Shown: in pieces, positions 1 through 64,000 of the stretch
Layout: each line of letters opens with the position of its first letter
How positions within the stretch are numbered: position 1 is the first letter of the stretch
Origin: Octopus vulgaris
Lineage: Eukaryota
DNA: 64,000 nt
Assembly: GCA_951406725.2 (NCBI GenBank)
Contig: OX597831.1
Coordinates: 42,470,001 to 42,534,000, forward strand
Direction of reading: 5' to 3'
The notes under the pieces: generated by a model
Seen by the model: the letters and a program-made list of their open reading frames with translations, nothing else
What the model was told of the DNA's origin: nothing
Databases searched by the model: none
Program-made: the position numbers and the translations under genes

Positions 1-648
1 GGTGATGTAATTAGCAGTGATGGGTGGCTAGAAGATGAAAATAAGATTGTCAGAACTTTGGAAAATGTGGGGGAAATATTTGCCTCTTACGCATATTTTA
101 TATTTCTTACATTACTTTATACATTTTACATAATCTTCTTTCCTTGTAAAGAGAGGAATTCTTTGTTGTTAACAACAAAGAATTTCTTTCTTTGAATGAA
201 AAGAAGATGCTGAAAAAGTAATTGCCTCTGTTAGCAACAAAGCATTTCTGTCTTTACATGAAAATCTGGTTTTATATAACATGTGTGTGAGATGTAATGC
301 TTGCTACGTAGGAGGAGTGAGACATGGACAGTATATGAGGTAGATCTGTGGAGACTGGAGAAGATGAGTTTAGACATGCAATATTAACCGGCATAAAAGT
401 TAGAGCGCTTGTGAACTGAGAGAGCAGTTGTGCTTTAAAATAATCAGATTGTGGCCATGGACAAAAGCAGGAGAAAGAGGAACATGTAGAAATTAAGACT
501 AAAGAGAAGAAAGGAAAAGACTGAAACTAAGATATATAAATCTAGTAGTACCCCACCCCCTAACAAACACACCAGACCCTGTGGGGTCAAGCAGTGGGGT
601 GGGAGCAAACACAGGTACAAAGACACCCACACAAATGGACTCACACAA

Positions 649-688
<40 letters not shown>

Positions 689-1496
689 CATTTCATCATC
701 TGACATGTAGCACACGGTGTACCTGTACAGGTAATGTTGATTTGATGGAGGGACTGAGTTTATGTGTACACAAACATTTGATCACAAATCATCTGTGTGG
801 TTGTTTGGCAAGAAATTGCTGAACGCTCATACATTGTCTAGTGATGGGAGAGTCCATGGTATCTATCTATATATATATACATATATATACATATATATAT
901 ATAACTCCAAGAAAGTTAGGGGTTGTGAATCCAACCCACTAAAGGATAATATCTATCCAATATACTGTTGGTAGAATACCCAATTATTAATACACAAGTG
1001 TTTTTTATTGTATTGCAATTACATTACCTAGTGTATTAAATGGGTGAAGGTAAAGAGATATTTTACCATTAATTTATATTGCAAATAAGAAAATGGAGGA
1101 GAACACCTTTAGGACATTAAACATGTTAACTTATTTATTTATTAAACTGATAATTATAATAACATACATACATATAGCATATTATTCTTTGCATATAAAA
1201 TAAGGATACCAGTAATTATTAAAAAAACATGAATATAAATTGGTGCAAAGAATAATATGCTATATGTATGTATGCTATTATAATTATCAGTTGAATAAAT
1301 AAATAAGTTAACATTTTTAATGTCCAAAAGTTGATGAACCACGTATTGTTCTCCTCTATTTTCTTATTTGCAATATATATATATATATATATTTCAAAAT
1401 AGAAAATTACCCTTTAACAGGTAATTTTTACATGCTAGAAATAGCAGTCAACACAGCCAAAAATCACAATTTAATAGCAAATTTCGAAGTACCTTA

Positions 1497-1539
<43 letters not shown>

Positions 1540-1897
1540 CAACAGGCTTCTTTCAGTTACTGTCTACCAAATCCACTCACAAGATTTTGGTTGGCCTAAG
1601 GCCATTGTAGCAGACACTTGCCCAAGGTGCCACACAATAGGACTGAACTCAGAACTATGTGGTTAGGAAGCAAACTTCTTACCACACAACCACACCTATA
1701 CAAGCAGAAAGTATCAATAATTATGATCTTTTGAATTAATTATTAATTACTTTTTAAATCACTAATTTATTATGCAAGCCTATTTACACCAGATAACTCA
1801 GTATTTGATGGATGATTCTGTCAACATCTACATTCTTTCAGGAACCTGGAAAGATTTTTTGGTGCATACTTATCTGAATGGTCTTTAAAACATAACA

Positions 1898-2370
1898 ATG
1901 TTAAGGACTATGAAATTGTTTGAAATACTTTACAATTTGCCAAATGTAAACCTCCTCGAGGAATGTGAAGATGCAGGCTGGAAGCAGAGCATTTTCCAAT
2001 CAGGAAGAGGATTTATTGGACACAGTGTGAGGCAACTGTTGTTATCATTAGGCCTAACTTATTATAAAGTCAATACCACCATAACCGATATCCAAACTAC
2101 AGTGGAAGAGACTAGCCACTGGATTTGGTTAAAAAGAGACAATGAGCAATGGCTAGAAGAATATTGAGCTTTATTTGATAGCTAGTTGATCTAGCAAGCG
2201 GGGCCTCATATCAGTGAGTGGGGTGACCAGTGCACATTGATGCCATTGAGAGGTAGGCCCCGAAATGGCACACATTCTCTCCTGATGACCCCATACACTT
2301 GCTGGCTTCCAGTATGTGGAGCTTTTGACTGGTAGCACTTGGATGTGCAAGTTGTTTGCAAAACATGTCA
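1898..2370 (+). mobile_element. 3' end of an R2-superfamily (HERO-like) non-LTR retrotransposon: C-terminal remnant plus 3' UTR
   Basis: LLEECEDAGW...GRGFIGHS...LG...EETSHWIWLKR matches the recalled C-terminus of HERO-type restriction-like-endonuclease ORFs; a structured 3' UTR follows the stop. Confidence 0.7.
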
Positions 2371-3019
2371 AATGTTAAAAACAAGATTATAATTGTTATG
2401 ACCTTTGCCCCTCTTACAAAATGAATGTACTTTTTTTATAAGGGTTCAATGTTGTCCTTGATATCTATAAAATAGAGAGGATGGTTTCATGATTGGATCA
2501 CCTTTGATCATAGGTTTGCTTGATCTGCAACAATCTAGAACTGAACAACATCGACAACAGCAACAATAACCATGACCACTTATCAGTTTTACTATGTTAG
2601 TATAGCTGTGTGAGGGAATGTATTGTGAATTTCTATATAACATGGCTACCACCAACCTCTTATAGTTAACGTACTAATTAAGTTGTTTAATGAGATTTTG
2701 TTAGTTAAATTGAATTTTGTAACAAAAGATGATAATATTCATCAAAAGCCATTTGAAAGTTCCTTTACCCATTAGAATGCTTTTAAAAACAAAGAAGATT
2801 GAAATTATATTTAATGATTGTAGAGAAATCTTGACATATTTCTATTATGGTAAAAATTCTCATTACTATTTTCATTCACAAATGCTCAACATGTGGTAAA
2901 CATATGGTAAAGCTTCTGTGAGTCTCCTTCATTTTTCATTAGAGAATTGCCTAATGGTATAGTTCCAGGTGAAAATTGTCAGTGAAAATAAAGATGTTGA
3001 TATTGTATCATCCTGGGGT

Positions 3020-3086
<67 letters not shown>

Positions 3087-3166
3087 CACACATGTATATC
3101 TCGAGGTACTGCAGGATGGCACAACATCAAGTTCTTTTTTCATATGTATATATATATATATATATA

Positions 3167-3389
3167 TACGAGGGTGTGCTGAAAGTTCCTGGTTTTGGGT
3201 AAAAGAAAATGCAGGGGAATCAGTTAATGATGATTTTATTCAGCATATTCTCCTCCTAGATTCACACTCTTATTGCAGTAGTAGTTCTTCAGTTTTTCTA
3301 AGCCCTGCGAAAGAACTCAGAGGTTTGGGCCCCCAACCGGGGATTTTGCAATACCCTTAAAGCCAAGAAGTTCTCAGCACCCCGTCATA
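3167..3389. mobile_element. Mariner-type MITE (further copies ~4875-5066 and ~9051-9250)
   Basis: TA-CGAGGGTGTGCTGAAAGTTCCTGG ... CCAAGAAGTTCTCAGCACCCCGTCA-TA imperfect TIRs; three homologous copies in the window. Confidence 0.75.
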
Positions 3390-4415
3390 TATGTATAAAT
3401 ATATGTGTGTGTGTGTGTGTGTGTGTACATGCATACACATACAAACACACCTAATATTTTGAGAAAATTTCACAAATCAATTGTCGAATCAATGAAACCT
3501 TACTGAAGCAGTCTTAATTTATTAAAAGCACTTTAATTATTATCCATCATCTGTAATCAATACCATTCAGCTAACACTCTGTATATATCCACTATAATTC
3601 CAAGAGCTGAGATTTTGAGCTACTACCACACATTATGTTCTGTGTCCAGTCTACAGATGCCCAGATACAATGTTACTGAGTCTTAATTGAAATGACAACT
3701 TCTTAGATAAACTGATAGATTTAAACACATTGAGCTGCCAATGAAGAATCTTCCCTCTCCCCCACCACCACTCAACAACACTACTATCACTACCACAAAT
3801 GTCTGTCATCTACTTTCCTAATTTATTGGTTGAAATGGCCAGGCTCTTCATCAGCTGTGTCTATGAGAGTTCCATTTCATTCAATCATCTGAACAACCTG
3901 CTTGTAAAATTAACGTACTAGTAGCTGCATACTCCACAGACATGCATACCCTTAAAATAGTTTGCAAAGAAGTTCAATATGACACAGAATGTGAAAAGCC
4001 TGGCCCTTTGAATTGCAGGTGCTACGCCTTTTTGCCAGCTGAGTGAACTGGAGTGACATGAAATAAAGTGTCTTGCTCAAGGACACAGTGTGCTGGCAGG
4101 AAGTGAACCCATGACCTTATGATTGTGAGCTGAATACGCTAACCACTAAGCCACATGGCTTCTGGTTCATTTATTTACTTAATAACTTACTTGTCTACCA
4201 AACACTAGTGCAACTGTCCTACCAAATCACTGATTTATCTGTCGTCTGAATTACTACTCCATAAACTATGAAATCATTAGATCAGCCATCAGCCAAGCAA
4301 CATATTAACTTGTATGGCAAACCACTTGACCACCTGTCTGCAGAGTCACTATCCCGTCTGTCTACCAAGCCATTAACCCTCTTATCTACCACATCACTTG
4401 TCCATCTGTATTCCA

Positions 4416-4473
<58 letters not shown>

Positions 4474-5149
4474 CAAATAAGAAAATGGAGAAGCACATTA
4501 GTTGGTTCATCAACTTTAGGATATTAAAATGTTGATTTATTTATTTATCAAAACGACAACCATACATATAGTATATTATTCAATGCATATACATATAGTA
4601 TATTATTCAATGCATATAAGATAAGAATACAAGTAGTTATTAAAAGACATGAATATGAATTATTAAAATCACTTACAGCTGTTTCAGCCTATGGATAATA
4701 GCAACTCATTGTGCCTATATTAGTCAAGTGTATTGAGGTGGTAGGCAGTTGAAAATGAGATACTTATATATATTCCTAGGCCGCGCCAGAGATTATAATG
4801 TACAATCATAAAAATATAAATATATATATGAAACAAATTACACGCACAATTTAATATATATATATATATATATATACGAGGGGAGTGATGAAAAGTTCTT
4901 GGCTTTGGGTAAAAGTAAAATTTGGTGGATCTATTGATTATGATTTTATTCAACATATTCCCACACTTATTGCGGCGGTCCTGTAATTTTTTTATGCCCT
5001 GTAAAAGAACTCAGAAGGTTGGGTCTCCAATCAGGCCTTTTGAAATACCCCAAGACCTTTTCAGCCAATCATATGTTGCAAGTTGTCTGGATTTGAACTA
5101 GAGCTGATATCTATGTCAATGCAACCGAAATCTTTTATTTGAAGCTAAG

Positions 5150-5500
5150 TACTGTAAGAGTTTCTTTACTGTTGTCAGTTCAATCCATAGGCAAGTGGTG
5201 CTTTCCATGTTGGACAGGTTAAAAGACAGAGGCCACATTGAAATGGACCACCACTTCCCAGAAATGAAAATGGGTTTCTGTAGAACCCAAACTAGTAGAA
5301 TGCAAAGTTTCAAAACTACTGATGGCAATTTAAAACCAACAAGACTTGAAAGAAGAATTCCTAAGGTAGTGTGGCGAAATCTCCAAAGAAGTTGCAATGT
5401 TGACTCCTCATTTGATAAGCAGTAAAACAGTCCAGAGCTGAGAACAGTGGAGAAAAGTTGTCAATGACCTGTGCTTCACAGGGAGCAAAAGGGTTAAAGA
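5150..5500 (+). mobile_element. Degenerate RTE-clade LINE 3' fragment
   Basis: Ends in QWRKVVNDLCFTGSKRV, similar to RTE ORF C-termini; frameshifted upstream. Confidence 0.45.
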
Positions 5501-6604
5501 AAAGGATATTTTGGCTTACAAGTAGATCTTTTGCTGGCTGAACAAATGTTTACATGTCCACTCTGTTAGGAAAACATTATAGATATCAGTGTCACATTGC
5601 GACTGTAATTTACATATATATATATATATGTATATATATATATGTATATATATGTATATATAAATATATATATATTCACACATATATACACACACTCACT
5701 CATACAAACATATATAACATATGTATATATATATTTGAGCGTGATCGTTACCAGCATCGCCTTACTGGCACCTGTGCCAGTGGCATGTGTAAAAAGATTC
5801 GAGCAAGGTTGTTGCCAGTACCACCTGACTGGCCCTCGTGCCGGTAGCATGTAAAAGCACCCACTACACTCTCGGAGTGGTTGGCATTAGGAAGGGCATC
5901 CAGCTGTAGAAACTCTGCCAGATCAAGATTGGAGCCTGGTGCAGCCATCAGGTTCACCAGTCCTCAGTCAAATCGTCCAACCCATGCTAGCATGGAAAGC
6001 AGACGTTAAATGATGATGATGATATATGTCATAAATTTCAAAGAAATACTTTGATGAACTTTCACTTAACAATAAGAAAAATCCTGATATCATGACAAAT
6101 TGTTTTGTAGCTCAAAAACATGCAAATAATGTATATTATCATATTTATACACTCCTTATCTTTTTCTCTTGTATATTACCATATATTCTGTATATGTTGT
6201 AGAACGACACATTAAGGAGCTTTTTTTATGAGTACTACTGGATCACTTGAATCCCTATATTGTGTCTTAAATATGTGTGTGTGTGTGTGTGTGCGACAAA
6301 AGAACAGGAGTTATGTAAATCACTTTCTTTGAGTTATGTAAGCTCATGAAAGTAATTACATAGTTCCTATTCATTTGGCATTCATTTATTGATGTTACAA
6401 TCTATACTCACCAAATGCATTTTACTCTAAGTCTCTTTACCCCGTGGCATAAATATATTGAGTTCTAACAATAGGTTATTATTACCACTATGCCTAATCA
6501 TAATATATATGTGTCTATATATATATAATAATTATCGAGGGAATATTAATCCAAACTCACAGGGAAAAAATTCAATTTAGAAATACTAAATCAAATTTCA
6601 CACA

Positions 6605-6670
<66 letters not shown>

Positions 6671-6949
6671 GAAAGAACCACCTCTTATCAATTCAAAATG
6701 AACAATTAAATTACACCATCAAGAAAATTACATATGATAGAAATATTAAAAATAAAATAACAATAAAATACCAATGATTAAATAAATTGCAAAAAAAATA
6801 ATAAAAACATATACAATTGGTATAATTTATTTTAATTTTATTGGTATTTTATTGTTATTTTAATTTTAATATTTCTATTATATGTAGTTTTCTAGATGGT
6901 GTAATTTAATTGTTTATTTTGAATTGATGAAAGGTGGTTTTTTTCTAAC

Positions 6950-6997
<48 letters not shown>

Positions 6998-7093
6998 TAC
7001 AAGTGTGTGTGTGTGTATGTATGTATGTATGTATGTGTGTGTAGTTAGATCTGTTGCATTAATTAAATATATGTTTTTTTGTTTTTTTTGCAG

Positions 7094-7212
7094 CTGAAGA
7101 ATTTGTTTCTACTGGTCCTCCATCACTTCAAGAGAAACTGCGCCAAAGAGCCATTCAAGAACTTATTTCTACAGAAGAATCATATTTGCAAGATATGTCT
7201 ATTGTGGATAAG
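7094..7212 (+). CDS. ITSN: Intersectin long form, exon A (linker + start of DH domain)
   Basis: ttttgcag|CT...AAG|gtaaat; xEEFVSTGPPSLQEKLRQRAIQELISTEESYLQDMSIVDK resembles vertebrate ITSN1 'ERKRQGYIHELIVTEENY'. 119 nt, phase 1 to 0. Confidence 0.93.
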
Positions 7213-10194
7213 GTAAATTATTTTGACATTGCTTTGTGTCACTTGTTTGAACTCTACACAACCTGTTTCTTGGACACCTTTTTTCATGGTATGTTGGGCA
7301 TGTTACCCCATGCAAAATAAAGCATTTCCACCTGTTTCCTAAAAGCGTTTTTTGGCTGACAGGCTTAGTATAACATCAGAAATTGAATATTTTTAAAATC
7401 CAGTATGTGCAACTGAGGAGGTATTAAATTAATATAGCCATCTGTGTATCATACTTAAATGTGATACATAGACAGCTTTTTTTTATTTAATTCTGCTTCA
7501 GTTGCATATACCAGGTTTTTATTCGGCCAGGCAGCTATTTTCCAACATCAGTGAATGCTGTATTCACTGTTTCCTACATCAGAGCCATCTAATTCTCATG
7601 TAAGCATGTAACTGATTGCAGGCACATATAATTTCACCCCCAAAAGGCTGAAATGCATCTGGTGTTTCTGCTGGCTGCTGTAATCATTTTTCATCTCCTG
7701 ATATTTATTGTTTTAAACACAACACCCCCATAAGAGATATTATCTCAGGATGAATACCACAGTAACTAGCCTATCAATTGTTCATTCACATTTAGTATGG
7801 TACATAGATAGCTATCTTAGAAGCTAGTTATTTTCTATGCCAGATTCAGGGTCTTAATTCTGCAAATATAATTTGGTTCAAATATTACAAACTTTTTCTT
7901 GTTTGTATTTTGATTCTTTTTATTTTGTATTTTATTTCCATTCATTTCAAAAGAGTATCTTAATAATATATAAAAGTGCCTTTATATATGAAAGAATTTG
8001 AATAAAATTGCATCAGACATGAACAGCTCAAGAAAGATGTTCATAAGAGTCTTGATGTGAAGTTGCCTGACTATGTTGGTGCACGGCCTAATTTAACATG
8101 TATCAAGTGTAGGCATATCTAAGTAAGGCAGGCCTTAGGAGCCATCAGAGAAGCCACACAGAGAGGAAAATTGTTGACTATGCATTATACAGCATCTCTA
8201 ATTGCAGAGAATATGGGAAAGAATGTATATCAGGAGGTAGGCTGAAATGTTATATTAAGATTCTCATCAACAATTCTGTAACACCTACTTGCAGGAGGTA
8301 CTCATCATTGCTACATCTATAGTGTAATTTCCAGAGTGTAAATTTCTAGCAGGATTAAAAAGCTACATCCATGCTGCTCATAAGTAACCCTTTTACATTT
8401 AAACCAACCATATCCAGCCCAAATATTTTCCCTGTTTTATGTCCAAACTGGCCAGATTTGGTTACTCACACCTACTCTACAATGTCATTCTAAGAAATAT
8501 ATAATCAATCATCTAAATTTTGAAGCTAATAGATAACATATTGATATCATATTGATATCATCCTCATCATCGACATTCAGTGTCTGTTTTCAATGCTGGC
8601 ATAGTTTGGATGGCTTGAAAGGAATTGGCAAAGCCAGGAGCCACACCAGGTTCCATAGTCTGTTTTGGTTTGGTTTCTATGGCTGGATGCTCTTCCTAAT
8701 GCTAACCATTCCACTGAATGTACTAAGTGCTTTTTACATGACACCAACATCAGTGATTTTTATGTGGCATCAGCACCCACACCGGTACTTTTTATGTGGC
8801 ACCTTCATTAATTCAAAACACTGGGAATAAATAGGCATTTCATTTGGTAAAATAATCTGAATGCTAAAGGTTTAAATAAACAATCAAGCAAAGGCATTAC
8901 TTGAAATTGAGTTCCAGTCATTATGTATGTATATATGTATACGTATGTACCTAAATGTGTATACATGTTCCTAGCTTTAGGCCACAGTTTTGCACATATG
9001 TAGTTGGAATTTTGCACAGAGGCAAATCTTTTGAAGGAGAAAGCCCTAGATTATGAGGCACTGCTGAAAGGTTCCTAGCTTTGGGTAAAAGAAAATACAG
9101 GAGGATCAGTTAATTATGATTTTATTCGACATATTCCCCTCTATGGCAGTAGTCCTGCTTTTCTATCCTTGTAAAAGAACTTGGAAGGCTGGGTCTCCAA
9201 CCAAGCTTTTCATGATACCCTTAAAGCCAGGAACTTTTCAGCATCCCCTCTTTTGTGACTTTTAGGTTCTATGTTTGTTTGTATTTTCTTATGAAGCATC
9301 ATTTGAGCTATCTTTGGAAATCCTTAGGTTGCAACGATTCTGAGTGAATCAACATTGTGAATTCATGTGATTGTATCTATTTTAGGTGTTAATAAACTCA
9401 GGCAAGGCTGAGTAAACTAAATCGCTACTGCTGTCATTTGCTAGTGAGTATAAATTGGTAGCATGTACCATGCTTTCAGTAATTGTTGTTGTAGGTGTCT
9501 AAGTAGTTGTGAGCAGATGTAGATTCCCTTCCTCTCAACCTTCCTACCCTTAACCTACCGGAACATTCAGGATCTGACAAGTGCGTGTGTGTGATTGTGC
9601 ACAGGAAGGGAGAGGATGAGGAAGAGGGTTGTAATTCAGCTGGTACTCATTTTCAGTTGAACAGACTGGAGCAAATTGAAACGAAACACCTTGCTCAAGG
9701 ATGCAGTATGCTGCCTTGTCCAGGAATTGATCCCGTGTCTTTATGATTGTGAGCATATCTCCTTGACCTCCAGGCCAAGTGCCTTCACTGGCAAGGTTAG
9801 GTACTACTAGTTTTGTATACACCAGCCCATCCATCCATTTTTTTCCGTTTATTATACCTGAGAGGGTCATGGGATAGAGTCCCCAAACACTGTCTCCGTG
9901 GGACCTATCATCATCATCATCATACATCCATTTTCCATGCTGTCCGTTTTGGCATGGTTTTTACAGTTGGATGCTCTTCCTAATGCCAACCACTTTACAG
10001 ATTTTTTTTTATTCCCTGATTAACAGGATTATCCAATTTTCAAAATCATTCCTGCTGCTAGTGTTTGCAAGCCCCAAGTTCATTCACAAGGTGTTGGTCA
10101 GCCTTACACTTGCCCATGGGACTGAAACAAAAACCTCATGGCTGCAAAGCAAGCTTCTTAACCACTTGGCCATGTTCAATTTACTTTCAAGACA

Positions 10195-10518
10195 GTAGTA
10201 TCACCCTTGAGTATAATACGCAAGGGATTTTTAGGGGGCTGTACCACTGAAAAACCTAAACCTTGTGTATAATACGCACCCCTTCTCTAACTTGAGTCAA
10301 CGAGGTCTATATAACGTCCTTGGTTTGTAAAACTGTATATGGTAGCATCCTTTATTATTATTGTATATACAACATAATGCAAACGTGTAGCTTTTTTGTG
10401 CATTTTGTTTGCAGAAAATAAAGAAATAACAGTAATAACGTTTAATAAATGTTGCTTACTGCAAGTTATGGATGATTCTTTTATGACTTCATTGCTTTCA
10501 GGCTTAGCTTAAGGTATT

Positions 10519-10550
<32 letters not shown>

Positions 10551-11490
10551 TGTGTACAGTGCTCAGGTGCACTACAACTCATCTAAAGTGTATATATAAT
10601 CAGGTGTAGTTTTGACGGATTTCGGGAAGCATGAGGGCCTTAAAGGATGCAGTGTCATGGCAGTCAACAACTGATGCAGGCAGTTTATTCCACGCTTCAG
10701 CAACCCTGAGCGTGAAAAAATGTTTCCGAAAGTCATGGGAGCTGTGCTGTTTTCTGACTTTGTAGGCATGTCCACGTGTGTTAGACACATGGAGATCAAA
10801 AAGGTGTTCAGTGTTGTTGTTGGTGAGGTGGTTGATAACCTTGTGGGTGTTTACCAAGTCCGTCGCTAGACGCTGGAGCTTCAGTGAATCCATGCCCAGG
10901 GAAACAAGGCGCTCAGAATATGGTAGGTGTCTGATGGAGGGTATGCGTTTGGTTGCATGTCTCTGGACAGATTCCAGGAGGTCAAGGTTCTGAGCAAGAT
11001 AGGGATTCCAAACTGATGATGCGAATTCCAAGTGTGGTCGTACCATAGCTGTATACAGTTTTAAATAGATGGCTGGAGAGCGGCTAACAAAAGTCTTGCT
11101 GAGTGATGCCAAGACACCCTCAGCCTTCTTGACAATTTTAGAGATATGCTTTGTCCAACGCAAATCACTGCTGACAGTGATGCCTAGGTCACGCTCGCAA
11201 GAGGATTTCTTGATATCAGTGTTGTGGAGGGAGTATGTGGACGCAGGGTTTTTTCTCCCAAAATGCATGGTGGTACACTTGTCCACAGCCAGTTTCAGTT
11301 GCCAGTCTGTGATCCATTGCTGCATTGTGTCGTGCCCGACATCACAAAATGCATCTGAATAAACATTGCCGGACAGCAAATAGAGACTCGGACATTGCTT
11401 AGAAAATAATTTTCAATTTTAACCTCATATATAGTACGCACTAGGGATTTTGACCATTAAATTTTGGGAAAAACATGCGAACATTATATG
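10195..11490. mobile_element. pogo/Tc1-mariner-type non-autonomous DNA element interrupted by a LINE
   Basis: Left part ...CCTTGAGTATAATACGCA..., right part ...GGGATTTTGACC..AAATTTTGGGAAAAA..TGCG; a cleaner terminus TACCGTAAATCCTTGAGTATAATCCGCAC is at ~55362-55421. Confidence 0.55.
10521..11379 (-). mobile_element. 5'-truncated CR1-group LINE (RT C-terminal region) with (ATT)n tail
   Basis: 259-aa ORF with W...WQL, ERDLGI, LY.AMVRPHLEFASSVWNP, LESVQR.ATK, TRGH, FFTLRVAEAWNKLP motifs; tail at 10521-10550. Confidence 0.9.
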
Positions 11491-11569
11491 AGAACGATTT
11501 AGTTGTTGTTTCTGGCAGGTTGAATGACCACATTGAAGTTCTCACTTTTAATTCTGGTTATGAGATTTG

Positions 11570-12430
11570 TGTTGGTGGTAGAATTCTTTGAGTTGGTGAA
11601 GATAATGACAGTAGTGGTGGTGGTGGTAGTAGTAGTAGTGGTTGAAGTGGTAGTTGTAGTAGTGGTGGGGTGGTAGTTGTTGTAGTAGTAGTGGTGGAGG
11701 TGGGAGTTGTAGTACTAGTGGTGTAGGTGGTAGTTGTAGTAGTAGCAGTGGTGGAGGTGGTAGTTGTAGTAGTAGTGGTGGAGGTGGTAGTTGTAGTAGC
11801 AGCAGTGGCGGAGGTGGTTGTAGTAGTAGTAGTAGTAGTGGTGGAGGTGGTAGTTGTAATAGAATGGTAGTGCTAAAGGTGATAGTAGTGGTGGTGGTGA
11901 TGGTGGTGGTGGTAGCAGCAGTGGCAACTGTGGTGATGACAATTATCATGATGCTGGTAGCGAACAGAACGATGATCACACCATAACAATGACGGCTATG
12001 ATGATGGTTGTGATGATGATGATGATGATGACGATGACGACTACGACGATGATGATGATGATGATGAAGGGGATGATAGTAATATCAATGATGTTGATGA
12101 ATATGCAAATGACAATGAATGAAAAAAAACATGGTGGTGGTGATGATTATTGTGGTGGTAGCGGGCGGGTGATGGCAATGATAACGATGATGATAATGAT
12201 GATGATGATGATGATGATGATGGCGATGAAGATGATGATGATGATGGCGATGAAGATGATGATGATGATGGTGGCGATGAAGATGATGATGATGATGAAG
12301 ATGGCGAGTAGTGGTAATGTTGACACGATGACCTCACGGATTGACAAAGCAAATTTCTTGCTGAAGCAGTCTTCTACAGATGTTCTTATCTGATTGCACA
12401 AGTTATTTCCAAAGTGACAGCATCAGCGGC

Positions 12431-12467
<37 letters not shown>

Positions 12468-12648
12468 GCAGCAGCACCAACAATAACAACAACAATAATA
12501 GCAGCAGCAACAACAATAACAACAGCAACAACATTGCTGTCATCTACAACAACAGTTGTAAACAAAAACTATGAGTAGTAACTGCAGTGGTTACAACAAC
12601 AACAACAGCAACAACAACACTACCAACGCCGCCACCACCATCATCACC

Positions 12649-12680
<32 letters not shown>

Positions 12681-13450
12681 CAACAACAATAGAAATGTAA
12701 TTGCATTTATGTAAAATTCTGAGACTGTGCTCCCAGCAATCATCTCTATCCAGAATTATCTCGTAATCTAATTGTGTCGTCATCATGGTCTCCATGATCA
12801 TAACCATCATCATCATCATCATCATCATCATCCTTCTAATCATCATCGTAATTATCATGATCACATCATCATCATCATCATCATTGTAATTATCATCATG
12901 ACCATCTCTATTACTATCTTTGTCCCTTCATATCATCGTCATTGCCGTTGTCGTCATCAACGCCACCCATGTCGTATTCATCATAGCTCCTATCAACAGT
13001 GTCATCATCATCATCATCATCATCATTCATTGTCGTCTTCATATTAATCCTCATGATCGCTGTCATGGTGGTGACAATCTCCCTCCTCTGCACTTCACCA
13101 TCTTTATTACTATAACGTATCATCATCATCATCATCATCTTTATGACCATCACCACCACCACCACCACCACCATCACTACTATCACCATCATCATTGCCA
13201 TCATCATAATCATCATCATCATCATTATCATTTCTTTTCTACATCTAGCCTACTTTTCCAGGACACTCAGAAATAGTTGGTTTTCTTCCAAAGTAATCAC
13301 TCCATCTTGCCCCTATTATCCTCATTACTCTTATCATTACCACCATCATCATTACTATTATTACTGCTACCCCCCCCCATCATCATTACCACCATGGCCA
13401 CCACCATCATTGCCACTACCACTGTCACCATTGCTACCACTACCATCAAC
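11570..13450. repeat. Compound trinucleotide microsatellite field (GTA/GGT/GAT/CAA/CAT); similar fields at ~22950-23250, 24010-24270, 25005-26040, 31590-32280, 35410-36000
   Basis: Direct reading; source of the spurious low-complexity ORFs. Confidence 0.95.
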
Positions 13451-14064
13451 TCTTGTCAATATCTCCCAGGTGCCACGTGGCAGGATTAGTCGGTTGTGTT
13501 TTTATTTCTTTCTAGAAGATATCAGCTGTGGTCAGACCTGGGAGAAAGGTTCAAAAAGAATATCCAATACATGTTATATGCCTTAACATTGCCCCTGAAC
13601 CTCTATCAGGAGTTGAGGACCCTAGGCATGGCAAGATGTAGATTGCAATGAGGAAACCAAGGATCCTTATGGTGGATGCTAAGGAAAGAATATATTGTTT
13701 ACAACCTTGCCATGATCAGCCTGCCTGTAAATAGACTGTCACTCAGCCCCTTTTTTTTCTTTTATATCTAGTCCTCTCAGACTGGTATCCTTAGCAAGTG
13801 TATGAGACATTTTGGTACAGCTGTTTCGGTGCTGCTTATTTTGGTATTACTAATTTGATGCTGATTCACTTGGCATCAGATGTTTTCATGTTTCCTTGTT
13901 CTCTCTTTTTCTCTTTCTCTTTCTCTCTCTCTCTCTTTCTCCCCTGTATATGTGTGGGAGAATATTTCTCTTTATGTGCCTGAGGAGAGGGGAAAGTGTT
14001 TATCACTTCTGTTCAATTAATAAATTGTGATGTCTCCCTCTTTCTGCCATTGTCCAAAACAATC

Positions 14065-14797
14065 TTATTTCTTTTTGCCCACAAGGGGCTAAACATAGAG
14101 GGGACAAACAAGGACAGACAGACGGATTAAGTCGATTATATCGCCCCTCCCCCAGTGTATAACTGGTACTTAATTTATCAATCCCGAAAGGATGAAAGGC
14201 AAAGTCGACCTTGGCTGAATTTGAACTCAAAATGTAATGGTAGATGAAATACCTATTTCTTTATTACCCACAAGGGGCTAAACTTAGAGGGGACAAACAA
14301 GGACAGACATAGGTATTAAGTTGATTACATCGACCCCAGTGTGTAACTGGTACTTAATTTATCGACCCCGAAAGGATGAAAGGCAAAGTCAACCTCGGCG
14401 GAATTTGAACTCACAATGTAACGGCAGGCAAAATACTGCTAAGCATCTCACCCGGCATGCTAATGTTTCTGCCAGCTCGCCACAAAGTCGACCTCGGCGG
14501 AATTTGAACTCACAACGTAACGGCAGATGAAATACTGCTAAGCATTTCACCCGGCGTGCTAACGTTTCTTATTTCTTTATTGCCCACAAGGGGCTAAACA
14601 TAGAGGGGACAAACAAGGACAGACAAAGGGGTTAAGTCAATTACATCGACCTCAGCATGTAACTGGTACTTAATTTATTGACCCTGAAAGGATGAAAGGC
14701 AAAGTTGACCTCGGCGGAATTTGAACTCACAACGTAACAGCAGACGGAATAGCGCTAAGCATTTCGGTTGGCGTGCTAACGACTCTGCCAGCTCACT
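14065..14797 (-). mobile_element. Tandem cluster of ~3.5 tRNA-headed SINEs (Meta-domain-like core) with a GCCCCTTGTGGGCAATAAAGAAAT tail
   Basis: Repeated GAGTTCAAATTC (B-box), CCTTTCATCCTTTCGGGGTCGATAAATTAAGTACCAG core and shared tail; also at ~39512-39745 and ~55420-55568. Confidence 0.8.
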
Positions 14798-15359
14798 ACC
14801 AATCTTGCCAAATTATCTTCTTTCACCTTTGGAGTATACAAGAAAACTACACGGAGTACATGAGGTTTGTAAAAACACTAGGACTTTAAAGCTGCTTGTA
14901 ACCAACTAAACACACGTATTGTGTCCAGGAAATGTGTGGAGAGATTTTGCTGTTCCATTCTATTTATCATTGTAAATAAAAGTTTACTACCTGTCTGAAG
15001 GTGTGTCATCAAATTATGTAGGCTTAAGGCCAGAAATTTTTGGAGTAGGAAAAATCAATACCCTCGAAAACTTGACTGGTACTTTGTTTTATCAGCCAAG
15101 GAAGGATGTAAAGCAAAAGGGGTCATGGTAGGATTTGAACTCATTGAATTTAATTTACATCAAATTAATAGCAAATAGTTCATGTGCTTGTTGTCTGTTC
15201 TATAGTATCCAACCATTTTGCACTATATTCTTTACATATTGTATGCTAGCACTGTCAGACATGATGATGAGGAGGTATGCTGGATGTCAGAAGAAAGTTT
15301 GAGAACCTCTGCTCTATGTCCTCCTCCTTGCCACCACCACCATCACCATCACCACTGCC

Positions 15360-15409
<50 letters not shown>

Positions 15410-15899
15410 TAATAGTCATTATCTAAATATTTTCTAAAATATTTTTTATCATTTAGTCAAATGAGGGATGGTAGTGTTTATGGCTCTTTTCAGGGTCCTC
15501 TCCATTTTTCTCCATCTTCCTGGGTGTCAAGAACAGAAATTGAATTATTTTCAGATAGGAGACCTGGTCAAAAATGCTTACAGAAGAGTGGATTCTGTGC
15601 TAAGGGCATCTAGGAGCCAGCGCATTGGTGTTATTAAACTAATTGATGGATTAAGCTTACCACACAAGGATAAAGATCAGTTTGTCTGATGGACAACCAT
15701 ATAATTTCCATTTACCAAATTTCCCTCAGATATCTCCTCTCTTGCTCATATCTTTCTTGCAACTGCCAAATGTCACCTCCCTGCCCTTCAGTTCTTCACA
15801 ACTGCAAAATATCGCACTGAATTGCCAGTAGCTGTCATATCTTTTCTGATGATTTCTTCAAAACTGTTAAATATTGCATTACTTTTCATGATAATTCTC

Positions 15900-16570
15900 A
15901 TAACCAAAAAAATGCCCTTTCCATACCCCTGATGCCCCAACACAACCAGAAAATGTCACCTCCATATTTGTAACTCCCATCACAAACACAAAATTCCCCT
16001 CCATGTCACTGGCCCCATCACAGCCACAACATATCACTTCTATGTCCCTGACCCCGTTCAGAACCTCAAAATGTTCCATCCATGTCACTGACCCCATCAC
16101 AACCACAAAATATCACTTCTATATCCTTGATCCCATCACAACCTCAAAACGTCCCCCCTCATGTCATTGGTCCCATCACAACCATAAAATATCACCTCTA
16201 TGTTCCTGATCCCGTTCAGAACCTCAAAATGTTCCCTCCATGTCACTGGTCCCATCACAACCACAAAATATCACCTCTATGTTCCTGATCCCATTCAGAA
16301 CCTCAAAATGTCCCTTCTTTGTCACTGACCCTATCACAACCATAAAATATCACTTCTATGTCCCTGATCCCATCACAACCTTAAAATGTTCCCTCCATGT
16401 CACTGACACCATCACAACCACAAAATATCACTTCTATGTCCCTAATCTCATCACAACCTCAAAATGTCCCCTCCATGTCACTGGTCCCATCACAACCACA
16501 AAATATCACCCTTATGTTCTTGATCCCATCACAACCAGAAAATGCCACCTCCATGTCCATAACCCCATCT
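15900..16570. repeat. Minisatellite, ~79-bp dimer of ~39-bp monomers
   Basis: CATGTCACT-like anchors recur at ~16001, 16080, 16159, 16238, 16395, 16473; half-units share CCCATCACAACC.CAAAA. Confidence 0.9.
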
Positions 16571-17177
16571 AACATCTTTGAACGTTACCTCTGGCTCATG
16601 AGTTAATCTTAACCACTGAATGTCAAAAATGTCTCCTCTTTTCCCCTTCCCACAATCTTTTTACTTCCGCAAGCTTTCAAGGATCAAACTAAGAAAAATC
16701 AATGTATTTTGCAGTTTGTCACATTGTATCAAATTGTTTGTAGGCACAGGTGTAGCTCTGTGGTTAAGGAGCTTGCTTCCCAACCACATGGTTTCAAGTG
16801 GCACTTTGGGCAAGTGTTTTCTACTAAAGCCCCAGGCTGACCAAAACCTTGTGAATGGATTTGGTTGACAGAAACTGAAATATATGTGCGTGTGGGAGAG
16901 GAGACACAAACATACACACACTGTGTGTAGTTGGTGTCTCCTTGTCTTGACATTCTGCAATTGTTGTAAATGAGTGTGACTGTTATACAAGCGGTGTAAT
17001 TTGTTTCCAGTATTCTGTTAGAGCATGTCTGGCCTTGCTTCAAAACAGGTAAAGGTTGGCAGCAGGAAAGGCATCTGACTTGAAAAAAATTTGACTCCAC
17101 AAACCGTGCCCAACCAATGCAAGCATAGGAAGGTGAACATTAGAATGATGTTGGTGATGATGATAATGATGATGATA

Positions 17178-17212
<35 letters not shown>

Positions 17213-17251
17213 TTAATAGTTAATTACGCTTTCTTTTTTGTGCTGTTTCAG

Positions 17252-17358
17252 GTCTTTCGTCAACCACTTAAAGAAAACGGTGTCCTTAGTGATGAGGAAG
17301 ATAAAATATTGTTTGTAAATTGGCAGGAGTTGATCATTTGTAACACCAAACTAGTAAC
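17252..17358 (+). CDS. ITSN: Intersectin exon B (DH)
   Basis: tttcag|...|gtaagt; VFRQPLKENGVLSDEEDKILFVNWQELIICNTKLV (cf. IFVNWKELIMCNIKL). 107 nt, phase 0 to 2. Confidence 0.95.
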
Positions 17359-17771
17359 GTAAGTACTTAATACTAACTTTACCTTATTATTAGCTTCTGT
17401 GTGGCTGCTCAACCTGCAAAAAACAGCAGCCAAATCTCCCTCAAATCACTCTTCATCGTCTTAAAATTAGGAGGGACTTTTTAGAAAAAGTATTCCTATA
17501 AAATCTACAAGGAAAACTTCAGGAACTGTCAAATATAAGTTTGCTTTTAATAACATTATGAGGTTTGGTAATGAAATAAATATTTTGAATTAAGAAAATA
17601 ATCATTCGTCAGTTAGAGCTGTATGGTTAAGGAGTTTGTTTCCCAACTATATGGTTTTGGGTTCAAGTCTCACTGTGTGGCACCTGGGGCTTTGTGTGTG
17701 GACTTGGCAAATGGAGACTAAAAGAAACTTTCCATGTATGTACGTCCATGTGTGTGCATGCATACATATTG

Positions 17772-17811
<40 letters not shown>

Positions 17812-18107
17812 TTAACATCTGCCTTCATGCTGGTATGGGTCAGGTGGTTTGACTAAAGCTAGTAAGCCGGAGGATTGCGTCAACCTCCACTGTCTATTTC
17901 GGTATGGTCTTTTAAGGCTGGATGCTCTTTTTAACACCAACTATTTTACAGAGTGACACCAGCATTGGTGAGGTCTGCTTTAGCCTGGTTTCATGGCTGG
18001 ATGCCGTTCCTAATGCCAACCATGTAAAAAACCATCCAGTCAATTCTGTAAAGTGGTTGGTATTAAGAAGAACATCCTACTGCCAAAACCATGCCAGAAC
18101 AATATAC

Positions 18108-18169
<62 letters not shown>

Positions 18170-21100
18170 TACTAATATAGGATGATGTTTTTTTTACAGA
18201 AAAAAAATTCCATCAAAAAAGTGGCAGCATATTAAAATACCTTTAAAGGTTAAAATTATAAACAACTTATAAACAAGGGCAAAAGAAAATTATTTCTATG
18301 CCAATATGCTGATAACAGACTTTTAAATCGTCAATTTCCACGTATTATTATATCCACTACAGAAGTACATTGTGCTGAAATCGAGGAAAGCTAGCCAACA
18401 GAATTTTAAAAAAAAAGTTCGTTATTTCTATATTGAATCAATTTTGGAATTAATCTCATAATAGATTTTTTCCTCTTCAGTAGAAAATATGAATAGAAAT
18501 AAATGAAATACCTACATGTGCCCATGGAAAAAAGCCAAAGCAAAAGTCATGAGTACATATAAGTACCCCAGATATATCTAAATATAAAATCCTTTGGTCA
18601 GCCTCAGCACACGTGTGAACTGTTCTCCACCACAGCTTATAGTGGTTACCAGTCCCTATAGCGAATAGTAATAAATCTACTACTAATATTGGATGAAGTT
18701 TTTTTACAAGGGTTATAATTCAAAAATCTTTGTTTTGGCATGCCAAAATACTGGAAATAAATCTGCAGAAAATACTTTTTTGCAGTGAATTTTGCTGGTT
18801 AGGGAACATGGTTATTTAAATTTAAAGAGGTGCAAATTAGGGTAGCTACATCAAACTCCATTCTTCACCAAGTGCCACATAGTGGAGGAGGCTCTCAGTA
18901 ATAACAGTGTAGCAAAACGGTGGTGTATCAGCATGGCCACAAGCTATGAGCTGAAACTACAAAAAAAAAAAATATATATATATACTCATATACACACACA
19001 TACATACATAAATATGTGTGTTTGTGAATCCTTGTCTTGACATTGCTTGATAGCTTTAAATGATTGTAACTGTTATAATTGTAAATGAGAATCACCATGA
19101 TGTGAGCAATGTCATTTATTTCCAATGTTCAGCCATGGGAAAATATTACCTCACTTCAAAACAGGTGAGGGTTGGTGACAGAAAGAGCATCCAGCCATGG
19201 AAAATCTACCTCAATGAATTCTGTGTGAATAAGTGGACATTAAGACAATGATGATGGACAACAAGAATTGTGTGGCTGCAGCCAAAGGGAAAGGATCAGA
19301 GTGTGCAAAGGAGCCAGGGCTAAGTTCAAGGCCATCATAGAGAATGATGCAAATGGCATCTGCCTGCCATGCATAGAAAGGACCAAGAAGAACATGCATA
19401 AGGCCAACTCATGGTATACTTTTAATTGATTTAGATTTTAGTCTGTCAAAAAAAAAAAATTGCAACTTTGGTCTTATGAAACTAGTTGTGGTCCACCAAG
19501 ACTTTGGTGTAGACCGCAGTGTGGACTTGTGCTACATACCCCGAAGAAGACAAGATAGTTATGCCTGGAAAGCTTTTGAAGGTAGTTCTGTGCCACCTGT
19601 TCTGACCTAGGGCTTAAAAGCAACAACAATGAAATTGAGATAAAATGCATAGGATCCATTTCATCTCAGTCTCATTCTGTCTTCTATTACAAATTTTTAG
19701 GGGAATACTGTAACCGGAACAGGAAAATTAGCTTTCCCCCTAGACATAAGTTTCATAAATATCCACACTACCACACCTGAAACGTACCTGTTATAACTCT
19801 TTATCTCAATTTGAATGTACATGAAGGTATTTAGAATGCCCAAACTTATTTCTGCAAATGTGCTAAGCACTGATGCTGATCATAGTTTAATTAATAAGCG
19901 TAGGGTTAGGGTTAGAGGTAGATGCAGTAAAGATAATAGGTGAGGGGGGCCCCATTTAAGTGGCCCTTCAGAAATTGAACCTCCTTACGATACTCCCTGG
20001 AAGTTCATGGTGTGAATTTCAATGCCATTGCTCCAATTTAGTTGCCAATGCCATGCATTTAGTTTAAAATGCAGTAAAAATAGGTGGGGGGGGGCAGTGG
20101 AGCCCCAATTAAGTGACCCTTAAAAAAATAGACATTCCCTGGGATTAGGGGAGTTACTGGTTTGAGTTACGTTGTCCTTGCACCAATGGTCTAGGAGGAG
20201 TTAACAGGCATAAAAATGTAATGGACAGAGAAACATCACTCAAATTTATTTAAAGATGATAATGATGATATTTGTATGTATGTATGAATGTATGTATGTA
20301 TGTGTGTGTGTGTGTATATGTATGTCTTTGTGTTTGTCCTTTATCATTGTTTGACTAGTGTTGGTTTGTTTATGTCCTCATAACATAATTAGTTTGTCAT
20401 AACAGACCAATACAATAAGTATCAGACTTTAAAAAAACAGCAGTGGGGTCAAGTTCTACAACAAAAACCCTTTAAAGCATGTTCCAGCATGGCTGTTGTC
20501 CAATGACTGAATTAAGTAAAATGAAAAAAGGAAAAAAGTGAAGTTAAAGAAATCCATGTTTAAACAAAATTATTCTCAATTTTCAATGTTTTTTTCTTTT
20601 TTCTCAGGCAGTAGGGTGTGATTTGAGGAAGATTTGACTGCTATTTCTAGTATATTGAAGGATCATATTGAGGCTCCCTCATTGGTTTGGCTACTTTATG
20701 ATGTTGCTATAAGCATTAGAAGCATTGTTAAATTGGCAAATGTTTTGTTAAAACTTGTGTTTGAGTTCCCCCGTGGACATCTCTAATACTAGAAGGTTCT
20801 AAGCTGATGTTCATGGCTTTACTAACTATTATATCTGTATCTCTCTTCATTATGGATTTGAACAGTGAATTATAATTTTATAGTGGAATGGCTGAGTGGT
20901 TAAGGTTCTTAACTACAAATCAGCAGGTCATGAGTTCAAATGGACAACAAAGATGTCATGAAGATTTTTTTATTTTTAAGGACAAACACCTTTATTTGAC
21001 ATTGCATTCATTTAAATTATTATGGAGATGTACTTGCATAGCAAGTGACCTGATTTGAGATCGTGTGCTGGAATGGAAACAATTGCAGCGGGGAAAGTGT

Positions 21101-21379
21101 TTATAAGCCATTTAAGAAACACACAAAAACCATTAGATTCACTTCAGCATTTAGATTTAATTTGCCAAAATATTTTCATCGCTTTGAGACCGCGACCTGT
21201 TTACTGACCAAATTCCATGCTGCATCAACGTCAACACGGAATTTTGTCAGTGAACAGGTCGCGGTCTCTAAATTGAAATGCTGAAGGGGATCTAAAGGTT
21301 TTTGTGTGTTTCTTAAATGGCTTATAAACACCTTCCACGCTGTAATTGGTTTCATTTAAATTGTTATTGTTTATTGTTG

Positions 21380-22200
21380 TTGCTGGCCTTGTGCCAAATG
21401 CTTAACTGCATTTCTTCTAACTTTACATTCTGAGTTCAAATTCCACCGAGGTCGACTTTGCCTTTCATCCTTTCAGGTTTGATAAAATAAGTACCAGTTG
21501 AACACTGGGGTCAATGAAATCGACTTAACCCCTCGCACTAAAATTCGGACCTTGTGCCTATAGTAGAAAGGATTATTATTACTAAGGCAGCAAGCTGGCA
21601 GATATGTTAGCATGCCGGGCAAAATGCTTAGTAGTATCTTGCCTGTCTAAACGTTCTGAGTTCAAATTCTGCCGAGGTCAGCTTTGCCTTTCATCCTTTT
21701 GGGGGTCAATAAAATAACTACCAGTGGAGTACTGGGATTCATGTTATTGACTTAGCCCTCCCCTGAAAATACTGGCCTTGTGCCAAAATCTGAAATTATT
21801 TGCCCATTGCTAAATTCTGAGTTCAAATTCCACCAAGGTCAATTTTGCTTTTCATCCTTTCAGGGTTGATAAATTTAAGTACCAGTGAAACACTGGGATT
21901 GATGTAATTGACTAGTCCTCACTGCCCTTTCTCCACAGAAAATTTCAGGCCTTGTGCCTTTAGTAGAAAGAATTATTATTATTATTAAAAATGTAGTGAT
22001 CTGGCAGAATTGTTAGCATGCTAGGCAAAATGCTTGGCAGTATTTCATCTGTCGCTATTCTGAGTTCTAATTCCACCGAGGTTGACTTTGCCTTTCATCC
22101 TTTTGGGGTCAATAAATTAAGTACCAGTTGAAACACTGGAGTCGATGCAATCAATTAGTCTCCTTCCACAAAATTTCAGGCCTTGTACTTTTAGTAGAAA
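21380..22200 (+). mobile_element. Head-to-tail array of ~4 Meta-core SINE copies
   Basis: Repeated TTCTGAGTTCAAATTCCACCGAGGTCGACTTTGCCTTTCATCC...GGCCTTGTGCC with (ATT)n spacers. Confidence 0.85.
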
Positions 22201-22214
22201 GGACATCAGCTTCA

Positions 22215-22704
22215 CACAACCAGCCCCAGTCCATTCAAAGTACCTTGGATTGTAGGATGGTTTGCTGTGCTTACCTTGGATCATGGGGTGACCTGCTGTG
22301 CTTGAGGAGACCTATTGAGTCAAGTACATCAACATCAAAATAAAAATCAAATGGAAATTGTAGTTGTGACACTTGTGCCGGTGGCACATAAAAAGCACCA
22401 TCCGAATGTGGCTGATGCCAGTGCCGCCTTGGCTGGCTTCTGTGCCAGTGGCATGTAAAAAGCACCAACCGATCGTGGCTGTTGCCAGCCTCCTCTGGTC
22501 CCTATGCCGGTGGCATGTAAAAAGCACCCACTACACTCATGGAATGGTTGGCTTTAGGAAGGGCATCCAGCTGTAGAAACACTGCCAGATCAGACTGGAG
22601 CCTGGTGCAGCCTCCTGGCTTCCCAGACACTGGTCAAACTGTCCAACCCTTGCTAGTATGGAAAATGGGCGTTAAACGATAATGATGATGGTGATGATGA
22701 TGAT
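22215..22704 (+). mobile_element. RTE-type 3' tail element with internal ~65-bp repeats and a (GAT)n tail (other copies ~5737-6023, 26655-26865, 29290-29758, 30487-30890, 40155-40465, 42578-42915, 45556-46060, 63862-64000)
   Basis: Shared GTGCCGGTGGCACGTAAAAAGCACC units, AGGAAGGGCATCCAGCTGTAGAAAC, CCATGCTAGCATGGAAA..GGACGTTAAACGATGATG; variable 5' truncation. Confidence 0.75.
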
Positions 22705-23425
22705 TAGCTTGTATTTTAACAACACAAGAGAAATAAAAAAATAACTGGAAATACTATCCCCAAATATTATAAGACTAGACTCAAACAACCTAATAATAAA
22801 CTTATTTATGGACCACTGTGTCTGTTTCTATCAATTCCACCCTCCTTCACCTTTGTAAAATATGAGCTAATCTGTGCTCTGAATCACGAAAACTCATTGA
22901 AACATGGATTATCTCTGGATTATAAGTATCCAAGAGAAATTGGAATGTGTCATGTGATGACGATGATGGTGAAGAAGATGATGACAACGATGATGATGGT
23001 GCTGGTGGTTGTGGTGGTGGTGGTTGTGGTGGTGGTGGTTGTAGTGGTGGTGGTGGTGGTGGTGGAATGTGTTGTAAGATGTTGTTGGAATGTAAAATAT
23101 GATGGTGTTAATGGAATAAGTCATGTGGTGGTGATGTAATGGTGTCATGTGATATTGTAATGTGTTATGCAATGATGGTATTATCAAGTAAAAGAAAGGA
23201 CAACACAGGGAGGTTGATGATGACGATAATGATGATGATGACGAGGACAACGGCAATAATGTCATGATGATAACAACCTGTCACAGATTCCCAGAGCACC
23301 ATTGTAGAAGAGAGGTAGCACAGCTTTGGGACAAGTAGGGACCAGACTCTGAGTGAAAGGAAGAGAGGGAGCTCTGTAGACCCCACTACTTAAAGGGACA
23401 TCAGTGTCAGTAATGATGAAAATGA

Positions 23426-23592
23426 GGCGCAGGAGTGGCTGTGTGGTAAGTAGCTTGCTTACCAACCACATGGTTCTTGGTTCAGTGCTACTGCGTGGCA
23501 CCTTGGACAAGTGTCTTCTACTATAGCCTCGGGCCGACCAAAGCCTTATGAGTGGATTTGGTAGACGGAAACTGAAAGAAGCCCGTCGTATA

Positions 23593-23655
<63 letters not shown>

Positions 23656-23872
23656 ATGTATGTTTGTGTGTCTGTGTTTGTCCCCCACCTCCAACATTGC
23701 ATGATAATCGATGCTTGTGTGTTTACATCCCTGTAACTTAGCGGTTTGGCAAAAGAGACCGATAGAATAAGTACTAGGCTTACAAAGAGTAAGTCCTGGG
23801 GTCGATTTGCTCGACTAAGAGCGGTGCTCCAGAATTGTCGCAATCAAATGACTGAAACAAGTAAAAGAAAAA
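23426..23872 (+). mobile_element. Full-length tRNA-derived SINE with internal (TA)/(TG) microsatellite
   Basis: A-box TGGCTGTGTGG, B-box GGTTCAGT, then ACCTTGGACAAGTG and tail GACTGAAACAAGTAAAAGA; homologues at 51157-51553 (+), 52350-52757 (-), 53427-53742 (-), 16743-17150, 1540-1695. Confidence 0.85.
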
Positions 23873-24929
23873 GACTATGACCGATAAGCGATAATGATAA
23901 TGACGATGACGACTACGATGATGATGAGGAGGAGGAGGGGGAGGAGGAGAGCTAGTACTGATCTGTTCTACATGCAGGGTTGCTGAACTGATATCATCAC
24001 TTTGGCATCTACCATTCCATTCTTGCATGGAACCATCTTGTGGTAGTGATGGTGGCGGTAGTGGTGGTGGTGGTTGGTGGTGGTATTGGCAGTTGTGGTA
24101 GTGATGATGATGATGATGGTGACGGTGGTGGTGGAAGTGGTAGTAAAAGTGGAGATGGTTGTGATAATGGTGATAATGGTAGTGGTGGTGGTAGTGATGG
24201 TGATGTTGAGCTTCATTATGTGTTAAGATTACTTTTCAATTATCATCATCATCATCATCATCATTCTTCCATGCTGGCATGGGTTGGATGGTTTGACAGA
24301 ATCCGACAGGCCCAAGGACTGCGTCGGGCTCCAATATGTGCCTTGACAAGTTTCTGCGGCTGGAAGCCCTTCCTGATGCCAAACACTTTACAGAATGTAG
24401 TAGGTGCCTGTTTTGTATGCGTGTGTGTATGCATGTGTGTGTGTTTATGTGTGTGTGTGGCACCACAACAGTGAGGCTATCATACTAGGTTGGCGGGGGT
24501 TGGGGCTGGGGGTCAACTTTATGCTTAGAGATGAGGGTTGGCAAAAGATAGGTAAAATTATGAAAGCAGGGGCCAGTGAATTTCATGAAGTCTGTTTACT
24601 ATGATAATTGATGGGTTTTTTTTGGGGGGGGGGAGTTCTTTTCTGCTTTAATTTTCTCTTTATTCATTGGTTCAATTGTTGAAATATTTCTGATCCATTT
24701 ATATTTATATTTCATTTTATTTTATCCTTTTTCGAGAAAAAAAAAAAAGAAAAGAAATTTTGTTGTTGTTTGTTTGCTGCTGGTTTTGTTATTGTTGTTG
24801 TTGTTGTTGTTGTTATTATTGTTATTGTTGCTACTGCTGTTGTAATTATTGTTGTTGTTGTCATGTAAAACAAAAAAAAATAATTAAAAAAAAAACAACA
24901 AAACAAAACTGTCTCTTCTTCCTTTACAG

Positions 24930-25002
24930 TGCAATGAGAGTGCGAAAGACTTGTGGGAAGAGTAAATCCATTCAAACAATAGGAGACATCCTGTGTGAAA
25001 AT
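24930..25002 (+). CDS. ITSN: Intersectin exon C (DH)
   Basis: tttacag|...|gttagt; (T)AMRVRKTCGKSKSIQTIGDILCEN (cf. ALRVRKK...IGDIL). 73 nt, phase 2 to 0. Confidence 0.93.
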
Positions 25003-25026
25003 GTTAGTATTGATTATTGTTGTTGC

Positions 25027-25059
<33 letters not shown>

Positions 25060-26049
25060 TGTCGTCATCATCATCATCATCATCGTCGTCATCGTCATCA
25101 TCATCATCATTATCATCACCACCGTTGTCGTCATCATTATCATTACCACCATCGCCGTTGACATCATTATTGCACATCAGCTGCAACAGCTTGATCATCA
25201 TTGCTATCATCACCATCCTCATCGTCGTCGGCGTTGTCATCGTCATCTCCATCGTGATCACGGTGATGATGGCTGTCGTCGTCATTGTCATCACCAACAT
25301 TATAAATGTCATTACCATTGATATCATTATTGCACATCGATGTCATTGTCATCGTCGACGTTGTCATCATCATCATCATCATCGTCATTGTCATCATTAC
25401 TGAACTGATCATAATTATCATCATCATCATCTTCGTCATCACCATCATAGTACTGATGATCAGTAAGATGATGATGATGATGATGATAATGATGATTATT
25501 TATAATCATCACTATCATCAGTGACATCATCATATAAGTTATCATTTAACTGCTTCATTGTCATCATCATCGTCAGCTACAGCAGCAGTAGCGCAACCAT
25601 TCCCCCCCCACATCATTATCACCATCATTGACGTCATCACAATCATCTTTCCTGTGATAATCATTATCATTGTCATCATTACTGACACCATCCTAATTGT
25701 TTTTCAACACTGTCATCAATGACGTCATCTAAAGTTATCATCTAGCTGTCATCATCAACATCATTGTCACCACCACCACCACCACCACCACCATCACCAT
25801 CAACACAACCATGATCATCATCAACCTCATCATTGTCATTGCTGTCATCATCATCATCATCAGCACCATCACCATTATCATGTTCATCATCATCACCATT
25901 GCCATCAGCACCAGCTAAACCACCACCACCACCACCGCTACTGTCATTGTTCTCATCATCATCATCATCATCATTATTAGTGTCCTCATTAGTGACATGG
26001 TCCTCATTTCATCATCATCATCATATCATAATCACCATAATCATTATAT

Positions 26050-26440
26050 ATTTATTTATTTATTTATTTACTTATCTATTTGTTTGTTTGTTCATTTCCA
26101 ATGGCTAAGCCAGATGGTCAGTAATGCCTGCGATCCATTCCAGGGGTTCCATGACTGGAGGAAAGAAGGTAGACTGCAGTCCTGGTCTGAATGCTTGCAA
26201 CGAGTTGAACTCCATTAAAGGCAGCCAATTAAAGGGTTGGACAGTGTTGTCAAACAAAGAGATAGTTTAAATCCCCCTTTCAAGAACAGAAATGGCCCCT
26301 ACAGAGCTTCTTTCAAATGGATTTCACTTATAAGGTTTTGGGCCATGGGGTATATGGTCCATAATTTTATATTCTGTAGTTTTCTTGATCTTTTGGGATT
26401 GTTTTATTTCTGCATAAACAACTTGCACAAAGTGTCATTC
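26050..26440 (-). mobile_element. Degenerate L2/CR1/Jockey-group LINE 3' end with (TAAA)n tail
   Basis: Minus frame gives SLFDNTVQPFNWLP...SLQAF, resembling the WN.LP...SL..FK terminus; stops present. Confidence 0.4.
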
Positions 26441-26452
26441 ACACAACAATGA

Positions 26453-26496
<44 letters not shown>

Positions 26497-26865
26497 TAAT
26501 AATAATAATAGTAATAATAATAATAATAATAGTAATAATAATAATGATAATAATAATAATAAAAACAGAAACAATTCCTATCATAGTTGGCGGTGCCCCA
26601 GCATGGCAACAGCTCGTGAGCTGAAACTAGATAAAATATATATAAATATATTCGTTCGCCAGCCTCGTCTGGCACCTGTGCAGGTGGCACGTAAAAAGCA
26701 CCCTCTACACTCACGGAGTGGTTGGCGTTAGGAAGAGCATCCAGCTGTAGAAATACTGCCAGATCAGACTGGGCCTGGCGCAGCCTTCGGGCTTCCCAGA
26801 CCCAAGTTGAACCGTCCAACCCATGCTGGCGTGGAAAACGGATGTTAAACGATGATGATGATGAT

Positions 26866-27079
26866 AAAAAAATATTCAGACAAATTCATAACAAAAACAC
26901 CAGGGCTTACAAATATATATAACATACAGAAAATTGCACTACTGGGCACTGCACACATCCTATGCAAAACACTTTCAATACAGTAACCATCAGAGCATCA
27001 CAACAAATCACAGCACATACCCAAGGCACACAGAGCTGCACTCGGTAGTGAAGTGAAAGCACACAATAAAAATAAACTA

Positions 27080-27135
<56 letters not shown>
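26866..27135 (+). mobile_element. R4/Dong-clade LINE 3' end with (AAT)n tail
   Basis: KKYSDKFITKTPGLTNIYNIQKIALLGTAHILCKTLSIQ* (QK..LLGTAHIL is typical of Dong/R4 C-termini), short UTR, (TAA)n. Confidence 0.8.
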
Positions 27136-27138
<3 letters not shown>

Positions 27139-27180
27139 CAACAACAATAGTAATAATAATAATAATTATTATTATAATTA

Positions 27181-28085
27181 ATTCATTTATTAGCCACAAG
27201 GGCTTACATAAAATTACATTAGAACACATACAACAACATAAAAGACAAAACCAGGATGATACAATGGGTTTTACACTGTGTAAACAATATGTATATAATG
27301 ATTAAAAATTAAACAATTTGAAACTCCCAATAGGGGAGGTGCTTTAAGGACCTCGTAGAAAAACCCGCAAAAACCACAGTTGCCTGAACAACAGGGCAAG
27401 AGCCCTTCTCCTTTTGTTTACAGGTGCATGCTCAGAATTGGTCTTTCGCACTGGCTGTTCTTCCAACATTCACCTACCTTTCAACAAACTTGCTACAAGG
27501 CAACACTTCCCTCTCCACCCTCGCCTTCCTTTTCAAGTGAAATTGAAAAAGTTGATGGACATAAAGTTGTCTTTAGCCCTTTCAAACTGGTCCCCAAAGT
27601 CCATCCCCTCCTCACCATGGTGGGGACACTGGCAACGGGTAGTGTCAGAGCTATGCTGTCGGGAACTTCGGTTCCTGGTAGGGCCACCCAAGGCGGATTG
27701 GTCTGACACCGAGTGGTATTAGGGCCACAACCCAGCAGACGGGGCTCTGGTGAAAATCCTTGGAGTTTCTGCTTCGGCAACCAGCAGCTCCTCGGTCGTT
27801 CTGTCCTTGCGTCTGTGGACAATCTGCGGCAAACAGGATGTCTCCACATGCGGGATTGTTGGGGACCGCTTGTGAAATCCACATATTCCCACGAAACTTC
27901 TTCCATGAGTAGAAGAAGCCGACTCAACCCGCCCAGGGTGAATGTCGCCACAAGTACAAGTAAGTTTCAAACTGGTCCACCATACTACCTCTTTTACTAC
28001 AGCCACTAGACAAATAAAAATTGCCTTCCCCCTCCTGGCCAAAAGAGGACAGTGGGGAAATCTTCACAATGGATTCAGCTGATGA
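27181..28085 (-). mobile_element. Tx1-family LINE 3' fragment (related to 32546-34418), split by an insertion
   Basis: SAESIVKISP..SF.QEG / VAVVKEVVWWTSLK|GLKT parallels SAESIVNIVT..SFKQEG / VAMAKECIWWTCLKGLET; ends GCCCTTGTGGCTAATAAA. Confidence 0.85.
27594..27964 (+). mobile_element. 371-bp GC-rich non-coding retroposon with 14-bp TSD and CAAGTA-type tail
   Basis: TTTCAAACTGGTCC at 27580-27593 and 27965-27978; removing the insert restores the host Tx1 reading; 3' end ACAAGTACAAGTAAG. Confidence 0.85.
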
Positions 28086-29759
28086 TGATAATAATGGCAT
28101 GTGCTGAATACAAAAGACGCCAGGACAACATGGCAAGAATGATCCATTCTTTCTAATTCTGGCACAAGACCAGAAGTTTTAGGCAAGGGAGCAATCTTGA
28201 TGGCCATCCCCAGTATATGACTGATATTTCATTTTATCAACCTCAAAGGATAAAAGGCAAAATTGACCTTAGTGGAGTTGGAACTCAAAGTGTGAAATGC
28301 TGGAAGAAGTACTGACAATTCTGTTAAGCCACACCACTACCTTAATACTACTACTACAACTACTACTAATAATAATAATCATTTCTATGAAAGGCACAAG
28401 ACCTGAAATTTTGAGGGAGGGTGTGTAGTTGGTTATATTGACCTCAGTGCTCAACTGGTACTTAGTTTATCAAACCCAACAGGATGAAAGTTAGCCTTGA
28501 TGGTATTTGAAATTCTTTAACTCCTCCTTCTTCCTCTTCTTTTTCTCCTCTTCCCTCTCTTTCTTCTTCTTTTACTTTTCTTCCCCCTCTTCTTTTTCTT
28601 CTTCATTGTTCTTTCTTCTCTTCTCGTTCATTTTCTTCTTCATTGTTCTTTCTTCTCTTCTCGTTCATTTTCTTCTTCATCTTCTCTATCTCCTCCTTCA
28701 CCTTCACATTTTTCTCCTCCTTTTTTCTCTTACACCACCTCCTCCGCCTACATCACCACCTCCACCTCCTCCTCCTCCTCCTCCTCCTTGCAACTATTGT
28801 TGTAACTGTGCATACGGCTATGTGTGCATGGTGTTACTGTTCTGCATTCATTTTTCCATGCTGTCTTAGATTAGATGAAGAATTTTCTGACTGCATATAC
28901 TACTGTGGTCAATGGTTTTTTTTTTTCACAGTTGTCTGCCCACTCTGTCAATAACCATTCACCCATGAAGATTCAGAACTATAAATTTGCAGGTCTCTCT
29001 AAGCGACACTAATATGATAAAGGAGAGAAAAAAAAAACAAAACAAAACAAAACAAAACAAACAAAAAAAAACCCAACAGACCCATACAGGATGTCTGATA
29101 TAAGAAATTTATTAGATGAAGTCCAGAACATTGTACATCTTCATTGCTTCCCATCATGCTGTTATTCACCAAAGCATAGTCTTTTGGTTGCTGCTGCTAT
29201 TGTTGTTTAGCCCCAGGTCAATCCAGAATAAGCAGACTTGAGATCAAAAGTCTTCTATTTTGAACTCCCAATTCTTTTTCTGATATAGGTCCACCTGACT
29301 GGCTCCCGTGCTGGTGGCATGTGAAAAGCACCATCTGAATATGGCCGATGCTAGTGCCCCCTGACAGGCTCCCATGCTGGTGGGACATAAAAAGCACTAT
29401 CCAAGCGTGATTGATGTCAGGCCCACCAGGCTGGCTCCCATGCCGGTGGCACATAAAAAGCACCATCCGAATGTGGCTGATGCCAGTGCCCCCTTGACTG
29501 GCTCCTGTGCCGGTGGGACATAAAAAGCACTAACCGAATGTGATCGATGCCAGGCCCGCCTGACTGGCTCCTGTGCCAGTGACACGTAAAAAGCACTCAC
29601 TACACTCTCGGAGTGGTTGGCATTAGGAAGGGCATCCAGCTGTAGAAACATTGCCAGATCAGATTGGAGCCTAGTGCAGCTGCTGGCTTTCCAGACTTCA
29701 GTCAAAACGTCCAACCCATGCCAGCATGAAAAATGGATGTTAAATGATGATGATGACAT

Positions 29760-30190
29760 CAAGGACTACATTGTCGACTATTTCTTCTGGCATAGTGTGT
29801 CTAGGACTACATTGTCTAATGTGTTTTTCATTCAAAGTGTTTCTAGGGTTACATTATCTTGTGTGTTCTTTGGCATAGTGTATTAAAGATTACACTATTC
29901 TAATGTGTACTTCAGGTATAGAGTATCTAGGATTATATTATTCAATGTACCTTTCTGTCATAGTGTATCTAGGACAGCATTACCTATTTTGTTCTCTGGC
30001 ATAATACATCTTGGACTACATTATCTAATGTGTCCTTCAGACATAGTGTATCTAAGACTCCATTATCCATTGTGTCCTTCACACAATGTGTCTTAGACTA
30101 CATTATCCAATGTCTTCTCCAGTCATAGTATGTCTAGGACTACCTTATTCAATATGTCCTCCAGACATAGAATGTCTCTGACTACACTAT
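29760..30190. repeat. Degenerate ~42-bp minisatellite (~10 copies)
   Basis: CATAGTGTATCTAGGACTACATTATCTAATGTGTCC-like unit. Confidence 0.85.
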
Positions 30191-31921
30191 TCTCCATGTT
30201 TCTCTTTCTTTAAGAAAAACAAATGTCTCCTTTAAGGAAGATCTGGTTGCTATTTTCGGGAGGTTATGTCACAGCGTGGTTTGTGTGTGGCAGCAAGAGG
30301 AGGTTCTCACTTTTGCTCAAGTAGAAACCCCTACTTTGCGATATGTAGAGGCTCTTAGTTTTGTTTAAGTAGAATGTCCCACTTTGCCTTGAGTAAGGGT
30401 GTCCACTTCAACTCAAGTAAGTCTCCCACCTTGATTCATGCAATGGTTCCTACTTTGGCTCAAGTTGAGCCTCCCACCTTGGTTTATGATGATGCCAGTA
30501 CCACCTGACTGGCACCTGTGTCAGTGGCATGTAAAATGTACCATTCAAGCGTGGTTGATACCAGTACTGCCTGACTGGTCCCATGCTGGTGGCACGTAAA
30601 AAGCACCATTTGAACGTGGTCATTGCCAGTGTTGCCTGACTGCCTCCAATGCCGGTAACATGTAAAAAACATCCAAGTATGGTCAATGCCAGTACTGCCT
30701 AACTGGCCTTTGTGCTGGTGGCACGTAAAAAGCACCTGCTACACTCTCAAAGGGCATCCAGCTGTAGAAACTTTGCCAGATCAGATTGAAGCCTGGTACA
30801 GCCTTCTGGCTTGCCAGTCCTCAGTCCAATCCATGCCAGCATGGAAAGTGGACGTTAAATGACAATGATGATGATGATGATGACGATGATTCTGATGCTC
30901 CTAGTTTGACTCATGTAGAGTTAAAACTCTTATTCTAGCTCATGTAAAGACTCCTGCTTTATCTCTAGCATAGAATCAAGTGAAATCTCCCTCTTTGACT
31001 CATGTAGTGGTACCTGCTTTAGCTCAAGTCAAGGCACCCACCTTGGCTCATGTAAAGACTTATACTTGGCCTCTAGTCTGAGTTTCATCTCTTGGCTCAA
31101 GTAACTGCTCCTACCTTGGCTCATGTAGAAACTTGTACTTTACCTCTAGTAAAAACCTCCTACCTGGCCTCAACCATCCCATCTTGTCTCAAACAATACC
31201 CCCCTTACCTTGCCTCAAGTAAAGACCTTCACCTTGGCTCAAATATAGATCCTCACTGTGGTTCAAGTAAGGCCTTGACAGTGGTTCAGCGGAAAATGAC
31301 CTTTATGAAAGATGTGTGTTAGTTCATTTCATTTCCTTTGGTTATTGAACAGTTCAGTGTTTAAATGTATTGGAGACAGCACAGTTGTGTGTTTATGTCA
31401 TATATAAAGATTAAACAAACTATTGAGGTGAGGAGATCAATAAATACAAGAATAGCAGAATAACAACTGCAAGAAGAACAACAGTGAGACAACAAAATCA
31501 ATATTCCTGCAGTCGGTGCTGTAGGATATAATGGATATTAGATCAGAATCACGACAAATCTTCAGTTTCTGTTGTTGCCGTGATAACAATAAACGGTCAT
31601 GAGATTGATGATAATGACGACAAAAGTGACAATGATGACAAAAATGATCAATGATGACGTCGTCGATGATGATGATGATGATGACAATGATGGTGTTAAT
31701 GATGACGATGATGATGATGATGATTATAAGGATGACAATAGCAACAACATTGGTGATGATGGTGATTTTGGTGATGGTGATGACAATGATGTCATTAGTG
31801 ATGAGGATGATGATGATTATGACTATGATTGTTTTGATGATGAGGACAACAGTCATGATGATGATTATGATGACTACAATAGCCACGATGATTGTGATAA
31901 TGATGATGACAATGTTGGTGG

Positions 31922-31958
<37 letters not shown>

Positions 31959-32165
31959 GATAACGGTGGCCATGAGGATCATAACAAGGACCATCATAAT
32001 TCACAATACAACTATAAAGTTTCAGAGTTAACATGATGATGATGATGATGATGATGATTATGATGTTCAAGATATCAGCAGTGATCAAACGAACATAGCA
32101 TCAATGACAAAAGATTCAAAGCCTGAGATTTGATGCGGCTGCTGCTAATGATGATCAAGATGATG

Positions 32166-32203
<38 letters not shown>

Positions 32204-32545
32204 AGAGATGACATTGGTGATGATGGATGATGATGATGAAGACAATGAGGGTAGCAGCAGTGATGATGGCAATGGTAATTTCTCAGATGTGCATGATGGC
32301 TCACTCATTTGTAGCAAAAACAAAATGCGAAGTCATAATGTTGCTGGCATCATTTAACTGAATCCTTGACTTCAGAGTATATTGTAGACTTGGCACCATC
32401 ACAGAAGTTTGATCAGAAATAATCAATCAATCAATCAATCTATTTACTATGTTAGTCAATTGCATTGGCTATCAGGTTGTCTCTCTCTCTCTCTATCTAT
32501 CTATCTGTCTGTCTGTCTATATGTCTGTCTATCTATCTATCTATC

Positions 32546-34418
32546 TTGGCGAAGGTGTTAGCCAAGAGGTTCGCGCTTGTCATCGAGAAACTGGTCGACA
32601 AGGCGCAAACGTGAACCGTGCCAGGCCAGAGCATCCATGACAACCTCCATCTGATGCGCTACATCATAGACAGGGTAGTTAAGGAACCTGGCATTGGTGG
32701 GGCCCTGATCAATTTGGATCAATCAAAAGCTTTTGATAGCGTAGACCATCGATACTTGGAGGCTGTCCTCAGAGCGGCTGGTTTCGGTCCCGTCTTCCGC
32801 GGCTGGATAGCCGCTTTGTACAGAGGTATTTTTTCAGTAATTCGCATAAATGGACATCTATCGAGACCTTTCGACATTGCATGTTCGGTCTGTCAGGGAT
32901 GCCCCCTCTCGTCGCTTCTCTACGTATTGACTTTTGAGCCATTATTGTGGAAGCTGGCAACTCTGAGTCTGAGGAGCATCCCACGAGAATTGGGATGTGG
33001 AATGAGCGTGTCTGCATATATGGATGACATCACCGTCATAGTGTCTAGCCACGAGCACATCGAGCTGGTCGGCGAGACGCAGAAAGACCATGAAGCAGTG
33101 ACAGGAGCGAAAATCAACCGGGAAAAGTCAGTGGGCTTGTGGCTCGGCACCTGGAGAAGCAAGCCCATGCCATCCACCAGTGCCTCTGTCGTGGGACGCT
33201 GGACTGATGGTCCGGTCGAGTTGTTCAGCGTCTGGTTTGGTCTGGACCTCCAAATGGAGAAGAACTGGAATGAGATAATGAGTAGGGTGGTCACTCTCGC
33301 CCGGCAATGGGCCAAGAGGAAACTGTCCCTAAAAGGTCGGGCGGAGGTGGCGGACATATACATCATGTCCGTCATCTACTACCACTTGACCGTCGTGCCT
33401 TGTCTCGACCCTACCATTGCCAAACTAGAACGCATTCTCTTTCACTTCTTGTGGAAAGGATGCATCCCAATGGTCAGGCGATCCATTTGCTGTCAACCCC
33501 CGTTAAAAGGAGGACTGGGCATGCTGTGGTTGATGATGTGCAGACACGTGCTGAGACTGCGGCATCTCAGGCTCTACGTAAACGACGGTGAACAGGTGTG
33601 GTTGCCGTTTGTGAGGCATGCTTTCCTGCAACTCGTCTCCATGACCGACCTGCAGTTGTGGATCAAAAAGAGGTCGAGGAAGGGCGAATGGCACCGCGAG
33701 TGTCACGTTGCCCTCAAGCAACTATGCCGTTCCGGGTCGACCTTGAGTGACTTTAACACAACCAAAGTATTCTATAGGGGATTAGTGGAGGGGAGGTACG
33801 ACGATGAGCTCGGGGCGAACCTGGACGTCGACAAGGAATACCTAACCCGCCTGTTCAGGAAGACTTTCGGACCAGGGCCCATGGACAACTTCCAGAGATC
33901 CCTGGCCTGGCAGTGCTACCAAGAAGTGCTACCCATTCGGGATAAGCTCTACAGACACAGCTCAAGAAACACGGGGCTGACCTGCCTGAGATGCGGTCAG
34001 AGCGACGAAATTGTTCTGCATGCACTCGTGCAGTGTCCAGCAATTTCCGACCTGTGGGCTTATGTTGAACGACTGCTGTCACGTGCGGGACGAGTCAGTT
34101 TATCAGCCGAGTCTATCGTCAATATTGTCACGCCTCCTTCCTTCAAACAGGAAGGAAGAGATATTTTCATCATTCTTGTGGCTATGGCGAAAGAATGTAT
34201 CTGGTGGACGTGTCTGAAAGGATTGGAGACAAAAACACTTTCCTCTCTGATCAATCTCTCATCAACTTCTTCAAGTATTTTTTCTTCTTCTTTTTTCTTT
34301 CCCTGTTTTTTCTTTCCCTTTTATGATCCCTTTTGATCGAAAATGTACCCCAAAAAGAAAAGCTCTACTTTGTAATCTGTCCCATCTGTGTGCAGCCCTG
34401 TGTGGCTAATAAAGAAAC
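32546..34418 (+). mobile_element. 5'-truncated Tx1/L1-clade LINE: RT domain + C-terminal CCHC zinc finger
   Basis: LAKVLAKR, LDQSKAFD, QGCPLS, YMDD, KIN..KS, GGLG, CLRC...HALVQC; 572-codon ORF 32618-34336 with one in-frame TGA just upstream and a frameshifted/deleted end; AATAAA at ~34408; (CTAT)n on both flanks. Confidence 0.93.
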
Positions 34419-34595
34419 ATATCTATCTATCTGTCTGTCTATCTATCTCTCTATCTGTCTATCTAGCCATCTATCTATCTATCTATCTATCTATCTCTCT
34501 ATCTATCTCTCTATCTATCTATCTAACTATCTATCTATCTATCTATCTATCCATCCATCCATCCACATCTCTCTCTTTCTCTCCCTATCTCTCTC

Positions 34596-34642
<47 letters not shown>

Positions 34643-36799
34643 GTCTGTCTGTCTGCCTGTCTGTCTGTCTGTCTGCCTGTCTGTCTGCCTGTCTGTCTGT
34701 ATGTCCATTTGTCTGTTTATCTGTTCATTTATAGATCTATCTATCAATCTATCTGCTTATCAGTTCTGTCTTGTCTGCGTGTCCTTATTTATCCATCAAT
34801 CTATTTGTCTACCTTTTTCCTTTCTTATTTCCTTTCTTTCTTTCTTATTTCCTTTCTTTCTTTCTTATTTCCTTTCTTTCTTTCTTTCTATCTTTCTTTC
34901 TATTTAACTACCCCTCTACCTATCCATTCATCCATCCATTTTTCTACTTTTGTGTCCAACTATGCATATGTCTAACCATCTGTCTATCTCTACCTATGTA
35001 AATGTCTGTCTGTCTGTCTGTCTCTCACTCTCTCTCTCCCTCCATCCATCGATCCATCCATCCATTTTTCTACCTTTGTATCCAACTATACATTTGTCTA
35101 GTTATGTTTCTGTCTGTCTGTTTGTCTCCCTTCCTGCTGTTTTACAATTACCAGAAACAAAACCACATTTATCCAATATTCTTCCTTCTATTTTCTCACT
35201 CACCTCTCACCCTCTCACTCCTTGCATCGATATTCCGCCTCCTCCTCCTTCTCCTCATCTTCTTATTCCTCCTCATCCCTCACCTGCATGTTCACTGCTA
35301 TTGTCAGTGAAATGTCAAGTTTATTGTACCAGACAGAACAGAGTTTATTTTACATCCATCACAAAAATACCACTGAGTATCATTATGGAGAAGATGAAAT
35401 TTTTAGAACATCCACTGTCGCCAGCACCAGCAGCACTACCATCATAGGCAGTATCACCACCACCGCCACTACCACCACCAATAACAACAACAACAACAGC
35501 AACAACAACAACCAGCATCACTACCACTGCCACCATCGACACCACTGCCACCATCAGCAATACCAACATCATCCTCACCACTACTGGCACCAGCACCACC
35601 ACCACTTCTATGGCAACCACCACCGCCACCACCACTACCACCACCACCACTACCACCACCACCACCACCACCACGGCCAAATACCACAACAGCTCTATGA
35701 TGAATGCTTCTGTCGACAACACCAACACCGTCATCGTAAACATTGATAAGAACAGCAACAACAACAACAATAATAGCATCCACAAAGGCATCAACAACAA
35801 CAGTAACAACACCAAACTCACGAACAGCAACAACGACATCCTTAACAACAACAACAACAAACAGTAACAATAACACTGTCAACAGCTGCAACAGCAACAA
35901 CTATGAGAACACTGACAATAATAGTATTACTACCACCACTCCTGCCGCCACCACCATCATCACCACCACCAACAACAACAACAATGATGACGACAACAAG
36001 CTAATTATTATACAACATAATTATACAATCTGCTAGAAAAAGCAGCCAAATGTCTCTCAAATCACATCTTGTCATCTTAGCTTAAAAAAAAAAGGACACA
36101 TTCAGTAATGTAGTGAGTCCTGTCTATTGTTTAAATAGATGGGATGTTCATGGTTGGAATACCCTTGATTTTAAGGTTTGCTCAGTCAGGGATGACATAG
36201 CAGTAAACACTAACTGTGAAGTATTGAGAGATCCATGTGGTCGCTCAAATTGCTAGAAATAGCAACCAAATCTCTTTTAAATCATATCCTGTTTTTGAAG
36301 ATAATGTTATCCTACATCCTCCTTACAAAGATGAGAAGGTCACAGCTGGAATGCTTTTCATATATATTGACTTGTAGCTTAGACAACAGCACCAGCAGCA
36401 GCCAGAGACAAAGACACTTGCTCATCATATCATAATTTGCTATTCTAATCCAATTCTGGTGTATTATTATTAGATTGTGGCAAAGACGGTTTTAATGAAG
36501 CGGTTTTAATTTGTTCAACCAAGATAATCCATTAAGATGATTAAAGTTTCACAAAACAATTTGAAGAACAAGAACCAAGTCTAGTGCTCTGATCAGTTAC
36601 TTCTCTTCCCACCACTCTCTCCCACGTTTAGAAATATTGAAATGTCGCCTCTTAGTCCTTCTCCACCTTCCATTCCTCTCCTTTCTCGCTGTTCTATTTT
36701 CATCTTATTTAAAACAATGTCATTATCATCTTGACTATAGTTTCTCTTTTGTTCTTCATCTTTTATCAAGAATATTTTCTTTTAGTTTTTTTTTTGTAG

Positions 36800-36814
36800 A
36801 TTTCTAGAAAGAAG
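36800..36814 (+). CDS. Candidate 15-nt microexon (ISRKK) between exons C and D
   Basis: Long pyrimidine tract then T10-GTAG|ATTTCTAGAAAGAAG|GTACAT; phase 0/0 matches the host intron; TGCATG at 36837-36842. No transcript evidence available. Confidence 0.4.
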
Positions 36815-38439
36815 GTACATACATATATATAAAAATTGCATGTGCATAAACAGGTTTTTATCCTCGTATCTAGAGCTTTCGTGCTATGGATTTTACAGTT
36901 AACCATGCTTGTCAGTGTTTGTATGTCAGATCAGGTATGGGGGCATAAATCATTGCAGGGCATTGCTGCATCCATCATTTGTTTGTATTTGCTTGTGTTG
37001 TCCTGATAAACCCTCAGAGCTCTGTCCCAGTCAGTCTGCATTTCCACGAGATATTTCCTTATCCACTGTGGCCATGTGGTATGCAGTCAACTAACACTGT
37101 CTGGGATCACCTGAACTAACACTGTCTAGGATCACCTGAATTCCTTTGGTACCAAGATACTTCACAAGATTATGGATTACTATTGGTCAAATTTTTTATC
37201 CAACTAATCCCTATACTCAGGAACTGGGATGTGTCCTGTTACTTGAATGATTTTGAAGCATCAGCTCAAACTGGTTTGTCCTGTTGCTCATATTCTTCTG
37301 AGTGTGTGTGCAAAAGAATAAAATGATAGTTACGATATTTTAAAAGTATTAGATGTCTTTCATTGATTATTTAGTCAAGTTTACATCCTTTTCATCAAAC
37401 ATCAGAGGTAACTTTTCCTCATTACTGCCTCAAGTCCTAGGTTATGGTTTCTATTGTATATAAGTGACTGAGATCACAACATTTCCCCTCCCTCAAGCGA
37501 ATACTAGTTCATTGCAGAGTTACTCATTAACAACTGAGTGGACTGGAGCAACGTGGAATGAAGTGTTTTGCTCAAGAATACAATGCATCATGAATTCAGC
37601 ATTCAGAACCATAATCTTGTGCTGGGGAGCGCAATATCCTAACCATGAGGCAACATACGTTTATTTTTGCCTTGAAATCAATGAGCAGTAACTTTGGTGT
37701 ATGTCTGCAGGTTGACATAAGCTCTCAGCTTTTGTTTATGATTGTCGTTACTGCTGCAGTATTATGTCAAGGTATATGGAATAAGACATCAGTTAACCAT
37801 TTGCATTACTAGTCACTAAAAAGATGTAAAATAAAAACTTGACTCTATATTCACTAGCACATTCAGTTTGTTCATCATAACAAAGACGTCTAATGGAGTA
37901 CTTTTACACCATTTCCTGCTTTGCCAACACTTAGCCATATTTCTTCAGTAGACATTAACCTGCAAAGGATCAGGAACCCCTACATCAATCTGACCAGTGT
38001 AAAAGGACCTGTGCCATGATGAAGTCTTTTATCTTGTACTTATTCCAATCATTGGACTGCAGCCATACTGGGGCACTGCTTTGAAGGGTTTGGTTAAACA
38101 TATTAATTCCAATACAATTTTCTTTTAAGTTTGATACTTAGGGTAACCTAGGAGCCACCATTAGTTGGCTCTTGGCTAACTTAAGTGGAACCTACACTGT
38201 GTTGCAAGGTCTCCAATTTGAGGATAAACTGATAACATGAGTTACTCCAGCAAACTTTGAGTCATCCCTTTCCCACTGGGGACGTTTGGAAGGAGTCCTT
38301 TCTGCAATATGGACACATATTTATTTGAGTTTATCTTACCCTCACACTCCACCAGCTCTGATCAACCATCACTCCAAATTGTCCCCCAGAGCATCACAAA
38401 ATAGCTGCTGTGTTTCATTGCTGGTTGCAATCTTTTTCA

Positions 38440-38960
38440 CATCAAATTCTTGATCACAGAGTTTCCAGACCCACACTCAACCACTGTTAGGAAATACAGC
38501 AAATCTGGACTCATCAGAGAATATGACAGTGTCCCAAAATGCTAATGGCCTCTCCAATCTGGCCCAATCTTTTCTTTGCTGGTCAAAGATGTGACTTCCT
38601 TCTTCCTCCTCTGCCATAGTAACCAAGTTTGTGGAGATACCCGACAGCTCTTCTGGGAACGACATCAACTTGCTCTGCTATGTCAGAGGTCTTGCAACGA
38701 GGATTATCCTCCACACTTCACTTAGCAAAGAGAAGGGTCCTGTCAGACGGCTCTGGTTGATCTGGACAAGGCGATGTGAACTCCTTCCTCTCTCTGGTGA
38801 ATTGCACAATCATTCTATGAACTGTAGAAAGTGGGATCCCAAGGTTTTCTGCAATTTTACGCTGACTATATCCACCATCAGGATGACCTACAATATGGCC
38901 TTTTTGAAATTCAGACTGTTCCAAGGCTTCTTTTGTACATGGCATGATTAAACAGTCACA
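38440..38960 (-). mobile_element. Tc1-like transposase pseudogene fragment
   Basis: SEFQKGHIVG...GYSQRKIAENLGIPLSTVHR (HTH) and WDTVIFSDESRF (first catalytic D) in different frames. Confidence 0.85.
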
Positions 38961-39106
38961 TATAAAATCTGAAGCATAAAAATTTCAATTAATAAGAAAT
39001 ATAAACCTTTACAAGTTAGAATAAACAAAAACGATGTTTTATGAGGTAGCTATTTACTTCTAACATGTGTGTATATGAATGACTTAAATATATATATATG
39101 AATGCG

Positions 39107-39157
<51 letters not shown>

Positions 39158-39208
39158 ATGAATTAAAACAGTTTCCCTAACTACAATATAACCATGCTTT
39201 CTTTTCAG

Positions 39209-39316
39209 CTGCCTCACCTATCACCTTACATAAGATTCTGCAGTTGTCAATTAAATGCAGGGACCCTCTTGCAAAAGAAAACAGAAAATGTTCCAGAATT
39301 TGTTGAGGTTCATAAA
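39209..39316 (+). CDS. ITSN: Intersectin exon D (DH)
   Basis: ttttcag|...|gtaagt; [36 protein letters not shown] (cf. LPHMQPYIRFCSRQLNG). 108 nt, phase 0 to 0. Confidence 0.96.
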
Positions 39317-40122
39317 GTAAGTACCAACATTTGTGTTAGTTCATCATCACCATCACCATCATCATTACCATACTCAATTTCATCAATATCATCATCATCA
39401 TCATCATCGTCGTCGTCATCATGGTTGTCATTTTAATGTTCTCTTTTCCATGTTTGTATGGTTTGGATGGAGTTTACTGACAAAGATTTTCTATGGCTGG
39501 ATACCCTTCCTCTTATTCCTTTATTCCCCACAAGGGGCTAAACATAGAGGGGACAAACAAGGACAGACAAACGAATTAAGTCGATTATATTGACCCCAGT
39601 GAGTAACTGGTACTTAATTTATCGACCCCGAAAGGTTGAAAGGCAAAGTCGACCTCAGCGGAATTTGAACTCAAAACGTAACGGCAGACAAAATACCGCT
39701 AAGCATTTTGCCCAGCGTTCTAACGTTTCTGCCAGTTTGCCACCATTCCTCTTGCCAACTCTTACCTGTTTCCAAGCAAGGTAGCATTTCCCAGTTGTCA
39801 GATAGGTTTTTATGGAAGACTGGAAACGCATGACACCACTTGTATGGTGGCGCCACTTGTTTACAACTGTCACATGATGTCAAAACAAAGAGATGCAAAC
39901 AAATTCATTCTCATGTGCACACATGCACATGCAGACACACGTAGACATTTATAATGGGCTTCTTTCTGTTTCCATCTGGCAAATCTGTTCACAACACATT
40001 AGTAAGCCCAGGGCAACAGTAGACATGAGGCAGTACATACAGTAGGACTGAACCTTAAACTATGTGGTTGGGAAACAAACTTCTTAACTACACAACCATG
40101 CCTTCACCAATATGTATATACA

Positions 40123-40155
<33 letters not shown>

Positions 40156-40476
40156 GGCACTTAAAAAGCACCATCTGAACATGGCCAATGCCAGCACTAC
40201 CTTGACTGGTGTCTGTGCCAGTGACATGTAAAAACACCAACCGATCATGGCCGTTGCCAGCCTCCTCTGGCCCCTGTGCCAGTGGAATGTAAAAGGCACC
40301 CACTACACTCATGGAGTGGTTGACATTAGGAAGGGCATCCAGCTGTAGAAATACTGCCAGATCAGACTCGAGCCTGGTGCAGCCTCCTGGCTTCCCAGAC
40401 CCCAGTCGAACCGTCCAACCCATGCTAGTATGGAAAATGGATGTTAAACGATGATGATGATGATGATATGTGTATA

Positions 40477-40523
<47 letters not shown>

Positions 40524-41294
40524 GTATATATATATATATATATATATATAAGAGACCAAAGTGTATGTATGTCGTTATATTTATATAAAAAGGAATACCA
40601 AAAATGGGACAAGAACGCAAAACATCCAGTCAGACGATACAAAAAAACAAGGCGGGATCATTTGGAATTTTCTTTCTTCAGTCGAGTTCCAGATTATCAT
40701 TGCAATCTCAGCTGGTTATACTCGAGATTGTTCCAATTCGACCAGCCCCAGGAAAAAACTAAGCTAAGAGCACCAGATTCCTTGGAAGAAAGCAGCGAAT
40801 GTATATGAAAACAAGGACAGTAACAATGGAGAAATGGTACACGATGCTCTTAGCTTAGTTTTTCCTTGGGGCTGGCTAGATTGGAGCAATCTCGAGTATA
40901 ACCAGCTGAAATTGCAAAGATAATCTGGAACTTGACTGAAGAAAGAAAACTCCAAATGATCCGTTCTTGTTTTATTTGTATCATCTGTCTGGATATTTTG
41001 TTGTCCCTTTTTTGTATCATCCAGCTGTCTGGATGTTTTGCATTCTTGTCCCATTTTTGGTATTCCTTTATATATATATATATAGTACAAAGTAAGATAG
41101 GGGTTATGAGACTGAAACAGCTGTAAGGAGCAGTTTATTTGTATTATTTTAATTTTATTATTAATTTGCATATTGATGTGCATTGTTTTGTTCGATTTTC
41201 ATGTTCCTATTTGTATAATTAATAAATAATATGAAATTGTAATATCCGTAAATTGATGATCGAAATGAATTTGTCCCTCCATTTTCTTATTTTG

Positions 41295-41325
<31 letters not shown>

Positions 41326-41529
41326 CTTTATTTAAAGCAGCAGAATATTCAACAAAACCTGTTACTTTGAGTTTCACGTTGAACGGCAACATGAAACTCG
41401 GAGTAACAGGTTTTGTTGAATTTTCTGCTGCTTTAAATAAAGCATATTACTCTACCACTGGTATTTGAGTATTCTTTTTTCCACCTTGTTTCACATTTAT
41501 GTGTTTACTCCGGTATATATATACACACA

Positions 41530-41573
<44 letters not shown>

Positions 41574-41705
41574 GGTCCCGGGTTGATTCGGGGTTAACCA
41601 CAGTAAGTAAGGTACTCAATACATAGCAGAGTAAAATTAATTTATTATATTAATTTATTATTTCTTGAATGAAACAGTACTAGTCCTGTAGAAGCTCCTT
41701 CTATA

Positions 41706-41748
<43 letters not shown>

Positions 41749-43269
41749 GTGTATATATATGTATATGTGTATATACATATATATGTGTATATATATATAT
41801 ATGTATGTATATATATATAATAATTATTATTGAGGGAATAAAATCCAAACTTACAAGGAAAAAGAATTCAATTTAGAAATACTAAATCAAATTCCATACA
41901 ATATAATATATATAAAATATTAGAAAAAACCCACCTTTTATCAATTCAAAATGAATAATTAAATTACACCATCTAGAAAATTACATATAATAGAAAAGTT
42001 AAAATTAAAATAACAATTAAAAAGTAAAGATTAAGTAAATTACAAGAATAATGTAATGTATGTAATAGGTATATATATATATACACACACACATATATAC
42101 ATACACACACATATATGTATATACTCATATACATAAATATATATACCAGCCCATGCTAGCATGGAAAACGGATGCTAAACGATGATGATGATGATGATGA
42201 TGATGATATATATATATATATATACATCACTATATATATATATATATGAATTTAATGCACAATATATGGATTTATATTATCCAGTGGTAATCACAAAAAA
42301 GCTCCTTTAGTGGGTCAGGCTACATACTACACAGTTAACCATTGTGTAGGAATGTAATGTTGACTCCTATGCAGCTGAAGTCCAGTAAATCTAATCAATG
42401 AAAATTATTTCATGAGGAGTATACAGAATATAAAGAAAGTTAGGAAGTATGAGATGAATAAATCTATTTCTTTTCCATAGTTGAATATTGGCTGGTGAAA
42501 TACATATATTCATGTCATATCTCCTGACATTTTTTAAAGTTCTCTCTCTCACTCTCTGTATATATATATATATATTTCCATGCCGGTGGCATGTAAAAGG
42601 CACCAGAAATATATATATATATATATACATATATACATATATATATATATATCTTTCCATGCCGGTGGCACATAAAAGGCACCAACTGATCGTGGCCGCT
42701 ACCAGCCTCCTCTAGCACCTTTGCCGGTGGCATGTAAAAAGCACCCACTACACTCACGGAGTGGTTGGCATTAGGAAGGGCATCCAGCTGTAGAAACACT
42801 GTCAGATCACACTGGAGCCTGGTGCAGCCTCCTGGCTTCCCAGACCCCAGTCGGAACGTCCAACCCATGCTAGCATGGAAAACAGACGTTAAACGATGAT
42901 GATGATGATGATGATGATAATGATGATATATATATATATATAAAACTACTAGACACATATGGAAATCTTTGCACAACTATTACAGAAACAGCTGTAAGAA
43001 ACTTTATGCATTATTTCTTCATCCTTTACTTACTCTCACTACTCTACAATTATGTTTGAATTATGAATTGCACACTCTAAAGTGATACTACATGTTTCAC
43101 TTGTTCATTTTGTCTTTCTAAAATACACACACACATACACACACATATACATTTGTAGCACCACTGTTAAATTTTGTAGCATTCAATAAATATTAAGTAT
43201 TCATTGATTCGTGCTTCTTACTACATCTATTAACTGTTTTGTTTCTCTTTGTATTCATGTTGTTAACAG

Positions 43270-43368
43270 CAATGTGTCACAGATCCTGCATGTCAAGGAA
43301 TGCCGTTAAGTAGTTTCCTTCTGAAACCCATGCAGCGAATAACTCGGTATCCCCTTCTCCTTAAAAAG
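43270..43368 (+). CDS. ITSN: Intersectin exon E (DH CR3)
   Basis: aacag|...|gtaagt; [33 protein letters not shown], the DH CR3 motif. 99 nt. Confidence 0.96.
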
Positions 43369-44511
43369 GTAAGTCATCATCCTAACGAGATAGCCAGTTT
43401 ATTTACCTGTCAGGTCAAAGCTGGAATGTGTCTTCTTTTTTTTTTTTACATAGTTTAATTCAGGAAGAAGAGATAATGCCCATCACTTTTACTACACCAA
43501 ACTTTAAAAATAAGCACTAGGGTTGCTTGTATTTTTTGGGGGATGATAAAGAACAGTATCAACCCTGACTTTGGATTGGTGTTTTTTAGAGGGAACATTG
43601 CAGTTTTGAACTAAACTCCATATCCACACAACTATACCTGTCAAGGTGGTGCTCCAGCAGGGCAGTCCAATGATTGAATCAAGTAAAAAATAAAAGAATC
43701 TGCTAGACTCCTCCTTCCCTCAAAACATTTAATGTCCTGTGTCTGTGTTAAAAGAACCCCATATTATAGCTTCCTTAACTCATGGTTCTTTGATATCCAC
43801 CCTTCAGCCTCTCCAGTTTTGGTAGATTGCCCCCTCATACCTTCATTCTTCTTCCCATACAGTCTTGCAAGCCAAATCCACCTGCTACTCACCTTGCACT
43901 TTGTGGGGCCACCTAAGCACCTCATCATCATCATCATCCAGTGTTTTAAATCCAGGTTTTGTCCCCATTAACAGGGGTGGCCAGATCTATTCCAATGCCA
44001 TAGCAACCACCCTCACACCATCTCGCCATCTTGCTCGCCATCTTGCTCGCCATCTTGCTCCTTTTTCTATCTCTTGTGGTTCCTACTGATAATTTTCTCT
44101 TTCTCTCTCTCCACTTTCCATACTAAATCTGAGTAGCCATGTTGATCCCGCTACAAGAACCTGCTCTGCTCCCCCAGCTTCTCGTAGTAATCCCCCTGTC
44201 CCCTAGCATGGAGCCGACCTGCTTACCTTGCCCAGGGTTTGTAGTCCTGCAAGCTGCATGGTGACCTCAACAGTGCAGGTGGCATAGAAAAAGCACCCAG
44301 TCCATGCTATAAAGTGGTTGGTGTTAGGAAGTATGACCAGCTGTAGAAACCATGCCAAATCATATATTGGAGCACAATGTGGTCCTTGGATGCATTGAAT
44401 CCTGTCAAAGTGTTTAATACATGTTAGCATGGAACATGGACATTTTATGATGATAATAGTGATTATACCTTGTTTAATCATGTCTAATGATTTTTTTATT
44501 GTTTTGATTAG

Positions 44512-44679
44512 ATTTTGAAACACACCCCAGAAGAACACCCTGACCATTTGCATTTGGTCGATGCCTTAGCGAAAGCTGAAGAACTATGTAGCCAAGTGAA
44601 TGAAGGAGTGCGAGAGAAGGAAAACTCCAATGATCTAGAATGGATCCAGCAGCATGTACTCTGTGAAGGTCTGGATGAA
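44512..44679 (+). CDS. ITSN: Intersectin exon F (DH C-terminus)
   Basis: attag|...|gtacgt; [56 protein letters not shown]; [19 protein letters not shown] matches vertebrate ITSN as recalled. 168 nt. Confidence 0.97.
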
Positions 44680-45012
44680 GTACGTACTTTCACCTCATTT
44701 CAGTCTTATTTTTAAAAATTTTACAGCAAGCCACTTAACATGGGAGGAAGGGAACCCAGTTTGAAACAGTGTAAGCTCATGCAGTGGTCTATGTGGCTCA
44801 GCAATAAGCTCACCCTAATGTTCTGAGTTCAATGTTTGTTTCGACTCTTTGTGATGTCAGTTTAAATCCCACCAAAGTCAATTTTGCATTTTATCCTTCC
44901 AGAGTTGATAAAGTACCAGTCGAGTATTGGGGTCAATAAAATTAATTAATCCTACCATAAAAAATTGCTTGCCTTGTGCCTATTTTGGAGACAATTATCA
45001 TCATCATCATCA

Positions 45013-45073
<61 letters not shown>

Positions 45074-46779
45074 GTGAACGATATTTCGACATCTCATGTG
45101 TCTTCAACTGTTTCAAAAAAATAATTTTGTCATTCTACTTCATTTTGGTTAATATATGAAGGATTGAGGTAACTTCTCCTGAAGATATAGAGTCAAAATT
45201 TAAAGAAGAGTGCCACCAGCACAAGTGTCAGTAAGGCAACTCTGGTAATGATCACGCTCGAATGGTGCTCTTTATGTGCCACCAGCACGGAAGCCAATCA
45301 GCTGCTCTGGCAATGATCACGCTTGGATAGTGCTCTTAGCGCTCCACTAGCATAGATGCCAGTCATCGAGATTGATTTCGATTTCACTTGCCTCAACAGG
45401 TCTTCGCAAGCAGAGTTTAGTGTCCAATGAAGGAAAGGTATGCATAAGTGGGCTGGTTACACCCCTGACATAGGCCATGGGTTATGGTCTCACTTGGGTT
45501 GGCTGGACTTCTCAAGCACAGTGTATTTCCAAACGTCTCAGTCACTAGTCATTGCCTAAACTCTGCTTGCGAAGACCTGTTGAGGCAAGTGAAATCGAAA
45601 TCAATTTCGATGACTGGCACCCATGCTAGTGGAGCACTAAGAGCACTATCCAAGCATGATCATTGCCAGAGCAGCTGACTGGCTTCTGTGCCGGTGGCAC
45701 GTAAAGAGCACCATTTGAGCATGATCATTTCCAGAGTTGCCTTACTGGCACGTGAAAAAGCATTTTAGCGAGGTCATTGCCAGTGCCGCTGGACTGGCTC
45801 CTGTGCAGGTGGCATGTAAAAAACACCATTTGAACGTGGCCGTTGCCAGTACTGCATGACTGGCCCTCGTGCCGGTGGCACATAAAAGCACCCACTACAC
45901 TCACGGAGTGGTTAGCGTTAGGAAGGGCATCCAGCTGTAGAAACTCTGCTAGATCAGATTGGAGCGTGGTGCAGCCATCTGGTTTGCCAGTCCTCAGTCA
46001 AATCGTCCAACCCATGCTAGCATGGAAAGTGGACTCTAAATGATGATGTTGATGATGATGAATTCATGATATCCATGAGAGAGGAACGATATCTTGTATG
46101 CTTTATCTTATTAGCTTCTTTATCTAATCTTATCAGTTATTTAGCAAACTTATTTGATACTCTGTTTTCTATCATTTTTTTAATTTTCTTTTGATACCTT
46201 ATCCATTTCTTTGTTGAAGATATTCTTCGTCTAATGCAGATTTCGCTGAAGAGCACTTGAAGCATTATTTATAGTCTTAAAAACATTAAACCTGTTTATA
46301 TTGTTGGCCAATTCTTAGACCCACCTGTATTTTTCTCTTTCTCCTTGGCTTTCTTTCTTTTTTTCTTTCTTTCTTTTTCGTTTTTCTTTGCTTTCTTCCA
46401 CCTATATATGTGTTCATGTCAAAGAATGTATAGCCATCCTTCATAATCTTAACTTTCTTTGACAGATTTTATTCTCTACCATTATGATCTAAATTTATGT
46501 TATATATTCACAGTCAACTATAGCCAGCTCCTTTTACTATTGCCGGTAACACTTTGTCAGTGTACCAATGTGCAATTAGCTAGAACAACATGCCAAGGAG
46601 ATCTCAGTATATCTGGTGGGATATTTTTCTACACCAAGCACCTGAAGTAACACAGCCTGTACTTATTAATACAATGTTATCAGATGCACAATATCCTATG
46701 GGACAGATGCAGGATGGGTCAAAAGGATCATCATGTTGAGTAAAGTTTTGTACTAAATCCATCTTCTGTTTCCTTTATC

Positions 46780-46915
46780 AATTATCAACTCAACAAACGC
46801 TGTGGATTTCCTGATGTAGACCCAGTGAAGATTATATTGTTATTGCAGATGACATCAGGTAGCCCAAACAGTAAATGTGCTTTAATCGACATACTAATAG
46901 ACATACCCAAAGTCT
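46780..46915 (-). mobile_element. Possible highly decayed Gypsy-type integrase fragment
   Basis: Minus frame FGLPDVICNNNIIFTG resembles FG.P..I.SDNG..F; very short match. Confidence 0.3.
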
Positions 46916-46929
46916 AAATAGTTACATAC

Positions 46930-46972
<43 letters not shown>

Positions 46973-47127
46973 ATAAAACAAATGGTTTACACCTGGTAGC
47001 TTACTGGTAAAGCACTGTTACTTTCACTGATCGTTATACATATGGCAAATGAATCGATGCTAGATGTGTCGAAACAATTGTTGTGATTAATAATAGATTC
47101 TTGTATATTCCATTTCCGTCTTTCATT

Positions 47128-47172
<45 letters not shown>

Positions 47173-47383
47173 ATAACCGACCAGGCTATCATGTGTTGCT
47201 ACACATCGCTGGCCACAATGTACTTTGCATTGTTTTAGCCTTCAAATGACACCATCCCCTGCTGGAGCCTTGTGGAGCTTTAGGTGTTTTTGCTCAATAA
47301 ACACTCACTACACTCAGTCTGGGAATCGAAACTGCAATCCTATGACTGCGAGTCTGCTGCCCTAACCACTGGGCTATTGCACC

Positions 47384-47424
<41 letters not shown>

Positions 47425-47440
47425 CCATCCACATGCAAAC

Positions 47441-47471
<31 letters not shown>

Positions 47472-47717
47472 TATATAAAAATACAAAATGGGACAAGAAC
47501 GCAAAACATTCAAATAGACGATACAAAAAACGGACGGGTCCAAGATTAATCAGCTGAAATTGCGAGGATGATCCAGTTCTTGACTGAAGATTAGAGGCTT
47601 CAAATGACCTGTCCACTTTTTGTATCGTCTATTTGAATGTTTTGCGTTCTTGTCCCATTTTGTATTTTTATATATATTTTTATACATATACTATTGTGGC
47701 GTACGTACACCTTGTTC

Positions 47718-47765
<48 letters not shown>

Positions 47766-47888
47766 ATAAATGCACACATACACATATATACTTACATACA
47801 TGCATGTATATATGTGTGACTGTGTAGGTAAGAGAGAGAGAGAGTAGAAAAAGAGAAAATTAGTCCAATCTACACACAAACGCACTCT

Positions 47889-47926
<38 letters not shown>

Positions 47927-48020
47927 TTTCTATTACTGTTCCTGACTTATTCCTCAATATCAACTTTTAATAAGTTGTATTCTTTTCTTTATAAATTCCA
48001 ATGCTTCTTTTCTTTTGCAG

Positions 48021-48092
48021 AAATTAACTTTTAATTCTGTCACCAATTGTCTGGGACCAAGAAAATTCTTACACTCTGGTACTTTATACAAG
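48021..48092 (+). CDS. ITSN: Intersectin exon G (DH-PH junction)
   Basis: ttttgcag|...|gtaaat; [24 protein letters not shown]. 72 nt. Confidence 0.97.
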
Positions 48093-48135
48093 GTAAATGC
48101 TTTGGTGTAAATTTCTCTGACTTAGCTTTGTAAAA

Positions 48136-48167
<32 letters not shown>

Positions 48168-48760
48168 ATATGTCTGTGTATGCATAATTTATATGTGTGT
48201 GTGTGTATATATATGTGGTTGATATTAGGAAGGGCATCCAGCCATAAAAACCATGTGAAAACAGACACAGAAGTCTGGTGCAGTCTTCTGCCTGGCCACT
48301 CCTGTCAAACTGTCTGCCCATGCCAGCATGGAAGGAGGATGTTAAACGATGATATATATATATGGACATACACATACTCACACACGTTTCTATATTTCTA
48401 TAGCTGTAAATGTGTGTAGTTGTGTTTGTACCCACCACACCAGCTAACAACCAGTGTTGGTTTGTTTACACCCTCGTAGCTTAGTGGTTCAGCAAAAGAC
48501 TTTAAAAAAGAAAAGCACATAAGTACTGAGGTTAATTTGTTTGAGTAGAACTTCAAGGTAGTGCCCCAGCATGGTTACAGTCCAATGACTGATATATATG
48601 AACATATATGAATATATATATATTAATAAAAGGAATTCCAACCTTTTTCAATAAATTTTATTGTATAGAACAATGATGACTAATGTCTACAAATGAAACA
48701 ATGTACAATAAAATAAATATCTGGCGAAACTTTCTGGACACCCTGTATATGTGTGTGTGC

Positions 48761-48804
<44 letters not shown>

Positions 48805-50008
48805 GTTGGAAAATGTATGGGATCCTTGGTATAGTTGGGTGTATTTGAAAAAAAGAAAAAGAATGATTTCACTGGTAGTTCTAATCAGCTTAATTTATTT
48901 AAAAAAATTTTTAACAATATAAGTTTTAGATCGTAGATCTAGTAAGTTCTTTATTAACTTGGATGTGAAGAATTTCAAAAGAAATTTTTCTTGTTAACTT
49001 TTTTGGAAAACTTTCTCGCATTCGTTGTCAGATTTGTTTGACAATGAATGCGAGGAAGTTCTCCAAAAAAGTTAACAAGAAAAAAAAAAAAATTCTCCAC
49101 ATCCAAGTTAACAAAGAACTTACTAGATCTACGAACTAAAACCTATATTATTAAAAAATTAAAAAATAATAATTTAAACTGATTAGAATTACTAGGGAAG
49201 TCATTCTTTTTCTTTTTTCAAATATATATATATACATATATATATTACAGAAATGTACTTGCATGAAAACAATTGCAGCATGGAAGGTGTTTATAAGCAA
49301 TTTAAGAAACACGCAAAAACCGTTAGATTCACTTCGACATTTAAATTTAATTTGCAGATGCAGCACAGAATTTTGTCAGTGAACAGGTCGCAGTCTCAAA
49401 GCGCCAAAAATATTTTGGCAAATTAAATTGAAATGTTGAAGTGAATCTAATGGTTTTTATGTGTTTCTTAAATTGCTTATAAACACCTTCCATGCTGTAA
49501 TTGTTTATATATATACATATATACATATATATATATATCATCATCATCATCATTTAATGTACCCTTTTCTATACTGGCATAGGTTGGATGTTGAACATGA
49601 ACAGACAAGCCTGAAGGCTGCACCATGTTCCAATGTTTGCTTTGGTGTGGTTATTATGGCTGGATGCTCCTCCTAGTGCCCACCATGTCACAGAATGTAC
49701 TAGGTGCCTTTTTTTTTGTGGCACCAGCACTGGTGAAGCCACCGAGTACCTGCAAGATAACCCCCTCCCTCAACTGAGTATGATAGGTAGGAAGGAGCAA
49801 GTGTCTTGCTGAAGAGGTGAACGCATGGCTTGCTCATCTGGAAAGAGAGAGAAAGGGTGAGATGTTAGGTCATGGCACTAGGTGAATGTGAGAAGCAGAC
49901 TATAGAGAAAGCATGAGAGAAATACAAACAGAGAGATGTATGCCTGTGTACACATGAATGCTTTTGTAATGATACATTGACACATAAACCTCACTGTGGC
50001 TTTTTCAG

Positions 50009-50140
50009 GCTAAGAGCAACAAGGAGCTGGTTGGTTTCCTCTTCAATGATTTCCTACTGCTTGCACAGTCGCAAGGATCCAATCGCAATAGCTTTACCTT
50101 CAACATCAAGTCAAAAGCCCAGTTTCGTATGTACAAAATG
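50009..50140 (+). CDS. ITSN: Intersectin exon H (PH)
   Basis: tttttcag|...|gtaaga; [44 protein letters not shown]. 132 nt. Confidence 0.96.
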
Positions 50141-52964
50141 GTAAGAAAAGCTACTTTCTTAAATATTTGACGAAATTTTTTTTCGTTAAACTTGTATATT
50201 TGAAATTTTATAATGATTTTTTTCCCCCATTCAAACAGTTGATAATTTTACTCTTCTTAATACCATTTCTACCTTGAACAATTTCATTTACATTATTCAT
50301 AGTACAACTTCCATTAATAGTTCTTCGTCTACTATTCCTTGTAGCATTCATAGTAACTTCTCTACCATTAATAGCACTTCCTCTGCCATTCATAATACTT
50401 CCTCTACTATTCATAGTAGTACATCATTTATTCATATCATCATCATCATCATTATCATTATCATATGTCTATTTTCCATGCTAGCATGGGTTAGATGATT
50501 TGATCAGAGCTGGTAAGCCAGAGAGCTCACTTGGCTCCAGTCATCTATTTTAACTTGGTTTCTACAAACTGATGCCTTTCTTAATGCCAACCACTCTTCA
50601 GAGTATATTGGGTATCTTTTATGTGTCACTGGCACAGGTGCCTTTTACGTGTCACCAGCATGGGTGCCTTTTACGTGTCACCAGCATGGATGCCTTTTAC
50701 GTGTCACCAGCACTGGTCATGACCATGATTTCACTTAGCTTGATGTGTCTTCTTAAGCACAGCAACTCACCAAAAAAGTCTCAGTCACTTGTAATTGTCC
50801 CATGAAAATCAGCAACTGAAGCTCATATTTCACCACCTAACATGTTTAACATGTATAGCACCTACTTACACCATTCAGTTATGAATAGAATTACTCCAAA
50901 TGGTAAACCATTCCCGCAAGGCAAATATGGAAAAAATGAGTTCAAAAAAAGAATCATGTATGGAACATACAGTTGAGAGAGAACATAACACCCACTTGAT
51001 AGAATGCTAGTCTGTTGTAGATTAACTTTCCTGATAAGTCATTATAGCTACCCCTGGCACACATTCGATAAACTGAGGTATATCCAGACTTTCAATGAAA
51101 CATTGATAGAATGGTGCAAATGATCCATTGAGGGTTACAAGACATTTGGTAGAGTAGGTGTAGGAGTGGCTGTGTGGTAAGTAGCTTGCTTACAAACCAC
51201 ATGGTTCCGGGTTCAGTCCCACTACGTGGCACCTTGGGCAAGTGTCTTCTGCTACAGCCTTGGGCTGACCAAAGACTTGTGAGTGGATTTGGTAGACGGA
51301 AACTGAAAGAAGCCTGTTGTATATATGTATGTATATATGTGTGTGTGTGTTTGTATGTCTGTGTTTGTCCTCCCAACATTGCTTGACGACCGATGCTGGT
51401 GTGTTTACGTCCCTGTAACTTAGCAGTTCGGCAAAAGAGACTGATAGAATAAGTACTAGGCTTACAAAGACTAAGTCCTGGGGTCAATTTGCTCAACTAA
51501 AGGCGGTGCTCCAGCATGGCCACAGTCAAATGGCTGAAAAGAGTAAAAGAGTATTGAACAAAACATCTTGCAGTTATTTAAATTTATTGTATTTTATGAC
51601 ATAAAAAATGTTTAAAAAAAAAAACTCATCCTAGGTCCTCAATGTGAAGTTGATCCACTCAAGCTTTAATGCATCAATTTTTTTTTTCTCCTGAATATGA
51701 GTTGCTGAAAACAGGATGCATTTAATATGCTCATGCATCTTTTATGTCACAAAATATAATTGTTTCTTTATGTTCTGAGTTCAAATCCTGCCAAGTTTTA
51801 CTCTGCCTTTCATGATTCTGGGGTCTCTTAAATCAACACTCACCAAATACTTAGGTGGGATACATTTAATTTGACTATGCTTCTCTCTAAAAATTGTGCC
51901 CTTTTCCTCTGCTAGAAATTAAAGCATTTTAGCAATACTCATTTTTCAATAATCTCATTACCTAATGATTTACTAATTACAATGCATTGTCCATTATCTT
52001 TAATAGCTTATACAATACAGTTTCTCATTTTCCTTCTCTTCTTCAGTCTGCCTTACCTTGTCAGGGAACTTTATGATGTAACTCTATCAGTGTTCATTTA
52101 TTTATTTATTTCATTATTCATCATTTTTATTATTTCCCTTTCAAGGGTGTCAGATTATCAGAACGAGAGCTAAAGGAATTGCATAAAATGCCTTGAAATG
52201 TTTAGTAGTATCCCTTTACACTCTAGGCTCAATTTACCTTTCGTCCTTCCAAGGTTTATAAAATAAAAATACTGGTCAAATTCAGGGTTGACATCATTAA
52301 CTGTACACCTTCACCCAAATTTAAGGCTTTGTGCCTATGTTAGAGACCCTTTACCCTTTTACCCTTTTACTTGTTTCAGTCATTTGACTGTGGCCATGCT
52401 GGAGCACCGCCTTTAGTCGAGCAAATCGACCCCAGGACTTATTCTTTGTAAGCCTAGTACTTATTCTGTCAGTCTCTTTTGCCGGACCGCTAAGTTACGG
52501 GGACGTAAACACACCAGCATCGGATGTCAAGCGATGTTGGGGGGGACAGACACAGACACACAAACATATACACACACGTACATACATACATATATACATA
52601 TATACGACGGGCTTCTTTCAGTTTCCGTCTACCAAATCCACTCACAAGGCTTTGGTCGGCCCGAGGCTATAGTAGAAGACACTTGCCCGAGGTGCCACGC
52701 ATTGGGATTGAACCCGGAACCATGTTGTTGGTAAGCAAGCTACTTACCACATAGCCAAGACTATCTATGAGTCATTAATTTTAAACATTGTGGTAGTGGA
52801 TTGGGGAAGACAAAGCCTAGTGGTTAGGGTGTCGTACTCTTGATTGCGGGATTGTAATAATATTACCACACAGCCATGTTCATTTTTTTTCTTTTGTTGC
52901 TCAGAAATTATAATGGTGCAGCTCCATAAGTATTGAGTTCTTTGTTTCATTTGTTTATTTGCAG

Positions 52965-53089
52965 CCTATTTTTTTGAATGAAGTGATGCTGAAGACAGGG
53001 ACAGATGGAGAATATGATACACCATGTCACTTTCAGTTATGCCACATAAACCAAACTTACAATTTGAAAGCAGGAAGTGCCAATGACAG
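52965..53089 (+). CDS. ITSN: Intersectin exon I (PH)
   Basis: tttgcag|...|gtaaaa; PIFLNEVMLKTGTDGEYDTPCHFQLCHINQTYNLKAGSAND(R). 125 nt, phase 0 to 2. Confidence 0.94.
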
Positions 53090-56000
53090 GTAAAAACTGG
53101 CTTTTATTTCACAACACTGATAGCAGTAAGGGAGAACAAATACGGTGACGATGACAACAACAATAAAAACAACACTTACATTAACCCATTTTGCCCCGTT
53201 GTCTACACTTATAGTGTTTGCATATTATTTACCATGCATCTTTCAAAGAAAAGGGTATGTACAGTTTATAGATCTGCATTATCCTATGACTGAAATTAGG
53301 ATGGATGGTCGTAGCTGGAATGCCTACAACAACAACAATGCATGCAACAGCATCAATGACAACAATAAGAACATTGATGTGGTTGTTGTGTTGTTAGTGG
53401 CTACTTGACCTGCTAGAAATAGTTACTCTACTCTTTTACTTGTTTCAGTCATTTGACTGTGGCCATGCTGGAGCACCGCCTTTCGTCGAGCAAATCAACC
53501 CCAGGACTTATTCCTTGTAAGCCTAGTACTTATTCTATCAGTCTCTTTTGCCGAACCGCTAAGTTACGGGGATGTAAACACACCGGCATCGTTTGTCAGG
53601 TGATGTTGGGTGGGTGGGTGGGGGTCAAACACAGACACACATACATATATGTATATATATATATATATACGGCAGGCTTCTTTCAGTTTTCATCTACCAA
53701 ATCCACTCACAAGGCTTTGGTCGGCCCGAGGCTATAGTAGAAGTTAAATCTTCCTGAAAAATCACTCCTAAGCATTTTCAAAAGACAAGGATATATATAC
53801 AACTCGTAAAACATCAGTATTCTATGACTGAAATTAAGATGACTAGAATGCCTTTGATCTTAACTTCTGCTCAATTAGGACTGATCTGGGATGAGTGATG
53901 CCACAACCACTACCACCACCACTACCAACACCACCAACACTACCACAACCAACAATAACAATTGCAACTACAAACCTGCTACAATAACGACTACAATGAC
54001 TACACCACTACCTATGCACTAATGAGGAAACCTCTCTGTGGTTGTTTGATCTTGCTATTAGTAGCAGCCAAATTATCATTGGATCACGTTTGGTAGTCTT
54101 AAAAATGGGAAGAATGCACATTAGATAATGTAGTCTGGATAAGTCCATAAATAGATAGGATGGTTGTGGCCGGAATGTCTTTGACCATGTGTCTGCTCAA
54201 TCAGTGTTGACCTGGAGCTACAGAACAGCAACAACAACTACTACAAAGATGGTTTTGGCATCACATAATTCTTTAAGTGCCAATTTAACTTACTGCCAGA
54301 AGCAATTATATTGGAGGCGTGTGTGTTTGTACATATGTATGTGTGTGTGTGTTTGAGAATGTGTGTGTGTTTATATGCATGTCTGCCTGCATACTTATAT
54401 ATATGTATGTATATATATATCTATATATATATATATATGTATATATACACACACAATAGATATATAAGATATCCCTTTATTATTATCATCATTGTTGTTG
54501 TTGTTAAGTGTGTATGTGTGTGTGTGCTTGTTTGTATGTGTGAATGTAAATATATGCACATACACTCACATATGTATAACTATGATATCCCTTCATCATC
54601 GTCATCATCATCATCATTCTTTTCATTACTGTTGTTATTGTTATGCAATCAATGTGATATAAAATTGTAAAGTGAGTGGAATGGCAAAATTAGTTAAGAG
54701 TATATTTATCTGTGTTTGCTTTTGGTTTGTGCATCTGAAGTTCAAATTGTTGAGATCGACTTTGCACATGACTTTTCTGGGTTTGATAAAAGAGAACACT
54801 TATGATATATCTGTCCTTGTTTATCACAAGTGTGTGGTCAGCTCCACCCCCATCACCTTCAAAGAAAAATTAGGTTTCCTTCTGAGACCCCAAGTTGTTC
54901 CCCTAACTTACCCAAGCAACATCTCCAAACATACATAGTGATGATATTGTTTCATGTTTGGAATAATATTTTGAGAAAGATTTAATAGCATATTAAAAAA
55001 ATAAAACCCAAAATACTGGCTCTCCACCAGTTACAATGGCAGGGGTTCCAGTTGATCCGATCAACAGAACAGCTTGCTTGTAAAATTAACATGCAAGTGG
55101 CTGAGTACTCCACAGACATGTATACCCTTCCCAGGGAGATTCAGCATGACACAGACTGTAACATGGCTGGTCCTTTGAAATACAGGTGCTACCCATTTTT
55201 GCTAGCTTAGTGGGCTGGAGTAACATGAAATAAAGTGTCTTGCTCAAAGACCACAACACGTTGCTGGAAATTGAACTCATGACTTTACGATTGTGAGCAG
55301 AATACCTTAACCACTAAGCCATATAATAACATATAGGCAATAAATAACAAAGGAAAAAAAATACCGTAAATCCTTGAGTATAATCCGCACTTTTTTCCCA
55401 AAATTTAGAGGTCAAAATCCCACAAGGGGCTAAACATAGAGGGGACAAACAAGGACAGACAAAGGGATTGAGTCGATTACATCAACCCCAATGCATAACT
55501 GGTACTTAATTTATCAACCCCAAAAGGATGAAAGGCAAAGTCGACCTCGGCGGAATTTGAACTCAGAATTCTTTGTGCTATCTAGATGTGTTTTTTTGCT
55601 CTGTTCTAGAACATTCTGAAATCCCCACCCTTCTCTCTCTCTCTCTTATTTGTCTTTCTGTTTTCTAAAATGTTCCAGAACGTATTGCCTCTGTTCTAGA
55701 AATGCCAACATTGCTGGCACTGCTAATATCTACCAACACCACAAGCATTGCTCACCCTGCCACTCTTATAAACATTATGAACATTACATACACTCTTTGC
55801 ACTTCCAGAACTGCCCCACAGTGCCAACATTGTCAATGCTATGATGATTTGGCAGAATCCAATGCCACATGTGCTGGTGGCACGTAAAAACACCCATTAC
55901 ACTCTCGGAGTGATTGGCATTAGGAAGGGCATCTGGCCATAGAAGACCATGCCAAATCAGACTGGAGCCTGGCACTGCCTTCCTGCATGCCAGCTCAGTC

Positions 56001-56409
56001 AAACCATCCATCCCAACAGACCTTAAATGATGATAATGATTAAAACATCAGATAATGACCAATACTATGAGTCAGATGACTCATAGTATTGGTCTGATTC
56101 TGTGTGCTTTGTGTTCAAATCCTGTTGAGGTTAATTTTGACTTACATCTTTTTTTTCATTTTTTTTTTGAGGTGGGGTGGGCATTAAAAAGTTCCAATTC
56201 AGAGCAGTGGTTTAACAGAATTGCAGGAATATTGGAGCAATTGCTTTGCAGTATTTCTTTTATTTCCTTGCATTTGGGGCTCAAATCCCACACTTTATAG
56301 ATTAGATCAATTGTCCATTTAACACCGTCATCTAGCACCTTGGCTACTTTGGTCAAGCCTCAACTTCTTTGGTATCAGGACGCTTTGCAGGATTATGAGT
56401 TATGATTGG

Positions 56410-56740
56410 TCAGATTTCATCATCAACCAATGACTGACCGTACTCTGAAACCAGGATGCATTTTTTTGATTCACAAGCATCTGTTCAGACTGCTTGGTCA
56501 TGTTGCTCAATTTTCTGTGTTGGATCCTGCATATTGTATTCTCTTTACTGAGGATCCATCTGGGGTGATGGGTCATTGGTTGGCCACATGGCCATAGCAG
56601 ATGAGGAAATATCTCATGGAGATGGGGACTGACTATGATACTGCCCAGAAGGTTGCCTGGGTCAACCCAAGCAAGTACTGACAAACAGTGGATGCAGTGA
56701 CATGCTGCAATGGTGCATATCCCATACCTGTCCTGACCTC
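56410..56740 (+). mobile_element. Degenerate RTE-clade LINE 3' fragment
   Basis: LFRLLGHVAQFSVLDPAYCIL resembles RLR.FGHVAR of RTE ORFs. Confidence 0.55.
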
Positions 56741-56892
56741 CAGATTAAGGATATCCTGGAGGTCTTTCATCAGGGTCATGGGCACCACTTTCTCTCAGGA
56801 GAGATGCTAATACTCTAGGGTACTCTTGGCACTACCTGTATTTTTCTATCATAAATAGCCTTCCATTTTCCTTTCTGAATTTGTTGTTGCAG

Positions 56893-56975
56893 AGGTGTAT
56901 GGGTGAAGAAAATAGAGACAGCTTCAAGGTACTACTTGGAGACAGAGAGGAAAAAGAATGAGAAAGCATATCTGT
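56893..56975 (+). CDS. ITSN: Intersectin exon J (PH C-terminal helix)
   Basis: ttgcag|...|gtaagt; (R)GVWVKKIETASRYYLETERKKNEKAYL (cf. [26 protein letters not shown]). 83 nt, phase 2 to 1. Confidence 0.95.
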
Positions 56976-56991
56976 GTAAGTAGTTTCATCA

Positions 56992-57054
<63 letters not shown>

Positions 57055-57209
57055 CATTAATAATAATAATATTATTATTATGTTAGAAACAATCATTATT
57101 TATTATTATTTATATTGTTGTTGTCTGATATTATGTTACATATTTTTACATTATTAATAACATTGTAACAATATTATTAGGCTAATAAAGAAAGGATTAT
57201 TATTATTAT

Positions 57210-57422
57210 AGGCGGAGAGCTGGCAAATTGTTAGGATGCTAGATGAAATGCTTAGTGGTATTTCTCCTGACGTTACATTCTGAGTTCAAATTCCACTAAG
57301 GTCGATTTTGCCCTTCTTCCTTTTAGGGTTGATAAATTAAGTACCAGTGAAATACTGGGGTTGATGTAACTGACTAATCACTGCCTCCTAAATTTCAGGC
57401 CTTGTGCCTTTAATAGAAAGGA

Positions 57423-57474
<52 letters not shown>

Positions 57475-59170
57475 AGTGGAGAGCTAGCAGAATCATTAGC
57501 ATGCCAGGCGAAATGCTCAGTAGCATTTTGTCCTTTTTTATATTCTGAGTTCAAATTCCACCAAGGTTGACTTTATTTTCCATCCACTAGGGGTCAGTAA
57601 AATAAGTACCTGTTGATCACTGGGGATGATGTAATCAACTTGCCCACTTCCTCGAAAATACTGGCCTTGTGCCAAATTTTGAAATTATTATTATTATTAT
57701 TATTATTAAGGTGGAGAAGGGCAGTGAGCTGGCAGAATTGTTAGCACGGCAGGTGAAATGCTTAGTGGTATTTTGCCTGTTCAAATTCTGTTGAGGTTGA
57801 CTTTGTGTTTCATCCTTTTGGGGGGTCGATAAATTAAGTACCAGTTGTGTAATGGGGTCGATCTAATCGACCGCCACTTTTCCCTCTAAAATTTCAGGAT
57901 TTTGTGCCTATAGCAGAAAGGTGGAGAGCTGGCAGATGATATCAACTTCTCCTTCCCCACAAACTTTCCTGCCTTGTGCAGGAAGATGGTAATCTGTCAG
58001 AAGAAGCATTAGCACACTGGACAAAATGCTCTGTAGCATCTCGTCTGCCTTTATGTTCTGAGTTCAAATTCCACTGAGGTCGACTTAACCTTTCATCCTT
58101 CTGGGGTCGATAAAATGTGTTCCAGTTGAGAACTGCGGGGCAGGCGATGTAATCAACTAGTTCCCCATTACAAATTTCAAGCTTGTACCCGCAGTTGGAA
58201 GGATTATTTATATTACCATCTTATAAGGCAGCAAGCTGGCAGAATTGTTAGCATGCCAGGCAAAATGCTTAACGGCATTTCATCCGTTTTTACATTCTGA
58301 GTCCAAATTGTGCCAAGGTTGACTTAGCCTTTCATCCTTTGTGGGATCAACAAAGTAAGTACCAGTTGAGCTTGGAGGTCAATGTAATCGCCTCAGACTA
58401 GTGGTTCCCAAAGTGGGTGGTATTGTTGCACTGGGGGCGGTGAAAAGTTCCATGGGGACATAGAAGAAACATGGGACAATAATGGGGTAGCGATTCATGT
58501 AAAAACAACAAAATAATGGGTTCATTAGGTTAAGTTTTATTTGTGAAATTCAGTTGCTTTGAATTTGCTTCAGAAAGAAGTGTATGTTTGTGATGGGGTG
58601 GGGGTGCTAGAAATGTGGTCTTGGTGTCAAGGGGGCAGCAGCCCGAACATGTTTAGGAAACATTGCCTTAGACTCCCCCACCCACCCCCAAAAAACTGCT
58701 GGCCTTGTGTCGAAATTTGAAACGAATGTTACCATCTTATAAGGCAGCAAGAATTGTTACATTGCCAGGTGAAATGCTCACTGCATTTTGTCTGTCTTTA
58801 TGTTCTGAGTTCAAATCCTGCCAAGGTCGACTTTGTCTTTCATCCTTTTGGGGTTGATAAATTAAGTACCAGTTGAACACTTGGGTTGGTGCAATCAACT
58901 TACCCCTCCCCCATAATTGCTGGCCTTGTGGCAAAATTTGAAACCAATGTTACCATCTTATAAGGCAGCAAGAATTGTTACATTGCCAGGTGAAATGCTC
59001 ACTGCATTTTGTCTGTCTTTATGTTCTGAGTTCAAATCCTGCCAAGGTCGACTTTGTCTTTCATCCTTTTGAGGTTGATAAATTAAGTACCAGTTGAACA
59101 CTTGGGTTGGTGCAATCAACTTACCCCTCCCCCATAATTGCTGGCCTTGTGGCAAAATTTGAAACCAGTA
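57210..59170 (+). mobile_element. Head-to-tail array of ~7 Meta-core SINE copies directly after exon J
   Basis: GGCGGAGAGCTGGCA.. head, GAGTTCAAAT B-box, GATAAATTAAGTACCAG core, (ATT)n spacers; the last two units are a 221-bp near-identical duplication. Confidence 0.87.
58399..58665. mobile_element. hAT (Charlie-like) MITE nested in a SINE
   Basis: Ends TAGTGGTTCCCAAA / TTTAGGAAACATTG; 8-bp TSD CCTCAGAC (58391-58398) / CCTTAGAC (58666-58673). Confidence 0.8.
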
Positions 59171-59299
59171 TTACGTATCATTGACGTAATTACTATTTAT
59201 TTCTTTATATTTTTTGATGACATTTTCGGTTTCCTTGAAGCAATGATGTCAATCCAACCGTTATGGATGTTCTCCGGAATTGCTTTGGTGCATGTCATT

Positions 59300-60010
59300 G
59301 TATTTGTGTGCATATGAGTGTGTGTGTTTCTACATACGTGGGTGTTTGTGTGTATGTTTCTACATCTGTGTGAATGTATTTGTGTATTTGTGTGTGTATG
59401 TGTATGTGCATATATGTGTGTGATGTATGTGCTTGTACATTTCTGTGTGCATATGTATGTGTTTGTGTATACATATGTAATTGTGTATATGTGTGTGCGT
59501 GTGTCTGTATGAATGTGATGTTTGTGTGTATGTTTGTCTGTGTGTTTCCACATGTATGTGCGCAATTGCATGTGTATTTCTACATGTATGTGTTTGTGTC
59601 TGAGTGTGTCTAGATGTATGTGTGGTTCTGTGTGTGCGTTTCTACACATGTATGTGTTTATGTTTCTACATGTATTTGTGTGTTTATGTTTCTACACACA
59701 TGTGTGCGTTTGTGTGTTTCTATATCTATGTGTGTGTGTTTGTGTTTGCATGTGTGTGTGTGTTTGTGTATGTTTCTGCACATATGTGCATGTGTGTTTC
59801 TACATATATGTTTGTGTGTGTGTTTGTGTGTGTGTATGTGTGTTTGTGTATGTTTCTGCACATATGTGCATGTGTATTCCTACATATATGTGTGTGTGTT
59901 TCTACATGTATGTGTGTGTGTGTTTGCACGTGCGTTTCTACACGTATGCATGTACATGTTTGTGTGTGTGAATGTTTGTGTGCATATATGCATGTATGTG
60001 TATGCAAGTA
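59300..60010. repeat. Degenerate (TG)-based minisatellite with a recurring TTTCTACA motif
   Basis: Direct reading. Confidence 0.9.
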
Positions 60011-60289
60011 TCTTCCTGTCATTTCTATGTTTGTCATGAAGAGGGCTCTCATACGATGACTGAAGAACATGCCACTACATATGTGGCTGTTGTTTTAAAA
60101 TATCACGTTTTGAACTTTTCCATTTATATATGGCACACAGAATAGAGCTCATGTTTGGTTTTTAGTTCTTGTTGTTTTTTTCAGGGGGTCTTTTCTGTTG
60201 TTTTATGTTTTTTTTTCTTTTGATGGTTTAATCAGAGGTGGAAGATTGTATGGAAGCTTCTCCCGGGTTTCAATCTGTACTGAGTAGTG

Positions 60290-61570
60290 AGGGAGGGGAG
60301 GAAGAGAGTAAGAAGAGATGGAGAGCAGACGAGGATGACAGTAAGGAGAGATGGAGAGCAAAGTAGGAAGAGAGTAAAGAGAGATGGAGAGCAACATAGG
60401 AAGAGCGTAAGGAGAAATGGAGAGTAAAGGAGGAAGAGTTAGGAGAGATGGCGGGCAAAGAGAGTTAGGAGAGATGGCGGGCAAAGGAGGAAGAGAGTAA
60501 AGAGAGATGGAGAGCAAAGGAGGAAGAGAGTAAGGATAGAGAGCAAAGGAGTAAGAGAGTAAGGAGCGATGGAGAGCAAAGAATGAAGAGAGCTAGGAGA
60601 GATGGCGGGCAAAGGAGAAAGAGAGTAAGGGGAGATGGAGATGAAAGGAAGAGAGTAAGGAAAGATGGAGAAGAAAGGATGTAAAGAGTAAGGAGCGATG
60701 GAGAGCAAAAGAGGAAGTGTAAGGATAGATGGAGAGCAATAGAGGAAGATGGTAAGGAGAGGTGAAGAGCAGAGGAAGAGAGTAAGGATAGAGAGCAAAG
60801 GAGTAAGAGAGTAACGGGAGATGGAGATCAAAGGAAGAGAGTAAGGAGAGATGGAGAGCAGGGGATGAGGAGAGTAAGGAGATATGGTGAGCAAAATAGG
60901 AAGAGCAAGGAGAGTAAGGAAGGATGGAGAGCAAACGAGGAAGATGGTAAGGAGAGATGGAGAGCAAAGGAGGAAAAGAGTAAGGGGAGATGGAGATTAA
61001 AGAAAGAAATGAAGATAAAAGGAGGAAGAGAGTATGGAGAGATGTGGAGCAAAAGAGAGAGATGGAATTGAGGAGGCAGAAGAGAGTGAGGAAAGGAGGG
61101 AGGGAGAAGGGAAGAGAGAAAATTGAGGGAGTGAGGAAGAGAAGGGGTGTAGAGAGGAATAGAAAGGAGAGGGTGATGAGAGAAGAGGAGGTGGGGAGAG
61201 AAAAAACTGGGGAGAGATGTGGAAAGAGAGAGGGAGAGAAAAGGAAGAGAGGAGGGAGAAGGAGATTGAGTGAAAAATTGAGGAAGAAGGAGAGAGAGGA
61301 AGGGATGGAAAGGTGAAGAGGGAGGGAGGGGAGAGGGAGGAGGAGAGGGGAATGGGGAAAAGGGAGTGAGGGAGAAGGTGAGTGAATAAAAAATGAGGGT
61401 GAGAGAAGAGAAGGAAGAAAGTGAGAAGGAGAGGGTGAGAGTGAAAGGAGAGAGAGAGCAGAGAAAGGACAGGAAAGGCAGGGATGGAGGGAGAAGAGGA
61501 GAGTATGGAAAGATGTTGAAAGAGAGAAAGAAGGGGAATGGCCAGAGAGAGAGAGAGAGAGAGAGAGAAA
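60290..61570 (+). repeat. 1.3-kb purine-rich tract including a ~30-33-bp minisatellite
   Basis: GGAAGAGAGTAAGGAGAGATGGAGAGCAAAGGA units decaying into GA-rich sequence. Confidence 0.9.
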
Positions 61571-61987
61571 AAGGTGTTTGAGAGTGAGTTTGGAGTTTTG
61601 TCTGGAGGAAAGGGCTGCACATTCCTCCATGGACCCTTATGTCTGGTGAGACTGATGACTTAACATTTCTGCAGGAAAAAGGAAAAGAAACATGTTAGGA
61701 AGGAATTCCAAAAACCCAACATTCTGGGAAGCAAGAACTGGCTGTCCTCAACCAAGAAGTTCCATTTGCATGAATATATCACAATACCTGTGATATATCA
61801 CATAACGAACAGCCATAGTTAACATCCTGCATAATATGAATCATCATCATGATCATGATCATCGTTTAATGTCCATTTTCCAAGTTGTCATGGGTTCAAA
61901 GGTTTGACAGTTTGATAGGAGCTGGGAAGTTGGTAATGGCGAGTATTTATTGACCTTTTTCTTTCCCAATACAGTATATGTAGGAAG

Positions 61988-62112
61988 CAAGTACAGATGT
62001 GACATCTGCAAGTACAGATGTGACATCTGCAAGTACAGATGTGACATCTGCAAGTACATATGTGACATCTGCACATACAGATGTGACATCTGCAAGTACA
62101 GATGTGACATCT
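61988..62112. repeat. 21-bp minisatellite, ~6 copies
   Basis: AAGTACAGATGTGACATCTGC unit (7-aa periodic ORFs). Confidence 0.95.
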
Positions 62113-62554
62113 TTGGAAATCAAAGTGTGTTCTTGGCCTTCTTCACAAGCCTCTTGGAACCAGTGAAGTTGATGATTTTGTCATTCCACTGCCATTCCAA
62201 GTGTTGCAAGTCAACAGCTACAGGGGGGTTGGGGTGAATTTTCAATGGGGTGGTGGTAGTTCAATGGGGGGGGGGGGTAGTTCCATTCTGGGAAGGGAGA
62301 AGCAGGTTGAGTAGTTAGTGGGCCTGGGGTAGGGTTGGACATAGTGTGGTGGTGGTGGTTTTGGTGGTGGTAGTGAAATGGGGTGAAGTGAAGAAAGAGT
62401 GCTTCACTTGTTACGAAGCAATCAAAATGAAATTAAGGACTTGGGTATCGAAAGGGGTGGATAAAATAAAGAACCAGTCAAGCACTGAGTGCAATTTAGT
62501 GTTTCTATGAAGCCATGTAGGAGGAAGAGGAGGAGGAAGATGTGGTGGTGGTAG

Positions 62555-62586
<32 letters not shown>

Positions 62587-63665
62587 GATGATGAGGATGG
62601 CGATTGTGGTGATGGTAGTGGTGGTGGTGGTAGTGACTACACCAGTGTTCTTGTCCTTAATGCTAGTCATCTGGTTTTGTTCAGTTGATGTTTCCTAGAT
62701 TTTTCTGCTCTAAACAGCTGCTCACTGAAGCATGTGAATTACACCCTGGACTGACCAGCATTAAACTAGACTAGACTGGACTAGACAGGACTTGACCAGA
62801 CTGGACTGGACTGACAGCCTGACATAATTAGTTCAATTGATTCTCGGACTGGGGTGGTGGTGTTCCCTTATAAACTCTACGTTAATTATTTTCTTCTTGT
62901 ATATTGATCAGAAGGAATATTTAGTTAGTTTACTGCAATTAAAGATCCGACCTTGTGCCGTAATTATCAGAGAGCAATCAAGTGTGTATGAGTGGGTATA
63001 TGCATATTTGTGTGTGTGTGTGTGTGTTTGCATTTTTGCTTTTATATGGCTATGCATGTATCTTTAAGTATGCATACGGCTAAAGTTCTGGCTTTGTGCC
63101 ATAGTTATTCAGAGAGCAGCCGTGTGCTTTCATTTATGTATTTGTGTGTATGTTAGTGCGTATGTGTGTGTGTGCATACTTTTCTGTTTCTAAGTGAGTG
63201 CATGTGTGTGTGTTTGTTTGTATGTATGTATGTGTGCTTACATATTGTGTTTATGTGTGCACGTTTATGCAAGTGTGCACATCCATGTATACACATGTGA
63301 ATATGTATAACATCTTATTCATATTGCCCTGCACATAGAAAGCATGTTACTGTTTTGTCTATTGATTGCTTGGCTATATCCGGTTATGAAACTCTGAGTA
63401 ACAATGCTTTAGATTATATAAGAATTATATCGGTATATACATGAGTGTGTGTGTACACACAGGTTTAAGCAGATAGATAGATAGACAGACAGACAGATAG
63501 ACAGACATACTGATAGAGACAGATAGATAGATAGATAGATAAATTGATACATAGATACATAGATAGCTAGATACATGCATTCATACATACATACATACAT
63601 ACATGCATACATACATACCTACCTACCAACCTACCTACCTACCTACCAACCTACCTACCTACCTA

Positions 63666-63858
63666 CCGGGGATGTGCTGCCCGGGTAGGCAAGGTAGGCA
63701 GTGCCTACCTTGACTAAAATAGACTGATAGTAACATTTTCCTTTTATGGCAAAATATGCACCTAATTCAATAGAATTATGAAGGTTACTCTGATTATTAT
63801 GCATAAAATGCAAAATATTTTATCATTTTGTAGAATAGGTAGGCATAATTCGCCCCTG
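63666..63858. mobile_element. Probable hAT-type non-autonomous element
   Basis: Ends CGGGGATG.. / ..CGCCCCTG with repeated subterminal GGTAGGCA/TGCCTACC; no TSD found. Confidence 0.4.
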
Positions 63859-64000
63859 CTTTTCAACCTGACAGAGTTTCTACAGTTAGATGCCCTTCCT
63901 AACATCAACCGCTCCGAGAGTGTAGTGGGTGCTTTTACATGCCACTGGCACAAGGGCCAGTCAGGTGGTACTGGTGACAGCAATGCTCAAATGGTACTTT

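Follow-up and report, generated by a model that had tools for sequence, protein, structure and literature searches.

An internally deleted RTE element in Octopus vulgaris: a predicted HDV-like ribozyme and rearrangement breakpoints near the LINE start codon

What kind of element is the short GC-rich stretch that splits an older LINE fragment in the genome of Octopus vulgaris, and how did it come to consist of two ends without a middle? The window, that is, the whole stretch of DNA that was analysed, comprises 64,000 nucleotides (contig OX597831.1, forward strand, 42,470,001 to 42,534,000). The insert occupies 27594-27964 (371 nt) between exact direct repeats at 27580-27593 and 27965-27978, and the perfect 14-bp target-site duplication claimed by the first-pass annotation is thereby borne out. 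The features are as follows.

27500..28048, minus strand: older host LINE fragment, split by the insert and related to the ORF with RT and zf-RVT at 32615-34336
27580..27593, plus strand: left target-site duplication, 14 bp, whose last 4 nt are also family positions 3-6
27594..27908, plus strand: 5' part, taken from the 5' UTR of the RTE LINE termed family A below; its end lies about 11 nt short of the likely start codon of that LINE
27897..27918, plus strand: surroundings of the deletion junction 27908/27909, which lies within a 7-bp stem whose arms are about 3 kb apart in the LINE
27909..27941, plus strand: 3' part, the end of the RTE ORF (10 codons and the stop)
27942..27964, plus strand: short 3' UTR and repeat tail, in common with the LINE
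27965..27978, plus strand: right target-site duplication, 14 bp

Given that the left repeat overlaps family positions 3-6 by 4 nt, the window copy lacks the first bases of the family and was joined through microhomology. Most of the earlier description of the insert agrees with what was found: its GC content is 0.56 (27600-27899) against 0.25-0.45 in the adjacent 300-nt bins, ARAGORN detects no tRNA in it, and removal of the insert with one repeat rejoins the host frame and lengthens the tblastn alignment with the 32.6-kb ORF from 28 to 32 residues (E from 1.7e-4 to 5e-9), with WWTSLK-GLKT spanning the rejoined site. The tail reads ACAAGT twice, followed by AAG. The label "ORF-less" is correct insofar as the insert is short and encodes no protein, but 27909-27941 is the end of the RTE ORF, and the 3' part is thus ORF end plus short UTR, not UTR alone. 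The presumed assignment of the host to Tx1 draws on RVT_1 and a sub-cutoff zf-RVT match, both in the related 32.6-kb ORF. The description as "hairpin-packed" is not borne out by energy: the fold is no better than chance (19/100 shuffles fold as well, z -0.95), the family majority UTRs score z -0.9 to +1.0 against shuffles, likewise not above chance, and the first hairpin of the earlier list competes with a covarying P1/P3 pairing described below.

The insert is repetitive in its own genome (2.8 Gb), where a search returned 1,733 candidates, 40 of which were scored and proved nearly full length at 94-100% identity. Exact matches number 437 for a 24-nt tail motif and 480 for a 21-nt 5' motif, and cross-counting of two motif samples gives an estimate of about 750 bipartite copies of this family, termed family A, lying on average 7% from their majority sequence, many of them flanked by target-site duplications. 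Public runs under four organism labels also contain the insert sequence, with loose ends at both termini. Among 30 tail-motif loci, 22 are bipartite (three of these being one duplicated locus), and the remaining eight are 5'-truncated LINEs that run upstream into an RT C-terminus. Walking upstream yielded three colinear LINE copies (3,061, 3,396, and 3,347 nt), which are flanked by short repeats, and a fourth long copy with an ordinary 5' inversion. The first ~316-323 nt of the insert are present in all four (90-97% identity), as are its last 54-58 nt (91-100%). Because both its parts match the two ends of this LINE, the insert equals the LINE minus about 3 kb. Hence the copy number, the common ends, and the autonomous partner of 3.35-3.4 kb with both termini that had been proposed as checks are all found in the same genome, and the insert is almost certainly a bipartite non-autonomous RTE, possibly ribozyme-bearing as had been suggested, with an HDV-like fold fitting the majority sequence. 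Bipartite RTE derivatives are a known kind of element. A spliceosomal origin of the deletion was considered and rejected, as the junction lacks GT-AG and is not the same in all copies. In a few cases (L016, L020, L081, L272, L284, G000:C30:2173373-2174094), partial or tandem 5'-end duplications lie directly upstream of a copy.

The partner LINE carries a frame for APE and RT (Exo_endo_phos, RVT_1) that is broken in all copies examined. The label "SR2-like" is not established for it. Its RT clusters with flatworm RTs, apart from CR1-type and host RTs, in a tree without a named RTE reference, and its size, single ORF, and very short 3' UTR with repeat tail match the features described for RTEs (~3.2-3.9 kb, 4-5-mer repeats; PMC1291365). 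Two sister families, B and C, were recognised at RT identities of ~70% and ~53%, and a more remote family, D, at ~33%, with a range of 32-70% among the families; the 5' UTR is kept at 79-84% identity in B and C, and the distant family D opens with the same 5' motif. A generic RT search returned one CR1-type and three other RTE-type families, none with the ends of the insert by blastn; family D is one of these, and its common 5' fold was recognised later. Metagenome relatives are distant (25-41%), and no convincing 5' motif was found in them.

How the middle was lost can be approached through breakpoints, scored against an interval of -30 to +45 nt around the likely start codon that was chosen afterwards. 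The family A sample, the first 100 of the 480 listed loci with the 5' motif (three of them one duplicated insertion), comprises 85 direct bipartite copies, 6 inverted, 4 long, and 5 with a 5' piece only. The direct copies represent 25 junction types, 23 of which fall inside the start-codon interval. In five of the six inversions, the 5' UTR is reversed against the 3' piece, ends at AUG+8 to +29, and skips 1.9-2.8 kb; the sixth is of the ordinary type. For family A, a uniform null gives p = 4e-8, a value to be read with the interval having been set post hoc. For B, C, and D, loci were collected by 5' queries, 30 of the 40 listed for each, a design that bounds the breakpoint below and not above; direct and inverted copies number 22 and 6 in B, 4 and 17 in C, and 9 and 10 in D (one D pair duplicated), and the inversions inside the interval are 6/6, 17/17, and 5/9, respectively. 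A flanking repeat of at least 8 bp accompanies 24 of these 32 inversions. Over all families, 32 of 36 distinct insertions joining an inverted 5' UTR to a short 3' end break inside the interval and skip about 2-3 kb. The control, a single young and longer LINE family presumably of CR1 type (so labelled for a C-terminal motif), differs: of 30 loci with its 5' end, 27 continue into the LINE and a single one is inverted, whereas direct bipartite copies are absent. Across four RTE families, independent rearrangements thus break near the start codon, which suggests that the end of the 5' UTR adjoins the 3' end of the RNA during insertion, and we consider it somewhat more probable than otherwise that both RNA ends are held together at that stage.

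Amplified junctions are filtered by selection. The clustering might also be explained without any tether, for the same element and ribozyme, if the RNA directly behind the folded 5' UTR is the first that is open and AU-rich and if short copies with a full UTR finish more often. The stretch after the AUG is of low complexity (CUA and AAU repeats), several inversions have 2-8 nt of microhomology at the priming site, the energy of the 5'-3' duplex is unremarkable in A and B, and the loci were sampled by their 5' motif. Against this, inverted copies are unable to amplify and so cannot have been selected that way; processivity alone would favour shorter 5' pieces, whereas 0/6 sample inversions end between 80 and 300; and the class is absent from the CR1-type control. 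In ordinary twin priming, the second primer also adjoins the first-strand stop (the gap is 1 nt in L124), whereas the inversions here skip 1.9-3 kb. The comparison extends to the 5' inversions of L1, reportedly described by Ostertag and Kazazian in 2001 (cited in PMC6007223): as in L1, an inverted 5' piece and a forward 3' piece share one target-site duplication, but the second primer lies at the start codon with 2-3 kb skipped rather than next to the first-strand stop. We regard clustering without a tether as less likely than not, though as the most probable of the rival explanations.

What would hold the ends together is less clear-cut. In all four families, the region of the AUG is complementary to the final codons, and the letters on the two sides change together. 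The complementarity in family D (13 + 4 bp) is the longest Watson-Crick helix available, occurs in the full-length fold, and has three direct junctions at its edge, and the 7-bp stem closing the junction of the window insert occurs in the full-length fold of family A. The duplex energy ranks 62/81 in A and 66/82 in B, which is weak or ordinary, against 4/80 in C and 5/75 in D, and the full-length fold of family C does not contain the duplex at that site. Folds of 3-kb RNAs are unreliable. Given the fit in D, the ordinary energies in A and B, and the missing duplex in the fold of C, base pairing as the tether is only plausible; it is convincing in one family only, and we hold it tentatively. 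Protein bound to both RNA ends, as reported for R2 (PMC6765202), offers an alternative. A looped RTE RNA as a clade-wide state, with the 5' UTR end against the last codons through partly covarying pairs and with two-ends-only copies arising in direct or inverted form, seems to us to have somewhat less than an even chance.

The 5' module itself is predicted to fold as an HDV-like ribozyme. In the window copy, the corresponding positions, all on the plus strand and derived from a descriptor fitted to family majority sequences, are as follows.

27588..27750, plus strand: predicted HDV-like ribozyme domain
27588-95/27622-29, plus strand: predicted P1
27609-11/27619-21, plus strand: predicted P3
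27612-18, plus strand: predicted L3
27613-14/27630-31, plus strand: predicted P1.1
27601-03/27748-50, plus strand: predicted P2b
27605-08/27741-44, plus strand: predicted P2a
27636-27734, plus strand: predicted P4
27736, plus strand: predicted catalytic C of J4/2, part of a C-N-N-A motif in 4/4 families, its role taken from HDV-like ribozymes

One descriptor fits the majority sequences of A, B, C1, and D as a double pseudoknot that starts at the first base of the element, with the order P1-P2-P3-L3-P3'-P1'-P1.1'-P4-J4/2-P2'. P1 has 7-8 bp with different letters in all four families, and yet 8/8, 7/7, 6/7, and 6/8 positions pair; in P2a, families A-C have CCCC/GGGG where D has CCGU/ACGG, a set of compensatory changes. 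Comparison of the four RTE families hence reveals covariation in P1 and P2. J1/2 is 9 nt in 4/4 families, P2 is 4 bp and continues for 3 bp beyond an internal loop, P3 consists of 2 pairs and a U-U, L3 is 7 nt, and P1.1 is 2 bp (CA/UG). For comparison, an HDV-like ribozyme would be expected to have about 7 bp in P1, 3 bp in P3, and at least 5 bp in P2. In A-C, P4 carries a branched insertion that brings it to ~100 nt, whereas D has only a short hairpin there, and the C-N-N-A junction is kept in all four families and in the window copy. The descriptor background is one unrelated match in 3.4 Mb (both strands) and 1/20,000 shuffles, two further "other" matches in the 3.4 Mb being family members; these rates are optimistic because the descriptor was written after the sequences were seen. 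Scanned against Rfam, neither the window nor six family loci nor one locus each of B and C gave a ribozyme, twister and hammerhead included, at E up to 5-10. Together, the comparison points to an HDV-like variant that is common to four RTE families and is missed by Rfam, and the family probably contains an active form of this predicted ribozyme. By-eye fits to hammerhead, twister, and pistol failed at the core motifs.

The window copy is a poor representative. It fails the descriptor, with bases 1-2 gone and 12 substitutions, 8 of CpG type, and its decayed positions (27588-89 lost; 27617, 27628, and 27734 changed) cover P1, L3, and P4; the majority alleles at 27617, 27628, and 27734 are present also in four public runs. 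The earlier attempt at a fold by eye failed because this copy lacks two P1 bases and has CpG changes in P1, L3, and P4, and by its sequence it is probably inactive. All core pairs are intact in only 6 of 74 A-like copies. Three family A loci (L377, L389, L404) hold only nt 1 to ~160, stop at the predicted catalytic junction, and have no 3' piece near. At the 5' junction of L014, the upstream bases are the reverse complement of the bases after P1', as from cDNA snap-back on the P1 hairpin, and P1 complementarity could be partly self-templated in this manner. Family D (L415, L417-L446) has a compact version of the HDV-like fold, ~95 nt long.

That the module is instead an internal promoter, a protein-binding site, or a translation element of HDV shape that does not cleave would accord with the lack of an Rfam match, the deviant P3, the short P2a, and the first 77 nt of L1Tc, which also act as a promoter whose start is the cleavage site (PMC3185411). 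Yet five helices and C-N-N-A are kept across families of 32-70% RT identity, and copies begin at the first base of P1, from which 33 of 78 family A copies align. Some ribozymes of R2 are reported to tolerate mismatches, among them an active one whose mismatch is in P3 (PMC3774820 section 16; further tolerances for comparison are in PMC3774820 sections 16 and 18, PMC3185411, and PMC4035085). We consider a non-cleaving element rather unlikely. In subfamily C2, which does not fit the descriptor, the first ~25 nt are gone and up to ~200 nt of additional sequence stand at the 5' end; such a replacement would be expected of a module that determines where the element begins, and a promoter in the new head would explain it as well. 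The C2 head is a GC-rich repeat of ~200 nt that is also found alone, has no Rfam match, and may bring its own promoter; C2-type ends were seen at L285, L290, L293, L296, L299-L301, L304, L309, and L310, and also at L086, L292, L361, and L381.

Taken as a whole, the explanation we favour, with a probability of roughly 70%, is an internally deleted RTE whose RNA is excised by a ribozyme, copied in trans, and kept with its ends adjacent during insertion. The family RNA would begin in read-through host transcripts, the HDV-like ribozyme would cut it before base 1, the RTE protein would likely copy the bipartite RNA in trans, and target-primed reverse transcription would start from the common tail. 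Such elements may originate in a LINE particle that brings the 3' end of the RNA next to the point where the 5' UTR stops: a jump of the RT across the looped-out ORF would give direct bipartite copies, able to amplify, and priming of a second target nick at the 5' UTR end would give inverted ones, unable to amplify. Pairing between 5' and 3' bases, a protein on both ends, or the two together could serve as the tether.

A further reading treats the inverted copies as ordinary twin priming on RNAs that were already short and bipartite, and thus as uninformative about full-length RNA. Each of the four families has bipartite RNAs, and two B inversions (L259, L269) share both breakpoints. Neither piece of the inverted copies, however, contains a bipartite junction, and in many inversions the 3' piece exceeds that of every bipartite copy sampled from the family concerned (3' piece positions: A 2739; B 2206; C 2314 and 3069-3195 versus 3198; D 2743 and 2875 versus 2885); in family C, inverted copies also outnumber direct ones, 17 to 4. 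This reading is improbable. As for the second option that had been offered, a retrocopy of some structured RNA of the cell that is not yet described, or a tRNA-headed SINE, shortness, lack of a protein, discrete ends, and hundreds of copies would suit either, but both can practically be dismissed, since the full length maps to two LINE ends and the head, in which neither a tRNA (ARAGORN) nor an Rfam match for a tRNA- or 5S-derived SINE was found, is LINE 5' UTR.

Several described systems resemble the octopus elements. Bov-A, RTESINE2, WALLSI3, and RTE-N2_Lch likewise join the 5' end and the 3' end of an RTE by internal deletion, without a small-RNA head, and are mobilised through the common tail (Kojima 2018, PMC5786205); in the octopus set, at least 25 junction types from three families, together with an inverted class, are mapped to the start codon. 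NARTc/L1Tc with L1TcRz (PMC3185411) and R2 SIDEs (PMC3414825), for whose origin template jumping has been weighed against recombination (PMC3414825), are also short deleted elements with a 5' HDV-like ribozyme cleaving at the first base, and L1TcRz tolerates C at position 1 (PMC3185411), as predicted for B, C, and D. In contrast, the elements here belong to a different LINE clade and have a predicted 2-bp P1.1 (CA/UG), a U-U in P3, and a P4 insertion of ~100 nt in A-C. HDV-like ribozymes in RTEs are reported by Ruminski 2011, as cited in PMC5786205 and PMC6765202; no Rfam model matches the fold predicted here. Perere-3 of Schistosoma mansoni is an RTE with a 5' self-cleaving ribozyme adjoining the target-site duplication (PMC8501958), but its ribozyme is a twister, whereas that predicted here is HDV-like, with no twister match.

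Why only few LINE groups (RTE, Ingi/Vingi, R2) make elements of two ends only is left unexplained in Kojima 2018 (PMC5786205), and the breakpoints provide a testable answer to the question of why RTEs spawn bipartite elements. If correct, looping would be a clade-wide property that explains the seeding of bipartite SINEs by RTEs, and the inversions would form an undescribed insertion class with second-strand priming fixed at the 5' UTR boundary. Literature consulted mostly at the level of titles and abstracts, with the older Bov-A/SR2 papers lying outside it, yielded no description of start-codon-fixed inversions or of 5'-3' pairing in RTE RNA. RTE-1 and Vingi systems with a payload between the 5' and 3' UTRs are in development as gene writers, and truncation frequencies for RTE-1 are not disclosed (PMC13708176). 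Were the behaviour built in, gene writers should be watched for by-products in which the enzyme has skipped from the 3' end straight to the boundary of the 5' UTR.

The window holds other repeats. A very young CR1-type LINE of 4.7 kb, with copies more than 99% identical (L447-L452) and many having an open 949-aa ORF, was noted, and a fragment of it lies within the window at 10600-11412 (minus strand). An abundant short repeat family of ~300-400 nt has at least 8 window copies, located as follows.

5666-6025: short repeat family copy
22376-22704: short repeat family copy
26653-26865: short repeat family copy
29347-29759: short repeat family copy
30486-30887: short repeat family copy
40110-40467: short repeat family copy
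42656-42921: short repeat family copy
45656-46061: short repeat family copy

A second repeat family is clustered and partly tandem (14063-14811, 21383-22203, 39511-39758, 57189-59174, and also 28150-28293), and one of its copies lies directly right of the host LINE fragment. A third, of ~400 nt, occurs at 23425-23868, 51156-51553, 52360-52757, and 53429-53743, with inverted neighbours at 51-53 kb, and a tandem array with a period of ~80 nt spans 15898-16569.
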